IMG/VR virus record: IMGVR_UViG_3300030102_005689
Span: 1-58,657 of that record
Direction: 5' to 3' (one strand)
Source of the DNA: a virus
Lineage: Duplodnaviria > Caudoviricetes
DNA: 58,657 bases
Shown one piece after another: positions 1-58,657 of this stretch. The notes below the pieces were generated by a model. It did not search any database and was not told where the DNA came from. It was given only the letters and a program-made list of their open reading frames with translations. A program made the translations under genes and the position numbers. Numbering within the stretch: the first letter of the stretch is position 1; each line of letters opens with the position of its first letter.

Positions 1-261
1 GGGCAAAGAATCTGATAGATGAGCGAGTGCAACGACAAATCCAACAGTCCTATCGACCCTAAGTTCCTTATTTCCCTGCTCGTAGGGTTGGCTGTGCAGG
101 CAGGTGGTATTGTTTGGTGGGCATCCAAGCTACAATCGGAAGTCCAGCACAACGATTTCCAAATCAAGATGATCGCTAAGGACGTGGCTAAGAACTCAGA
201 GTTCACCGAACTGTGGCCTGCTGGCAAGTGGGGGAGTGGCAGTCTCCCTAGTGATGTTCGT
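1..261. repeat. Terminal redundancy, left copy (matches 58397-58657)
   Basis: Identical for bases 1-98, then ~23 mismatches by manual count, all synonymous in ORF 19..348. Confidence 0.95.
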
Positions 262-348
262 CAGGATTTAAAGATATCCATGCTTGAATTAGATGTAGAG
301 AAAATAATGGAAAAGCTCTACAATGGCCATACACCCCCTAAAAACTAA
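19..348 (+). CDS. Hypothetical membrane-anchored protein
   Basis: N-terminal hydrophobic helix; only synonymous changes between the two terminal copies, which supports coding status. Confidence 0.9.
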   Translation: MSECNDKSNSPIDPKFLISLLVGLAVQAGGIVWWASKLQSEVQHNDFQIKMIAKDVAKNSEFTELWPAGKWGSGSLPSDVRQDLKISMLELDVEKIMEKLYNGHTPPKN

Positions 349-457
349 ATACCGCCCTATCGCTGTGTTTTTGTTGATAGGCAGTTTTGTATTTAGTAGT
401 ATTTTACTTTACCTAGCCGCCTCTGTTGTTTTAATACTAAGCTCATACCCTGACTAA
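323..457 (+). CDS. Small membrane peptide, 44 aa (not in ORF track)
   Basis: MAIHPLKTKYRPIAVFLLIGSFVFSSILLYLAASVVLILSSYPD; TAATG overlap with the next gene. Confidence 0.6.
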   Translation: MAIHPLKTKYRPIAVFLLIGSFVFSSILLYLAASVVLILSSYPD

Positions 458-684
458 TGCCTAACTACGATTACCGATGTCGCCTTTGTGGGAACACCTT
501 TGAAGTGTTTCAGTCCATGAATGACAAGAAGCTCAAGAAATGCCTTGATTCTGCCTGTGGTGGCGAGGTAGAGCGTCTTATAGGGACAGGTTCATCAATT
601 ATATTCAAAGGCTCTGGCTTCTATTCTACGGACTACAGAAGCCCTTCCTACAAACGGGATAAGGCCGCAGACCGCTCAAAATAA
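457..684 (+). CDS. FmdB-family zinc-ribbon protein
   Basis: MPxYDYxCxxCG...C..C followed by IIFKGSGFYSTDY signature. Confidence 0.9.
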   Translation: MPNYDYRCRLCGNTFEVFQSMNDKKLKKCLDSACGGEVERLIGTGSSIIFKGSGFYSTDYRSPSYKRDKAADRSK

Positions 685-743
685 CTCGTCGTTTGCGTTT
701 ACTGCAAAAGTTAGTTATTTTATCAGAATAACTTTCTGAAATT

Positions 744-1691
744 ATGTCGAGATCACTAGGTAGCCGTATTCGTAGAACACGCAAGCAGAGGGGCAAGAGC
801 GCACCCCCACTTAAAGTCAGTATGGGGGGCACAGCTAAACGGGGTAGGCAAGCCCCAGGCACACCCCGCACACCGAGACGTGCCGCTCCTTTATCTAAGG
901 CGGCACAGAAAAGTGCAGCAGATACAGCCCAACGCATGAATGAGATGGGGGCTATAAGGGCACAACAATCGGCTCGACCACAGCCCCAAGCCTCTAAGGC
1001 TCCGGCACCTATGGCGTCCCCCAAATCTACGGCTACAACAGCAGCAGATTTCGCTGATGTTGGTTATGGCACTTCCATGAAACCATCTACGGCTACGACT
1101 GCACAAGATTTAGCTGATGTTGGTTATGGCACTTCCATGAAACCATCTACAGCGACAACGGCAGACGATTTAGCTGATGTTGGTTATGGCACAGCTACAA
1201 AACCAGCCCCACAAGAGTCTGCTATGGGCACACTCCGCAGCCGTATTGCTGGTGCAGCAGTATCTCCGGTATCGGTTAAGCCTATTGAATCTGCGACACC
1301 GGACCCAGATATCCCCGTTCCCGATGTGTTTACGGACGTATCCCTTGCGGACATACCGGAAGGAGCCGCACTACCGGATATCCCAGTAACTCCACAGCCT
1401 GCGTTTAATACAGGGGAACAAAGGGAAGCCTTTCAAGGGGCACTTGATGCAACTGTAGACAGTCAACTGGAGATGCTTCAACGTGGCGCGGATATACAAG
1501 GTTTATATCCTGGCGATCCACTTTACCCTACTAAGGAGAGCGTGAGTGCTAATGTCCAAGCTCAGTTGGAAGCATTAGCTAATGACCCTGAAGCACAGAT
1601 GGAATTTTTAAGAAAAATGAATGAGCCAGATATTTTTGGTTCCTCTCTCCTTGAGCGTTCTCCCGAAGGAGGCTTACTGGGTGGTGGCTAA
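744..1691 (+). CDS. Hypothetical low-complexity protein with 20-aa tandem repeats
   Basis: 315-aa ORF with basic N-terminus, STATTAxDxADVGYGT x3, acidic C-terminus. Confidence 0.75.
   Translation: MSRSLGSRIRRTRKQRGKSAPPLKVSMGGTAKRGRQAPGTPRTPRRAAPLSKAAQKSAADTAQRMNEMGAIRAQQSARPQPQASKAPAPMASPKSTATTAADFADVGYGTSMKPSTATTAQDLADVGYGTSMKPSTATTADDLADVGYGTATKPAPQESAMGTLRSRIAGAAVSPVSVKPIESATPDPDIPVPDVFTDVSLADIPEGAALPDIPVTPQPAFNTGEQREAFQGALDATVDSQLEMLQRGADIQGLYPGDPLYPTKESVSANVQAQLEALANDPEAQMEFLRKMNEPDIFGSSLLERSPEGGLLGGG
1026..1205 (+). repeat. Three ~60-bp in-frame tandem repeats
   Basis: GCTGATGTTGGTTATGGCAC recurs with 60-nt period. Confidence 0.9.
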
Positions 1692-1700
1692 ATTAGTCCC

Positions 1701-1729
1701 TTGACCCCCCTTAAAATTCCGTTTATCTT
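1701..1729 (+). promoter_or_regulatory. Sigma70-like promoter upstream of the capsid leader
   Basis: TTGACC-17 nt-TATCTT just after the upstream stop codon. Confidence 0.55.
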
Positions 1730-1737
1730 TTTATACG

Positions 1738-1944
1738 TTACAGGAACTAGGTTGCTCTAGCCGTTCAATTTAGTTCAGGTTCCTGTAATAACATATCCAA
1801 GAAGCCTGTGTGGTTGCTCTAGCCCGCCCTAAGTAGTTCTAAGTAACAGGTTTCACACTGAACTAGGCTATTTCCCGCCTATGGGAGATGGCTTGCACCT
1901 AACTATTATTACACGGATCGCTACGCCTATACGGGAGCGGTCTG
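1738..1944 (+). ncRNA. Putative structured RNA or leader of the major capsid gene
   Basis: Two stems each enclosing GGTTGCTCTAGCC...TAGTTC, then two hairpins with GCCTAT at the apex; G-U pairs favour the + strand. Confidence 0.55.
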
Positions 1945-1972
1945 CACTAACCACTTAACCATATTTAATAAA

Positions 1973-3325
1973 ATGGCTGTTAATACATCATGGTCAAATG
2001 ACACCGCCGCGATTAATACCGTCCTCGCTGAAGAGGCAAACCGTATCGGGTCAGATGTCCACAAACGCATACTACACACTTCTCCTTGGATTGACTTAAT
2101 CAAAAAGAGGAGCTTCCCCGATGGAATGGGTTATCAACTCACTTCATTGGTTTATGATCGTTCAGTTCCAACTTACGATGACGAAGGAGCTAACTTAGCG
2201 ACTCACAACACTTGGAAGGCTCTTGGAGTTAATGGTGGTTCCAATGATTTCGGAACTTCTCAAGTTCAGGGTAACCAAGGCATCGCTGGTGCTATGGAGA
2301 CGCAGAATCGTTTCGCCGCTGGTGATTCTACAGGAGCTACTGACGGCATGGGTTTCATTTCCGTGAGCAAGGTTCTCCACACCTACTCACTGAAGAGGCT
2401 CTCCCTTGAGTCCCCTGTTATCTCCCTTGAAGACCTTAGATTTGCGGCTCACCGCACTGAGCAGCTTCGCGCTATTGTTGATCTTCTTTCCCAAGCCTCC
2501 AGGCATTCTTGGGAAGAGCGTTATCGCATGGAGTTTGATCGCCTTGCCGGAAACATTGTTCCTTGCTTGACTTCAGGGACCAAGATTTACGATACAATTG
2601 ATATTAGTGCTTCTACCAAGAAGTCAGGTACTAATACAGATGCTGTTGATTTCAATAATGACTTTGACTCTTCTGGTGTCGCTGCTGACAAGACACCGAC
2701 TGCAAACATCTCCAACGCAATCTTGGATAAGATTTACTATAACCTCGTCCGTAAGGGTGGTGGTGCAGATGCCTATGGCCGTGAAAATGGTCGTCCTGTA
2801 TTTGGTCTTGTTTGCTCTTCGGAGGCTTCTTACCAGCTTCAAACTGAGGCCGGTTTCCGTGACGATGTTCGTTACAACAAGTCTGCTGTTAGCGACCTAA
2901 TTGCACCTCTTGGAATTGAAAAGGCTTTCCGTGGTTTCTACCACTTGATTGACGACCTTGCTCCAAGGTTCAATTCTTCTGGTGATGTGGATCTTGACCT
3001 TGTGTCTCCTTATTCACAGTCTGCTGGTGTAACTACCATGAATTCTGCTTATGACACTGCTACCTTTGAGGCTGCATACGTCATCCACCCAGAAGTCTTT
3101 GAGTCCCTTATTCCTGCACCATTCAGTGCTGGAGCCGGTGTCGATTTCGACGCTGCTTCATTCGCGGGTGAATTCAAGTGGACCAACATCAAGAGTGTTG
3201 ATAAGAACCCTGACGGCCACAACGGCTTCTTCAGGGGTCTCCTTGCTTCTGCTTCCAAGCCGATCAAGACCGACTTCGGTTATGTGATCGTCTTCAAGCG
3301 GGACAGCACTACTCCTGCTGCTTAA
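1973..3325 (+). CDS. Major capsid protein
   Basis: 450 aa, T/C-ending codon bias, downstream of portal and scaffold on the circle, followed by a strong hairpin. Confidence 0.8.
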   Translation: MAVNTSWSNDTAAINTVLAEEANRIGSDVHKRILHTSPWIDLIKKRSFPDGMGYQLTSLVYDRSVPTYDDEGANLATHNTWKALGVNGGSNDFGTSQVQGNQGIAGAMETQNRFAAGDSTGATDGMGFISVSKVLHTYSLKRLSLESPVISLEDLRFAAHRTEQLRAIVDLLSQASRHSWEERYRMEFDRLAGNIVPCLTSGTKIYDTIDISASTKKSGTNTDAVDFNNDFDSSGVAADKTPTANISNAILDKIYYNLVRKGGGADAYGRENGRPVFGLVCSSEASYQLQTEAGFRDDVRYNKSAVSDLIAPLGIEKAFRGFYHLIDDLAPRFNSSGDVDLDLVSPYSQSAGVTTMNSAYDTATFEAAYVIHPEVFESLIPAPFSAGAGVDFDAASFAGEFKWTNIKSVDKNPDGHNGFFRGLLASASKPIKTDFGYVIVFKRDSTTPAA

Positions 3326-3331
3326 TCTAAA

Positions 3332-3360
3332 GCGGGGTTCCTCGTAAAGGGGAACCCCGC
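3332..3360 (+). terminator. Hairpin after the capsid gene
   Basis: GCGGGGTTCCTC-GTAAA-GGGGAACCCCGC; AT-rich tail but no clean U-run. Confidence 0.7.
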
Positions 3361-3387
3361 ATAATTTAATTCAACAAATATAAAATT

Positions 3388-4011
3388 ATGCCAACTTTAG
3401 ATGATATAACAATTCTTCAGACTAACTCCAAAGTAGCTATCAACGACCCAGTTGCGGTTGTTGATAAAAGCTCCTCTGGATCAAGCCGAGTTGAGCAGTT
3501 TCCTTTGGGCTTAATTGCTCAAGGATTTACTACTGCTTGGGTTATTAATTATGATAACCCTAACTTTACTGGGAATTCGGAAACTGCCGCTAGTACTATA
3601 GCTCAAACAATAGATTTACATACTTTTAGTTCTACTGAAAGACTTACGAAAGTAAGGGCTGTTGTGACTGAGCTATTTGCACCCGCTTCTGGTGAGACTA
3701 GTAATGGAATGACTATTGATGTAGGGGAATCGGGAGATACCGATAACTTTATTGATGGAATGGATGTTAGAACAGGAAGTGCAACTCTTTACTCTCAAGC
3801 AGATAACTCTGGCTCTGGTTTAAGTGGAACTATTGCATCTCCAGCGATAGACGATCCTGCTGATCAAGTGTTGAAGTTTACGTTAACTGTAGGTAGTTCC
3901 GATAATTCGGTTCACATTAATGATTTAAGTGCGGGGCAAATAGTAGTTTTAGCTGATTTATATGATCTTGCTGACTACAAAGATTGCGTCCCAAAATTAG
4001 GCACTCTATAA
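3388..4011 (+). CDS. Putative capsid decoration or minor virion protein
   Basis: Ser/Thr/Asp-rich beta-type 207-aa protein immediately after the capsid gene. Confidence 0.55.
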   Translation: MPTLDDITILQTNSKVAINDPVAVVDKSSSGSSRVEQFPLGLIAQGFTTAWVINYDNPNFTGNSETAASTIAQTIDLHTFSSTERLTKVRAVVTELFAPASGETSNGMTIDVGESGDTDNFIDGMDVRTGSATLYSQADNSGSGLSGTIASPAIDDPADQVLKFTLTVGSSDNSVHINDLSAGQIVVLADLYDLADYKDCVPKLGTL

Positions 4012-4033
4012 TCAGTAACAATCCATAATTCAC

Positions 4034-4083
4034 AAGAATCCCCGATCCTCTAACACTAGAGAGGGGATCGGGGTTCTTTATTT
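4034..4083 (+). terminator. Intrinsic terminator
   Basis: AAGAATCCCCGATCCTCT...GGGGATCGGGGTTCTT followed by TATTT. Confidence 0.75.
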
Positions 4084-4099
4084 ATAACCAATTGATACC

Positions 4100-4540
4100 A
4101 TGCCTAAAGATCCAAATACTGGAGAAAGACTACGGGACGAAGAAGGAAATATAATCCCTTACGAGGGGGAGACTATGGAAGAGGCTGAAGCTGATGCCCT
4201 TTCTACAGAGATGGATTTCCCTGCCAGGGTTGAGTCCTTAATGCTTGAGAAGTCGGGAGAAGAGATGCCTGTTGAGGCTTCTGAAGAAGAGCTACCGGCG
4301 GAAGAGGTTTCTGAGGAGCTTACTGAAGAGCAGGTTCAAGAAGCTGCTCAAGCTCTATACGCTCAAATGTATGGGGCAGATGCTCCAGTTGACCCGAATG
4401 TTGTCGCCATGATTGCTGCTGAGATTGCAGCTGACCCTTCTATCTTGGCTGATGGCAACATTGTTGCAGCTTTGGAGTTATTACCTAAATTAAGGTCAGA
4501 TGGAACACCTCCTAACGAGGACCAAATGATCCCTACTTAA
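4100..4540 (+). CDS. Hypothetical acidic protein
   Basis: 146-aa ORF in a tightly packed operon. Confidence 0.75.
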   Translation: MPKDPNTGERLRDEEGNIIPYEGETMEEAEADALSTEMDFPARVESLMLEKSGEEMPVEASEEELPAEEVSEELTEEQVQEAAQALYAQMYGADAPVDPNVVAMIAAEIAADPSILADGNIVAALELLPKLRSDGTPPNEDQMIPT

Positions 4541-4541
4541 A

Positions 4542-4901
4542 ATGAATAATCCATTACAGGGCGGACCCCCGCCAGTTGCCTCCAAGGGGGAGGAGCTTCA
4601 TGCGGAGCATTCTGATGCCTCGCAGGATTCTAGGATGTCAGCTACTGACCTCCGCGCCGTTCACGATAAGTCCTGCGAATTGGTCAAGATGATTGAGTCC
4701 GGCAATTTTGAAGAGAAACTTTCCAAGGGCTGGGTCCAGTCAAAGCTGACCCTGGCCAACGACTACTTAACCGCTATTCATGATTATATTGTCCACGACA
4801 AAGAAGCCACCGATTCTCATGGGCATGGGGATGACGGAGGAGAAGGTGGCAACATGAGTGGCGGTTTCCTTATTTCGATTGAGAAAAAACTAGGCAAGTA
4901 A
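4542..4901 (+). CDS. Hypothetical protein
   Basis: 119 aa, packed operon; WVQSKLTLANDY helix motif. Confidence 0.75.
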   Translation: MNNPLQGGPPPVASKGEELHAEHSDASQDSRMSATDLRAVHDKSCELVKMIESGNFEEKLSKGWVQSKLTLANDYLTAIHDYIVHDKEATDSHGHGDDGGEGGNMSGGFLISIEKKLGK

Positions 4902-4902
4902 A

Positions 4903-5439
4903 ATGGCACTTAGCGCATCCCAGTTAAAGCAAGTTGTATCAGCCCGTGTAACTGGCGTGGGTGCTACTTCAAACCACGTTATTGGCGGGACGAACACGAT
5001 AACCGATGACGTTGATATTGCTTTTGGTTTCACGATGAAGTGCGGTCATGCCGATAATAGTGTTATACTCAATTACAGGGATGCTTATTCTTCAAACAAA
5101 CCCACGTTGGAACACAGTAGTGGTGCTAATACCACTATAAATTGTGACCAAAAGATAGGTGCTTTTGAGAGTCAAGAGATCATAGAAGACCCAACTTTTA
5201 CTGATATTGCTGCAATAACCACGATAGTAGCTATTTACTTTGAAGCCCCTGCCAGTAACAATGGCACGATCAGTATCGCGGGAACTCCTAACGATATAGG
5301 TGATGTGGATTTCAGTGCGGCAGGGGGATCATTCCTACTAACTCCACGCTTTACCAACACCACCTCTACCAAGCACGTTATAGATTTTAATGCTATTGGA
5401 GACATTCTTAAAGTGATAGTCTTAGGTAAAGGAGCATAA
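4903..5439 (+). CDS. Putative virion structural protein
   Basis: 178 aa, beta-rich composition, structural module. Confidence 0.6.
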   Translation: MALSASQLKQVVSARVTGVGATSNHVIGGTNTITDDVDIAFGFTMKCGHADNSVILNYRDAYSSNKPTLEHSSGANTTINCDQKIGAFESQEIIEDPTFTDIAAITTIVAIYFEAPASNNGTISIAGTPNDIGDVDFSAAGGSFLLTPRFTNTTSTKHVIDFNAIGDILKVIVLGKGA

Positions 5440-5450
5440 CCCCAACACCC

Positions 5451-6983
5451 ATGCCAATATCCTCTAACAGACGGCAACGGGTAATTGAATTCGCAACCCC
5501 GAAGGTTGCTGATCTTGTCGTTGTTGAGCGCGTAGATGCCAGTAAGAATGTAAATTCGGCGGCAACCGCTGATGACAATGCTTACGGCACAGCACACCCT
5601 GATACTACTCGATTCCCCAACTTCAAGTTAGCCCTTATCAAGAACGGGGATAACGACCAAGGGCAATTTCAGGATTGGTATTATGTAAAAGACCGCGCCA
5701 ACCAAGATGACTATAATTGGGAGTTCCAAGCGGCTGGCGCAGGTAGCCCACGCTTTGATACCGTTGTCAGGACGTATGTTTTACCCAGAGCCGATGGAGG
5801 TGGAACGGGAGGGGTAACTCATTTTGATGAATCACTTCCTGCATTGGCTTCGGCAATGCCTACCACTACAAACGATCCGTTTGGTGACGGCATAGGGGAC
5901 GCTGATCCGAATACGGACTCTAGTTATATCTTGTTTGAAAAGAAGCAGGTTCGATCTGGTGACGAAACACTAGATACCCTGTTCGTTGTTGAGCAACGGG
6001 TTTACGTTAAGCGAGTCACTATTGTAAGTGTTGATTCGGATAAACAGTTTCCATATAGTGGATACAATGCATCTGGTGACCCTTACGGGGGTTTAATTTC
6101 TAAGGAGACGCTCTATTATAGAGATGAGGTTGTGTATGCGACAGTCGATTTCTCTGACTCTGAGGAGGATACTGCTGGGATACAAACTGGAGGATTCCGT
6201 ATTTTCTCCGTGCATAATTCAGATGCCGCCAAAAAGAAGGCTGAGTATATATTTACCGATAAGGATGCGGTTTACCAGTATAATCCAGATGGAGGTTCCT
6301 CCCCCTCCACATATAATTTTTGGGGTATTGATCCAAATGGTGTTATGCGTGAGGGCAAGCAGTTGTCCGATAACTGGTATGCATTATCCGAAAGACAAGT
6401 AATACGCAAAGACAGCGATGGGTTGGTAGCTGAATATTTCACAAACCAGAACATGAGTTGGCCTGCTGTGTTCAGTAATTTATACGCCACTGTCTGGAAC
6501 CGTAGGGACGGGGGCAAGCATACAAATGTTTACCCCGTGTATAAGCGCGAGGTATACAATGGCCCTACAAAAACCAAGGTGCAGATTTACTGGCAGAAAG
6601 CTCCTTTTTCAGAACCAGACACAGTTGACGATACGGATGTAACTACTTTATGTCTCCTAAAGCCCATGGAGCCTATGGAGATGGAGTTCGTAACACCAAA
6701 CTGGCGGGTAAAAACAAAGCCCAGTTTGCATGGCATTGTAACTGTAACATATACCAATGGCACTGAAGACCCTGTATGGGACTATGGTGGGTATAAGGCA
6801 ACGTGGAAGCCTACTAACTACACTGATTGGCCTGATGAGATTGTAATCTCTGATTCTCAGGAAGCCTTTAGGGGAGGCTACCTCCGCACGAAAGTCACGG
6901 CATATAAGCCGAACATAACCACTACTGATGATGCCGCCCGTCATAGCACTGACAAGACCAATCCCCCTGTATTAGAGGCCTAA
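5451..6983 (+). CDS. Putative tail or virion protein
   Basis: 510 aa in the structural module; aromatic/Asp/Thr-rich. Confidence 0.55.
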   Translation: MPISSNRRQRVIEFATPKVADLVVVERVDASKNVNSAATADDNAYGTAHPDTTRFPNFKLALIKNGDNDQGQFQDWYYVKDRANQDDYNWEFQAAGAGSPRFDTVVRTYVLPRADGGGTGGVTHFDESLPALASAMPTTTNDPFGDGIGDADPNTDSSYILFEKKQVRSGDETLDTLFVVEQRVYVKRVTIVSVDSDKQFPYSGYNASGDPYGGLISKETLYYRDEVVYATVDFSDSEEDTAGIQTGGFRIFSVHNSDAAKKKAEYIFTDKDAVYQYNPDGGSSPSTYNFWGIDPNGVMREGKQLSDNWYALSERQVIRKDSDGLVAEYFTNQNMSWPAVFSNLYATVWNRRDGGKHTNVYPVYKREVYNGPTKTKVQIYWQKAPFSEPDTVDDTDVTTLCLLKPMEPMEMEFVTPNWRVKTKPSLHGIVTVTYTNGTEDPVWDYGGYKATWKPTNYTDWPDEIVISDSQEAFRGGYLRTKVTAYKPNITTTDDAARHSTDKTNPPVLEA

Positions 6984-8203
6984 TGCCCGAAGAACCTAAA
7001 GATTTTCCTCAGAGCGGGGCAGATGGTTCCGGTCAAATTGGCAAGCAGGATTGGGAGTTACCCAATTCTGTATCCGCGCCCCCTGATGGTTTTTCCCCGA
7101 ACGTGGAGACTGCCTCCTATGGGGGATACGATGAATCCATAACGGATTACCACCCACCCGTTGAGCAGGCATCAGAAAGCCTCCACCCATTTAAGGTAAC
7201 ACGGTATACAAATGAAGATGACGAGGTAAAAGTTCGTGTGCGCCTTGGCAGGTTTTATTATTCAAGCTCAGTGATGACTGTAGCAAAGCTCCCCCCACAT
7301 GGGCCACATTATGGTGCATTCACTTTGGCACAAGGCGGTGACCCCGAACATAGCCACAACGTAACCATGGATGCTGGATCATCTCATTGGGCGGATATGA
7401 ATGGAGTGGATCAAGCTGGGATGGGTGGCACTGCCGCGGGTTTTTGGCCTATAAATGTAGGCACTAGGGACGGCGAAGGAGTGGAAACTGGGGGCAAAGC
7501 GGCAAATCCCTATTTTACTTTCACGGGGATGGGTGTTTCGGGCTATTTTGAGCAGAATGACACCCTTGGCAAAAGCATCCCTTATGCCTTTAGGTTACCC
7601 TTGGGGGTCGAACCAACCACATTCACTGGTCGGGTTAATGAAGCGATTTCGGACTATATTGAGTTTGATTCTATACCGGAGGCTTCTTCTGTGTGGTTCC
7701 GTTATGTCCTTGAGGATAACGGGACTTCAATTGATTTAGCCAATTATGAGGCTCAAGATGTGGTCTATGTTAAAGATGTAGTAACTTCAGGTATTCGCGC
7801 CCTCCCCACTAATCATGGCCCCCTTCAGCCATTGATTTTAGCTCCACTACATGACGGTAACAACACCGTCCCTGATCTAGTCCGTGGAAATCCTACTGGC
7901 TGGGAGACACTACCCCCCGGTATGACTACCTCCACCTTCGGTTCGCCTCCGCCCAATTTAGGTGAGGGGGACGAGGCAGGTGAAGCTCATTATCTTAAAA
8001 TGGGGTGCTACTATATAAGATTAGCCTCACTCCCACCAGAAGGTGATGAAGAAACTTATGGGGGAAAAGTCCAGCAGGTCATTCACGATAATATTTACCA
8101 CTCCACGTTTTGGCTTGCAAATAGTGGTGTAGTCCTATCACAGCATGATATTAATGGTAGAGGTTATGGTGCGGCGAACCGCGCTCCTGATCCTGACGCA
8201 TAA
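6983..8203 (+). CDS. Putative tail or virion protein
   Basis: 406 aa, TAATG-coupled to the previous gene. Confidence 0.55.
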   Translation: MPEEPKDFPQSGADGSGQIGKQDWELPNSVSAPPDGFSPNVETASYGGYDESITDYHPPVEQASESLHPFKVTRYTNEDDEVKVRVRLGRFYYSSSVMTVAKLPPHGPHYGAFTLAQGGDPEHSHNVTMDAGSSHWADMNGVDQAGMGGTAAGFWPINVGTRDGEGVETGGKAANPYFTFTGMGVSGYFEQNDTLGKSIPYAFRLPLGVEPTTFTGRVNEAISDYIEFDSIPEASSVWFRYVLEDNGTSIDLANYEAQDVVYVKDVVTSGIRALPTNHGPLQPLILAPLHDGNNTVPDLVRGNPTGWETLPPGMTTSTFGSPPPNLGEGDEAGEAHYLKMGCYYIRLASLPPEGDEETYGGKVQQVIHDNIYHSTFWLANSGVVLSQHDINGRGYGAANRAPDPDA

Positions 8204-8211
8204 CCCACCCC

Positions 8212-8239
8212 TTGAAATAACCCCGATTTCCCCTATATT
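8212..8239 (+). promoter_or_regulatory. Sigma70-like promoter, near-leaderless
   Basis: TTGAAA-16 nt-TATATT, ending 8 nt before ATG 8248. Confidence 0.45.
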
Positions 8240-8247
8240 AACGAGTC

Positions 8248-9228
8248 ATGCCAGCCAAGACAATTACGCAACTATATGATGAGGATTATCTCAGGGATTT
8301 CCTTGAGGCTCCTTATTCTGCTGCCAAGTTCCGTAACGCGCTGAACGAGATAATGCCCCGCATTTACAAGATGGGCTACTGGCGTGAAATGGTTTTAGAG
8401 CATACGCAGAGTGCATCTGACGGTTATGTTTCACTGCCCCACAACACTGACAGTATTGTAGGGGCTGTTATTGATAATAACGCAGTTCCGTCACACTCCC
8501 TTTGGCATGACTATAGGTTATTTGGGACAAATGACAGTGATGACAATATCCTGTCCGCCTTTATTGATGACGGATACGCCAGCACTTACAGGGATATATC
8601 CACGACAGCTGCTGACCAATACCAAATTCAGTTAAAGTCGATCTCGCCTGAGACTTATTTACCCAATGGGGGAACTATAAATGTAGCTGTTCGTTATTCC
8701 ACAGCCGCCTTACCCGATGGTTACCTAAAGGAGACTATGGTGCTGAACACAGGTTCTGCCACTACAAAAAATTCTACTGCTACAACAATAAACAAAATCC
8801 ATCAAATTGCGTACAACAATATCCCCGCTGAAAGCGGCGTTCAAATAATAGCAGTTCACCAGGCTCCGTCCCCTTTGACTAATGTCGTTTTGGGCGAACT
8901 CCCAGCGGGTTCTGGTGTTCTGCGTTATCGTCGTTTTAGGATAGGGGACACATCTTCCAATTCTTCCGCGCACATGCTACTCAAGCGTCGATGGGTTGAC
9001 GCAGTAGATAGTTCAGAAACAATCCATGTGCCTGACAGAGCCATTTTAAAACACGCCCTTTTGGGCAAACTTTCAGAAGACAACGCCGATGTACAACGTG
9101 CCCAATATCATTGGGGCATATGCAAACAGCTTTTGGAAACCGACATGGATTCCTACAGGGGTTCCACTAGGCCAAGAGTGCATATTGCGCCCGAAGGTGC
9201 CAGCAGTGGTATGTCAGGCATGTATTAA
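8248..9228 (+). CDS. Putative head-tail adaptor or tail tubular protein
   Basis: Helix-beta-helix layout (NALNEIMPRI...VSLP...AILKHALL) typical of adaptor proteins; position in module. Confidence 0.5.
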   Translation: MPAKTITQLYDEDYLRDFLEAPYSAAKFRNALNEIMPRIYKMGYWREMVLEHTQSASDGYVSLPHNTDSIVGAVIDNNAVPSHSLWHDYRLFGTNDSDDNILSAFIDDGYASTYRDISTTAADQYQIQLKSISPETYLPNGGTINVAVRYSTAALPDGYLKETMVLNTGSATTKNSTATTINKIHQIAYNNIPAESGVQIIAVHQAPSPLTNVVLGELPAGSGVLRYRRFRIGDTSSNSSAHMLLKRRWVDAVDSSETIHVPDRAILKHALLGKLSEDNADVQRAQYHWGICKQLLETDMDSYRGSTRPRVHIAPEGASSGMSGMY

Positions 9229-9251
9229 TTTCAAACAAACAATAATTAGCT

Positions 9252-9566
9252 ATGGCTACATCAAATATAGACAAACAATCCTTCGGAGAAGCGGGGGCAA
9301 CCATGTTAACAGGCACGGAGGGCGTAGCAAAAGACATATGCGCCATTCTTGTTATTGAGGACGCAATCTTCGATGGTCATGGTAGCGACACCAGTGATAA
9401 GTCCATATGGGATGAATTAACGGATTCAGCGACTAATGGAAAAAAACTTTTACGAAGTGATTCTGCCGCTGATGGTGTAACTGTCCCTGCGGGGATAACA
9501 ATTTATGGGCAATTCCGGTCGGTTAAGCTCCGCTCAGGCACAGTCCTCTGCTACCACGGCGCATAA
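9252..9566 (+). CDS. Small virion protein (putative)
   Basis: Ends in PAGITIYGQFRSVKLRSGTVLCY, a beta-rich motif seen in phage structural genes. Confidence 0.6.
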   Translation: MATSNIDKQSFGEAGATMLTGTEGVAKDICAILVIEDAIFDGHGSDTSDKSIWDELTDSATNGKKLLRSDSAADGVTVPAGITIYGQFRSVKLRSGTVLCYHGA

Positions 9567-9572
9567 AGAACC

Positions 9573-10538
9573 ATGGCTCCCCGTTTAGGATTAGGTGGCG
9601 GTGTATCCGCTGACCCAGCGAGTGGGTTGTTTGCCAGCACACCATTGCTGTTGGACACTTACCCGAACGCTCACATAGCGTATTCGGTTCGTAAACTACG
9701 CACTGAATATACGGGTCATGCCATGAAGATTAGGGTTGATGCGTCACCTGACAGGGTAGCTGATGTAGCCTTTGACGATGACGGCTTCGTATCTGCCAGT
9801 TCAAAGGTATATAATAGGGATGACGGGGGGACTGAAGGGGTCACTCTTGCGGCTTTTGTAGATACAGACAATGAAGTTTATGTGCATACATGGTATGACC
9901 AGTCAGGTGAAGGTTCTAATGCAACTGATCGGGCGGCTGATTTTAGTGTGAGTGTAGACCCTGCAAACCAACCCAAAATTTACACCAGTAATAGTCTAAT
10001 CACAGATGATACTGGGTCGGGAACAGCAAGAGCTGCTCTACAATTTGATTCATCCGACCGTCTTCACGTCCCCAACGATGGGTTGAGTCTTGGATCAACT
10101 TCCGTATTCTCACTTTTTCGGCATAACAATACGAGCAATCATACAGCTTGGTCACTTGTCTATAGCGCAGTTCCAGCTAGATATTATATTATGTATCAAC
10201 TCAGCAGTGAACTGAAATGGTATTATGATAATGCCATTGCGACCTCACTAGACCTTAACCCTTCCGGCTCTGGAATTCCTAACATACGGAGATTAGTTTC
10301 AACATTAGCTGGCTCTTCTGCTCAAACTATGATCGTCAATGGGACTACCATTTCTGACGCTTCCCCAAGTAACGCTACAACCGCATTAGCTGGCCACGTT
10401 TCGTATTCGGCTCTAGGTTTTTCCTTCACCTCTGGTCTTACAGGTTTTATGCAGGAGTTCATCGTTTACGACTCCGATCAGACATCGAACAGTGCAGGGA
10501 TTACATCTGCAATAAACACCGTTATGGAGGTATACTAA
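9573..10538 (+). CDS. Tail or receptor-binding protein with concanavalin/LamG-like (arabinofuranosidase-B-like) domain
   Basis: AYSVRKLRTEYTG...WYDQSG...NQPKI...GFMQEFIVY motifs. Confidence 0.7.
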   Translation: MAPRLGLGGGVSADPASGLFASTPLLLDTYPNAHIAYSVRKLRTEYTGHAMKIRVDASPDRVADVAFDDDGFVSASSKVYNRDDGGTEGVTLAAFVDTDNEVYVHTWYDQSGEGSNATDRAADFSVSVDPANQPKIYTSNSLITDDTGSGTARAALQFDSSDRLHVPNDGLSLGSTSVFSLFRHNNTSNHTAWSLVYSAVPARYYIMYQLSSELKWYYDNAIATSLDLNPSGSGIPNIRRLVSTLAGSSAQTMIVNGTTISDASPSNATTALAGHVSYSALGFSFTSGLTGFMQEFIVYDSDQTSNSAGITSAINTVMEVY

Positions 10539-10771
10539 TGAATTATTTGATAATGGATAGTGAGCAGGAAGCTACCGCTCGTTCTGAACAAGCGGCGATT
10601 GACAAAAATATTACTGGTTACACCACCATTTGGGGTTTTATCCCTGACCACAATTCGGATAAAGCCGCTCTTTGTATTCATGGAGATTACCTCTACCTAC
10701 TAACAGAGGACGAAAAAGACTCTCTCGTAGATGAACTGCCCGAAGGTTGGATTAAAAACCCGTTTGAGTAA
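10538..10771 (+). CDS. Hypothetical protein, possible tail-fibre chaperone
   Basis: 77 aa, TAATG-coupled to the fibre-like gene. Confidence 0.7.
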   Translation: MNYLIMDSEQEATARSEQAAIDKNITGYTTIWGFIPDHNSDKAALCIHGDYLYLLTEDEKDSLVDELPEGWIKNPFE

Positions 10772-10950
10772 TGAACACCGGAGAAATCATAACCAAAGGA
10801 ACGACAGGCATCGCTGGCTCAGTTGTGGCGGTTCTCTCACCTTATCAAGAACACATGGAGTGGGCGATTCAAGTATTAGGAGGTCTTTTAGGAATTGCAG
10901 TGGCCGTTGTTTCGCTGTATCATCTGTTAAAGAACAAGAATAAAAAATGA
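10771..10950 (+). CDS. Small holin-like membrane protein, 59 aa (not in ORF track)
   Basis: MNTGEIITKGTTGIAGSVVAVLSPYQEHMEWAIQVLGGLLGIAVAVVSLYHLLKNKNKK; coupled to genes on both sides. Confidence 0.7.
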   Translation: MNTGEIITKGTTGIAGSVVAVLSPYQEHMEWAIQVLGGLLGIAVAVVSLYHLLKNKNKK

Positions 10951-11111
10951 GCAAAGACGCTATACTAGGAATCGTAAGACACATCCTCACCTTCGGGGGA
11001 GGCTTTATGACTCAGGCCGGAATCGCATCCGACGATCAGATCACAACTGGTGTATCAGCCATCGTGACCCTCGTCGGACTCGTCTGGTCGGTGCTGAATA
11101 AGAAGAAGTGA
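10947..11111 (+). CDS. Putative holin, 54 aa (not in ORF track)
   Basis: MSKDAILGIVRHILTFGGGF...IVTLVGLVWSVLNKKK; two hydrophobic segments and a basic tail. Confidence 0.75.
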   Translation: MSKDAILGIVRHILTFGGGFMTQAGIASDDQITTGVSAIVTLVGLVWSVLNKKK

Positions 11112-11293
11112 AGTTCTTCCGGTTGTTAACAACCGCACTGGAGGCTTACATTGCGTATGCCAACTGGCGTAAAAGAACCTACGTCTATGACCTGGAAGAT
11201 ACTGTTGATGCTTTGGCTGCCGATGGCAGTCCTGCTGCAAAGTTGCGCCTTGAAAGACTCGCAAAGAGACTTGAACGAGAGCGCGATGTATGA
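11108..11293 (+). CDS. Putative i-spanin (Rz-like) or lysis accessory protein
   Basis: GTGA-coupled to the holin; helical; overlapped by a lipoprotein ORF. Confidence 0.45.
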   Translation: MKFFRLLTTALEAYIAYANWRKRTYVYDLEDTVDALAADGSPAAKLRLERLAKRLERERDV

Positions 11294-11426
11294 CCCACCG
11301 ACAGTAACCCTTATCGAAGGGTTCAAGTATCCTTTTGTCGAAGGGACTTTGATGGGACGAGGGCAGAAGTTTCATTCGGATTATAGCTACAGGCGCGCTG
11401 TTATTATAGGAGGAAGCGGTAAATGA
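11187..11426 (+). CDS. Lipoprotein, putative o-spanin (Rz1-like)
   Basis: MTWKILLMLWLPMAVLLQSC signal peptide with lipobox-like Cys; starts inside 11108..11293 in the +1 frame. Confidence 0.55.
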   Translation: MTWKILLMLWLPMAVLLQSCALKDSQRDLNESAMYDPPTVTLIEGFKYPFVEGTLMGRGQKFHSDYSYRRAVIIGGSGK

Positions 11427-11977
11427 TCGCTTTATGTGTGGGTCACAGCAGACAAGGAGACAGTGGAGCTTATTCTGTTGATGGGACTCCTGAGTATGAC
11501 TACAACTGTAGGTTAGCCGAAGCAGTTGCGTCTAAGCTGTCTCAGGATATACGGGTGTATAGTTCTTACGAAGGCAATGGATACACCGGTGCGATGCGGT
11601 GGTTGTCCAAGAAGCTCAAAAGTGATGGGGCAGAATTTGCTGTAGAGTTGCATTTTAATGCAGCTGGTTCTTCTGCTACTGGCCATGAGTGGCTTTATTG
11701 GAACACCAGTGAGAAAGGCCGTCTTTTGGCTCGTTCGTTACGCGACTCAATGGAGGATTCATTTCCTCAATTAACGAGCAGAGGTATCAAAGCGCGTGGA
11801 AAAGGCTCCCGTGGAGCCAGCTTTTTACGCCTAACCCATTGTCCTGCTGTGATTGCAGAGCCGTTCTTTGGCACTAACCAAGATGATTGGCAATTAGCAG
11901 TCGAACATATGGAGGGGTTGGCTACTGCCATTACAGGTGGTATAGTTCTTTATAACGATTTAGCCAGCAGATGGTGA
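11423..11977 (+). CDS. Endolysin, N-acetylmuramoyl-L-alanine amidase (Amidase_3)
   Basis: VGH...E...ELHFNA...AVIAEPFF zinc-amidase motifs. Confidence 0.93.
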   Translation: MIALCVGHSRQGDSGAYSVDGTPEYDYNCRLAEAVASKLSQDIRVYSSYEGNGYTGAMRWLSKKLKSDGAEFAVELHFNAAGSSATGHEWLYWNTSEKGRLLARSLRDSMEDSFPQLTSRGIKARGKGSRGASFLRLTHCPAVIAEPFFGTNQDDWQLAVEHMEGLATAITGGIVLYNDLASRW

Positions 11978-11983
11978 TAACCT

Positions 11984-12292
11984 ATGAAACTCCCGAAGAC
12001 AGTCACAATCGCTGGAAAGCGGATTAAGCTGATTGTTGAGGAGTTTAAAGGAGCAGATAGTGGCACCTTTGGGGAATATTTTCATGATGACAAGCTGATC
12101 CAGTTGAACACTGGCTTAACTGACGAAGACGCTTTAGAAACACTCCGGCATGAGATGATGGAAGCCAGCCTTTTTATATCTGGATTAGCTTGGGCAGAGA
12201 GGTATGAGCAGGAGTCAGTGGTTCGTTGCATGGAAGAAATATTCTTTCCAGCCTGGGAAACAATTTTAAAGAGGATTCACCGAAAGAAATAA
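11984..12292 (+). CDS. Small zincin-like (ImmA/IrrE-like) protein
   Basis: G..F....IQLN...ETLRHEMMEA; HExxH degenerated to HExxE. Confidence 0.65.
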   Translation: MKLPKTVTIAGKRIKLIVEEFKGADSGTFGEYFHDDKLIQLNTGLTDEDALETLRHEMMEASLFISGLAWAERYEQESVVRCMEEIFFPAWETILKRIHRKK

Positions 12293-12301
12293 TATTTAAT
12301 T

Positions 12302-13426
12302 ATGGCTGCCAGACAATTTTTTACCCCACGAAACAAGGATCTCGCTAAGTCCGAAGTCGGGATTTTCATGACAAAAGAAGACCCCTATGGAGTGGGGGCA
12401 GTAAGTTCTGGCGAAGGTGATAAAGGTGGACCTTCTTTTGGAACTTTTCAAATGCCTAGTGTTCCCTTTACAAAAGGAGGAAAAGCAAAGGTTAGTCTTT
12501 TTGTGGAGCAATTACCTTCCTCTTTATCAATGAGATTTAAGGATAGAGCAGGGAAGTTTTATTCCCCTCAATCGGAGGAATTTAAAAAAGGGTGGCGGGA
12601 CACTGCGAAGGAAAACAACTTACTTTTTGGCCAAGCACAAGAAAAGTATATTTATAAAGGGGGCAAGGACTCCGTTGGCATAGAGGATTATTTAAATAAA
12701 TTTGAGGACATCACAGGCAAAAAAATGGAATCCCTTAGTCCTTTAGGTAAAGATCAAGTTGAGGGTACCTACAACCACATGGGGCATCTAGGACATGGAC
12801 ATGCTAGGGTTGCCAAAGAGCTAGAAGAAAAGGCTAAAAAGAATAACAAACCTTTTTCTGAAGAAGATTTTTTTCAGGCATTTATTAAGTCAAAACTTAA
12901 TTTATTAGAGAAAAATTTTATAGGATCAAAAGATGATTGGCCTGGGCTCAGGAACCGTTTTAACCGCGAGCTTTCTAAATTTTCCCCTAGAGTAGATACT
13001 CCCAACACATCTAGTGCCACTGAAATGGCTTCTGGTTACATGATTAAAAAGGGAGATACCCTTTCGGGGATAGCCCGTAAGCACGGAGTTTCAGTAGCGG
13101 ACTTACAGAAGGTTAATAATATTAAAGGCGACAGGATTCGTGCGGGAGACTCCTTGAGTATCCCTTCCCTAACAGATCCCCCGAAACCTCCAAAAAAGAT
13201 TCTTCCTGAAGCAGGGATACAGCATCAAATACAACAGGGGGATACTTTATATGACTTAGCGCGTAAGTATGGAACAACTGTAGAATCTCTCCAGAAGCTC
13301 AACAAAATTAAAGGAAGTAAAATACGGTCTGGCGATATCATACAAATACCTGAGCCAAGCCAAAAGCCTAAGAAGGTTTCCCCCGAAGTCTCGTTCATAG
13401 ACAGCATAGAAGAAAGGTTAACTTAA
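12302..13426 (+). CDS. Peptidoglycan hydrolase: VgrG3-C-like lysozyme domain plus two LysM domains
   Basis: GAVSSGEGDKGGPSFGTFQM; YMIKKGDTLSGIARKHG and HQIQQGDTLYDLARKYG LysM repeats. Confidence 0.85.
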   Translation: MAARQFFTPRNKDLAKSEVGIFMTKEDPYGVGAVSSGEGDKGGPSFGTFQMPSVPFTKGGKAKVSLFVEQLPSSLSMRFKDRAGKFYSPQSEEFKKGWRDTAKENNLLFGQAQEKYIYKGGKDSVGIEDYLNKFEDITGKKMESLSPLGKDQVEGTYNHMGHLGHGHARVAKELEEKAKKNNKPFSEEDFFQAFIKSKLNLLEKNFIGSKDDWPGLRNRFNRELSKFSPRVDTPNTSSATEMASGYMIKKGDTLSGIARKHGVSVADLQKVNNIKGDRIRAGDSLSIPSLTDPPKPPKKILPEAGIQHQIQQGDTLYDLARKYGTTVESLQKLNKIKGSKIRSGDIIQIPEPSQKPKKVSPEVSFIDSIEERLT

Positions 13427-13432
13427 AGCCAC

Positions 13433-13972
13433 ATGAGCCGCCCACGCAGAGGAAGAAAGCGGTTCAAGCATGTGGATGACCTTGCCGTCTTTACTCCTAC
13501 GGGTGATGACATAGCCCTAGCCCATGAACGCTCTTGTGCCATGGGCATTCTCCCTGGATCTTACACAAGAGGCATGGGAAACCTAACAGGCTGTTTGGGT
13601 GAGATCGCCGTGAATGCCTACTTACCCCGTAGCCGATATGTTGGTAACGAAATATTCACCCATGATCTTGTATATAAGAAACAGAAGGTCGAGGTGAAGT
13701 CCAAGACTTGTAGTGGGCAACCTAAGCCAGATTTCAGTGCTTTTGTTAACTGCAAAAAAGACATCACTCCTGAGAACGATGTCTTTTTCTTTACTCGCGT
13801 GAGGCGCGACCTTGCCAGGGTATACTTAGTTGGTTGGTTATCAACCCCTACTTTCCTTGATGAGGCTACTTTTAGAAAGCGCGGGGACGCAGATGATACG
13901 GGGTTCGTGTTTAAATCTAATGGCTACCAAATAAGCATAGGGGAATTAAACCCACCAAACAGTTTCAAATAA
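13433..13972 (+). CDS. PD-(D/E)xK nuclease-fold protein
   Basis: GxLGE...HDL...VEVKSK motif. Confidence 0.6.
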   Translation: MSRPRRGRKRFKHVDDLAVFTPTGDDIALAHERSCAMGILPGSYTRGMGNLTGCLGEIAVNAYLPRSRYVGNEIFTHDLVYKKQKVEVKSKTCSGQPKPDFSAFVNCKKDITPENDVFFFTRVRRDLARVYLVGWLSTPTFLDEATFRKRGDADDTGFVFKSNGYQISIGELNPPNSFK

Positions 13973-14231
13973 CAGTGTGAATAAATATTGGGCTGCACTC
14001 ATACTCTTCTGAAGCAGCCATAGTATTTTTCCAAAAGTATTCCTCCGCATCTTCTAACGACATACCTTGGTTCGTAAGGGTGTTAATGCAAAGGTCTATA
14101 CTGTAGATAGCTTTAGGAGGATCCAGTGAAGCCCCAATAAAGGCTCGGTCAAAATTATCTACGAGGATAACCTCCTCTGCGTCCTTCCCTAGTTTTTCTT
14201 CTAGGAACTCATTAACTTCTTCGGTTGTCAT
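13965..14231 (-). CDS. Conserved hypothetical protein (paralog of 22593..22865)
   Basis: DxAFIG...PP.A.YS...EA.E...PxF shared with the paralog. Confidence 0.8.
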   Translation of the reverse strand: MTTEEVNEFLEEKLGKDAEEVILVDNFDRAFIGASLDPPKAIYSIDLCINTLTNQGMSLEDAEEYFWKNTMAASEEYECSPIFIHTVI

Positions 14232-16405
14232 GAGGCTACTTTTTCTTTCATCTGTTGTTTTACTGGCTCCTTATCTATATCAAATTTCTCGTTCAGGTCA
14301 ATCTCCCATATCTTCCCGCCCCCAAATCCTATAGACTTTATGGGGCGCGCTTTCTTATTATTCTTGCTAGTCTCTTCGAGTGTTATAAAACCCCTGCGAA
14401 CAAACTCCATGTTTCCAGATACACCTATATTACGACCACCGTTAAATTCCAAAATACTCCCCTGAAACTCAGTAAGAGTTCCTCTCCAAACAGGGTTAGA
14501 AAAGTACTCCCGCGCACGTTTGACGAAGAACTCTACCAGTTCCGCTACAGTAGACCGGCTGGAATTATCATAAGCCGCTGATGCAATTGACTTATCAATG
14601 TAGCTATCTACCCCAAAGCGGGAAGACCCCTTTACTTCTTTCGGAACCTCCCAATCTAAAAGCCAACGAGCCATATGAGGCAACTCCTCTGCTATAGTCT
14701 GTTCTAGCTCATCGTTTGGGGGAAACTTTGTCCTTGCCGAATCACTCATGCGTAATGCCATTAGTTTGTCCCTGTTGGATGAATCTAGGCTTGGGATCAC
14801 ACTGAGGCTGTTTGCATCCATGTTCAACGACATAACGACACGGCCTGTCCATGGAACACTAATTGCATCAACATACTTTGCATGGTATTCCATCCTTGGG
14901 TTAGCTACGCATTTCTTTATAAGCTCTGTTGCCCTTCGTTGGTCTTGGAATGAGGCCGCTGAAGTGGTGTCGTCTACGACCCAGGCTGCCACTCTAGCAA
15001 GGTCTTTGTTGAAACTCGTTTGACCCGATAGGTAATCAGAAGCGTCAGCAAAGCCACCAACTAACGCTGATATAACTTTGTTTGATAACAGCGATTTACC
15101 AACACTGGTTGGTCCTACCAAAAGTAAAGCGTGTCCCTGTTTACGTTTACGCTCCAACACAGCTATATAGAACCGCTTCAACCAAGCAAAGAAATAAAAC
15201 ACGGTGCCATGTTTAACACTGTTAGCAAAAAGCTGATGTAGCCAGCTATGGAGGAATGGCCATTTAGATGGGTCACCATCGTCTGCTGGTTGAATAGGTT
15301 CTATGTTTGCATTATTCAATATGCGATGACTGTTGTAGTTAACAACTCTGTCTGGGCTAAATACAACTGGAGCTATTTCATCGATCCTGTTTTCATTCGC
15401 AATGGTCACTAAAGCAGTCTCTAGCTCAGATAGGTTTTGCCCCCTCCGCGCTCTTGGAGAAAACCCTGCTTGCCTTAACTCCAAGCAGAGTTGGTCTTTC
15501 GGTATTTGTTGGGCAGAGCCATGGAGTAATTTGAAGTGCATTTTTCCATTAAACCAGTAATGGTCTAAAAGGCTCCCCATTTTCTTAACTTCATAATCCT
15601 TGACGAAGTCTGCCCCAAATATCTCTGACCAAGACATAAAGCCTTTACCGGCTCTATCGCTATAGCAAATCATACCCTCTTCAGAGACTTGGCACCCGAC
15701 ACGGTCAATGCCGTCATCTAGCCAAAACAAAGGGCCACGCGATCCTACTGCAAATTCCCCGTCCCATCTGTTAGGGAATACTTTATGAACTTCCTGCTCA
15801 ACAACATCAATGGGGATAGATGTCTCACCTGACTGCGGTGGTTTCTCGTTGGCTGCCTTCAATAAAACGGTCCTGTAAACCTCTTTAGGTAATGGTTCCC
15901 CTATCTTTACCCACTCCTCCCCAATAGCAAAAACTTGGCTCGGTCTATAAGAAGACTCATCGAACCCAGCGAACAGGCGACCCATCTTCAAGTGGTTAGA
16001 GAGTCTCTTGATAAATGTATCATACATATCAGGAGATATTGGCAACCGCTCTTCAAACTCCCACACCAATCGTATATAACCAGAGTAAGTCTTGGAATAC
16101 CAAGTAGGAGCCAAATCCTTGCATTGAGTTTTAATTAATGTCTCAACATCTTCCCAATTAACTGGTGCGTCATAGTCGGCTACTATGCCGTGAACCGCAT
16201 TTACTGGGTTGTCTTTATTAACTCTAACATTGGGATTATCTCCCTCACATAAAGTGTAAAAAATGTAGTCAGTGTCATCGTCCTTGCACCAAGTTCTAAA
16301 CTCAGCTTTTGACGCAAGTTTAGGTTTTTGGCAAGCCAATCCAGATATATCATCAGCTTTAGATATCTTCTTTTCCGTGAGGTTTTTAATGTATCGATAT
16401 TTCAT
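14228..16405 (-). CDS. Primase-helicase (AEP-like N-terminus plus SF3/DUF5906 helicase)
   Basis: ADYD motif; Walker A GPTSVGKS; SFNKDL...WVVDD Walker B; motif C SLN. Confidence 0.85.
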   Translation of the reverse strand: MKYRYIKNLTEKKISKADDISGLACQKPKLASKAEFRTWCKDDDTDYIFYTLCEGDNPNVRVNKDNPVNAVHGIVADYDAPVNWEDVETLIKTQCKDLAPTWYSKTYSGYIRLVWEFEERLPISPDMYDTFIKRLSNHLKMGRLFAGFDESSYRPSQVFAIGEEWVKIGEPLPKEVYRTVLLKAANEKPPQSGETSIPIDVVEQEVHKVFPNRWDGEFAVGSRGPLFWLDDGIDRVGCQVSEEGMICYSDRAGKGFMSWSEIFGADFVKDYEVKKMGSLLDHYWFNGKMHFKLLHGSAQQIPKDQLCLELRQAGFSPRARRGQNLSELETALVTIANENRIDEIAPVVFSPDRVVNYNSHRILNNANIEPIQPADDGDPSKWPFLHSWLHQLFANSVKHGTVFYFFAWLKRFYIAVLERKRKQGHALLLVGPTSVGKSLLSNKVISALVGGFADASDYLSGQTSFNKDLARVAAWVVDDTTSAASFQDQRRATELIKKCVANPRMEYHAKYVDAISVPWTGRVVMSLNMDANSLSVIPSLDSSNRDKLMALRMSDSARTKFPPNDELEQTIAEELPHMARWLLDWEVPKEVKGSSRFGVDSYIDKSIASAAYDNSSRSTVAELVEFFVKRAREYFSNPVWRGTLTEFQGSILEFNGGRNIGVSGNMEFVRRGFITLEETSKNNKKARPIKSIGFGGGKIWEIDLNEKFDIDKEPVKQQMKEKVAS

Positions 16406-18162
16406 TTTTCATATCTTTCTAATATTTTGCCTTCCGCTGCCAATGGGATATCCGGTATCCACTCTGGTGCCGTTGACATGCTTTCTATTACTTCTTTCAA
16501 TGTTGCTTCTGCTTCCTTTTCACTTGTCTCTATGATGAATTCATCGTGGACATGAAAAATTATATGTTTGCCCTTCTTGTCTATATTGAGGAGCATTTCG
16601 GCAAATATTTCCCGTGCTAACGCTTGAGACAAATTCTCAGCTAACAGCCCACCCCATAACCGAACCGGTATCTTCTTTGACCCCTTAGTAACCATAGCCA
16701 TGTAGCTACGTCTACCATTCTGCAAAGCGGTAGTGATTTTTCCGTAATTTAACGATCTACCAGTAGGCAGTGTAAGAATGAAATCTTCTTTCCGTGTATA
16801 GGCGACATGCATTTTCCGCTGCAGCGTGTTCCATAGCTTAACTACCTTATTAAGTTTGTACCTGTAAAGGTTAACCGCTGTCTGAGCCTCTTTGAGGGGC
16901 ATACCTGAAATTATGGAAAACTTATTTGCAGAAGCCCCATAACCACAACCTAGCACCATCTGTTTTACCATGTGCCTAGTTTGTGGTTCTTCATCTTTCA
17001 ATGCACCCTTTTCGGAATCCCACTTACCAAAGCGAATTGCAAAGGCTTCGTAAATATCTTCACTCTTTTTAATCTCATCTAAAGTTTCCGCATCTTCAGC
17101 CAACCAACAAAGAGTCCTAACTTCGATCTGTGAAAGGTCTGCAACAATTAATTTGTTCCCCTCTTTAGGTGATATAAGGCTACGCAAATTTGTCCCAAAC
17201 AAATCCCCACGGGGGAGATTTTGCAGGTTAAGGTTTCCCCCGGATCCTGACCACCTGCCGGTGTGCGCCCCGAAATACATCAAGCCTCCGTAGAACCTTT
17301 GGTCCGGTTGTGTCGCGTAGTCAAAACTCTCCAGCTTCCTTTTTAAGGCATTAATCCTCCTGTAGTCCCGAACTGACTCAATCCAAGCATACTCTTTTCC
17401 ATACTTAGCTATCCACTCGTTTGCCTCTTGATTAGAAAGAGCCAGGCTCGCGGGTGGCTCAATATTCAGTCTCCGGCATTCAGCATTAAACGCTTTCCTA
17501 GACAGTGGTGGGGACTCCCCTATCCAAGGGATTTGATTTTCTGAATCAAATAACAGTTTCGCAACAGACTCTTTTTGTTCTTTGAGTAATTCTAAATCAA
17601 TAGGAACTCCGCGTTGCACAATTCTCCTGCCTGTAATACTGATCTCCTTCTCTCTTTGAGACCAAGAACCTTCTAATTCCTGCCATAAGCGCAAGCACAA
17701 CTCGGAGTCTTTAAGGGCATACTCGCTGACCTCCTCTTTGAAGTCGTCAGGCATCGACTCCCAGCTTTTGCCTGACATATTATCCCTAGTTGTTTTATCA
17801 ACACTCAGTCCAAAAAGTTCCGCAGTTGATCCTTTTAGGGATCGGGGCAACCCACAGTAAGCTGCTAAATCTGCTGTGCAGTGCCACTCAGCGTAATCCA
17901 CAGAAGGCCACCAGTTCTGTGTGATCCCATATAAGTAAAGGGTCTCATCAAATGAGGCATTGTGGGACAGAACCCGGTTACCTGTTAAGGTCTGCCAATC
18001 AAAATCTTTAGGGTGTCCAACCCACTGTAGTCCATCATCTCCAACAACACTCATTAGATAAGCGTCAAAGTCAGGATGAGCAAAGTAACCCAAGGGTCCA
18101 AGTTTCCGTATAGAGCAAGTCTTATCATAGTAAGACTCATAATCTAGGGCATAGGTATTCAT
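16402..18162 (-). CDS. DNA polymerase family A
   Basis: 3'-5' exo LDYES/HNASFD; HTGRWS; motif A DLSQIEVR; motif B RxxxKQMVLGCGYG; motif C HVHDE; start moved to ATG 18162. Confidence 0.96.
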   Translation of the reverse strand: MNTYALDYESYYDKTCSIRKLGPLGYFAHPDFDAYLMSVVGDDGLQWVGHPKDFDWQTLTGNRVLSHNASFDETLYLYGITQNWWPSVDYAEWHCTADLAAYCGLPRSLKGSTAELFGLSVDKTTRDNMSGKSWESMPDDFKEEVSEYALKDSELCLRLWQELEGSWSQREKEISITGRRIVQRGVPIDLELLKEQKESVAKLLFDSENQIPWIGESPPLSRKAFNAECRRLNIEPPASLALSNQEANEWIAKYGKEYAWIESVRDYRRINALKRKLESFDYATQPDQRFYGGLMYFGAHTGRWSGSGGNLNLQNLPRGDLFGTNLRSLISPKEGNKLIVADLSQIEVRTLCWLAEDAETLDEIKKSEDIYEAFAIRFGKWDSEKGALKDEEPQTRHMVKQMVLGCGYGASANKFSIISGMPLKEAQTAVNLYRYKLNKVVKLWNTLQRKMHVAYTRKEDFILTLPTGRSLNYGKITTALQNGRRSYMAMVTKGSKKIPVRLWGGLLAENLSQALAREIFAEMLLNIDKKGKHIIFHVHDEFIIETSEKEAEATLKEVIESMSTAPEWIPDIPLAAEGKILERYEK

Positions 18163-18166
18163 ATCG

Positions 18167-18239
18167 AAAAGGGGCCCCAACGGCACTGAGGAAGAAAGCA
18201 TAAGACCTCAGTACCGCTGGAGCGGTCGGCGTACGCCGA
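18167..18239 (-). promoter_or_regulatory. Long RNA hairpin upstream of the polymerase gene
   Basis: Minus strand GCTCCAGCGGTACTGAGG/CCTCAGTGCCGTTGGGGC, 18 bp with 3 G-U pairs, then CCTTTT. Confidence 0.6.
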
Positions 18240-18244
18240 TGTGA

Positions 18245-18451
18245 TTAAGATTCAGAATCGACAAGTTCTAAAGAACTTTGTCGCTCTGCTCCTTTGAGAT
18301 GAACCACCTCTTTCTCAAGAGCATTGATTAAAACATCAAAGTCATTCTTCTGACGTTCCATGACGTTAATCTGCTCTGTGTATTCATCTTGGAGCTTTTT
18401 AAGCTCCTCGATGTGCCTCTCTACTGCCTCCAGTTCTGTTGATACTTCCAT
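18245..18451 (-). CDS. Small coiled-coil protein
   Basis: 68 aa with heptad pattern. Confidence 0.75.
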   Translation of the reverse strand: MEVSTELEAVERHIEELKKLQDEYTEQINVMERQKNDFDVLINALEKEVVHLKGAERQSSLELVDSES

Positions 18452-18455
18452 GGTT

Positions 18456-19109
18456 TTATACAGTAAAGTTGCTCATGAATTCTACAACTGCTTCGGGTGC
18501 ATCCCCGACAGCGATTGTAAGTGAAGGACTATACCAAGCTACCTGACCCCTAGTAAGGAGTTCAGTCTTGAATGTCCACAGTTTTTGAGACAGAGGAACA
18601 TCAGGGTTGAAGGCCGCAAAGGTCGCCAACCGTTTGAAGGTGTTCCTGTAAGCTCCTTTTGAGACATCCAGTTTACCCATAGAGTAAACTTGGTCTCCAA
18701 TAGGGAACGGATATGCTGTTTCATCACCATTTTCAGGCTTCGCAAACAACATAGTAATGTCTGCAAATTCAATCACTTCATGATCGGAATCTGCAAGCAG
18801 TTCTTGTGCAGCTTCTTCGGTGTAGGCTACTCGGCCTTTTTCACCTCCAAAGTCTGTCAGTTCCCTCCAGGCTTTCATGACGTTGACCACAATAACCTCA
18901 GTTGACTCACCTGGATCCAAGATAACGTGTGTCTTGTCACTTACAAGTGATCCAAAATCCCCCGCTTCAAATTGCGAGGACTTTTGTTTGATGTTAAGGC
19001 GTGGGATATCAATATCCGCAGCCGTGACCTGCCACTTAGGGGCTTCTGTCAGTTCTTTTTTTTCTACTTCTACTACTTCTTGTTTTTTCTTTTCTGCTGT
19101 TTTAGGCAT
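18456..19109 (-). CDS. Putative ssDNA-binding protein
   Basis: DIDIPRLNIKQKSS motif; located between the nuclease and PolA genes. Confidence 0.55.
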   Translation of the reverse strand: MPKTAEKKKQEVVEVEKKELTEAPKWQVTAADIDIPRLNIKQKSSQFEAGDFGSLVSDKTHVILDPGESTEVIVVNVMKAWRELTDFGGEKGRVAYTEEAAQELLADSDHEVIEFADITMLFAKPENGDETAYPFPIGDQVYSMGKLDVSKGAYRNTFKRLATFAAFNPDVPLSQKLWTFKTELLTRGQVAWYSPSLTIAVGDAPEAVVEFMSNFTV

Positions 19110-19110
19110 C

Positions 19111-19140
19111 TCTGTTATTCTGTTATTCTGTTGTTCTGTT
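19111..19140 (-). repeat. 8-bp tandem repeat (AACAGAAY x~4) in the SSB-like leader
   Basis: + strand tctgttat tctgttat tctgttgt tctgtt. Confidence 0.85.
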
Positions 19141-20258
19141 TAGGAGAGAGTGTATCTCGTCTCCGATCTTTCTATTATGGAAGCATCTTCTGCGGCATCC
19201 ATAAAATCTTTTGCTGCTTGACCCTTCTCACCGTCAGGGGCTGCTTTACTTACAGCATCAGAAATCTTTTTCAAGGGAAAGTTGCCAAGTTGTATGATTT
19301 CTTTTTGGTCCACCCCAAAGTCATTGACTAAATCCATTAGTTTTTCATTATCAATACACTTTCTAGGTGACCCCATTGACCTTAACCTTAGTGATGGGAA
19401 TTCTACGCCTTCTTTAGCCTTGGCAATAGCCTTTGCCTTAATCCGCGTAGCCCAATTAGTCACAATCTTAGCTATAGCCCATAGTTGCTCCAGTGTTTCG
19501 GGGTCGTCAGGATCAGCAATGTCCGTCTTAGGTAGCGTGTTTTCGGCAACTCTATTAGCTACCTCTATGGCAATAGCTCCCAAGGCAGGGCAACGATCCT
19601 CATAAGCGCAAAACCGGCAGTTTACATTCGGGGATAATTTGGTCAGGTCAGGGTAACCCTCCTCCCATTGAGGTCTGATTAGCTCGCCGGATTTAATCAC
19701 ATATGACAAATCTTTGACGAGCTTGGGTAGGTCATCCCTTGTAAACTTACCGTGCAGGACTTCATCCCGAACTGGAATGTAAAACACGAATATAATTTCT
19801 TTAAGTTCTGGAAACTTTTGAAAAGCTCCTGCCGTATATGCTTTGGCTTGCCAGTTTTCTGTCGGTGTGTCTATGACACTAATTCCTGTCTTATAGTCCC
19901 CCATTACGGCTTTATCACCATATATTGTGAGTCTATCACAAGTTCCCCAAGTACTGGTTCCCTCCAGTTCAACATCAACTACCACTTCATTATATTCAGT
20001 GCGTTCTGCATCACCGATAACAGTTTGCAGGAACTCATCCTCATCCTTTACAATTTGATCATAAATCTCGACTTCCTCCTCATCTTGTAGCGCGGAAGAG
20101 TCCCGCACCTCCAATGCTTCATGAATCCTGGTTCCTTTCTCAGCGGCAGCACTTGTGCCTGACCTGCCGTTGTAGCCGGAACATGCGGCTACATACTTCA
20201 ACGATGACGGACTAAATTCCGCGTGATCTCTACTTGTGTGATCTGGTGTGTCTTTCAT
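19140..20258 (-). CDS. DUF2800 / Cas4-like PD-(D/E)xK exonuclease
   Basis: HAEFSPSS...C...GTRIH...GTCD...DYKTG...Q...Y...CRFC.....CP. Confidence 0.9.
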   Translation of the reverse strand: MKDTPDHTSRDHAEFSPSSLKYVAACSGYNGRSGTSAAAEKGTRIHEALEVRDSSALQDEEEVEIYDQIVKDEDEFLQTVIGDAERTEYNEVVVDVELEGTSTWGTCDRLTIYGDKAVMGDYKTGISVIDTPTENWQAKAYTAGAFQKFPELKEIIFVFYIPVRDEVLHGKFTRDDLPKLVKDLSYVIKSGELIRPQWEEGYPDLTKLSPNVNCRFCAYEDRCPALGAIAIEVANRVAENTLPKTDIADPDDPETLEQLWAIAKIVTNWATRIKAKAIAKAKEGVEFPSLRLRSMGSPRKCIDNEKLMDLVNDFGVDQKEIIQLGNFPLKKISDAVSKAAPDGEKGQAAKDFMDAAEDASIIERSETRYTLS

Positions 20259-20268
20259 TTTAAATAGG

Positions 20269-20342
20269 TAGGCTTCAGGTGTTCAATGGCAGGTCTATAA
20301 TCTGCGTCCGTAGTTCTCCTACGGCTCTAGTCCTAAAGCCTA
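20269..20342 (-). ncRNA. Putative three-way-junction RNA element
   Basis: P1 TAGGCTTTAGG/CCTGAAGCCTA enclosing CCGTAG/CTACGG and GCAG/CTGC stems. Confidence 0.45.
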
Positions 20343-20344
20343 AA

Positions 20345-21637
20345 TTATCCATGAAGGGCTGTAAGGTTTTTAAGTTTCTTGTTAATAGACTTCATCACCG
20401 TCTCCTCAATAGAGTCTGCCGCTACGAGGATTTTCTGTAAAGCATCCGACTTAGCCCCATTGCGGTGTATCCGCCCTAAAGTCTGTAAGTGATCTTTGGC
20501 AGAGAATGAAGGGCTTATGAGGCTAATGCGTTGTCGGTTGCCATGTGTATCATGCAGAGAAAGCCCAACCCCGCCAGCTGCTGTGTTAACAGCGAGGACA
20601 TGTAAATCGTCATTTTGGAAGGAGTCAATAACCTCCTGCCTTTCTTTAGCCGATTGTCCTCCATCAATCCGGCCACATTTAAGTCGCTCACAAAGCGCAT
20701 CCATGCTCTCTCGAAAGTTAAGGAATATCACTACGGAGTTACCTTGGGCCACTAAATCCTCGGCTTGATCTGCAATACAGGGAGCTTTAAAACTTTCAGC
20801 CAGTTGTCTAGCTCTTAGCAAGTTGACCAATATATGCTCACTCTCAGTGACAGTCCCATTTTCAATATATTCTTGAATAATAGATGGAGTGATCCCTAGC
20901 TCTTCATAAGCCTTAATTATTTTTTTGGATCCAGCAAACTGTATAGGCTCAACAAATACACGGTTCTCTCTAAAGGAGTCAGGAAAATCTTCAACCGTTA
21001 AACGGTATCCATTAACTCCGTAGATTGTTTCTTTAACATCTGTCAACTTAGACCTACTCAGTAACTTCCATTGCTTCCATTGATCTTGGGCACAACCATT
21101 AGCGAGCATCCACGAATACCAACTCTTTTTACCAGACTCGCTTTTGTTGAGACTATGCAAGCCCAGCATAAATCCAATTGATCGCATCTCAGTAGGATCC
21201 TCGCAGGCCGTAGCACTCATGCCGTGAATTTGGTAACCCTGCTGAACCAATGAGATAACAAGTTGTGCGTTCTGCGTGTAAGGACCCTTACACTTGTGGA
21301 TTTCATCAACCAAGACCAAGGTGTTTTCGGGCAGGTGCCAAGTCATTATTTTCTTCCCCTTCTTTGTCATGTGTGGGGTCTTACCTGTCCTTATCTTCTC
21401 ATAGTTGAGGACAAACTCAGGGGTTACACCAAATTCTTCCAGTTCCCGTTCCCAGCTAGGTATAACAGCCTTGGGGCAAATAACAGCCACTGGTTGGTTT
21501 TGCTGGTATGCTAGTTCAGCAGCTACAACAGTTTTACCTGTTCCTACACTTGATGTATCAATGGTGTTGCCACCATCTATTAGGACGCTAAGGAAGAAGT
21601 CGGCGGCTTCCCCCTGCTTGGGATACAATGCTTTCAT
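20345..21637 (-). CDS. SF2 (SNF2-like) helicase
   Basis: GTGKT, DEIH, SAT, GGVGLSL, QTLGRIHR motifs. Confidence 0.93.
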   Translation of the reverse strand: MKALYPKQGEAADFFLSVLIDGGNTIDTSSVGTGKTVVAAELAYQQNQPVAVICPKAVIPSWERELEEFGVTPEFVLNYEKIRTGKTPHMTKKGKKIMTWHLPENTLVLVDEIHKCKGPYTQNAQLVISLVQQGYQIHGMSATACEDPTEMRSIGFMLGLHSLNKSESGKKSWYSWMLANGCAQDQWKQWKLLSRSKLTDVKETIYGVNGYRLTVEDFPDSFRENRVFVEPIQFAGSKKIIKAYEELGITPSIIQEYIENGTVTESEHILVNLLRARQLAESFKAPCIADQAEDLVAQGNSVVIFLNFRESMDALCERLKCGRIDGGQSAKERQEVIDSFQNDDLHVLAVNTAAGGVGLSLHDTHGNRQRISLISPSFSAKDHLQTLGRIHRNGAKSDALQKILVAADSIEETVMKSINKKLKNLTALHG

Positions 21638-21648
21638 AAACGGGTGGG

Positions 21649-21677
21649 ACTATACATCCTCGTCAAGTTCTTGTCTA
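21649..21677 (-). promoter_or_regulatory. Sigma70-like promoter for the helicase-PolA operon
   Basis: TAGACA-17 nt-TATAGT, 11 nt before ATG 21637. Confidence 0.6.
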
Positions 21678-21689
21678 GTTGTATCTTTT

Positions 21690-21862
21690 ATTAGGGGGTG
21701 TATGAGATAGGGGGTAAAACCTAAGCGCACTTCACGCACCCCTTTATTTCTAAAAGTGTGCATACACCCCCTAATCTTGTTGCCAAATGAAACAACCTTC
21801 TTATAACCAAGGAGTTGCGCCACGCACACCTTTTTTGATGCAATGTGTGCATACACCCCTAA
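21690..21862. repeat. Direct and inverted 15-bp repeats (CATACACCCC core)
   Basis: Inverted 21690-21704/21761-21775; direct 21756-21770/21845-21859. Confidence 0.85.
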
Positions 21863-21881
21863 AAACTAGAGGAAAAAATTC

Positions 21882-22373
21882 TCAGGAATTCCCAACTGTT
21901 TTTTTGAACATGTATCTTGCAATCAAGAAGGCGTCTATCATGCCATCATGTGGTTTGCTGGCTCGTTTGCTTTTCAGCCAGCATTCGTCAGGCGCAATAT
22001 CATTGGCAACGGCTAAGGCTACCTCCTTGGTCTTCCCTTTAGGGACACGCCCCAACATGACCTTTTGCCACTTGTGAACACTAATGCAGTTCACTTTCCA
22101 CTGTCGGCTCTCAGCCAAGCCTAACAGCTTCCCAAAAGATAAAGCCATGGAGCGCACTGCTTGGGATGACCTAGCGTGGTGTAGCGGTTCCTCTATAGCC
22201 AACTCAAAATCAGATTCCAAGGACATGATCCATTCATAGACCTTGCGGGTGTCTACCTCCCTTTTCTTGAGCCGATGAAGGGTAGGCATAACGGTCTTAT
22301 CAACAACTGTCCCCGTGCATTTTGAGATGGCGACAAGCCCTCCCGTCAAACCGTTATCAACTCCTATTATCAC
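21882..22373 (-). CDS. RuvC-like Holliday junction resolvase
   Basis: IIGVDNGLTGG, AIEEP, HKWQK, HDGMIDAFLIA. Confidence 0.85.
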   Translation of the reverse strand: MIIGVDNGLTGGLVAISKCTGTVVDKTVMPTLHRLKKREVDTRKVYEWIMSLESDFELAIEEPLHHARSSQAVRSMALSFGKLLGLAESRQWKVNCISVHKWQKVMLGRVPKGKTKEVALAVANDIAPDECWLKSKRASKPHDGMIDAFLIARYMFKKTVGNS

Positions 22374-22609
22374 AGAGAGTCTATGGCTCTTTTGCGGACA
22401 AGTAGACCTTCTCCATCAACCGGCAAGAATACATCTATGTTTTTGCCTAACATTTGTAAGAAGTATACTTCTTTAGCGATGCGTGGCTTCACCATGTAAA
22501 AGTCACCAAGTTGTATTAATGTTACAAACTTAAAATCAGACGGAGGTATTTCCTCACGCACTAGGACTTTAGGGTCTGGAACAATATATTTATCAGGAAA
22601 TAGTTTCAC
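22370..22609 (-). CDS. Hypothetical protein
   Basis: 79 aa, overlaps neighbouring genes in the operon. Confidence 0.7.
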   Translation of the reverse strand: MKLFPDKYIVPDPKVLVREEIPPSDFKFVTLIQLGDFYMVKPRIAKEVYFLQMLGKNIDVFLPVDGEGLLVRKRAIDSL

Positions 22610-22865
22610 ACAATTCGTCGTCTAAGAACACGGGGGTAGCTTCCCCGTAATCTGTTTGAAGATATTCATATTCGTAACGCTCACGCGCTTCAGTCTCGCT
22701 GAGATCAAAGTTCTGTATAAGAACTTTCAGCGTTAATCTTTTTGAGTAACAGGCAACAGGTGGTTTTCCGTAGGTCTCTACAGAACCGATAAATGCATCC
22801 TGTAGCCCTGAGTAAAGCAACAAGGTATTCTCAGGCTCCTCATAAGCCTCTGGTGATATAGCCAT
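22593..22865 (-). CDS. Conserved hypothetical protein (paralog of 13965..14231)
   Basis: DAFIG...PPVACYS...EA...GEATPVFL. Confidence 0.8.
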   Translation of the reverse strand: MAISPEAYEEPENTLLLYSGLQDAFIGSVETYGKPPVACYSKRLTLKVLIQNFDLSETEARERYEYEYLQTDYGEATPVFLDDELCETIS

Positions 22866-22871
22866 GACAAA

Positions 22872-23465
22872 TTACTCGTCTTCGAGTGGTTCAATATCGA
22901 TAACCTTCTTAGGCGTAATCTTAACGGCACCCTCTCCATTATCCGCCTTGGTGTTATTTAAAATAGATATGTCTATTTGCATACTACCAGATCCCCCAGT
23001 GTTTCGGGCGTTAAGACCTAAGTTCCGCCTTATTAGCTGATCCAAGATGTCGAACTCTTTAACCGTTCGAGGTCCGCGTAGATTTTTCATTGAGTCCCTT
23101 AGCAGTTTAATACTTTGAGACGCAACATATGTTTGGTATTTATCAGCAGGAGAAGACTGAGCTTCTGCCAAATTCATTATATCCTCTTCTTCTTTTTGCC
23201 TCTCCTCAAACTTGGCAATCTTTGCTTCCTCTTTGGTCATCTTTTGCAAGCTGGCATCCAAAGCAGATTGTAGGGGGTCTGTATCTTCTGGTTTAGGTTC
23301 GTCAGAATTCTTCTTAATCGGCTTGATACCAGCCTCGCGGAACCAACGTCTTAGTGTAGATGGGTGAATATCTAACTCACGACTAATGCTCACCTGCATG
23401 TAACCCTTCTCATGCAATTGCAGAGCGAGTTTCATTAGTTTTTCTTTTTTGGTTATCTTCGCCAA
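22872..23465 (-). CDS. HTH protein, putative terminase small subunit
   Basis: N-terminal HTH (ISRELDIHPSTLRRW), helical core, IDISILN tail; adjacent but divergent to terL. Confidence 0.55.
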   Translation of the reverse strand: MAKITKKEKLMKLALQLHEKGYMQVSISRELDIHPSTLRRWFREAGIKPIKKNSDEPKPEDTDPLQSALDASLQKMTKEEAKIAKFEERQKEEEDIMNLAEAQSSPADKYQTYVASQSIKLLRDSMKNLRGPRTVKEFDILDQLIRRNLGLNARNTGGSGSMQIDISILNNTKADNGEGAVKITPKKVIDIEPLEDE

Positions 23466-23474
23466 ATCACTTAA

Positions 23475-23505
23475 TATATACTATTATATTTAGAGTAATT
23501 CAAGT
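23475..23505 (-). promoter_or_regulatory. Promoter sharing ACTTGAATTAC with 40895-40905
   Basis: TTGAAT-17 nt-TATATA, 9 nt before the TTG start. Confidence 0.55.
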
Positions 23506-23508
23506 GGC

Positions 23509-25281
23509 ATGACAAAGAAGCTACATGTGTATGAACCGCGCATAGATGCGGATACAAAGAAGATGGATGTTGGGGGTCTTTTAATTCCACCAACAAATAC
23601 TGTCACAGCATTGTTGTACGGATTTGCCAATCATACAACATACCGCGCCAAGGAGTATTACTTTTGGAGAATCTGCGATGAGTTTTGGAACAGAGATGAT
23701 TTACCAGAACATATGATGGTAAAACATCCATGGGCTGAAGAGATGATCAAGACAGTGATCCGCAATAAATATGTCGCCATTGGGGGAGCAGCCTCATCCG
23801 GTAAGAGTCATACGATGGCTGCGTGGGGTATCATTAATTGGCTATCCGCCCCGCGTGACACCCTGGTTTTAATCACTTCAACTACACTGAGAGAAGCGCG
23901 TAAAAGGATATGGGGATCAGTTATATCTTTACTTTCCGTTATCGACGGTGCGCCCTTAAAGATAAGGGATAGTATTGGTAACGTAGCTTATGTGAATGAA
24001 AACGGAACTCTGATTGAGAAGGCCGGACTATCTTTGATTGCTTCGGCTCGCGAGAAGACCCGCGAGGCCGTTGGCAAATTTATCGGGATCAAGCAAAAAT
24101 CTGTAATTTGTATTGGTGACGAACTCGCGGAGTTGTCCCCCGCCATCCTCTCCGCTTCACTCAGTAACTTGTCGAAGAACCCCTCATTCCAGCTTATCGG
24201 GATGAGTAACCCTGCTAGTAGGTGGGATGCCTTTGGCGAGTGGTCTGAGCCTAAGTTGGGATGGGACTCCGTAGATACAAACACAGCGGACTGTTGGGAT
24301 ACCAAGTATAATGGAATCTATGTCCGGTTTGATGGTGAGCGTTCACCGAATGTTTTAGCAGGAGAACAAATATATCCCTTCTTACCTACCCAAGAAAAGT
24401 TAGAAGAAGATAAAGCCCTTTTGGGAGAGGAGTCACGGGGATATATGCGTATGGTTCGCGCTGTTTTCTTTGACTCAGATGAGACCGAAGGTATTTACTC
24501 AGAAGCTGAGATTGTTCGTTCAGGATCCATGAACCAAGTTGAGTGGCAGGATGAGCCAATTCCTATTGCCGGCTTAGACCCCGCGTTTACTTCAGGCGGA
24601 GATCGCAGCATTCTCTACACCGGTTTTGTTGGTTACAACAAAGATGGTCATTTTGTTCACCAGTTTGGGGATGCGATTCATTTGAATGACGATGCCACCA
24701 ACAAAGCGGTCCCCCGCAGTTATCAGATTGTTCGTCAAGTGATCGACGAGTGTAAAAAGCGTAAGATAAAAGCGATGGACTTGGCTGTTGACGCAACCGG
24801 TGCCGGAATGCCTTTATGCGACATCTTAGCCGGTGAATGGAGCGACGAAATATTACGGGTATCTTTTGGAGGAAAGGCATCAGACAAGCGTGTCAGCGCA
24901 AATAGTAAGTTGGTGGGAGAACAACTCTACATGAACAGGGTAAGCGAACTCTGGTTTGTCGGCAAGGAGTTGGTGCGGACTAAACAGATTTATGGGGTTA
25001 ATAAGGACTTAGCTTCTGAAATAACAGGGAGGAAGTATGACATGGTCAAGGGAGCTACTCTGCGAATGAAGATTGAAAGCAAGGCAGATTTTAAATCTAG
25101 GTTGGGGAGATCCCCCGACTTAGCTGACGCAGCTTTCTTGTGCCTCGACTTGGCACGACAAAGACATGGTTTAGTAGCGGTTGAGCCACCTAAAACGAAT
25201 GAAAGCGGGTTTTCAAGACCCCGCAGGTCGATGAAGCAGCTTACTAATATGCTGTCAGGGGATCACCTAACCCCCTCCTAA
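23509..25281 (+). CDS. terL: Terminase large subunit
   Basis: Walker A GAASSGKS, Walker B IGDE, MSNP, nuclease GLDPA...VDATG...SPDLADA. Confidence 0.95.
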   Translation: MTKKLHVYEPRIDADTKKMDVGGLLIPPTNTVTALLYGFANHTTYRAKEYYFWRICDEFWNRDDLPEHMMVKHPWAEEMIKTVIRNKYVAIGGAASSGKSHTMAAWGIINWLSAPRDTLVLITSTTLREARKRIWGSVISLLSVIDGAPLKIRDSIGNVAYVNENGTLIEKAGLSLIASAREKTREAVGKFIGIKQKSVICIGDELAELSPAILSASLSNLSKNPSFQLIGMSNPASRWDAFGEWSEPKLGWDSVDTNTADCWDTKYNGIYVRFDGERSPNVLAGEQIYPFLPTQEKLEEDKALLGEESRGYMRMVRAVFFDSDETEGIYSEAEIVRSGSMNQVEWQDEPIPIAGLDPAFTSGGDRSILYTGFVGYNKDGHFVHQFGDAIHLNDDATNKAVPRSYQIVRQVIDECKKRKIKAMDLAVDATGAGMPLCDILAGEWSDEILRVSFGGKASDKRVSANSKLVGEQLYMNRVSELWFVGKELVRTKQIYGVNKDLASEITGRKYDMVKGATLRMKIESKADFKSRLGRSPDLADAAFLCLDLARQRHGLVAVEPPKTNESGFSRPRRSMKQLTNMLSGDHLTPS

Positions 25282-25355
25282 AAACTTTTCTATAGGAAGA
25301 AATGAATTTATTATATAAATGTAATAAATTCATAACGCACCTGTGAGAAAGTTTT
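25281..25355. repeat. AT-rich palindromic element, copy 1
   Basis: ATGAATTTATTA-TATAAATG-TAATAAATTCAT with outer AAAACTTT/AAAGTTTT. Confidence 0.85.
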
Positions 25356-25382
25356 TGTCACGGGGGTAACCTAGTTCCCCCG

Positions 25383-25410
25383 TTGACTTACCGTTAGAAA
25401 ACCTTAAATT
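25383..25410 (+). promoter_or_regulatory. Sigma70-like promoter
   Basis: TTGACT-16 nt-TAAATT upstream of 25435. Confidence 0.5.
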
Positions 25411-25434
25411 TATACTTTACCTGTCTATTGAATT

Positions 25435-27063
25435 ATGCCATTACCAGCTATTCTCGCCGCCAATGTAATTAGAACAGCCGCCGTTAGAGGGCTACCTTGG
25501 CTTACTAGAACCATTCCTAAGTTAAGAGCCGCCTTTCCTTCATTTACGAAGGCTTCAGCCCGTCAATTAAAAAAAGAGGCTACAAAAGCAATATCGAAAA
25601 ACTCAAGGCGCGCCCTGCCTCGCTTGGCTACTCAAGGAGGACGTAGGCAAGCCCTGCGTCAAACCATGCAGCAGGGAGGGCGTCAACGAGCCGCCGCTGG
25701 TGCTGCTCGTCAAGAAACAAGAAGGCAAACAAGAAGGCAAACTAGGCAGCAACCATCCAATTTAAATCGAAGGGATTTGATCCGTCCCCTGCAAAGAGAC
25801 TCTTATACAGGAAGAACACTGAATATTCGGCCACGCGGTAGTAGGTATGCTAATCGACGCGCTTTTCTTGGGCAAAGTAATGTCCCCCCTGTAACACCCT
25901 TCAATGTAGCCAGGGCACAAACAGCAAGAACAGCAGCTTCTTCAACAGCCCAAAAAGGGTCTACAGGAAAACTTGCCAAAATTATTGGCACTAGAGAACA
26001 ACTTGGAAACAGATTAAAGACTGTTGGAACAATTGCTGCTGGTGCTGGAGGCCTAGCCTTGTATAATAAACTCACTAAGGACTACAACGAGTCTAATGAT
26101 CCAAAAGAGCAGGAGGATATTTTAAATCAAATTAATGATTTAATGGAGTCTCCGCAGTTGGGTGACCGTAGCAGAGCCATATCTGACATTCTTGGTTCAG
26201 GTAAAGCTGCTAAAGATCAAATCGCGGATTTGGAAGAGCTACAGAAAAAACGCGAAGAGCGCAGAGTTGGTAGAAAAGAGCGCAAAGAAGAACAGCGCGC
26301 CACTTCTGCTAAGAACAGGAGGGAAGAGATAGGGCAGTATTTACAGATGCGGATGAGGCAGGATGCTAACTATTGGCTTAAACCTGAGAATCAAGAAGAA
26401 AAAATGGCACTGCACTTGGAAGGCAAAAGATTAGGTGGTGGTGCTGCAATTTCTACCGATGAGTTTAATCGGGCAATAAACAGTTTTGCTAAAAAGGCTA
26501 ACGAGTTAGAGGCCGAAAGAGTGCGTGAAAAGGATCGTGCTGAAGGTGATGCTTGGCGTAATGATAGGCTACTGGCTAGTGCTATGGACGAACGTGCGCT
26601 TTCACCATCAACTGCGGCACAAAAAGGAAAGAGCATTGCTCGTTTTCAAGAAGCTGCTGGGTTAACTGGTAGTAAGGGTAAACCAGAACCAGTTGAGGAA
26701 GCCGGAGATATGTCCCCTAAAGAGGAAGCCACTGCGCCGATGGGGGGTAAAGGAAAGGTGAAGAAAAAGCGCGGACAGCGCGGACAGCGCGGCCAAATGA
26801 TTGAATCCGCAATTAGAGGTCTTCAAGGAAGAGCCAAGGAAGAAGAAAAAATTGATACACAACAAGACACTATTGCTCAGTTGGAAAAGAAGTATGGTGA
26901 GGCTCAAACACAAGGCGGAATTCGTATGCCTGTTTATGCTATGGCTAAGGATGATCCCGATAACCCACTATACAAAGAAGTTAATGAAGCTCTCAAAAAA
27001 GGTGGCATAGGACCTCGTTCAAAAAGAAATCCACGTGGGTATGACCCACTTTATAAGTTTTAA
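25435..27063 (+). CDS. Putative internal virion (ejection) protein
   Basis: 542 aa, Arg/Gln/Ala-rich and helical, with a Gly/Ala hydrophobic patch; first of three genes. Confidence 0.55.
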   Translation: MPLPAILAANVIRTAAVRGLPWLTRTIPKLRAAFPSFTKASARQLKKEATKAISKNSRRALPRLATQGGRRQALRQTMQQGGRQRAAAGAARQETRRQTRRQTRQQPSNLNRRDLIRPLQRDSYTGRTLNIRPRGSRYANRRAFLGQSNVPPVTPFNVARAQTARTAASSTAQKGSTGKLAKIIGTREQLGNRLKTVGTIAAGAGGLALYNKLTKDYNESNDPKEQEDILNQINDLMESPQLGDRSRAISDILGSGKAAKDQIADLEELQKKREERRVGRKERKEEQRATSAKNRREEIGQYLQMRMRQDANYWLKPENQEEKMALHLEGKRLGGGAAISTDEFNRAINSFAKKANELEAERVREKDRAEGDAWRNDRLLASAMDERALSPSTAAQKGKSIARFQEAAGLTGSKGKPEPVEEAGDMSPKEEATAPMGGKGKVKKKRGQRGQRGQMIESAIRGLQGRAKEEEKIDTQQDTIAQLEKKYGEAQTQGGIRMPVYAMAKDDPDNPLYKEVNEALKKGGIGPRSKRNPRGYDPLYKF

Positions 27064-27068
27064 GTCAA

Positions 27069-28271
27069 ATGGCCACATCCACTCAATCTTATTTAGGTAG
27101 GGGCAGAAACATTGTCCGACGATTAAGGAAAGATGGTCAGACAGCGGCAGCTTCGGCAGTTAGCACTAGGTTAGCTCAAATGGAGCTAGAAGGTCGTGGG
27201 GGTCGCCTTTCAAGAGAAGCGCGGGACGCTCAGTCAATGCTCGACAGCATTACTCAGTTGGCTAGATTACGTTCTTCTCAGCCAGGGCATTCTTACGAGG
27301 AGGATATTCTTCCCTTAAAACATGCTATTGATGGTGTTGCTTTTGGAGTTTCTGATCCCATAGAGCGTGAAGAAATACGAGGACCAGCTATGGCTGCGTT
27401 TAACACAGCTTCTGATGAAGCATTTAAATCACAGCAGGCTGTCCAAGGATTACGCGCCAGAGATTTAAGTATGGAGCAAGCTGAGATGGGCTTAACGGCT
27501 GCGGCAGACAAACTCGAAAAAATCAGAGATGCTGAAGCTAGGTCACAAGAAATGGGAAATATTTTAGGTGATATTGTAAATTCCCCAGGCTCTTCTACTG
27601 ATAGGGCTAAAAAAATGTTTTCACATGTGGTGAAGAACCCGCAATTTTACAGCACAGATATTGGTGAAGCTATGCATAAGAGCGCGCTTTCGGCAGCCGG
27701 TATAGAGATGAGTCCGCTAAAGCAAGACTTATTATCTTATGCAACAAGAGTTAACTCCCCTACAGCTATTAAAGCGTTATTGGCAGAATCCGATCTTCCT
27801 GAAAATATTAAGCAATCTATGGTTGAAGCTGCAACAGAAGAGAATCGTAGAAAAGAGGCTATAGCAAGGAGCTATAATAAGAGTGGTGGCAAGTGGGTTG
27901 AAAATAATTTTAAGGTAGCTACTGATGCATATAACAAGGCTTTGATGTCTAGCGCGAAAAGCAGCACTATTGTTAATGCATCAAACTTGGTAATTCAAGT
28001 TGCTCAGAAGTTTGGTTTTACAGATCCAATTATTCTTGAGCTTAAAAAAGCATTGGAAGCTCCCGTTGAAGAAGATAAAAGAGGTCTTTCAAGAACTTCA
28101 GCGGTTTTACTTGAAAAATTGCAAGCTGCTTACTCTGCGTTAAGTTTCTTTGTAAATGATTTGGAAGCTGCTCGCATGGGCCAGGCTTCACCTGTAAGAT
28201 CACGGCGAGACCCCAGCGTCCGTCCCACTACTAAAATGTCAGGGTTAGGGGTTCCTGCCAGAAATATATAA
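27069..28271 (+). CDS. Putative internal virion protein
   Basis: 400 aa, alpha-helical; precedes the giant gene. Confidence 0.55.
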   Translation: MATSTQSYLGRGRNIVRRLRKDGQTAAASAVSTRLAQMELEGRGGRLSREARDAQSMLDSITQLARLRSSQPGHSYEEDILPLKHAIDGVAFGVSDPIEREEIRGPAMAAFNTASDEAFKSQQAVQGLRARDLSMEQAEMGLTAAADKLEKIRDAEARSQEMGNILGDIVNSPGSSTDRAKKMFSHVVKNPQFYSTDIGEAMHKSALSAAGIEMSPLKQDLLSYATRVNSPTAIKALLAESDLPENIKQSMVEAATEENRRKEAIARSYNKSGGKWVENNFKVATDAYNKALMSSAKSSTIVNASNLVIQVAQKFGFTDPIILELKKALEAPVEEDKRGLSRTSAVLLEKLQAAYSALSFFVNDLEAARMGQASPVRSRRDPSVRPTTKMSGLGVPARNI

Positions 28272-28280
28272 TAAATTGTC

Positions 28281-31200
28281 GTGGCTATACCCAGCACCCT
28301 TGCTCCTGTTCAGGAAACGGAGGATCTCTTTTCTGATCCCAACCAAGACGTTCTTAAATACCCTGAGTGGAAAACAATATATAGTAGAGAGGACACTTCT
28401 ACAGAAGTAGACCTCCCACATTATTTGGATTATTATCGGTTTGAGTTGTTTAAAAACAATTCGCTTACCCGCGAGAAAGAACAGGACATCCAATCTTATT
28501 TTGCTGATTGGTATACAGGGGGAGAGGCTGTAAGCGACGAAGAGTATCAGAACATAGCAGCACAATCGACTGCGTTTGCCCCTAACGAAAAACGCAACGC
28601 CCAGCAGGTTGCGCGTGTATTCGGAGAAGATGTAGCACAGAACTTTTCTAACTTCGATGAGCCTACTCAAACCGATTATTTAAACAGGGCAAGAGAGGCT
28701 CTGTTGGCAAGCGGTGACTTAGCTTTTGCTACAATCATGCGTGACGGGCGCGGGATTGTTAAATCCGGTAATTATGCCACTCAGGGTATCACAGCGGAAA
28801 GACAATTCGCTTCTGGTAATGATGCCCTTGATTCCTTTAATAATGGTGATGTAGATCCCCGCGATATGTGGCAGGTAACCGAAGGGTTAGCTCCCTCAAA
28901 CATCAGTGGTAAAACTATTTTTCAATCTTCTATGGATGAAAAATATTTGGGTGTCATCCAAGATGAACTTTATAAAGAGAGCAAGCAGAAGAATACTCCT
29001 ATACAGGATGCCATCATATCTTCGATAAAGACTGATGAGTTTGACCCTGACTTATGGAAGAGTCCTGTAAAATGGTTTAAAGAATTTTTTGAAGAGGAGC
29101 CTGATAAAATTTCACAAGTCGTTATGGACAAGGTTCCTCCTGAAATGTCTGAAATCCAAGATGTTTTAGTTCAGAGGTTTTCCGACAGTTTAGGCTTAAC
29201 TGATGCACAGTCTTTCGGATTAAACCTTGAAAACAGCAACCGTTACTCTGCTGAACGTATCAACGGTTTTCTAAAAGAGCTTGCCACCAGACATGCTAAT
29301 GAAATGGGTATGTTCAAGCTCCATGATGCGGAGCGTGATTTTAACAATGTCCGTTTGACTGAGATGGGGAATGTGATTGTCCACCCCACAGTCATGAAGA
29401 ACCCAACACGGTTTAAAGAGGTTATTGAAAAAGATAAAAGACTCTCTGACCAACAAAAATTCTTGGCCAAACGAGACCGTGATTTCTTTATTCTTCAACA
29501 GGCTCCGCAGTTTGATAAACTCATGGAAGAGTTTGATGGAGAAGTTGGGGACAAGTGGGTAAAAGCCAAGACGGAGAACCCCGAAGCCTGGTCTAAAAAC
29601 CGTGTCGAGTTTCTGGACAAGTTCCTTTCCGACAAGACTAATTATGACCACAGTAAAAACTACTGGGCCGGTGTCGGCTCCTCTGTTCCTGACGCCTTGT
29701 TTGGTTTAGTTAACAGTGTTGGTGCATTGTTTGGGCTTGAGTTTTCTGCTAACTATTTAGCTGAGTATCAAGCCAAGCAACAGAACAGGAGAGAATTAGC
29801 TGGTCTATTTGGAGAAAACCTTGGTTTTTCTTATGATGCTCTTACAACGGCTCCTGCTGTTGTAGCTGACCTTGCCGCTACTGCTTTAGTTATTCCAAAG
29901 ACTGCTAAGGTGCTTTCGCTTGCTAAGGGTGTTATGTCCCCGCGCAATGGTTTCAAAGCTATGACATCTCGGATGCTTCTACGAGAGGCTGGAGAAAAGG
30001 CTACGCTTACAGCTAATAGAAAAGCTGCCCAAACAGCAATTACAGAATCCACCAAGACAGGAGCCGAAGCGTATAACGCTATTAGTTCATTTAATAAGTT
30101 GGTTGGAAGCAAGTTGAATGTAGGAACAGCAGTTTTCCTTACATCTGCCAACCGCAGTGCTGGTGGAATGTACGCCACAATTTATTCTTCGATGCCCGAA
30201 GATATGTCTCATGAGGAGAAGCACGATAAGGCTTTAGGTCATGCACTACTTGGTGGCTTGATAACTGGTGTAGTTACTTCCGGTTTCACTGCAATTGGTG
30301 CAGGCGGTATTGAGAATGTATTCACCAGAGGACTTTCTTTCAGTGCGGCAAAGCGAGTCTTGGACAAGATTGGCGACCCAGGTTTCCTTACTGATGAGGG
30401 TTTGAAGAGACTTTTAAAGAAGCATATTTCTTCACAGACTAAGAAATTGTTTTTTGAGAAAGGAGCAGGTCTTGTGACCCGTGTTGGAGTGAGCGCACTT
30501 CAAGAGGGTGTAGAGGAAGGAATTGATCAGTGGGCACAGTCTTTTGTGGAGGATTCAGCCCTTCAACGAAATACTCCAATGAGGGATCGTGTCATGCACA
30601 CTGTCCATGCCTTCAAGCTAGGTGCCGTAATGGGTGCTGGTGTTAATGTCATAGCTCCCGCAGGAGGTTCTGTGTGGAAGCGTATGCAGAAAACAATGGG
30701 GCGTGAAAAAGCCCTTGAGGAAGACGAAACAATATTCCTTTTTGAACAAGTTCAAAAGGCCGCAGACGTTTTGGAGCGCGCAGACTCTCCACAGAGTGCG
30801 GCTAGATTGCGTGAGTTAGTTTTTGAAAAGTTCACTAAAGAGCTTGCTTCTAAAGAGTCTCCACTCCCACGCACTGAAGTCGCCACAGAAGAAGAGGAAG
30901 AGTTAGAGATTAAGTTCCCTGAAGAAGAAACCGCTATACCTTTAAGTGACAAACAGCGCGGGGAACATGCCGCTACGGTTGCTGTTGCAAACACATCTCT
31001 TAACGAAGATTCAGATGTTGATATTGATTCCCTTCCTGTTCTTAACCCTGACTCTCTTGAGTTTGCAAAAGCTGTCAACGATCCCAATTATAATATTGAT
31101 CCAGACGGAACAATTAGAGGAGTAGTAGACCCCAAAACGGATGAGTGGGTAGGAGCTAAACCAGCGGAAACCGCAGAAGAAGAAGCAGAGGAAGCCTTGG

Positions 31201-34200
31201 CAGACGTTGCAGCAGAAGCTACAGAGGAAGCCTCGGCAGATGTTGCAGCAGAACCTACAGAGGAAGAAGCAGAGGAAGAAGCAGAGGAAGAAGCAGAGGA
31301 AGAAGCAGAGGAAGTTACTCCGCCACTGGGTAAGGTCAAAAAAGGTGCTTTTCCTAAAGGACTTTCTTCTGCTGACTACACAGACCCAAGTCGTATTAAA
31401 GATGCTGTTTCCCTTTGGCTTAATGTTAACGATGGAGCCATATTCAAGCGTTTTAGAACGCTGGGAATTGAGGTAAAAATTGACCCTGAATTTGGGCACA
31501 CTAACCCTGAAACCGGTGAGCTAACTAAACTTCCTGCGGGGGTTGAAGTTATCACTGAGGGGGAAGACCAAAACAAGATTGTATTTTGGGTTAACCCCGA
31601 CAAGTTAGCCAGTGACTTAACTAGGGAGAAAGATGACACAAGAGCCAGTGCTTTCGATGCACTCATGGCCCATGAGTTGGCGCATATTGCGGAAGCATCC
31701 TACTTAAAAAGTAAATGGAAGAAGAGTAACTCTGCCGTTGATTTCCATCAATACTATTTAAGAGAGCGCACCAAAATTTATGACAGTCTAGAAGACAAGC
31801 ATAGTGATATTCTTAGGGCTTCAGTTGCGACCTATTTAAGAATGGATGAGACCGCTGTTGTCTTACCAGGGGAAGAAGATTCTTCGGGTAAGAAAGCGAC
31901 CATGGAAAAGGAGCAGATTATTTCTGAGGTGGTTCGCTTTGCAATGGATGCCAAAAGGCGCGGTAAACTACAGGAACAAGCCTTCAAGGGTATGACCTTG
32001 TCTTCAAAGCTCTATTTATACATTGAGGGCATCCTTGATTTTATTAATAAGAATCTTCTCAAGAAAAAACTTATAGGAACTAATAATGTTAAGGAGCTTA
32101 GAGAACATGTTAAGAGTGTTGGGGAGGAACTTAGTAAGTATTATACAGCTAGAAATTTAACTAAGAGTCTTAGCCAAAAAATAGATCGGTTAGCCAAAAT
32201 AGAAAAAGAAGAAAAAGCCCTTCAAAAAGAAGCAGAAAAAGCCGAAAAGAAAAAGGGGGAGTGGGTTGCGAATGAAGATAAAACTCTTCATGACTCTCCT
32301 GAGATTGACGGAGTCCGCAGGGATCAGATTAAAAAAGAGGGGGAAGAGTGGCAACTTATTATTGATGGAGCTACACAAGAAAAGACTTACGGCTCCTTGG
32401 GTGCCGCTAAAGGAGCTTACCCAAAGGTTCTTGAAGCTATTGCAAACCCGATACCTGAAATCTCTGACAGCACTATACCGGCAACTGATGCGGATCAAGC
32501 ATACCTTGATGCACACGAATTGCGTAATAGGGAGATTAATAACTTTAGTGCTGCTGCTCAAAGAAGAAGGCAGGCTCAAAGCACAGAGATGGCTACACAA
32601 CTTCTCTTGGCTTCAGGTCAATTGACTGAAAACCAAGTAGGGATCCTGCGTGAGTATCATAACGCCTTGTTAGAATTAAGGCAGATCACAAAGGCGAAAG
32701 CTAATCCCGATGAACAAATCAAAAAGGTTAAGGAGATAATCAGCAAGGGCAGGAGTTGGACTGCATGGAAAAAAGATGCTTTAATTTTTAAAGTAGGTTC
32801 AAAAGGAGGGATAACAAATTTCAAAGAAGACTTTGATGCATATGCAAAAGGCTTCTTGGCGGCGGCAATTAGAGAGAAAAAGATAGAAGGAAAACCTGAG
32901 ATTACTGTTACTGATAGGGATCTCCCTGTTGTGCCCTCGAAAAGATTTACTAAGCCAACAAAGCGTCTTGTGGTTGGTATGGCTCCTTCTGAAAATGCGG
33001 ATGTTCCGGTAGAGGACACTGCTGCCCAGCCCGTTGATGAGGCTACTCAAGAACCTATGCTGGAGGTTCCCGTTATGCCTGTCCATTTGGACATGTCTTT
33101 GTTGGAAGACATGAAGGTTTATTCAGGAGCTTCTATTTCCGAGCAAGAGTCTGTGGTTCAGGATAAAGCACACTTTATCAAAGCACTCTCAGAAGAGCAT
33201 TTTAATATAGAGGTTACTACAGACAGGCAAGGGGATGAGGACTCAAGCTACAGGGATCATGATGCAGTTCGATTTCAGAATATTGATGGTAACCTAACTG
33301 CTGTGGTTAACCCGCTTGGTGTTGCCAAACTTGTTGACGGAAAAGCTGAAGCGGATTCTGATGCTACAATAGCTTTTCATTTTATTACAAAGCTGCACCA
33401 GCATAAAATTTTAGAACAACTTTCACAACAAGAACTAGACTCAGTAGGGCAACTAGGAAGTGAGGAATTGATGCGCGTAGGGCGTGAGCTACTCCCTAGA
33501 CAGGTAAGCTCCAAACTAGATGGCGCGCTGGATAATACGAATACTACCGTTAAATTTATTCTAGGTGATATAGTCACCAAGGTATCTGATGATACACTCA
33601 CTCTTGATGACATCTCTCTTATAGAGAGCAACCCCGAACTTGCTACTTTAACTACAGACGTTTTAACAAAACTGTATGTTGAGACCAAGAAGACTATCTC
33701 AGGGTTCCCTAACCTTGACGCAAATGAGTCCTCCTTAGCTGTTACCAACAAGGGCTTTAATTACTTGGCGGCTAACCTTTCTCAGTTAGCTAGAACCATT
33801 AATGATTTAAACAGCCGGCATGGGATTCCTTATCAGTCTCAAACTCAAAAACTACTCGACCCAAATGATGTAGACATAAGCGGAGACGCAATCATCGATG
33901 CGTTGGAAGAGCAGTCAAAGCCATCATCCCTTATGCTGTTCGCACAGTCACCGGATACGGCTACTGAAGAGCAGGAAGCTCTTATAGATGAGGAGACAAA
34001 GAAGGAGATTGAGAACATCGAAGCACTGCTGGAACTGGGCATATGGGAGTCTGGAGAATACAAAGCCCCAGGGAAAGGACAGCCTGGTTTTGTTCAAAAG
34101 TTGCGCCAGCTTTTTGAAGGAACCGCAGACCCTAATTTAAGGAGGATCAAACAACATAATGAGGGATTCTTCCAGTATATAAATAAGGTAATGGGTGATT

Positions 34201-37200
34201 GGTCTAGGATTTCTGAGCGTCTTATTAACGAGGCTTACGGTTCCTTTGAGCAAGCTAGAGCAGTAGGAGGAGCGCAGGATATAATGGATGCCTCTGGATC
34301 TACTGAAGGTTATACCCTAAAGGATTCGTTTATTAACAAATTGAACAAACAGTATGAGGAAACTAGGAAGGCTGTTGAAAGAGATATAAAAGACGACCCT
34401 AAGTTAAAGGCAGCCTACATCAAACGCGCTCGACAGCTACGCCAAAAGAGAATTGACGACGAGATTGAAAGTCAAAAGAATAAGATTAAGCGTAGAAGAT
34501 TAGCTGCTTTATCTAGAATACGACAGCGGTCACCTGAACTTTACCAGCACTTAATAAACATGCGTGGTTTGGTTGACACAATGTCAAAGAAGATCAGAGA
34601 CGGTTTAGGGCTTAATGAAAAACTAAAGATTAAGTTCACTAAACAGTTGGAGGTGTATCTTACACGTTCCTACAGAATTTTCTCTCAGCCTGGTTGGAAG
34701 GAGATGATCCTTACTAGTGACCACTCTGATGTGGTTCAAGCAAGAGAGGCCGCTAAACTAGAGTATGCCAAGCTGTGGAAGCAAAAGAAGCGCGAAGAAC
34801 TATTCGATAAGTATTCTAAGAACCGTCCAGAAGGATCGGAAGAGCTTAGTTCAGATGATTTGTGGCAACAGGCTACAGATGAAGCTGAAAAGCAATTTAA
34901 TATTAAAGTGAGCGAAAGGGCTGCGCGAGGCGAAGACTTTGCTGACAGCTTAATGCGCGAGCAGTTGGACAAGTATGAACTTGGAGCGACTGATGTTTTA
35001 CACCGCAAGGATAATATACCTGCTCCGATACGGAAGATATTAGGAGAGTATGGAGGAGAAACAGGTGACTTTAATCTGATGCGAACTTTCCTGAATGTTA
35101 GTTCCCTTGCTGCTAAACAGTCATTGGCGTCTAACATTATCAGTGCCGGTAGGACAGGGGAGGGAACTGCTAATGAGGATCGTTCACAGTGGTGGTTCTT
35201 TACTCAGAAGGAGCGGGACGAAATGAATGACAGTAGTTCACAGTTCTACAATCCAGAACTGTATGCCAAGCTGTCAACTTGGGGTTATGTCAATTCCGTT
35301 GATAAAAACATGGCAGGCCCCAGTGAGTTCAACCCCTTCTTGAATTTTATTAAAGATGGAGAAAATCAAGGAACTCTCATAGCTTCGCCTGAAGTTCAGA
35401 ATGAATTACGGGCGATGTTTGTTAAGCAGAGCGAACACGACCCTGTTAGAAAGCTGACTGAGAAACTTGATACAGGTTTCCGTAAAGCTGTTGGGTGGTC
35501 ATTGATGTCCAAGACAATAGGTAGCGGACCCTTCTATTCAAGAAACATAGTATCAAACCTTGCTTTCTTTTCTTTGGCACAGGGCATGGCCCCTACGGGA
35601 GTAACAAAATTGTTTTCAGAGCTTAACCGTCTGTTTATACAGAACAACAAACCAAAAGCCATGGATGCCTATATCCATCGCTTGGTAGGTTACCGTATCC
35701 TAGATAATGATTTTACGGTGGGTATGATGGAAGACATCCTTGCAGGTAAGACAACACCTGAGTCTCTCTTAGCAGAGACTAATCAAGCGATTGATGATGC
35801 CATGGAGAAGCAAGGCATTCCCAAAGTGGACTATGCCACAAGTTTTTCTGCGCTTAGAAGTAAGCTCGAAAAGGTAGGTGACTTAGCTGAACTTACTGTA
35901 GGGGATCCTGTAATCAGCAGACTTAAAAATCTTTCAATTGCGTGTGATTCATTTTACAAAATTGCTTATTTTGAGAAGGAGTTGAAAACTCTGAGGGGTG
36001 CCCGTGAGGAAGATCAAAAGAAAAACAAGGACACCCTCATGGCGAATGCCACTGATAATAAACTGGAGAGGTTGGCTGCCGATAAAGTTTTAATGACGGC
36101 TCAATCTTGGAGCCAAGCAATGAACTTTGGTAAGGCATTCCAGAACTCAGCGTTGGGAGTTACTCTTGCCCCTTACTTGCGATTTAAGCTGGAGGTTGTT
36201 CGTATCGTTGCCAATACATACAAGCTGGGAACTCAGGAAGTTAGAAGCGGAAATTCTGTTCTTGTAAGGCGCGGTATGCGCCGTCTTGCAGGTATGACTA
36301 CTGCATTAACCAGTTTCTCAGTCCTTGCAAAAACACTGGGTCAGTGGTCGGTTAACCTTATTGCTGAACTATTAGGGCACGAAGAAGCTGATGACCTAAC
36401 AGATGAGATGAAGGAGACCTTGCTCGCGGGAGTCCCACCATTCTTAAAAACGCACACGTTTTATTACACCCGCGATAAAGAGGGCAATTTGATTTCTTGG
36501 GATCTTACCTACCTAAATCCCTTTGCCATGTATACCGATGCGTTGCCACAGTTTTGGTCACATGCTACAGCGGGTCGCATGGGGGATGCTTTCGGTGCTG
36601 TATTTAAAACGGCTGTTGCGGTCCCCTTCATGGAGGGTCAGATACTGACAAGTGCTGTGGGGTCTGTTGCTAGGAACAAGGATTCCAGGGATAACCCGAT
36701 TTGGTTGGAGACAGATAACTTCTTAGAAAGAACTATTAAACAAATTGGTTACGTTTACCAACAGGCTTATGAGCCACCAACTTTGGCTCGCCTTGGGGGC
36801 ATACGTCTTGGCTACACCCAAGAAGAAGGATTTGACCTTAGAGTGTTGGATAAATTGTTTGCCTCTATTCAGGCCGGTAGGGAAGGCGATTGGTTTAACT
36901 CACCATTAGGTTTGATGATGGGTGAGGTTATGTTCGTGAAAGGACATAGGGTTGACCCACAAAACACAGCATTCCGTATCATGCAGGGTCTGGCCAAGGA
37001 CAAGGACTCTATTAGGAGTATGATTAACAGGCTTGCCAGTGACCGTTTGATGAGTGAGGAACAGATAGAGTCCCTAACCAACCAGTATATCAATGTGCAG
37101 ATGCGTCTTGCAAAGCGCGCAATGAAACATTGGCAGCCTTTGCTTGATCTTGGTGTTGACCCTGAGTGGCAGCTGAATGCCTTAAACAGGCAGTTTGGGG

Positions 37201-37373
37201 CAGACAATGTTGAGAGTATGGTATTTGATGGTCAACTCAACATCAAAGGATTGAGCAACTACATTCAGGACTTAATAGCCCAAAACCCGAAAGAGGATGT
37301 TCGCGAGAGACTGCTACAGTTTGAACGTCTCTTCTATGAGAAGACCGAAGGTGGTAATTTAAATTTACCTTAA
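28281..37373 (+). CDS. Giant (3030 aa) internal virion / polyvalent-type protein
   Basis: Uninterrupted ORF; Gly/Ala hydrophobic region with QEGVEEGIDQ, acidic linker, HELAH zincin motif. Confidence 0.7.
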   Translation: MAIPSTLAPVQETEDLFSDPNQDVLKYPEWKTIYSREDTSTEVDLPHYLDYYRFELFKNNSLTREKEQDIQSYFADWYTGGEAVSDEEYQNIAAQSTAFAPNEKRNAQQVARVFGEDVAQNFSNFDEPTQTDYLNRAREALLASGDLAFATIMRDGRGIVKSGNYATQGITAERQFASGNDALDSFNNGDVDPRDMWQVTEGLAPSNISGKTIFQSSMDEKYLGVIQDELYKESKQKNTPIQDAIISSIKTDEFDPDLWKSPVKWFKEFFEEEPDKISQVVMDKVPPEMSEIQDVLVQRFSDSLGLTDAQSFGLNLENSNRYSAERINGFLKELATRHANEMGMFKLHDAERDFNNVRLTEMGNVIVHPTVMKNPTRFKEVIEKDKRLSDQQKFLAKRDRDFFILQQAPQFDKLMEEFDGEVGDKWVKAKTENPEAWSKNRVEFLDKFLSDKTNYDHSKNYWAGVGSSVPDALFGLVNSVGALFGLEFSANYLAEYQAKQQNRRELAGLFGENLGFSYDALTTAPAVVADLAATALVIPKTAKVLSLAKGVMSPRNGFKAMTSRMLLREAGEKATLTANRKAAQTAITESTKTGAEAYNAISSFNKLVGSKLNVGTAVFLTSANRSAGGMYATIYSSMPEDMSHEEKHDKALGHALLGGLITGVVTSGFTAIGAGGIENVFTRGLSFSAAKRVLDKIGDPGFLTDEGLKRLLKKHISSQTKKLFFEKGAGLVTRVGVSALQEGVEEGIDQWAQSFVEDSALQRNTPMRDRVMHTVHAFKLGAVMGAGVNVIAPAGGSVWKRMQKTMGREKALEEDETIFLFEQVQKAADVLERADSPQSAARLRELVFEKFTKELASKESPLPRTEVATEEEEELEIKFPEEETAIPLSDKQRGEHAATVAVANTSLNEDSDVDIDSLPVLNPDSLEFAKAVNDPNYNIDPDGTIRGVVDPKTDEWVGAKPAETAEEEAEEALADVAAEATEEASADVAAEPTEEEAEEEAEEEAEEEAEEVTPPLGKVKKGAFPKGLSSADYTDPSRIKDAVSLWLNVNDGAIFKRFRTLGIEVKIDPEFGHTNPETGELTKLPAGVEVITEGEDQNKIVFWVNPDKLASDLTREKDDTRASAFDALMAHELAHIAEASYLKSKWKKSNSAVDFHQYYLRERTKIYDSLEDKHSDILRASVATYLRMDETAVVLPGEEDSSGKKATMEKEQIISEVVRFAMDAKRRGKLQEQAFKGMTLSSKLYLYIEGILDFINKNLLKKKLIGTNNVKELREHVKSVGEELSKYYTARNLTKSLSQKIDRLAKIEKEEKALQKEAEKAEKKKGEWVANEDKTLHDSPEIDGVRRDQIKKEGEEWQLIIDGATQEKTYGSLGAAKGAYPKVLEAIANPIPEISDSTIPATDADQAYLDAHELRNREINNFSAAAQRRRQAQSTEMATQLLLASGQLTENQVGILREYHNALLELRQITKAKANPDEQIKKVKEIISKGRSWTAWKKDALIFKVGSKGGITNFKEDFDAYAKGFLAAAIREKKIEGKPEITVTDRDLPVVPSKRFTKPTKRLVVGMAPSENADVPVEDTAAQPVDEATQEPMLEVPVMPVHLDMSLLEDMKVYSGASISEQESVVQDKAHFIKALSEEHFNIEVTTDRQGDEDSSYRDHDAVRFQNIDGNLTAVVNPLGVAKLVDGKAEADSDATIAFHFITKLHQHKILEQLSQQELDSVGQLGSEELMRVGRELLPRQVSSKLDGALDNTNTTVKFILGDIVTKVSDDTLTLDDISLIESNPELATLTTDVLTKLYVETKKTISGFPNLDANESSLAVTNKGFNYLAANLSQLARTINDLNSRHGIPYQSQTQKLLDPNDVDISGDAIIDALEEQSKPSSLMLFAQSPDTATEEQEALIDEETKKEIENIEALLELGIWESGEYKAPGKGQPGFVQKLRQLFEGTADPNLRRIKQHNEGFFQYINKVMGDWSRISERLINEAYGSFEQARAVGGAQDIMDASGSTEGYTLKDSFINKLNKQYEETRKAVERDIKDDPKLKAAYIKRARQLRQKRIDDEIESQKNKIKRRRLAALSRIRQRSPELYQHLINMRGLVDTMSKKIRDGLGLNEKLKIKFTKQLEVYLTRSYRIFSQPGWKEMILTSDHSDVVQAREAAKLEYAKLWKQKKREELFDKYSKNRPEGSEELSSDDLWQQATDEAEKQFNIKVSERAARGEDFADSLMREQLDKYELGATDVLHRKDNIPAPIRKILGEYGGETGDFNLMRTFLNVSSLAAKQSLASNIISAGRTGEGTANEDRSQWWFFTQKERDEMNDSSSQFYNPELYAKLSTWGYVNSVDKNMAGPSEFNPFLNFIKDGENQGTLIASPEVQNELRAMFVKQSEHDPVRKLTEKLDTGFRKAVGWSLMSKTIGSGPFYSRNIVSNLAFFSLAQGMAPTGVTKLFSELNRLFIQNNKPKAMDAYIHRLVGYRILDNDFTVGMMEDILAGKTTPESLLAETNQAIDDAMEKQGIPKVDYATSFSALRSKLEKVGDLAELTVGDPVISRLKNLSIACDSFYKIAYFEKELKTLRGAREEDQKKNKDTLMANATDNKLERLAADKVLMTAQSWSQAMNFGKAFQNSALGVTLAPYLRFKLEVVRIVANTYKLGTQEVRSGNSVLVRRGMRRLAGMTTALTSFSVLAKTLGQWSVNLIAELLGHEEADDLTDEMKETLLAGVPPFLKTHTFYYTRDKEGNLISWDLTYLNPFAMYTDALPQFWSHATAGRMGDAFGAVFKTAVAVPFMEGQILTSAVGSVARNKDSRDNPIWLETDNFLERTIKQIGYVYQQAYEPPTLARLGGIRLGYTQEEGFDLRVLDKLFASIQAGREGDWFNSPLGLMMGEVMFVKGHRVDPQNTAFRIMQGLAKDKDSIRSMINRLASDRLMSEEQIESLTNQYINVQMRLAKRAMKHWQPLLDLGVDPEWQLNALNRQFGADNVESMVFDGQLNIKGLSNYIQDLIAQNPKEDVRERLLQFERLFYEKTEGGNLNLP
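31170..31315 (+). repeat. Acidic linker repeats (EEEA)n and ADVAAE x2
   Basis: GAGGAAGAAGCA 12-mer x~4 plus two GCAGAYGTTGCAGCAGAA units. Confidence 0.9.
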
Positions 37374-37380
37374 AAGACGT

Positions 37381-37407
37381 AGCCCCACCCCCTTTCGAGG
37401 GTGAGGC
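37381..37407. terminator. Hairpin between convergent gene blocks
   Basis: AGCCCCACCCC-TTTCG-AGGGTGAGGCT. Confidence 0.55.
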
Positions 37408-37439
37408 TCGTATGTCCAAGACAGCCAATGAAGGCAAAT

Positions 37440-37811
37440 TTATTTAGATAGGTAGCACCATTTCTCAATATTGGCTACCCATTCATCACGGTTTCCTTTA
37501 ACAGATAAAGTTATTTTCTGAGGGACTCCACCCATCTCTTCAGTAGATGTGTAGAACTCTTCTTCAGAGGACACCTTATTAATCATGTCCTCAGTGCTTA
37601 TATCTTTGTTATTTGATGTGGCCAACTCCACCCCAGTTAACTGATCCAATAAGTCTTCTAAGGGGATTAGGAAGAAGGGCGCATTGCGTCCACGCTTTCC
37701 TTTCTCCTTGAAGCTCACTACTGACTGCCTGTTACCAGGGTCAAGGGTCACATAGTATTCTTTCCCGTTGAGCTTTACCTCACGGGTTATCGGTTTTGTT
37801 AGTTTCGTCAT
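37440..37811 (-). CDS. Hypothetical protein
   Basis: 123 aa, last gene of the early block. Confidence 0.75.
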   Translation of the reverse strand: MTKLTKPITREVKLNGKEYYVTLDPGNRQSVVSFKEKGKRGRNAPFFLIPLEDLLDQLTGVELATSNNKDISTEDMINKVSSEEEFYTSTEEMGGVPQKITLSVKGNRDEWVANIEKWCYLSK

Positions 37812-37914
37812 TGCTTTCTTTTCTGTTTAGGTAAAGGCACCATAGTATCAAAGCGATACCATGTGCCGGTAGGATTGAGATTTGCAAGATCCCTTGTATT
37901 TGTTCTGGTGTCAT
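37780..37914 (-). CDS. Small membrane peptide starting MTPEQI
   Basis: ATG 37914 is TAATG-coupled; hydrophobic segment. Confidence 0.55.
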   Translation of the reverse strand: MTPEQIQGILQISILPAHGIALILWCLYLNRKESNDETNKTDNP

Positions 37915-38387
37915 TACTTTATGTGCTTGTCTAGTATTAGTAGCTTGTTCACTTTTGTGATTCCACAAGGTTTCCAACCTGCTTTTTTAAAGCAGTAACC
38001 AGGATTGTCTGACTTTACTTTTAAGGGAGCCACATAGGTGTATAATCTTGTAGCTCCCCACCGATCAAGGGCAACTTGCTCGGCCTCAAGGATTAGATCA
38101 GAACTTCTTGTGGGTGTTTCATTTCTGAAGATTGAACAGTTTATCCCCTGCTGGTTATCTCCTGAATTAAACTTCCTCCATACAAAAAGTCCTCCTTCCA
38201 TGACAAGAACAGTCTTAAACCCAGGGCCACAGAATAGCTTGGGTTTTCTACCATCCTTGTATGGTCTATATGAATAATGCCTATGGAACAATGAACGGGC
38301 ATAGTCATTGCCATCCTTTGTAAAGAACCAATGTTCAGTTGCTTTCTCCATCCCCTCTGTTGGATTCAATATTTGTTCTGGTGTCAT
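37914..38387 (-). CDS. GNAT-fold, Mom-like DNA modification protein (putative)
   Basis: RHYS...CSIFRNE...SSDLI...RLYTYV...NPGYCFKKAGW..CG.TK resembles Mom/XF1762-type proteins. Confidence 0.5.
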   Translation of the reverse strand: MTPEQILNPTEGMEKATEHWFFTKDGNDYARSLFHRHYSYRPYKDGRKPKLFCGPGFKTVLVMEGGLFVWRKFNSGDNQQGINCSIFRNETPTRSSDLILEAEQVALDRWGATRLYTYVAPLKVKSDNPGYCFKKAGWKPCGITKVNKLLILDKHIK

Positions 38388-38572
38388 TTTCCTCTTGGGT
38401 TGTCCCATGGCTTATAGCGCGTTAACTGCCAGCCATGGAAGTGTTTAGCCATATACTCAGCTTCCTCTCTACTTGAGTAAGTGTGTTGGAACTCAAGTTT
38501 CTTTAGGTGCTGTATCTTCCAATTATCACCATACCTGTATAAGTAGGCACGGGGTCTCTTTACACGAATCAT
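38384..38572 (-). CDS. Hypothetical protein
   Basis: Start moved to ATG 38572; ATGA-coupled to the next gene. Confidence 0.6.
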   Translation of the reverse strand: MIRVKRPRAYLYRYGDNWKIQHLKKLEFQHTYSSREEAEYMAKHFHGWQLTRYKPWDNPRGK

Positions 38573-38582
38573 GGCACAGGAA

Positions 38583-40142
38583 TCAGAGCAATCTGGATGT
38601 GAGGATTCTGAAGGCACGTTCTGCGGTAGCAGGGACAACACCGTTGCCCAACATCCTCAGTCGATCCACTCTGTTGGCAGTTGTGTCCACTGCGGGGGGA
38701 CACCCATTAGGTGTTCCACCCAATTCGGGTTGAGCTTCGCGTTCGTAACTGACTGTTGGTCGTTGAGGTTCTTTGTCCTCTTCTCGTCTTCCCACCTCTT
38801 CGGGTCGCCACTTCTGTGGTCTCTCGTCTGTGGTGTTGCCCAGTTCGCTTCGTGTGTCTCCACCGCATCCCGCAGCTTCGCCCCGAACCACTGGTCGCTC
38901 TTCTCCCTCCGGCTCCTGAACCCCTTGTCTGTCTCCTGAGTCTTGATCCTCCCGCCCTCGACATCTGACACTCTCGCTGTCGGCCATTGCTTGCTCTCCT
39001 CCTTGTATATCTCCACTGCCTTTGGGTCTACTTGTTCCCGCAGATTCGCCGGCTTCTTCCGCCCCTTTCGGGCTGTCTGTGCTTGTCGTCTCAGTGCTTC
39101 CTCTGACCTTTGGGGCAGACTGTCCATTGTGTTTGGGGTTGCCCACGACTCCTTGCGGACTTGGGATTGTAGCCCCTTCTGTTGGCTGTTGGGTCCCTGT
39201 GGCTTTTCTGCTTGGCTGGCTGTTGGAGTTACCCACGACTCTTGGTTCTTCCCACTCGAACTGGACTTCGCCTGGTCTTGCTGGCCAAGGTAAGCCAAAC
39301 GCTGTGGTAATGTCTGCCTGCTCACAGTTGTCCTCGACGGAGGCAGGGTGCCCCCGTCCTTCCAATCCCGTGTCGTTGGTGTTGGCCATGTCCCCGCTAC
39401 TACATCCGGTAGCAGTCGTCGTTCCTTCTTGGCTTGGCTCTCCGCTGAGTAAGCTCCCTTCCAATCCCTTGAGGTCGGGGTTGGCCACTTCATAACCTGT
39501 TCCTCCAGATACAGGGGCACACTCGTCTTGCCCTGCTTCTTCCTGAAGGCCAAGCATTTCTTCAACGTAGCTTCTGAGCGCGGACGACTCATCGCTGTTG
39601 GAGTGCCCCATAATAAAGACTCGCTTTCGTTGATGGGGCGCGCCGACTTCGCTCGCGCTAAATAATCCTGCCGTTGCGCTGTAACCCACTTCTTCCAAGC
39701 TTCGGAGGACATATTGGAGAACACTTTCTCCGTCTCCGGTTTTGCTGGAGATGATGCCTTCGACGTTTTCCAAGAAAACAAATCTTGGCCTACACTCTTT
39801 GATCCCTTCAAGGATGAATGGGAAGAGGTGTCTTGGGTCTTCTGTTGACTTGTGCGCTCCAGCGTTGCTGAAGGGTTGGCATGGGAAGCCTCCAGTGAGG
39901 ATATCCACTTGTCCACGAAACTTTCGGAAAGGGAATTCTTTAAGGTTCGTGAACACAGGGCACGGATCCAAGAGGCCCGCTTCCATCTTCGCAACCAAGT
40001 TTGCGGCTGCGAAGGCTTCGATCTCCACATGAGCGATTTCTCGCACATTTGGGAGAACTCTTCTGAGTCCAATTCCGATCCCTTCGTATCCACTACAAAG
40101 GGAGAGGTGTCTGATATGTTTTTCGGTATTATCCACATACAT
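38583..40142 (-). CDS. DNA cytosine-C5 methyltransferase, alpha-type chain (motifs I-VIII and X)
   Basis: LCSGYEG, GGFPCQPFS, FLENV, PHQRKRVF, RLRMLGNGVVP. Confidence 0.95.
   Translation of the reverse strand: MYVDNTEKHIRHLSLCSGYEGIGIGLRRVLPNVREIAHVEIEAFAAANLVAKMEAGLLDPCPVFTNLKEFPFRKFRGQVDILTGGFPCQPFSNAGAHKSTEDPRHLFPFILEGIKECRPRFVFLENVEGIISSKTGDGESVLQYVLRSLEEVGYSATAGLFSASEVGAPHQRKRVFIMGHSNSDESSALRSYVEEMLGLQEEAGQDECAPVSGGTGYEVANPDLKGLEGSLLSGEPSQEGTTTATGCSSGDMANTNDTGLEGRGHPASVEDNCEQADITTAFGLPWPARPGEVQFEWEEPRVVGNSNSQPSRKATGTQQPTEGATIPSPQGVVGNPKHNGQSAPKVRGSTETTSTDSPKGAEEAGESAGTSRPKGSGDIQGGEQAMADSESVRCRGREDQDSGDRQGVQEPEGEERPVVRGEAAGCGGDTRSELGNTTDERPQKWRPEEVGRREEDKEPQRPTVSYEREAQPELGGTPNGCPPAVDTTANRVDRLRMLGNGVVPATAERAFRILTSRLL
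38657..40138 (-). CDS. Overlapping +1-frame protein, putative MTase beta chain (repeat TRD-like modules plus motif IX)
   Basis: ~493 codons stop-free inside the MTase gene; seven WxT(P/A) units; LNPNWVEHLMGVP; ATG 4 nt after the alpha ATG. Confidence 0.8.
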   Translation of the reverse strand: MWIIPKNISDTSPFVVDTKGSELDSEEFSQMCEKSLMWRSKPSQPQTWLRRWKRASWIRALCSRTLKNSLSESFVDKWISSLEASHANPSATLERTSQQKTQDTSSHSSLKGSKSVGQDLFSWKTSKASSPAKPETEKVFSNMSSEAWKKWVTAQRQDYLARAKSARPINESESLLWGTPTAMSRPRSEATLKKCLAFRKKQGKTSVPLYLEEQVMKWPTPTSRDWKGAYSAESQAKKERRLLPDVVAGTWPTPTTRDWKDGGTLPPSRTTVSRQTLPQRLAYLGQQDQAKSSSSGKNQESWVTPTASQAEKPQGPNSQQKGLQSQVRKESWATPNTMDSLPQRSEEALRRQAQTARKGRKKPANLREQVDPKAVEIYKEESKQWPTARVSDVEGGRIKTQETDKGFRSRREKSDQWFGAKLRDAVETHEANWATPQTRDHRSGDPKRWEDEKRTKNLNDQQSVTNAKLNPNWVEHLMGVPPQWTQLPTEWID

Positions 40143-40166
40143 TTACTTTCTTTCTTTTTATGTTTT

Positions 40167-40352
40167 CTATTTTGGTTTCCCCGTATCTTTGTCTTGGACA
40201 CGGATGATTATTTTCTTTTCTGTATTCTCTTCTCCAAGGTTCTCTGTGCCCCGCACAGGGCGCAGATCATGATGTTCAGTATTAACCAAACGAGGCTTAT
40301 TAGGATCCACAGTAAGATAGATTCTGTAGTCTGGCAGAGGTTCACGTTTCAT
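40167..40352 (-). CDS. Hypothetical protein
   Basis: 61 aa, fills the gap between neighbours. Confidence 0.6.
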   Translation of the reverse strand: MKREPLPDYRIYLTVDPNKPRLVNTEHHDLRPVRGTENLGEENTEKKIIIRVQDKDTGKPK

Positions 40353-40656
40353 TGTTGTTTAGTTTAGTAGTCAGGTTGATGATCTCATCAATTGATTCTT
40401 GGACTCCTTCGTCTTGTAGACTGTCCTCTACTTTCTTCACGGATAACCAACCTGAAGTAAAGTGCCGGCCAAAAAGCCAAGCAGCTTCTTCGTAGGTCAT
40501 TCCTGTCTTCCGTGCGATGTAGATACCTAAGTGTGCCCAAGGTGTTATGTTATGTTTTCTTGATGTCAGCACTTCTCTTTCAGAGTAACCAGATACAGAG
40601 GCTACAGCTTCCACCAGTTTACTTGTTCTCGTTGTCTTCTTCTTTATCAGCTTCAT
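40342..40656 (-). CDS. Stand-alone DnaA domain IV-like HTH protein
   Basis: VEAVASVSGYS...SRK..I...HLGIYIARK.GMTY......FGRHFTS....VKKV pattern. Confidence 0.7.
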   Translation of the reverse strand: MKLIKKKTTRTSKLVEAVASVSGYSEREVLTSRKHNITPWAHLGIYIARKTGMTYEEAAWLFGRHFTSGWLSVKKVEDSLQDEGVQESIDEIINLTTKLNNNET

Positions 40657-40867
40657 TATTTTCTTCTTTGTTCTCCTGAAGGAGGACTATTGATCGGGGT
40701 GCAAAGTCCATTAGATCAAGAGGGAACTCTTCTGCAACCCTCTTAACTCCGTAATCATCCGTAGTTATGATATACATCCGTAGTTCCTTTACTTCCCCAT
40801 CTTTAGTCTTGATGGCGTCTACGATGAGCGGTAGCCCATCCGGCTCTATCTCTCTCCGAAGATACAT
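40619..40867 (-). CDS. Hypothetical protein
   Basis: 82 aa following a promoter-like AT-rich gap. Confidence 0.7.
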   Translation of the reverse strand: MYLRREIEPDGLPLIVDAIKTKDGEVKELRMYIITTDDYGVKRVAEEFPLDLMDFAPRSIVLLQENKEENNEADKEEDNENK

Positions 40868-40871
40868 TATA

Positions 40872-40905
40872 TTATATATTATTAGATTTTATATGTAATT
40901 CAAGT
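40872..40905 (-). promoter_or_regulatory. Promoter sharing ACTTGAATTAC with 23495-23505
   Basis: TTGAAT followed by an AT-rich TAATAT/TATAAT region close to ATG 40867. Confidence 0.55.
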
Positions 40906-40920
40906 AGCTTTTAATTAATA

Positions 40921-41340
40921 CTAGTAGTTGAAATCAGTAGCTACTCGACCCAGTTTATCAAGAGTCGTTGATACCCATTCACTTAGAGACATGTTCTTTA
41001 TGTGCTTGAGTGTTATGACAGAAGCCCATCCATCCAGGTAGTCTTTACCATCCATAAGGACACCAACTAAGATGGCGGTGTCATCAGGGTGTAAAACATC
41101 CTGTACGGTTTCTCTAATATCATATGGGGATAACTCAGAGTTACCTTCTTTAATCACCCAAGGAAAGCGTCCACCATTCTGCGGACCACCTGTTATAGCA
41201 TAAAGGGCTTCCTCTTCGGTTTTCTTGACCCACCATTGGATGTTGGCTTGCGCCATCTTCTTAACGAATTGGTCATGGTTTCTTACTCTGAAGTAATTAC
41301 TCCGGTCTACTGCGAATTTTACATATTCAATGTTACTCAT
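40921..41340 (-). CDS. Hypothetical protein
   Basis: 139 aa; RSNYFRV N-terminal motif. Confidence 0.8.
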   Translation of the reverse strand: MSNIEYVKFAVDRSNYFRVRNHDQFVKKMAQANIQWWVKKTEEEALYAITGGPQNGGRFPWVIKEGNSELSPYDIRETVQDVLHPDDTAILVGVLMDGKDYLDGWASVITLKHIKNMSLSEWVSTTLDKLGRVATDFNY

Positions 41341-41352
41341 ATTGTATTCAGT

Positions 41353-41898
41353 TTAAGAGTGGGTTAATGCCTTCCTTCTATCTTCTTCGCACTTCCGTAT
41401 AGCCTTAGTGAACTCTTCTTTGCTGAGTCCGTTCAACATGACGAAGTGATCTTCCCACCACTGGCACTTCTTCACCATGGTGAGATACTCTGGCGAGGGT
41501 TTACCACTGTTCCTTAGCTTGACTTGGTAGACCTCACCACCATCGACATACTCAACCTTGGAAGCGCGAGCAGCCTTTTGATGCTCCTTCCAGTGCAGAT
41601 CATCCTGCACTAGCTGATCGATGATGTAGTCCAAGCACCGCAAGTAGGACTCCAAAGACTCATCATTGCGAGCCTCCTCTTCTGCTTTCTTGAGCCTAGC
41701 TGAAGCACCGGCATCAACCTCCCATTTGTTGTCTACTACTTTGCCATTAGCCCAGTAGTCAGTTTCACCTCCGCGCCCATCATTCTTTGCGCCCCCTGTC
41801 TTCTTGCCGTCAATCCATAGATCAGCGGTGAATGCATTGGTTTCTTCACTCATGTTTGTGGCGTGAACCACGTTCTTTATTTCTACTTTCGTTTTCAT
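41353..41898 (-). CDS. Hypothetical early protein
   Basis: Start MKTKVEIK after the AACCAAAG leader; SEETNAFTA...NDGRGG motif. Confidence 0.8.
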   Translation of the reverse strand: MKTKVEIKNVVHATNMSEETNAFTADLWIDGKKTGGAKNDGRGGETDYWANGKVVDNKWEVDAGASARLKKAEEEARNDESLESYLRCLDYIIDQLVQDDLHWKEHQKAARASKVEYVDGGEVYQVKLRNSGKPSPEYLTMVKKCQWWEDHFVMLNGLSKEEFTKAIRKCEEDRRKALTHS

Positions 41899-41926
41899 TT
41901 TTTGTCTTGGTTTTCTTTGGTTTGGT

Positions 41927-42796
41927 TTAGTGGACACCAATAGCAATATTGATGTCTGAGAATGTATCAAGGCCACAGGCGTGACCCTTCGGGGTGCATG
42001 TTCCACACTGACCAGGGCATACGAACGTCTTGCCGAACCCAGCCAGCTTGGCAGCTTCACGCACTGCTTTCCGATAAAGATTAGTACGATTGCCTATGGG
42101 TGCGTCTACTTCCTTTGGTATGTCAACAGCCACGAAGTTCCCCCGTGTGCATGACAACTTCTCCACCTGCTTCCGCATTTCTTGATCATAGGTCGATCCA
42201 TTGGACAAGTTTAGTTTGTAGTTGACAGGAAACTTGTAGCCTAAACTGTCCCATTGGAGGAACAGTTCCCATGACTTACTGTATCCATAGCACTTGATGT
42301 CCGGCCTCTCTTCAAGTAGATCGAACCAGAACTTCATGGTATCTAGATCATGGAAGTCTCCATCCACATAGAGCCTGAAGGTGATCCCTTCATCAAACTT
42401 CAGGAACTCATCCCGCAGGATCGAGGGTTCATGGCGCAGGAGCCAAAGGTTCTGGCACTGCCTGAAGAAGGCTGCCGGATAACGCCATGCCTTCAAGCTA
42501 TAGCAGTAGTTCTTACAGCCCCCCGCACCAGGGCAGGTGACAATGGGCAGGTTGCTGTATGCCTTGAAGGGTAGCTTCATGTTGCCATCTGCAAAGGTAG
42601 TGAACTGAGGTATCTTATGCACCAACACCCTGTCCATGCGGTGTGCGAAGTAACCCCATGTCCCGCGCTTCTCCGGCTCACGCCAGTGGAAATGCTCATG
42701 AAGATACTCACAAGCATCTGTTATTGTATTGTCCTCCCGCATCATACGGGCGAACTCCATCTGGATGGGGCGTGTAACCCCTGCTTTCTTTTTCAT
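41927..42796 (-). CDS. GP88-like (radical-SAM-related) protein
   Basis: GNMKL...TCPGAGGCKNYCY...FRLYVDGDF...YGYSK and C-terminal CP..C..C......C. Confidence 0.7.
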   Translation of the reverse strand: MKKKAGVTRPIQMEFARMMREDNTITDACEYLHEHFHWREPEKRGTWGYFAHRMDRVLVHKIPQFTTFADGNMKLPFKAYSNLPIVTCPGAGGCKNYCYSLKAWRYPAAFFRQCQNLWLLRHEPSILRDEFLKFDEGITFRLYVDGDFHDLDTMKFWFDLLEERPDIKCYGYSKSWELFLQWDSLGYKFPVNYKLNLSNGSTYDQEMRKQVEKLSCTRGNFVAVDIPKEVDAPIGNRTNLYRKAVREAAKLAGFGKTFVCPGQCGTCTPKGHACGLDTFSDINIAIGVH

Positions 42797-42892
42797 TTGT
42801 TTCCTTTCTAATAGGTTATAAACCTTTTATGTAGCTTAGATATTTCACTGGCATGGCCGACACTAGCTCAATGGCTAGTTCTAGTGCTTCTT

Positions 42893-43183
42893 TCATTTTG
42901 TTTCTTTTCTTTTCTTTTCTTTTCTACGGTCAGATTCATCTTTGTCCCCGAAGTATGCCTGACCAACCGCATACTCTCGGAGTTTTATTCCCCAGTATTC
43001 ATCTAACCTGTTAAGGTTAGGCAAGAATACCTGTTCATCAGAGTTCCAATCTGCTGACTCTACCAAGTAGCCTTGCCACAAGGCTTCCTTCGCTTCCTGT
43101 TCAGTTCGTCCTGTGGCCATGAGTCCATAGCCGTCAAACAAATCAGGTTGCGATGCGACCCATATAGTTTTTTCTGTTTTCAT
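42893..43183 (-). CDS. Hypothetical early protein
   Basis: Start MKTEK after the conserved leader. Confidence 0.7.
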   Translation of the reverse strand: MKTEKTIWVASQPDLFDGYGLMATGRTEQEAKEALWQGYLVESADWNSDEQVFLPNLNRLDEYWGIKLREYAVGQAYFGDKDESDRRKEKKRKETK

Positions 43184-43211
43184 TTTGTTTTCTTGGTTTG
43201 CTTGCACAAGC

Positions 43212-43721
43212 TCATGCTTGCATTTCTTCGATCTCTTCTTCTGTAGTAGCACCCAAGCGGAGCGCATACTTTATGATTTCTTTATGCTCTGTCAGACATA
43301 AGTCTGTTCCGTCTGCCATGAGGGTACCGGCAAAGAACCAACCCTCATCTACATATTCCAGAATGAACTCGTATTCGGGGAAGTCATTTTGTAGCTTCCG
43401 AATGACAGGAATGGGCGGTGCCCAGGCAGTAAAGAACTTACCGTCCGTAGAGAACAGGTCGATGGTCTCATCCTCATTGGCATCATAGCCATAAGAAGGG
43501 TACACATCCCATTTAGTCCCCCAGTTATCCACAGACCAGTCGTACCAGTTTGGGCTATCTGATGGGGACGTTGTCCCTTTTAGTTGCTCCGGCATTGGTA
43601 TCACCTTGTCCAAGCTGAAGCGTTTAAGGAGGCCCCGTAGCTTGGGGTCGTCTATGTGCATGACCTTTGATCCATCCTTCTTGTGGACAACGGTCAGTTG
43701 GTTTGTTGTATGGTTAGGCAT
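43212..43721 (-). CDS. DUF1281 / YubB ferredoxin-like domain protein
   Basis: MPNH..N.L, IPMP, WYDWSVDNWGTKWD, FxTAWAPP, Y.DEG..FAG. Confidence 0.8.
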   Translation of the reverse strand: MPNHTTNQLTVVHKKDGSKVMHIDDPKLRGLLKRFSLDKVIPMPEQLKGTTSPSDSPNWYDWSVDNWGTKWDVYPSYGYDANEDETIDLFSTDGKFFTAWAPPIPVIRKLQNDFPEYEFILEYVDEGWFFAGTLMADGTDLCLTEHKEIIKYALRLGATTEEEIEEMQA

Positions 43722-43744
43722 TTGTTTTCTTTGGTTTGGTGTGT

Positions 43745-43787
43745 AAAAAGAAAGCCACACCCCCAAGAGTAGAGGGTGTGGCTTTTC
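43745..43787 (-). terminator. Intrinsic terminator
   Basis: AAAGCCACACCC...GGGTGTGGCTTT with U-rich flanks. Confidence 0.75.
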
Positions 43788-43802
43788 TCTAATTCGTTAT
43801 AG

Positions 43803-44933
43803 TTATACTTCGAGTAGTTCGCGCTTGTTGTTTAAAAGAAGTTCACCCTTATGGGCTTCCTCATCTAGGGCATTATCATCTAATACCTTCGTCAACCACT
43901 GAGCAATACTCGCTTTCTTATCTGCGCCGGTTCCAAACTCCGCGCTGGCAAACTTAGACCAGCTACGCTTGTTGGTTCCGTCATCCCGTCCAGTGCCATC
44001 GCCAGCAGTGTAGTACTGAGTGGCTGCATTGAACAAGTCATATAAGGTCTCGCCCTTGTTGCCAAGTCCTGCGGTATGCAGTTCTGCAATATTCATAATG
44101 CTGTTAAATGCCCTAGTGGATAGGTCACAGTTGATCTCAACATTATTCCAAGCAGCAATCAACTGTTCAGCCTTCACCGCATCACACTCAACTGAAGCAA
44201 ACCGTTGCATCAATTGCACAAAGACATCCCTGCCAGCATAGATACTAGCAAGGGTCTCAGCTGCATTATCTAATGCAAGCCCTGCATTCTTTGTCTTGCG
44301 GATCTTGATGTTGATATCACCTTGATCCGAAAGGGAAGCACGGAACGTGTTAGCACATACAATACGCATGTTGCTGTCATACATCATGATAGAATAAGAA
44401 CCATCATGGCTTTGGACTACGTTCAGGTAGAACTTGAACATGTCCCCATTGATAAGGCGTTCCTCTTCGCCATCGACAATGATGGTCGCAAAGAACAGCT
44501 TGCCATTCTTTAACGTCCCCACTGTTTGGATAGTATACTTCAGTCCCTCTTTGTCGAGGTGACCACAGACAGCCTCCATTAACTGCCCGTTCTCAATACT
44601 ACAATACCTGTTGGTGGGTACTGATAAGGCATGCACCTGCCCATCGAACTCACGGGTTAGTATCTTGTTGTTGGGAGCAGCCGCAAAGGTGGACAGCAAC
44701 TCATCTACCTGTTGTGCAGACAGGTAACCCTGTGTTTGGCATTCAGTTAATAACTCCTGCCTCCTTTCTGGTTGGATGTCTGCGAATGCACCACCCTCCT
44801 TGATAAGGAAGTAGGCATCTTTGTGGAACTTATCAATCCGCTTCGGACTAATAAACTCCACTATTCTTTCTAGACCATGCCAGCATTGTTCTAAGGCAAG
44901 GACGATGTCTGTTTCTTTTATTTCAGAACCCAT
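43803..44933 (-). CDS. DUF932-family protein
   Basis: WHGL, GTLKNG, SHDGS, RIVCANT, LYDLFNAATQY. Confidence 0.85.
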   Translation of the reverse strand: MGSEIKETDIVLALEQCWHGLERIVEFISPKRIDKFHKDAYFLIKEGGAFADIQPERRQELLTECQTQGYLSAQQVDELLSTFAAAPNNKILTREFDGQVHALSVPTNRYCSIENGQLMEAVCGHLDKEGLKYTIQTVGTLKNGKLFFATIIVDGEEERLINGDMFKFYLNVVQSHDGSYSIMMYDSNMRIVCANTFRASLSDQGDINIKIRKTKNAGLALDNAAETLASIYAGRDVFVQLMQRFASVECDAVKAEQLIAAWNNVEINCDLSTRAFNSIMNIAELHTAGLGNKGETLYDLFNAATQYYTAGDGTGRDDGTNKRSWSKFASAEFGTGADKKASIAQWLTKVLDDNALDEEAHKGELLLNNKRELLEV

Positions 44934-44986
44934 TATTTTACTTTCTATTTACTTTGTTTTTTGGTTAAAGCCTGAGAAGTTGTATC

Positions 44987-45328
44987 TCAAACTAGATCAT
45001 TTTGTTTATACTTTTTCTGCACGGGCTTTGGTAACCCATTGATCCATGGTTCTCCCACATAATCAATTAAGTCAACTTCCATTCGCCCACCCTTTTTATT
45101 TTCCAAGCATAGGATATAGCCAGCAGGCCAAACAGGAGCAGCCCGACTGCCCCGATGCCACCAGTTATCCGCCCACTTGTAGGTGATAGTAACTGGCTGA
45201 TCACCGGCAAAGGATTCAGGAAACAGGTCGCAGATTGCATTGGCTGTCTCCAGTTTATTCAGCAGTGTCACATTCTCATATGCCAGGTCACGCTGTTTAT
45301 TGATTGCGTCTTGTACTTCTTTACTCAT
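44987..45328 (-). CDS. Hypothetical early protein
   Basis: 113 aa, conserved leader. Confidence 0.75.
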   Translation of the reverse strand: MSKEVQDAINKQRDLAYENVTLLNKLETANAICDLFPESFAGDQPVTITYKWADNWWHRGSRAAPVWPAGYILCLENKKGGRMEVDLIDYVGEPWINGLPKPVQKKYKQNDLV

Positions 45329-45497
45329 TTGTTTTCTTTGGTTTAGTTAACATCTCATTTAAGACATCAATTGTTAGTTTAAGTTCCGCTTCCTCTACCC
45401 CATCCCGCTCTTCCAAATCACGCATTCGGATTAGGTCAAGCCGGTTGGATGCCAATTCAACGGCACACTCCAGTGCTACTTGCTTGCTACTCTTCAT
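45321..45497 (-). CDS. Hypothetical protein, 58 aa (not in ORF track)
   Basis: MKSSKQVALECAVELASNRL...; overlaps neighbours. Confidence 0.55.
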   Translation of the reverse strand: MKSSKQVALECAVELASNRLDLIRMRDLEERDGVEEAELKLTIDVLNEMLTKPKKTNE

Positions 45498-45615
45498 CTA
45501 GATTCCTTTCTCTTTCTTTTTCTAGTTCCTCTTGCAGTTCCTTCATAGTGAAAGGTGCATAGGCGCGGGGACCATCATCTGCAAGCTCATGCAGTTGTCT
45601 TTCTTTATCTGTCAT
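45487..45615 (-). CDS. Hypothetical protein, 42 aa, starting MTDKER (not in ORF track)
   Basis: Open frame filling the gap. Confidence 0.5.
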   Translation of the reverse strand: MTDKERQLHELADDGPRAYAPFTMKELQEELEKERERNLDEE

Positions 45616-45619
45616 CAGG

Positions 45620-45775
45620 TTACAGGATGATGCGCGAGCGCAGTTCTTTGATCTTGTTGGCAAGTTGCTGACGGGTTGGCTCAGTCAGGTCATGGCTGCT
45701 GTCTTCCCACCGCTGCTCGTAGTTGGCGAGCAGGGCTTTCAGTTGAGCTTGACTCATCTCGTCGTTTTTACTCAT
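45620..45775 (-). CDS. Hypothetical protein, 51 aa (not in ORF track)
   Basis: MSKNDEMSQAQLKALL...KELRSRIIL. Confidence 0.55.
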   Translation of the reverse strand: MSKNDEMSQAQLKALLANYEQRWEDSSHDLTEPTRQQLANKIKELRSRIIL

Positions 45776-45782
45776 GGTTTTA

Positions 45783-45816
45783 TTCAGGGTTCAGGGTTCA
45801 GGGTTCAGGGTTCAGG
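45783..45816 (+). repeat. (TTCAGGG)4 TTCAGG heptamer tandem repeat
   Basis: Read directly from sequence. Confidence 0.95.
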
Positions 45817-46042
45817 CAAAAAAGCATACGTATCCTAGACCTTCAATGTCAGCCTTTGTGAGACCAGTGACCTCAAAAAAGTGATCGAGTTGTTCGACAT
45901 CGTCTTCGATATACGTCAGATCGATGATGATGTCACCGCCGTTTGTGTTTGTGTACCCACTGTCGGAATAATCATCCATCAATATAGAGACTATGTCTCC
46001 GCTGGTTTTAATTACGAGTGTTGTTACTTTCATTTGGTTCAT
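45812..46042 (-). CDS. Hypothetical protein
   Basis: 76 aa, acidic. Confidence 0.65.
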   Translation of the reverse strand: MNQMKVTTLVIKTSGDIVSILMDDYSDSGYTNTNGGDIIIDLTYIEDDVEQLDHFFEVTGLTKADIEGLGYVCFFA

Positions 46043-46045
46043 GGT

Positions 46046-46339
46046 TCAGTCGTTAGTCTTAGGTTGAATGCGAGTCCCCCATCCAACTAGCGGGGCAAAC
46101 TCGTAGGTTTCGGGGATGGCAGGGAGTGGAAGGTGTTCCGACTCATACAGTTCTCCTTCTATAATCTTGCCTCCATTCCATCGCACGGTGTGGCCATACT
46201 GGACGTAAGCGGAGCCACTGTGAGCAATGATCCCCTTTGGGGGTCGGTTACCCCAATGGTCTTTCGGGGCATAGCGAGACATCTTCTCGCATTTCTTTTC
46301 ATCCCAAGTTTCTTGGGGGTGGGTGTATAACTCTTTCAT
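46046..46339 (-). CDS. Hypothetical early protein
   Basis: Start MKELY after the conserved leader. Confidence 0.7.
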   Translation of the reverse strand: MKELYTHPQETWDEKKCEKMSRYAPKDHWGNRPPKGIIAHSGSAYVQYGHTVRWNGGKIIEGELYESEHLPLPAIPETYEFAPLVGWGTRIQPKTND

Positions 46340-46379
46340 TTTGTTTTCTTTGGTTTGGTTTGGTTTGGGGCATCTTTCT

Positions 46380-46673
46380 TTATCTGTCATCTTGACTGTG
46401 GAGGTGCATTACTTGTTCAAGGTTATACTGCCTAAAAGCACGGAGGTTTTCCTTGTGCTTGTCCCTTTCCTTTCTTGCTTTGTTGTAGGACTCATAGCTG
46501 TATGGATTATCATCCAGCACACAATAATCACGAGAGTGAAACTCGCATTCATCCAAGGCTTCCTGCACTTTCTTGAGGGCATCATGGACTTTCATTTCGC
46601 CCTCTAATAGCTCCTCTTTAGATGTGCCGTTCAGATGGACTGTAGGTAGTGGGTAGTTTACGTTTACTATCAT
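46380..46673 (-). CDS. Hypothetical early protein
   Basis: PTVHLNGTS..EL...H.RDY motif; conserved leader. Confidence 0.8.
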   Translation of the reverse strand: MIVNVNYPLPTVHLNGTSKEELLEGEMKVHDALKKVQEALDECEFHSRDYCVLDDNPYSYESYNKARKERDKHKENLRAFRQYNLEQVMHLHSQDDR

Positions 46674-46805
46674 TTTGTTTTCTTTGGTTTGGTTGGTTCT
46701 AGATATGGGTTAGGTAGGTCAGGAAACCTTTCAACCCTGGGGTTGGTGGCTTTCCATGCTTGCCATCCCTGTTCCACATGTGACGCGGTTTGGTGCTTTG
46801 GTTTT

Positions 46806-47000
46806 TTACTCATTTGTTTTCTTGGTTACTAATTCTAGCTCTTCACTATCGTAAGCTAGTATCTTGGTTTCAATATCACATCTGCTCAGGGCTGCTAGGA
46901 GTTCATCCAAGGCGGATTCAAGTTCCATGGTCGCCCCAAATGCATCTGTGGAAGTCCACAATGTGATTTTCTCTAGTTTTATACTTGGGTTTTTAGTCAT
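46806..47000 (-). CDS. Hypothetical protein
   Basis: 64 aa, AAGAAAACAAATG leader. Confidence 0.6.
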   Translation of the reverse strand: MTKNPSIKLEKITLWTSTDAFGATMELESALDELLAALSRCDIETKILAYDSEELELVTKKTNE

Positions 47001-47008
47001 TTGTTTTC

Positions 47009-47344
47009 TTATTTGAATGTGACTTTTTCTACTTGCCTCACAACCCTATACAGGTTGGTCGCGTTGATGCGGTCAACCAACTCTTGAGTAAACTCTTTCT
47101 TGGTCTGTTCTGGGTGGGACTGATGCACCGGTAGGTCAACTGCCAGGTTGGTTAATGCGAAGCATGTACCACAACTAGACCACCCACTGTATAGCGTGTA
47201 GTCGAGGTAACCACCATTCAGATCACATATCAATGTCATGGCGTGACCATTATTTCGAGTTACTACTGGGTCAACTTCTTCCCAGCACTTGTCCTCGTAG
47301 TTATATTTGTTCCTCCCTATATGGAGATGTGCTATTCTACTCAT
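47009..47344 (-). CDS. Hypothetical protein
   Basis: Start MSRIAH, downstream of a terminator hairpin. Confidence 0.7.
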   Translation of the reverse strand: MSRIAHLHIGRNKYNYEDKCWEEVDPVVTRNNGHAMTLICDLNGGYLDYTLYSGWSSCGTCFALTNLAVDLPVHQSHPEQTKKEFTQELVDRINATNLYRVVRQVEKVTFK

Positions 47345-47363
47345 TGTTTTCTTTTGTTTATAT

Positions 47364-47395
47364 AAAAGCCGCGCCCCCATGTAGGAGGCGCGGCT
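47364..47395 (-). terminator. Intrinsic terminator
   Basis: Minus strand AGCCGCGCCTCC-TACAT-GGGGGCGCGGCT-TTT. Confidence 0.75.
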
Positions 47396-47427
47396 GTTCC
47401 TTTGTTAGGATTGCTCTTTGGTTAGGG

Positions 47428-47667
47428 TTAGTTCCCCCTTACTATTGTTACTTTGTATGTCCGACTGTGCATCGTCAGATATTCTATCTGCTCTTCTGTG
47501 ACCTCATCACCAACGCGAAGGTCTTTAAACTCACGTTGTTCATCCTTATGCCCCCTATGAGGGGGCATTCTCAGACTCAGACGTACGGATCCAGTGATAG
47601 AGTGGATGCAGTACTTTCCGTAGTTATTGCGGTGTATCTTAATGGCTATTGTGTTATTTAATGGCAT
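47428..47667 (-). CDS. Hypothetical protein
   Basis: 79 aa in a packed early cluster. Confidence 0.65.
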   Translation of the reverse strand: MPLNNTIAIKIHRNNYGKYCIHSITGSVRLSLRMPPHRGHKDEQREFKDLRVGDEVTEEQIEYLTMHSRTYKVTIVRGN

Positions 47668-47876
47668 AGCTTTTCTCCTGTTGTGATACCACCAACGGTG
47701 TTGCCGTTGATGTCTGTTAGTGTGTTGCTGTAGCCGATGCCCTCAAAGGGCTTGCCCCTGCCACAGTTTTCCCACCATTGAACCAGGCTTTCGGATGCCC
47801 CGCTAAGGATGCGCCCGATCTCTTCAGGGTCATCAAAGGAGGCGTTGTCTATATCAAGTTGGATATTGATTGTCAT
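47658..47876 (-). CDS. Hypothetical protein
   Basis: DNASF...EIGRIL...L.DINGNTVG motif; TAATG-coupled. Confidence 0.75.
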   Translation of the reverse strand: MTINIQLDIDNASFDDPEEIGRILSGASESLVQWWENCGRGKPFEGIGYSNTLTDINGNTVGGITTGEKLCH

Positions 47877-48064
47877 TACTTGCCCTCCTTCATGCGTCTG
47901 CAATGTGCGTTCCACTTATCTGCAGCCTCTGCCATCTGACCAAACTGCTGTTCTATTGCACCATGCCCCTGTTGGGTTGAGTTATTCAACCCCGCTAACA
48001 TCAAGGGCAATATGTCTGACCACGTTGGGGTCATGTCTACTGTCTTAGGTTTCGATACTCTCAT
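47876..48064 (-). CDS. Hypothetical protein
   Basis: 62 aa, coupled on both sides. Confidence 0.7.
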   Translation of the reverse strand: MRVSKPKTVDMTPTWSDILPLMLAGLNNSTQQGHGAIEQQFGQMAEAADKWNAHCRRMKEGK

Positions 48065-48288
48065 TTGTTTCCTTTACCTTTCTTTGTTTTCTTTTTGTTG
48101 TTAGCCTTCGCCTTTGCCGGCTTGGCTAGTTCATTCTTACGGCGTTGCGCCGTGTTCTCCCACTTACGCCTGGTCTTGTCAGTCGCGTCTGTGTATGCAC
48201 TCCCTGTTGTAAGGAGACTGTCTATCACTTCAATACTAGGTGCGTCCTTGATAAGTTGACGCAATCCCATTGTCTTAGTCGCTTTCAT
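48061..48288 (-). CDS. Hypothetical basic protein
   Basis: Start MKATK; ATGA-coupled to the next gene. Confidence 0.65.
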   Translation of the reverse strand: MKATKTMGLRQLIKDAPSIEVIDSLLTTGSAYTDATDKTRRKWENTAQRRKNELAKPAKAKANNKKKTKKGKGNK

Positions 48289-48352
48289 AATGCTACTTGG
48301 TTCTAGGTTAAGTCTCACTGTGCCGGTAGCAGGGCACAGGAAACAGGATCAA

Positions 48353-48520
48353 TTACTTGCCTCGTAGGTAACGCATCATACGCTCCACTGCTCTCTTATA
48401 GTCTGCCGATCCCCTCCGCCGGCACAACCGCGCTCTCTCCAAATGAGCATGTAACAAACACCGCTGCTCCACGCTCATCTCTTTACCTTCCTCGAAGTCT
48501 GGTTCAATATAGTCATCCAT
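48353..48520 (-). CDS. Hypothetical protein
   Basis: Start MDDYIE after the upstream stop. Confidence 0.5.
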   Translation of the reverse strand: MDDYIEPDFEEGKEMSVEQRCLLHAHLERARLCRRRGSADYKRAVERMMRYLRGK

Positions 48521-48524
48521 ATTC

Positions 48525-48776
48525 TTAGTTCCTTTCATGGCAAAAGGTCTTCTCAACTGGCTTCACATCTTGGTATTGCTCGTAGGGGATAGCTATCCCC
48601 CCAACACCTAGACAAGCCCTTCGGTCATCCCGCAGGAATTGCTGGACTGCCCCCCGTTCGCTGTTCTCATATTCAGACCTGATTGTCACAAGCCTGGGTT
48701 TATACCCATCCCAATTGGAATTGGTAACTAACACTACATATCTTCCGCTTGGAGATATTACTTTTTCACTATCCAT
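48525..48776 (-). CDS. Hypothetical protein
   Basis: Start MDSEK after an A/C-rich leader. Confidence 0.6.
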   Translation of the reverse strand: MDSEKVISPSGRYVVLVTNSNWDGYKPRLVTIRSEYENSERGAVQQFLRDDRRACLGVGGIAIPYEQYQDVKPVEKTFCHERN

Positions 48777-49035
48777 AATGTTATTGTGTTGTGGCTTCAA
48801 CCTTTACGGTTACGCCGTCGATGCCTTGGGTTATCGTTACCTTTCCACTACTGGCGAAGTCTAGTAAGTCTTTAGCCTTAGTGATTAGGGTGTCGTGATG
48901 CTCTTGATGTGCGAGCCTTTTGTAATGCCTAGCGAGTAGGATTTCTCTTGATGTTTCCATTTTTATTAGTAGTCATACACCCCGACCTTGGTTAAGGCAC
49001 ACTGCACAGGGTGCAGGGCGCAGGGTGCCTTTGCT

Positions 49036-49251
49036 TTACTTACCGGCTTGCTTTGCAGCTGCCATCGTATTGATCGCGTATTCAATGAACCTGTTTAGTT
49101 CTCTGAACTCAGATTCGCTGGAGCATATACTCATCTCATTAATCATGAGGTGTTTATCTACTCTATAAATTAAGTCATCATCGTTATGGATAACTGCATG
49201 TGCTACTGCTTTTACAATCCCCGTCGTTGATGTGATTTCTTCTATATTCAT
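49036..49251 (-). CDS. Hypothetical protein
   Basis: 71 aa with GGAGG upstream. Confidence 0.65.
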   Translation of the reverse strand: MNIEEITSTTGIVKAVAHAVIHNDDDLIYRVDKHLMINEMSICSSESEFRELNRFIEYAINTMAAAKQAGK

Positions 49252-49253
49252 AT

Positions 49254-49454
49254 CTAATTACCTCCATTGTTTGTCTTCCCTAAGTTGAGAAGATCAAGAG
49301 CTTCCCACGCACCACTAGGTAGTGGATTAGTAGGTTTGATTTCCAGGGGCTTACGCTTTTCCCTGTTTAGTCTACCGGTATTCGTGCCTATGAAACTATA
49401 GATAGGTATGCCGGTCGATGTCCTTCCTATATAGGCGGTGTTTTCTTTGTCCAT
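49254..49454 (-). CDS. Hypothetical protein
   Basis: 66 aa; leader lies within a 23-bp repeat. Confidence 0.6.
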   Translation of the reverse strand: MDKENTAYIGRTSTGIPIYSFIGTNTGRLNREKRKPLEIKPTNPLPSGAWEALDLLNLGKTNNGGN

Positions 49455-49455
49455 T

Positions 49456-49632
49456 TTATGGTGTGTTTGTGGTGGATTTGCACCAATCCCAAAAGGTCAA
49501 GACCCATCGGTTTGGTATTAGTTTGAGTTTGGATCTACGCCCCTTGCCAACCATATAGTTATCCCAGAAATTAGGGTAATGGTCACGGAGATGCCTCATT
49601 GTTTTTAAGGCTATGCTTTTAAATAGCTTCAT
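49456..49632 (-). CDS. Hypothetical protein, 58 aa (not in ORF track)
   Basis: MKLFKSIALK...KSTTNTP; exactly spans two 23-bp repeats. Confidence 0.5.
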   Translation of the reverse strand: MKLFKSIALKTMRHLRDHYPNFWDNYMVGKGRRSKLKLIPNRWVLTFWDWCKSTTNTP

Positions 49633-49725
49633 TTTATGGTGTGTTTGTGGTGAATACCAAAGCGTCTCCGCCTTGGTCTAGTATTTCTGATGCTGACATA
49701 TTATTGCTTCCTTTCTGGTTACTTG

Positions 49726-49995
49726 TTAACAGCCTTCCCATTCAGATTGCCGTTCTCTCCAGCTATCTGCATAGTCAGACCATGATTCTTCACCGGCATC
49801 CGGCTGCCGGATTTGTGCCTGGAGGTAATCAATGCACCAATGGATTTGATGCACCTTCCATGTGATATTCTCATCCCGCTCTTCCTTCTCTTCAGCGGTC
49901 GTATTATTACGCCCCAAAAGATCCCACTTGATTGCCTGTGCGTTGACTCGCAAGTCACGCAGCGTTTCCAACATATCTTGGTTAATCATGTTCAT
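49726..49995 (-). CDS. Hypothetical protein
   Basis: 89 aa with GAAAGG upstream; lies between 18-bp repeats. Confidence 0.65.
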   Translation of the reverse strand: MNMINQDMLETLRDLRVNAQAIKWDLLGRNNTTAEEKEERDENITWKVHQIHWCIDYLQAQIRQPDAGEESWSDYADSWRERQSEWEGC

Positions 49996-50014
49996 TTTAC
50001 TTTTACCTTTCTGG

Positions 50015-50257
50015 TTACTTGTTTAGTTGATTGATAAGCCATGTCAGATTCTCTACCTGCACGGCCTTTGCTCTCCGTTCCATTGTTACCTTCCGCTTGC
50101 TAGGCTTAGTCAGTGATCTGATCACCTTGCCTGTTAGCTTGGGTGCTTTCCTATTCACATCCGGCGAGTGCCGGTGTGTAGGGTTTCCAGGTGCAACTCT
50201 TTGTGGTGTATATGCCGGTGGCTGTTGCTTTCCAATTCGTTTTGCTTTCATAATCAT
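50015..50257 (-). CDS. Hypothetical basic protein
   Basis: 80 aa. Confidence 0.55.
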   Translation of the reverse strand: MIMKAKRIGKQQPPAYTPQRVAPGNPTHRHSPDVNRKAPKLTGKVIRSLTKPSKRKVTMERRAKAVQVENLTWLINQLNK

Positions 50258-51254
50258 GGCTGCAGTTCAGACGCATTGCCTCATTACAATTGCCTGAACT
50301 ACAGGTAATGATTATAAATGTAGTTCCCGATCCGATTAAGGATCCTTGCTTTCTCTCCAGGGTATTCGTCCCCCTTTCCAAGTTTAATGTCTATCATGCT
50401 CCTTATCGATCAGACAGATCGTGCCTGATCCTCGCTGTAGACTATGCGGATATTATCACTCTTAGGGCGGTTCAATCCCGCCTCCGCTCGCTTATGATTC
50501 AGCGGATGCTATCCCGCTGCCGATGCCAATCGGTTCACAATTCCTGGTGGATAACTTCATGCCTAGAACGCTAGGCACAAAACACCACCGGTTTTGTAAT
50601 GCGATAATCAATATGTGGATTCACCACTAGACAATGCATGTCAATGCATGATCACTAGTTGGTTTTCCTAAGTTGCTTTTGCTAGTCGTTCACTCTCACT
50701 AAAACATCTCTGCCACGCTCCATGATCTTTTGCCATTGTTAAGGATTCCATGCAATGAGACATGAAACCGGAAACAAGGCGCAGGATACAGGAAACACAA
50801 TGCCACTTGTTAGGTGTCATTGTGTAGCCTTAAGGCTACGGTTCGAGCTAATAAAACAAGCTTCAAAGGTTAAGGAAAACCCTTGCCACTAAATCCAACG
50901 TCAAGCCTAGTAAGCCCAACTCTATAAAGAACACGCGAAAATATGCGAGGCAATCGCTATAGAAACCACGTTGAAAACCCTTCGCAAGGTTTCGTGATCC
51001 TCATGCCGTTTACTAGCCATATTCCGAATATAGGACAAAAGCCCCATTATCAGAATAATTGAACGCCTATTGAACGCTAATACTTTTCCGCCATCGCTTG
51101 CCACGTCTTCCACACTCTTCTTAGTGAACCACGTTATTAGTCCCGTGGCGTTTAGACGTGGCGCAAGGAAAAGCAAACAAGCCCCATTGCAGGCACTGTG
51201 TCCCGCTAGAGGCTTATTCGTAAAGGCTTTTAACTTGTCGCACATTTTCACCAC

Positions 51255-51285
51255 AAAAGCCCGCTAGCGCGAACGCTAGCAGGCT
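51255..51285 (-). terminator. Intrinsic terminator with UUCG loop
   Basis: Minus strand AGCCTGCTAGCG-TTCG-CGCTAGCGGGCT-TTT. Confidence 0.8.
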
Positions 51286-51310
51286 AATGGGCTTTATATG
51301 GTTTAGGGTT

Positions 51311-51676
51311 TTACTTTTTGCCAAATGTTACCACGTTGAATGTGGTATTGAACGCAAAGTATCTTGAACAAGCTTGCTGTTCACTTGGTGATAATTCACG
51401 CCAAATTTCACGCTTCATATTGGCATCAGTGATTGCCTTGTCAATCCCGCCGAACGTGGTCGGAGGAGCGATTTTAAAACGAGCAACAATGCCACAATAG
51501 ACACTATGGTCATTGTTGTATTGCTCTTGCAGTTTGACATTGAATATATCAGTTTTGTAAACATCGCCATTCAGCAATCTGATCGCAAAAGGCTTTGTTG
51601 GTGTTTCGGTTTTAGTTTCCTTCACTTTAGGTGAAGCCTTGGTTTGTGCCTTAGAGGCATTCTTTATCTTTGACAT
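51311..51676 (-). CDS. Hypothetical protein, first gene of the early strand
   Basis: Start MSKIKN, between a promoter and a terminator. Confidence 0.7.
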   Translation of the reverse strand: MSKIKNASKAQTKASPKVKETKTETPTKPFAIRLLNGDVYKTDIFNVKLQEQYNNDHSVYCGIVARFKIAPPTTFGGIDKAITDANMKREIWRELSPSEQQACSRYFAFNTTFNVVTFGKK

Positions 51677-51683
51677 TAAAAAG

Positions 51684-51713
51684 ACTATATGCACAAACCT
51701 AATAAAAAGCCAA
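51684..51713 (-). promoter_or_regulatory. Sigma70-like promoter, likely leaderless
   Basis: TTGGCT-18 nt-TATAGT, 7 nt before the ATG. Confidence 0.5.
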
Positions 51714-51916
51714 TAGAAATACTGATAAAAAGCAAAAAGATTTCATGCCTCTTTTCACAAGGTTTCAAGCAATGCCTTGCCATCCGTGGAACTTTTGCGC
51801 CATTGCATTGAACCGTGAACCATGAGGCCGGAGGCATGAGGCCGGCAACAGGACCAGGACGCCACCGGTGGGGCCAGGATTTTTTGAGCAGGGCCGGCTA
51901 TAGATATATACCCTGT

Positions 51917-52198
51917 ATGAAAAAATTTGACAAAATTGACCTGGCGGGTTCTTCTTGTGGGGAAATGGCAGATTCTTTAAAAAACGACTACTACCAGAAA
52001 AACAGAGAGGCAAGACTCTCGTATCAAAGAGCTTACTACAGAAAAAACCGTAACCGGATTATACGGGCTAGGGAGATTCGCAAGGAAGAGGACCCGAAAT
52101 GGAGCGAGCGGCAGCGCGCATATAACCGCGCATACTACATCAAAAACCGCGCAAAAATCCGGCTTCAGAGAGAAAAAAAGGCTTCTGAGGGGTCTTAA
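51917..52198 (+). CDS. Basic helical protein with YYxxNR repeats
   Basis: DYYQKNR, AYYRKNR, AYYIKNR; start 51917 or 51965. Confidence 0.65.
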   Translation: MKKFDKIDLAGSSCGEMADSLKNDYYQKNREARLSYQRAYYRKNRNRIIRAREIRKEEDPKWSERQRAYNRAYYIKNRAKIRLQREKKASEGS

Positions 52199-52203
52199 TT
52201 GAG

Positions 52204-52550
52204 AATCTCTGAGCGGTCGAGCGCGCATTTAGAAATCTGAGCGGTCAAAAAGAAATTGACGGGCGGAGCGCGCATTAGTGCCAAAATGGCTCAAAAAGGG
52301 CTATTTCCAATACAAATCCCTAAAATGTTTAGAACTTTATCCGTCTGAGCAAACTGAAAACTTTTTTGAGAGGCGAAATGAATTTATTATATAATGTAAT
52401 AAATTCATTTCCTTCTATAGAAAAGTTTTATATAGGGGGGTTGCGTCAAGTTCTTTCCTGTGCTAGTCTGTTCAAGAACTTTTTAACCGCTCATTCCCAT
52501 GACAACCGCTCAGAGATTATCGACCGCTCATTTACAACAAGCAGACCGCT
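52204..52550. other. Candidate replication origin or packaging site: inverted TGAGCGGT repeats around AT-rich palindrome copy 2
   Basis: TCTGAGCGGTC at 52208 and 52236; ACCGCTCA at 52486, 52505, 52523; palindrome 52375-52411. Confidence 0.45.
52441..52469 (+). promoter_or_regulatory. Extended -10 promoter
   Basis: TTGCGT-17 nt (ending TGC)-TAGTCT. Confidence 0.55.
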
Positions 52551-53005
52551 TAAAAATACCAGGTGCTTCCAAGTATGAAATCGACGTATACGGCTTCGTT
52601 TACCGCAACGGAAAACGTATTTCGCTCCAACGCAGAGGTGCCTGTTGGCAAGCTCAAGTTTATTCAGATAAAGGACAGCGCGTAAACTTCGACTCTGAAC
52701 GCCTAGCCCGAATCCTGTTCGGTGAGGACGAACCCGAACTCAGGAGGCAGGATATAGAGCGCAACTTTGACATCCGCACTGTGCCCGAATTCCCGCGTTA
52801 TGCGGTAACACCCTATGGGGCTGTTTACTGTGTGGATCCACCGAAGAGGGGTAAGAACGCTGGTTCCTGTTACCTGCTCAAGGAGTCATTGAGCCGGAAC
52901 AAGCCTTATGTGAATCTTTACAGGGCGGATGGCACAAAGCGCAGGAAACAGGTTTCATGGGTAGTTAAGTCGGCTTGGGGTGGATTAGACCTTGATGAGG
53001 CTTAA
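52499..53005 (+). CDS. Tandem NUMOD4-like DNA-binding protein, no HNH active site seen
   Basis: IPGASKYEIDVYGFVY and VPEFPRYAVTPYGAVY...YVNLY...RKQV repeats. Confidence 0.55.
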   Translation: MTTAQRLSTAHLQQADRLKIPGASKYEIDVYGFVYRNGKRISLQRRGACWQAQVYSDKGQRVNFDSERLARILFGEDEPELRRQDIERNFDIRTVPEFPRYAVTPYGAVYCVDPPKRGKNAGSCYLLKESLSRNKPYVNLYRADGTKRRKQVSWVVKSAWGGLDLDEA

Positions 53006-53019
53006 AAAAGAATTAAATT
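52992..53019 (+). promoter_or_regulatory. Possible promoter for the portal operon
   Basis: TTGATG-16 nt-TAAATT, 9 nt before ATG 53029. Confidence 0.4.
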
Positions 53020-53028
53020 TCCGGTTAC

Positions 53029-55266
53029 ATGGCAACGAATAAATTGCAGATGGACGGACTTGATGCCCTTGATGGGTTAGGTTCCTTAGATGAGAAGGGT
53101 AAGCCGGTTAAGAGTCGCCTTAAAGATGTGAAGAGTGCGGTGTCTCTTTTTGGGACATTGTTGAAGGCCGACGAGCAATCTGCTGCGAACCGCGCACGGG
53201 TTGACGCGATGTTTGATGGGGCGAGTCCTTATGATCAAGGCCGGCTTTCTTCCAGTGGCCAGGGTTTAAAGACGAACCTTAACTTTGGGGAGGCGCAGCG
53301 GTTGTTGGATATATCGCTTTCTGCGTATGTTGATCTTTATTCCTCGTTGGAGAAGTTGGTTGAGGTGAAGGGTACTTTGGGGGAGCCGTCTGAGATTGGG
53401 GCTTTGGAGGATATAGTTTCTGAGGAGATCACGCATTTGTTGCGTGGGTGGCCTGAGTTCCATAGTAATTATTTGCGCCTATGCACGACCTTCATTAAGC
53501 ATGGGGTTGGCGTGGCATATTTTGACACCCCTGACGATTGGCGTTTTAGGGTGGGTGGTTTCGCGGACATATTGATCCCCCGTCAGACTCCTGCGTCTGA
53601 GAACTTCATTGATGTTGCTATTGGGCGTAGGAGTTACCATCTGCATGAGCTTTATAGTTATATCAAGAACCCGAAGGCTGCTGAGAAGGTGGGTTGGGAT
53701 GTTGATGAGGTGAAGCGTGTGATGATGGAGAATGCGACATCTGATCGGCGCACTGGTGCGGATTCCTACTCGAATTGGGAGGCGTTGCAGGCTGAGTTGA
53801 AGAACAACGATGTTTATGCGGGGCATGAGAACCCGACTGTGAGTGTTTTGCATTTTTGGGTCCGTGAGATGGATGGTTCTATTTCGCATTACCTTTGTTC
53901 AGAGCGCGACCCTAAGAATTTCCTTTATAAGAAACTTTCCCGTTACGATAAGCCGGAGCAGGCGTATGTGATGTTTACTTATGGTGTGGGGTCGAATGGC
54001 ACTTACCATTCGATTCGTGGTTTGGGTCACCGTATTTTCAACCACATCCAAACGAGCAACCGTCTTCGTTGCCAGATGATTGACGGAGCTATGTTGGGTT
54101 CTGCGGTGATGATCCAGCCGGATAGCCAACGTGCGTTGGATGAGTTGGGCTTTACTTATTATGGGGCATATGCGGTCCTGTCGCCCAACGTGAATATTAT
54201 TGAGAAGGCGGTTCCTAATCTTAGCACTGCGGTTCAGCCGGCGTTGCAGGATATATCCCAGCAGCTTGCTTTGAATACGGATACTGTTAGCACCTATGGA
54301 GCGCAACAGGGATCACCTTACAGGAATCAGATGCAGGTGGTTGCTGATATGGATGTCAGCACCCGTTTGTCTGGGGCGAGTTTGAATCTTTTCTACGCGA
54401 GTTGGAACCGCTTGTTGCGTGAGGTTGTCCGCCGGATTGTTAACAATAAGAAGAACGACCCTGTTCTTAAAGATTTTTATTCCCGTTGTGAGGCGCGTGG
54501 TGTGCCTAGAGAGTTTATAAAGACCCTGGATGTGGAGCGCACCCGTGCAGTCCGTTCTATTGGCAATGGTTCTTACGCCAACCGCCTTGTAGCTTTGCGG
54601 GAGTTGCAAGCGATCAGTGGTTCCTTTGATGATGTAGGACGTAAGAACTTGACCCGCGACATTGTTTCTACCCGTGTTGGTCATGATTTGGCAGACAGGT
54701 ATACACCGCAACAGCAGGAGGCGCGCCCGACTGTGGATAATAAGATTGCCTTCTTTGAGAACCAGCAGTTGATGACGGGTTCCCCTGTCCCTGTAGTTAC
54801 AAATGAATTACATAGTGTCCATTTGCAGACACATGTCCCTGCACTTATGCAGTTGATTGAGCAGCTTAATACTGGAGCTGCTGACCCTGTGCAGGCTTTG
54901 CCGGCCTTGCAGGCATTTTACCAGCACATTGCCGAGACTGCCCAGCAGTTGGCTGCTGATCCAGCCCAAGCTGGAATGGTAGGTGAGGCAAATCAAGCCT
55001 TGCAGTTTGCTGAAGAGATGATAAATAACACAACCAAGCAGGTGCAGAAGATGCAACGCGAGGCAGCCCAAGCAGAACCGGAAGCCGGTGGTGGGGGTGA
55101 GCCACAGGTTGACCAAGCACTTGCTGCCAAGATGCAGGAACACCAAATCAAGATGCAAATTGCCCAGCAGAAAGCAGAGCTAGACATGCAGATCAAGAGA
55201 GCGAAATTTGATCAAGAGCAGGCTATGCGTGATGCGAAGAACGCAATGGAGATGACCTCCCAGTAA
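53029..55266 (+). CDS. Portal protein
   Basis: 745 aa with Gln-rich coiled-coil C-terminal barrel; precedes the small gene, scaffold and capsid. Confidence 0.8.
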   Translation: MATNKLQMDGLDALDGLGSLDEKGKPVKSRLKDVKSAVSLFGTLLKADEQSAANRARVDAMFDGASPYDQGRLSSSGQGLKTNLNFGEAQRLLDISLSAYVDLYSSLEKLVEVKGTLGEPSEIGALEDIVSEEITHLLRGWPEFHSNYLRLCTTFIKHGVGVAYFDTPDDWRFRVGGFADILIPRQTPASENFIDVAIGRRSYHLHELYSYIKNPKAAEKVGWDVDEVKRVMMENATSDRRTGADSYSNWEALQAELKNNDVYAGHENPTVSVLHFWVREMDGSISHYLCSERDPKNFLYKKLSRYDKPEQAYVMFTYGVGSNGTYHSIRGLGHRIFNHIQTSNRLRCQMIDGAMLGSAVMIQPDSQRALDELGFTYYGAYAVLSPNVNIIEKAVPNLSTAVQPALQDISQQLALNTDTVSTYGAQQGSPYRNQMQVVADMDVSTRLSGASLNLFYASWNRLLREVVRRIVNNKKNDPVLKDFYSRCEARGVPREFIKTLDVERTRAVRSIGNGSYANRLVALRELQAISGSFDDVGRKNLTRDIVSTRVGHDLADRYTPQQQEARPTVDNKIAFFENQQLMTGSPVPVVTNELHSVHLQTHVPALMQLIEQLNTGAADPVQALPALQAFYQHIAETAQQLAADPAQAGMVGEANQALQFAEEMINNTTKQVQKMQREAAQAEPEAGGGGEPQVDQALAAKMQEHQIKMQIAQQKAELDMQIKRAKFDQEQAMRDAKNAMEMTSQ

Positions 55267-55269
55267 TTT

Positions 55270-55575
55270 ATGCCCAAAGAAGTAGCCCTGCCTATCCCGC
55301 TGGAGAGGTGGTTCACGGATGTCGAGAAAATTGAGGAACTGCGAAAAGTCTTGGATTCTGAGGCTTTCCAGACGGCAGTTGCAATCCTTAAAGATATCGC
55401 CGGACCCAGCAACAGCACACTTAGCACCGACATCAATGAAAATAGTAACCGCCACGCCTGGTATGCCGGTTACCGTGACGCATTTCAGGATCTTCATAAG
55501 TTAACCAAACTTAGAGACAAAAAACAAACCGTGAACCAACCAGAAGAATGGACGCACATAGCGACACCGCAGTAG
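55270..55575 (+). CDS. Conserved small protein between portal and scaffold
   Basis: 101 aa; AWYAGYRDAF..L motif; synteny. Confidence 0.75.
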   Translation: MPKEVALPIPLERWFTDVEKIEELRKVLDSEAFQTAVAILKDIAGPSNSTLSTDINENSNRHAWYAGYRDAFQDLHKLTKLRDKKQTVNQPEEWTHIATPQ

Positions 55576-56783
55576 CCGAATCCCCCGAAGTAGCCCAAGC
55601 CGATGCACCCAATGCACTTGACCAACTACCTGATGCCAACCCCGAACCTTCCAGTTTCTCAGACGCCCTTGAGAGCGCACTTTCCCAGTTATCAGGGGAG
55701 GCGGAAGATTCGTCTAGTAGTCCCGCAGCGGTTGAAGTTGCCCAAGAGTCTCCGCAGGTTCAATCCGAGCCTGCCGTTGAATCCGAGCCTGAGCCTGAAT
55801 CCAAGGATGAACCCGCTGATAGTGCGGAAAGTGACGCGGAGGAAGCTGGAGATAAAACACCCCTCGAAAGTCTTACGGAGGATGTAGGCGACTGGACCCC
55901 TAAAGCTGCTAATCGTTTCAAGCAACTCAAGAGTGAGTTAAAGAGCAGTAACTCTGAGCTTGAGCAACTCCGGCAGACAGCTGCCCAACAGGAGCAGAAG
56001 ATTAAGGAGATGTCCGGTCTCATTGAGAACCGTGACATTGACAAGCTACAGGAGTCTGTTGCGGACTACGAATATGAGATGGCTTTCCAAAATTTGGAAG
56101 AGACTGCCTTGTATAAGCAGCAGATTTCTGAACCTTTAGCTAATTTGGTTGACCGAGCGAACCAAATTGCGGCTCACTACGATGTCAGCGACGAAGTAAT
56201 GCTGGATATCATTTCCTTGGAGGATGCTGAAGTGCAGGATAACGCATTGAAAGAGCATTTCGGTGACGCTTCTGACAGGGACCGCGCCACTCTTTACCGG
56301 ATTATTGATAGTGTTGACCCCCTCTTGGATAAGAGGCAGGAGTTGTATGACAATGTTGAGGCTGCTTTAAACGAAGCCAAAGTTTTGGAAGAGCAGCGGG
56401 AAAATGAGATATTGGCTGAGAATGCTAAGTTCCGTGCCGATGTCACCCGCAATGTAACCCAGCGAGTTACTGAGAAGCTACCCTTCCTCAGTGGTGTTGA
56501 GGGGTTGGACATGAGTGCCGTTGAGGCGAAAGCTGCTGAAATGGATCCAAGCGTTGTCCACCCTGTAGACTTTGCCTACAACGCTGTTGCAGCCCAGTTG
56601 CTCCCTATCGTTGTTCGTGAGTATATGTCTTCCCGTAAGGATGTTGACGGCTTGATGGACAAACTTTCTGAGTATGAGGATGCAGAACCCAACATGTCAG
56701 GGACACCCGCTTCTGATAGTGGTTCTCGCGCTACAGCAGGAATGAGCTTTGAACAGGCAATCAGCAACGCTTTGGGTAGCTAG
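55548..56783 (+). CDS. Capsid scaffolding protein
   Basis: Acidic disordered N-terminus, long coiled coil, synteny. Confidence 0.7.
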   Translation: MDAHSDTAVAESPEVAQADAPNALDQLPDANPEPSSFSDALESALSQLSGEAEDSSSSPAAVEVAQESPQVQSEPAVESEPEPESKDEPADSAESDAEEAGDKTPLESLTEDVGDWTPKAANRFKQLKSELKSSNSELEQLRQTAAQQEQKIKEMSGLIENRDIDKLQESVADYEYEMAFQNLEETALYKQQISEPLANLVDRANQIAAHYDVSDEVMLDIISLEDAEVQDNALKEHFGDASDRDRATLYRIIDSVDPLLDKRQELYDNVEAALNEAKVLEEQRENEILAENAKFRADVTRNVTQRVTEKLPFLSGVEGLDMSAVEAKAAEMDPSVVHPVDFAYNAVAAQLLPIVVREYMSSRKDVDGLMDKLSEYEDAEPNMSGTPASDSGSRATAGMSFEQAISNALGS

Positions 56784-56817
56784 TTGAATACTACGCTATA
56801 TTGAATTATTTTTCAGT

Positions 56818-57105
56818 ATGGCGCGGTTTAAACGACTACCTAGTGGAAGAATACTTTTTAGAGGTGAAACCTTTGCGGGTTTCAACAAACCCAAACGTGC
56901 CCCAAAAGGGAGTAAGAAGAAATTCTTTGTATTAGCCAAGCAGGGGGACAAAGTCCGTAAGATTGGTTTTGGGCACAGGGATTACCAAGACTTTACACAA
57001 CACAAAGACCCGAAGCGGAGGAAGAACTTCCGGTCTCGCCATAACTGTAAAACGGCTAAGGATAAGTTAACCGCCCGTTACTGGGCTTGTAAAAAGCTCT
57101 GGTAA
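56818..57105 (+). CDS. Small basic protein (DUF5754-like)
   Basis: KK..V.......FG...Y.DFT.HKD..RR..F..RH......A.YW....LW. Confidence 0.7.
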   Translation: MARFKRLPSGRILFRGETFAGFNKPKRAPKGSKKKFFVLAKQGDKVRKIGFGHRDYQDFTQHKDPKRRKNFRSRHNCKTAKDKLTARYWACKKLW

Positions 57106-57299
57106 TGGCTAAGAAGAGGAAAAGAAAAAGCAAATCACGGGTTAATGAGGCTGGTAATTATACCAAGCCAGGTATGCGTAAGCGTTTGTTTAAACGTATA
57201 CTGGCGGGAACCAAAGGTGGTAAAGCCGGACAGTGGTCAGCGCGTAAAGCACAAATTTTAGCCCGTGAGTATAAGAAGGCCGGTGGAGGATATAGATAA
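57105..57299 (+). CDS. Basic protein, N-half of a DUF5872-like family
   Basis: YTKP..R.....GxKGGKAGQWSARKAQ.LA.EYKK.GGGY. Confidence 0.7.
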   Translation: MAKKRKRKSKSRVNEAGNYTKPGMRKRLFKRILAGTKGGKAGQWSARKAQILAREYKKAGGGYR

Positions 57300-57616
57300 T
57301 GGCTAGGACAATGACAGAGCGACTTCTTCGCAAAGTTAAGCTGAAGAGGAAGGGTAAGGGTAAGAAAGCCCCACAGAAGTCACTTGATAGGTGGACGAAG
57401 GAAGATTGGGGAACCTCTTCTGGCAAGAAGTCTTCAGAGACAGGGGAGCGTTACTTACCAAAAGCCGCTAGAAAAGCTTTGACACCTGCTCAAATTGCGG
57501 CAGGTGATAGAAAGAAAAAAGAAGCTACTAAAAAAGGCAAGCAATACGTCCCATATACTAAAGCAGAGAAAGTTGCTTACAGAGGGGCAACCAAAAACAC
57601 AGGAAAAATGTCATGA
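57299..57616 (+). CDS. Basic protein, C-half of a DUF5872-like family
   Basis: QKSL.RWT.E.W.T......ERYLPK.A...L.......KK.....GKQYV. Confidence 0.7.
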   Translation: MARTMTERLLRKVKLKRKGKGKKAPQKSLDRWTKEDWGTSSGKKSSETGERYLPKAARKALTPAQIAAGDRKKKEATKKGKQYVPYTKAEKVAYRGATKNTGKMS

Positions 57617-57684
57617 AATATAAGCCGAAGCCGAAGACTACGCCAAAGCCTAACAAGCCAAAACCTTACAAGCTTAACAAATAG
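57613..57684 (+). CDS. 23-aa Lys/Pro peptide (not in ORF track)
   Basis: MKYKPKPKTTPKPNKPKPYKLNK; ATGA-coupled, stop 1 nt before the next ATG. Confidence 0.45.
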   Translation: MKYKPKPKTTPKPNKPKPYKLNK

Positions 57685-57685
57685 C

Positions 57686-57895
57686 ATGAAAAAGAAAGAA
57701 GAACCTTTCAAGCCCCATGATATGTATAAAGATGGGGTTGCTGTAAAAGCTAATACTGTTGAGGAACACCTCGCATTGAAAAGTGCAGGGTATGGACATG
57801 ACAAGCCGAAGAAGATAATAGCCACTATGTCTTTTAAAGAAGCGGTTAATGCCGCTAAGTCTTTTCTTGAGGCTGTTGAGTCCCAAATGAAGTAG
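57686..57895 (+). CDS. Small conserved phage protein
   Basis: FKPH.MY.......A...EEHL.LK..GY.H. Confidence 0.75.
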   Translation: MKKKEEPFKPHDMYKDGVAVKANTVEEHLALKSAGYGHDKPKKIIATMSFKEAVNAAKSFLEAVESQMK

Positions 57896-57896
57896 G

Positions 57897-58169
57897 ATGC
57901 CCTCTGATCACATCTCCAACACGGACTACCATAACCACCTTAAATCCAGCCCACACGATAACGGGTATGGGATAAGGGAGGATTATGAAGCTCTGAAAGA
58001 GCAGAAGATACAATTACAGCATCGTTGCTCCCTCTACAAAACAGGTTTACATAATGCGCTTGCTTGGCTGAAGGAGAACACTAATATGCCTGATGATGTC
58101 AAAGACAGCCACTTGGCAGAGAATATTGTGTGGGAACGCCTGAAAATTAATGAATCTGGATTGGAATAA
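57897..58169 (+). CDS. Hypothetical protein
   Basis: 90 aa in a packed operon. Confidence 0.65.
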   Translation: MPSDHISNTDYHNHLKSSPHDNGYGIREDYEALKEQKIQLQHRCSLYKTGLHNALAWLKENTNMPDDVKDSHLAENIVWERLKINESGLE

Positions 58170-58458
58170 AATTGTATGCAATGCCATTACTGTCTTAGTT
58201 GCCTCTGTATTTGTAGGAGCCGCCGCCCAGTTGTGGAGTGGCGTTCAGACTATAGATTCTAGGATAGAATCCAACCTAGTGGAGATAAAAGCCACTCAGG
58301 ATGTCCTGTCGGCTCAGATAGACCGAGCTAACGGCAAGCTGTCTGAGATATTGCCCCTCATCCTTATTGATGATACCTTTGATAAACCCCAAAAAGGGGC
58401 AAAGAATCTGATAGATGAGCGAGTGCAACGACAAATCCAACAGTCCTATCGACCCTAA
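58150..58458 (+). CDS. Membrane-anchored coiled-coil protein
   Basis: N-terminal TM helix; overlaps the start of the gene at 19..348 on the circle. Confidence 0.7.
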   Translation: MNLDWNKIVCNAITVLVASVFVGAAAQLWSGVQTIDSRIESNLVEIKATQDVLSAQIDRANGKLSEILPLILIDDTFDKPQKGAKNLIDERVQRQIQQSYRP

Positions 58459-58657
58459 GTTCCTTATTTCCCTGCTCGTAGGGTTGGCTGTGCAAGCAGG
58501 TGGTATTGTTTGGTGGGCTTCTAAGCTACAATCGGAAGTCCAGCACAATGACTTCCAGATCAAGATGATCGCTAAGGACGTTGCTAAGAACTCAGAGTTT
58601 ACAGAACTCTGGCCTGCCGGCAAGTGGGGTAGTGGGTCTTTACCCTCTGATGTCAGG
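58397..58657. repeat. Terminal redundancy, right copy
   Basis: Matches 1-261. Confidence 0.95.

What the first reader, a model, noticed from the sequence alone, without database searches (positions are those of the whole stretch)
1738..1944. Four-domain structured RNA with duplicated motifs ahead of the major capsid gene
Seen: after a TTGACC-17-TATCTT promoter come two domains with different closing stems (1738-47/1779-88 and 1801-09/1846-54). Each encloses the identical GGTTGCTCTAGCC (1750, 1812) and TAGTTC (1771, 1834). Two further hairpins with unrelated stems both carry GCCTAT at the apex (1877, 1925). TAGTTCAG (1771-78) is also complementary to CTGAACTA (1858-65), allowing a pseudoknot or switch. 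Conserved loops on divergent stems, with G-U pairs on the + strand, are typical of functional RNA. Inference: tandem protein- or ligand-binding elements controlling capsid synthesis, or a virion-assembly RNA. I do not recognise it as a known family.
Basis: partly seen in the sequence, partly recalled or inferred. Interest (0 to 1): 0.78.

Follow-up and report, generated by a model that had tools for sequence, protein, structure and literature searches.

The report
Tandem pseudoknot leader of capsid mRNA
The flagged stretch is a real, strongly conserved folded RNA at the front of the major capsid message of a large group of uncultured ocean phages, built from two copies of one small knotted module that is in no RNA catalogue and whose job, probably setting how much capsid protein is made, is still untested.

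Summary
The stretch is the 5' leader of an HK97-fold capsid gene whose model is closest to N4-like phage capsids. The window is a 97%-complete virus record.

The two "domains" are copies of one module. Each has a free-varying outer stem around a near-invariant 26-30 nt core. Both crossing helices and the outer stems are supported by compensatory changes.

A motif-only scan found 87 viral loci. A capsid homologue follows within 400 nt in 80 of the 80 that can be tested. The knot persists in capsid clades only about 40% identical. No Rfam family matches.

The GCCTAT apexes are not conserved. Hairpin 3 is specific to the window's clade, and hairpin 4 is shared more widely.

Function is inferred. 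My best guess is docking sites for a trans-acting factor that sets capsid mRNA translation or stability. A partner-free nuclease block and a riboswitch are the main rivals.

The parts
1701..1729 (+). sigma-70-type promoter: -35 TTGACC (1701-1706), 17-nt spacer, -10 TATCTT (1724-1729). The predicted start is about 1735-1737.
   Evidence: 9 of 12. In 53 of 80 unique tandem leaders a match of 9/12 or better lies with its -10 ending 14-25 nt (median 18) before the first G of the first core. The start site is inferred, not mapped.
1738..1788 (+). Domain 1. Outer stem P0 is 1738-1747 with 1779-1788. The core is 1750-1778. S1 is 1750-1752 (GGU) with 1760-1762 (GCC). L1 is U1753. S2 is 1754-1759 (GCUCUA) with 1771-1776 (UAGUUC). 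L3 is 1763-1770. The tail AG is 1777-1778.
   Evidence: R1 28.8 bits, E 5e-6. P0 duplex -16.2 kcal/mol.
1789..1800 (+). Linker between the domains, holding a semi-conserved ACAUAU/ACAUAG motif (1791-1796).
   Evidence: Seen by eye in the leaders printed. Not tested statistically.
1801..1854 (+). Domain 2. Outer stem P0 is 1801-1809 with 1846-1854 (one G-U). The core is 1812-1841. S1 is 1812-1814 with 1822-1824. L1 is U1815. S2 is 1816-1821 with 1834-1839. L3 is 1825-1833. The tail UA is 1840-1841. The purine-rich spacer is 1842-1845.
   Evidence: -14.1 kcal/mol; R1 33.1 bits, E 2.9e-7.
1858..1865 (+). CUGAACUA, complementary to UAGUUCAG of domain 1 (1771-1778). A possible long-range or alternative pairing.
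   Evidence: All 14 leaders with AACUAG downstream carry the UUCAG tail variant in domain 1. That is one lineage, with no compensatory change. Energy over all leaders is only -4.42 against -3.45 for shuffles.
1864..1895 (+). Hairpin 3: 1864-1876 with 1883-1895, loop GCCUAU 1877-1882. Found only in the window's clade.
   Evidence: 13 predicted pairs, 4 with changes on both sides among 6 sequences, and several G-U pairs. The loop sequence is not conserved.
1914..1944 (+). Hairpin 4: 1914-1922 with 1936-1944, plus an inner 1924-1926 with 1931-1933. It belongs to a hairpin class ending in GGAG-YGGUCU that is seen in many clades.
   Evidence: Within the clade only one-sided changes occur (G-U to G-C and the like). 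It is absent in L014. An unguided MAFFT alignment of the class gave no usable consensus.
1945..1972 (+). Unstructured A/U/C-rich tract up to the start codon, with no Shine-Dalgarno.
   Evidence: Most genes of this phage lack a Shine-Dalgarno.
1973..3325 (+). Major capsid protein gene (450 aa, HK97 fold).
   Evidence: AF2 model, mean pLDDT 73.2. Top Foldseek hits are capsids of N4-like phages DEV, B2, Moo19 and N4, E 2e-11 to 5e-10. No Pfam, PHROG or PDB-sequence hit.

Best explanation
What it is (shown). This is the roughly 235-nt 5' untranslated leader of the major-capsid mRNA of an uncultured phage with an N4-like capsid. The predicted transcript starts just after a sigma-70-type promoter and at once forms two copies of one module.

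Each module has a variable outer stem that encloses an H-type pseudoknot:
- S1 is GGU:GCC (3 pairs).
- L1 is one U.
- S2 is GCUCUA:UAGUUC, made of a G-C closing pair, two pyrimidine mismatches and three Watson-Crick pairs.
- L3 is A/U-rich.

A clade-specific hairpin follows, then a more widely shared hairpin, then about 30 unstructured nucleotides up to the AUG.

How it works (inferred). I think the two knots are docking sites for a trans-acting factor. The likeliest candidate is a phage-encoded protein that reports on head assembly, namely the capsid protein or a partner. Occupancy would set how long the capsid message lives or how well it is translated. The logic is the one known for the T4 gene 32 operator, where a 5' pseudoknot nucleates binding. 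A flush 5'-terminal structure would also shield the message from 5'-end-dependent decay.

The effect is post-transcriptional rather than transcription attenuation.

My confidence that it is a conserved pseudoknotted leader RNA is about 0.95. The figure below is for the docking-site mechanism.
For: Structure:
- Outer stems. Own-partner duplexes average -9.34 kcal/mol (64 unique domain 1) and -8.60 (56 unique domain 2), against -3.89 and -4.52 for mismatched partners (Mann-Whitney p 1.5e-27 and 3.6e-21). The reverse-complement strand is weaker (-8.23, -7.16), as expected if G-U pairs form in + strand RNA.
- S2. 100% of cells paired in 61 distinct cores. All 3 pairs show changes on both sides (4, 8 and 13 cells). 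0 of 500 shuffles reach the observed score.
- S1. 100% paired in 12 single-knot cores. 92.5% paired in an alignment fitted only to S2. Pair types seen are GGU:GCC, GGU:ACC, GGC:GCC, GAG:CUC, AGC:GCU and GGA:UCC.
- S2 extension. In distant clades the two mismatch positions become Watson-Crick (GCUGAU:AUCAGU, GCUGUG:CAUAGU). G5-C becomes G-U in L008. C6/U swaps to U6/C in both copies of the L012 clade.

Link to the capsid gene:
- 87 loci were found by motif alone. 72 have two exact copies. A capsid homologue starts within 400 nt downstream in 80 of 80 testable loci.
- The covariance model finds no other significant copy in the window.
- In 5 near-complete relatives it gives 9 matches, in tandem pairs in four and a single match in the fifth.

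Hints for a co-evolving partner and base-specific recognition:
- Helix sequences are frozen within clades although the pairing partners could vary. 394 of about 488 instances are canonical.
- Helix sequences differ between clades.
- Neighbouring genes other than the capsid gene are not conserved.

Against attenuation: only 5 of 80 leaders have a hairpin plus U-run before the ATG.
Against: - No binding partner is identified.
- No protein or RNA experiment exists for this element.
- The structured part ends about 30 nt before the AUG and does not cover it, so no repression mechanism can be read from the sequence.
- Frozen helix sequences can equally come from base triples inside a compact knot, with no partner.
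- Copy number varies: one in several clades, two here.
- The one Zn-ribbon candidate regulator nearby (457-684) is present in only 3 of 80 related loci.
- Transcription is supported only by one 214-nt contig of an RNA library over 1925-2138. That contig could derive from DNA.
Confidence: 0.4

Rival explanations
1. A partner-free RNA shield. The 5'-terminal stem plus knot, present twice, blocks 5'-end-dependent decay (RNase E or RppH access, or a 5'-to-3' exonuclease such as RNase J). This gives a long-lived capsid message. It would be functionally like flaviviral exoribonuclease-resistant RNAs.
For: - Domain 1 begins within a few nucleotides of the predicted start. The -10 ends 14-25 nt before the core in 53 of 80 leaders.
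- The arrangement is tandem.
- No expression platform is needed.
- Strong sequence constraint is expected for a tertiary fold.
- No terminator and no RBS overlap.
- A search listing shows that flaviviral xrRNAs were studied together with RNase J (PMC5760640; listing and abstract start only).
Against: - A plain 5' hairpin is enough for protection in known bacterial cases (recalled), so it would not explain invariant unpaired bases.
- The fold is a simple H-type knot inside a stem, not the ring-forming three-way junction of xrRNAs (recalled).
- The host and its RNases are unknown.
Confidence: 0.2
2. A tandem riboswitch. Each knot would be an aptamer for a small molecule that reports host state or infection stage.
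For: - A compact H-type pseudoknot with an A-rich third loop, about the size of preQ1-I, SAM-II or guanidine-III aptamers (recalled).
- Near-invariant unpaired bases.
- A 5' UTR location and tandem copies.
Against: - No Rfam hit, even at E 10 on the 501-nt region and E 5 on ten variant leaders.
- No expression platform. The knots are closed by their own stems, lie more than 100 nt from the AUG, and terminators are rare (5 of 80).
- Candidate pocket positions are not universal. The C.U/U.U mismatches become Watson-Crick pairs in distant clades.
- The element is found only with one capsid gene family, not with metabolic genes. The bacterial genome scan gave no convincing bacterial copy.
Confidence: 0.1
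3. A cis-acting antitermination RNA like HK022 put. The nascent knots would bind the transcribing RNA polymerase and make it read through terminators of the 12-kb late operon.
For: - It lies immediately downstream of a strong promoter at the head of the + strand structural operon (1973-13972).
- It has two structured units, as in put (recalled).
- Conservation could reflect contact with the conserved polymerase.
Against: - The core sequence differs between clades, although the polymerase is conserved.
- No terminator follows in most leaders.
- There is no similarity to put beyond position.
Confidence: 0.07
4. A separate small RNA or decoy acting in trans. Examples would be titrating a host nuclease or defence protein, or an antitoxin-like pseudoknot RNA as in ToxI.
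For: - Tandem pseudoknots recall type III antitoxin repeats (recalled).
- Some clades have a hairpin plus U-run after the knots (L060, L057).
Against: - The copies are not direct head-to-tail repeats. They sit in different stems 60-75 nt apart.
- No toxin gene lies nearby.
- There is no general terminator (5 of 80).
- The element is strictly linked to the capsid gene.
Confidence: 0.05
5. A DNA-level element: an operator, a phage-polymerase promoter or a packaging signal.
For: The repeated invariant 13-mer could be a protein-binding DNA site. N4-type virion polymerases use DNA hairpin promoters (recalled).
Against: - Three sets of helices keep pairing through compensatory changes and G-U pairs that exist only on the + strand.
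- The - strand does not fold better than chance.
Confidence: 0.02

Closest known systems
Phage T4 gene 32 mRNA translational operator (5' H-type pseudoknot followed by an unstructured A/U-rich leader; features recalled, mentioned in PMC10690425 passages)
   Same: A phage mRNA leader with a 5'-proximal H-type pseudoknot, followed further down by an unstructured A/U-rich tract that reaches the start codon. In T4 the knot nucleates binding of the gene's own product.
   Different: - The downstream gene is a capsid protein, not a single-strand binding protein.
- The knot is enclosed by its own stem and is present twice.
- One or two hairpins separate the knots from the A/U-rich tract.
- There is no sequence similarity.
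- Binding has not been tested.
preQ1-I riboswitch (Rfam RF00522; features recalled)
   Same: A very small H-type pseudoknot with an A-rich third loop lying along the first helix, sometimes found in tandem.
   Different: - No match to any Rfam model.
- The first helix has 3 pairs, not 5.
- The junction loop is 0-1 nt and variable, so there is no conserved ligand-pairing C.
- The second helix does not overlap an RBS or terminator.
- The gene context is a phage capsid.
Flaviviral exoribonuclease-resistant RNAs (xrRNA1/xrRNA2; abstracts in the listing)
   Same: Duplicated pseudoknotted modules in a viral untranslated region, conserved in sequence because of tertiary structure.
   Different: xrRNAs lie in 3' UTRs of eukaryotic RNA viruses and use a three-way junction ring. 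Here the element is a 5'-terminal stem with an embedded H-type knot in a DNA phage. Nuclease resistance has not been tested.
HK022 put RNA (recalled)
   Same: A cis-acting folded RNA of two units, transcribed right after a phage promoter.
   Different: put is two stem-loops without a pseudoknot, and it acts on terminators. Terminators are rare here (5 of 80).
Candidate structured RNAs of IMG/VR (Fremin et al. 2023, PMC10690425; passages read, supplements closed)
   Same: That study used the same data source and approach. It lists 8,495 unnamed candidates, some upstream of capsid genes.
   Different: The main text describes no tandem pseudoknot capsid leader.

Membership tests
Any Rfam 15 family | Match to the family covariance model at or above its gathering score | tested here: not met
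   0 matches in the window and 0 in 20 related loci. 0 at E up to 10 on 1600-2100. The 6 sub-threshold hits in ten variant loci are not on the + strand leaders.
preQ1-I riboswitch | H-type pseudoknot with an A-rich 3' loop | tested here: met
   S1 and S2 are crossing helices with compensatory changes. L3 is A/U-rich.
preQ1-I riboswitch | Conserved ligand-pairing C in the junction loop and a 5-bp P1 (recalled definition) | tested here: not met
   The junction loop is absent in tandem-type cores. In single-knot cores it is a variable single base (U, A, C, G). S1 has 3 pairs.
preQ1-I riboswitch | Second helix or tail overlaps the RBS or a terminator (expression platform) | tested here: not met
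   The knots are closed by their own stems and lie 130-220 nt before the AUG. A hairpin plus U-run occurs in 5 of 80 leaders.
T4 gene 32-type translational operator | 5' pseudoknot upstream of an unstructured A/U-rich tract reaching the start codon | tested here: inconclusive
   The knots and a roughly 30-nt unstructured tract are present. Hairpins 3 and 4 lie between them.
T4 gene 32-type translational operator | Bound by the product of the downstream gene, giving autogenous repression | not testable with these tools
   No RNA-protein tool was available. The downstream product is a capsid protein.
Intrinsic-terminator attenuator | G+C-rich hairpin followed by a U-run between the sensor and the gene | tested here: not met
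   None in the window leader. 5 of 80 unique leaders have one by a strict perfect-stem scan.
tRNA / tmRNA-like element | Cloverleaf detected by ARAGORN | tested here: not met
   0 genes in the window.
Type III antitoxin (ToxI-like) repeats | Head-to-tail direct repeats of about 36 nt next to an endoribonuclease toxin gene (recalled) | tested here: not met
   The copies are 62 nt apart, start to start, in different stems. The neighbours are scaffold-like and capsid genes.

The most novel reading that the evidence does not exclude
The module is a prokaryotic counterpart of viral exoribonuclease-resistant RNAs. It would be a protein-independent knot at the very 5' end of the capsid message that mechanically stalls the host's 5'-end-dependent decay machinery. 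It would be duplicated for redundancy, and phages of several bacterial phyla would use it to keep their most needed mRNA alive.
Probability: 0.15. Interest if true: 0.8.

Novelty: new variant of a known kind. Interest (0 to 1): 0.62.

Why it matters
Structured leaders that control phage head genes are almost unstudied outside T4 gene 32. This one is small (a 26-30 nt core) and is backed by abundant natural compensatory mutations. It is present in at least 87 viral contigs and more than 116 metagenome stretches, many from ocean surveys. It is tied to one capsid lineage across hosts with different promoter and ribosome-binding styles.

That makes it a clean candidate for three things: a new phage post-transcriptional control element, a compact RNA tag for protein or nuclease interaction studies, and a sequence marker for this uncultured phage group. 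None of its members matches the GenBank phage collection searched here.

Tried and rejected
- Rfam, four searches: nothing relevant.
- ARAGORN: no tRNA-like element.
- GenBank phage collection, by DNA and by three capsid proteins: no match, so no cultured relative and no published transcriptome to consult.
- RNA sequencing runs. Three marine metatranscriptome contig sets were laid. Only a 214-nt contig covers 1925-2138, and a few relatives' contigs lie in the capsid gene. There is no cover over the knots, which shows nothing either way.
- Bacterial genome scan with the motif. Tandem hits occur only on small phage-like contigs binned into MAGs of four different groups, which is not reliable for the host. 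Single hits (five Methylophaga genomes and others) have no outer stem and look like chance or coding sequence.
- A loose pairing-only descriptor was too permissive: 2,197 hits in shuffled loci. I used it only inside leaders. A stricter 6-pair form hit 47 of 840 shuffled regions.
- MAFFT could not put outer stems, tandem-type and single-knot cores together, distant cores or the hairpin-4 class into one structural register. The outer stems were therefore tested by duplex energies, and S1 was tested in separate alignments.
- The covariance model R1 does not reach the most distant clades with default filters.
- Its third hit in the window (52330-52355, - strand, 11.7 bits, E 0.47) fails both pairings.
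- The Zn-ribbon protein 457-684 as a universal partner is rejected. It is present in 3 of 80 loci.
- The 1771/1858 switch has no covariation and covers one lineage only.
- Literature searches found no description of this element. Two searches failed on term syntax.

Full report
**1. The observation**

- Promoter-like TTGACC, 17 nt, TATCTT lies at 1701-1729.
- The stems are 1738-1747/1779-1788 (10 perfect pairs) and 1801-1809/1846-1854 (9 pairs, one G-U).
- GGTTGCTCTAGCC lies at 1750 and 1812. These are the only exact copies in the window.
- TAGTTC lies at 1771 and 1834.
- GCCTAT lies at 1877 and 1925.
- UAGUUCAG 1771-1778 is complementary to CUGAACUA 1858-1865.

The + strand of 1725-1975 folds into four hairpin domains at -66.4 kcal/mol (z -1.86 against shuffles). 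The - strand is no better than chance (z -0.05).

**2. Surroundings**

The window is a whole virus record, estimated 97% complete. The region is a 281-nt gap between a 315-aa repeat-containing ORF (744-1691) and a 450-aa ORF (1973-3325).

The 450-aa protein has no Pfam, PHROG or PDB-sequence match. An AlphaFold model built on 33 homologues (mean pLDDT 73.2) matches HK97-fold capsids. The best matches are N4-like phages DEV, B2, Moo19 and N4 (Foldseek E 2e-11 to 5e-10). So "ahead of the major capsid gene" is right.

Other genes in the window:
- family A DNA polymerase
- DUF5906 helicase-primase
- DUF2800 nuclease
- C5 methylase
- large terminase
- LysM/amidase lysis genes
- a 3030-aa ORF without any family match

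No record of the GenBank phage collection matches the region or the capsid protein.

**3. Conservation**

The capsid protein retrieved 80 related viral loci at 40-63% identity. The exact 13-mer occurs twice, 130-270 nt upstream of the capsid homologue, in most of them.

A scan of the viral collection with the motif alone (13-mer, 3-12 nt, TAGTTC) gave 87 loci. Of these, 72 have two exact copies and 15 have one. A capsid homologue starts within 400 nt downstream on the same strand in 80. The other 7 end too soon to tell.

In bacterial genomes, tandem copies occur only on small, phage-like contigs of metagenome bins. Single hits lack the outer stem.

**4. Anatomy of one module**

Aligning 92 copies shows an invariant core flanked by sequences that share nothing except complementarity.

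*Outer stem.* The stem was tested by duplex energy of each copy's own flanks against flanks of other copies.
- Domain 1: -9.34 against -3.89 kcal/mol (64 unique).
- Domain 2: -8.60 against -4.52 (56 unique).
- Mann-Whitney p is 1.5e-27 and 3.6e-21.
- The reverse-complement strand is weaker, as expected if G-U pairs matter.

*Core.* Numbering it G1 G2 U3 U4 G5 C6 U7 C8 U9 A10 G11 C12 C13, then a linker, then U' A' G' U U C U A, two helices cross.

C8U9A10 pairs with U'A'G'. In 61 distinct cores every cell is a standard pair. All three pairs show changes on both sides. The variants are CUG:CAG, CCA:UGG, CCG:CGG, UCG:CGA, UUA:UGA, UUG:CAA and CGG:CCG. No shuffle reaches the observed score, and slid registers collapse to 16-45% paired.

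G1G2U3 pairs with G11C12C13.
- 100% paired in 12 single-knot cores, with CG, UA and GC at the third pair.
- 92.5% paired in an alignment fitted by the covariance model to the other helix only.
- Further types are GAG:CUC (L044) and AGC:GCU (L080).

*Topology.* Because C8-A10 lie inside the hairpin closed by G1-C13, this is an H-type pseudoknot.

The second helix is probably six positions long. G5 faces the tail C, which becomes G-U in L008. C6 and U7 face two tail U's. In distant capsid clades these positions are ordinary pairs (GCUGAU:AUCAGU, GCUGUG:CAUAGU). In the L012 clade C6 and its facing U swap identities in both copies.

That leaves L1 as a single U and L3 as the A/U-rich linker. In the single-knot clades L3 holds an extra covarying hairpin (91% paired, 4 of 4 pairs with double changes).

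**5. Breadth**

A pairing descriptor finds a core in 78 of 81 leaders of the first set.

With the capsid of the most distant member (L080) as query, 59 further loci were fetched. Of their 42 unique upstream regions, 36 contain the knot at -175 to -206 from the ATG, against 47 of 840 shuffled regions.

These clades include phages with a clear Shine-Dalgarno and others with a different promoter style. The element therefore follows the capsid lineage, not one host type.

Neighbouring genes are not conserved. The Zn-ribbon ORF 457-684 recurs in 3 of 80 loci, and the scaffold-like ORF in none by tblastn.

**6. The rest of the leader**

A sigma-70-type promoter (9/12 or better) lies upstream in 53 of 80 unique tandem leaders. 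Its -10 ends 14-25 nt before the first core. The outer stem of domain 1 therefore begins within a few bases of the predicted start. The start site itself is not mapped.

Hairpin 3 (1864-1895) exists only in the window's clade. There 4 of its 13 pairs show double changes among 6 sequences.

Hairpin 4 (1914-1944) belongs to a class ending in GGAG-YGGUCU that is present in many clades. Within the clade it shows only one-sided changes, and it is missing in L014.

The GCCTAT loops are not conserved.

The 1771/1858 complementarity co-occurs with the UUCAG tail variant of domain 1 in 14 leaders of one lineage. It shows no compensatory change and only a marginal energy signal overall.

A hairpin followed by a U-run before the ATG is found in 5 of 80 leaders by a strict scan. 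The last 30 nt before the AUG are unstructured and lack a Shine-Dalgarno, like most genes of this phage.

**7. Is it anywhere else in the genome?**

A covariance model of the core (R1), run without filters, scores the two copies at 33.1 and 28.8 bits. The next hit scores 11.7 bits (E 0.47), and it fails both pairings on inspection.

In five near-complete relatives the model gives nine matches. Four of the genomes have a tandem pair and the fifth has a single match.

**8. Known families**

No Rfam 15 family matches at gathering thresholds in the window or in 20 related loci. Nothing matches at E up to 10 on the region itself. Nothing relevant matches at E up to 5 in ten variant loci. ARAGORN finds nothing.

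Full-text searches found no description. One paper lists 8,495 unnamed candidate RNAs from the same viral collection (PMC10690425). I read the passages that the term search returned.

Earlier notes of this scan describe what appears to be the same kind of tandem capsid leader in other genomes. I treated these as leads. My analysis was made independently on this window's relatives.

**9. Mechanism**

*Shown:* a conserved, + strand, multi-domain RNA with two pseudoknot modules, tied to the capsid gene.

*Inferred:* it acts after transcription starts and without a terminator or RBS-occluding platform.

Two features suggest base-specific recognition:
- The helices are frozen in sequence within clades yet different between clades (one search compared).
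- The capsid gene is the only conserved neighbour.

The likeliest reader is a co-evolving phage protein, in the manner of the T4 gene 32 operator. I put this at 0.4.

The same facts fit a self-contained tertiary fold that shields the 5' end (0.2). A riboswitch (0.1) is weakened by the missing platform and by non-universal core positions. A put-like antiterminator gets 0.07, a trans-acting RNA 0.05 and a DNA element 0.02. All three fit less well.

**10. Verdict**

It is an uncatalogued RNA family of a known general kind. Its function is open and directly testable.

Noticed in passing
window 28281-37373 (+): A 3030-aa ORF with no Pfam or PHROG match. Its size recalls the virion RNA polymerase of N4-like phages, whose capsids are the closest structural match of this phage's capsid protein.
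   Followed up: partly
window 52199-52520: An intergenic region with four copies of the heptamer ACCGCTC/GAGCGGT, two in each orientation, which looks operator-like. The weak third hit of the knot model (52330-52355, - strand, 11.7 bits) lies here but does not satisfy the pairings.
   Followed up: partly
window 744-1691 (+): The ORF just upstream of the leader carries three tandem repeats of about 20 aa (..TATTAxDxADVGYGTSMKPS..). It sits where a scaffold gene would be. No homologue was found by tblastn in the fetched loci.
   Followed up: partly
window, starts of 29 ORFs: Most genes, including the capsid gene, lack a Shine-Dalgarno sequence. The host probably initiates translation without one.
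   Followed up: no
L001, L002, L007, L009, L011, L013, L061 (about 60-130 nt before the capsid ATG): In the single-knot clades the knot is followed by a second conserved element: GAAGC .. GUCGC-CUGCUUCU-GCGAC. The hairpin stem covaries, and its invariant loop GCUUC is complementary to the upstream GAAGC.
   Followed up: no
L184, L186, L191, L196, L200 (last 30 nt before the ATG): In the Shine-Dalgarno-using distant clades a mini-hairpin pairs half of the AGGAGG with an upstream UCCU. It covaries (AUCCU/AGGAU, ACCC/GGGU, GCCCU/AGGGC). This is a possible translational control absent from the window's clade.
   Followed up: no
L088, L090, L092, L094, L095 (Methylophaga chromosomes): Five Methylophaga genomes share one exact match to the 13-mer plus TAGTTC at a homologous place. 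It has no outer stem and looks like chance within a conserved, probably coding, stretch.
   Followed up: partly
L012, L023, L058 (both knot copies): One clade changed C6 to U and the facing tail U to C in both copies at once. Either a pyrimidine pair swapped twice in parallel, or a shared reader changed its specificity.
   Followed up: partly
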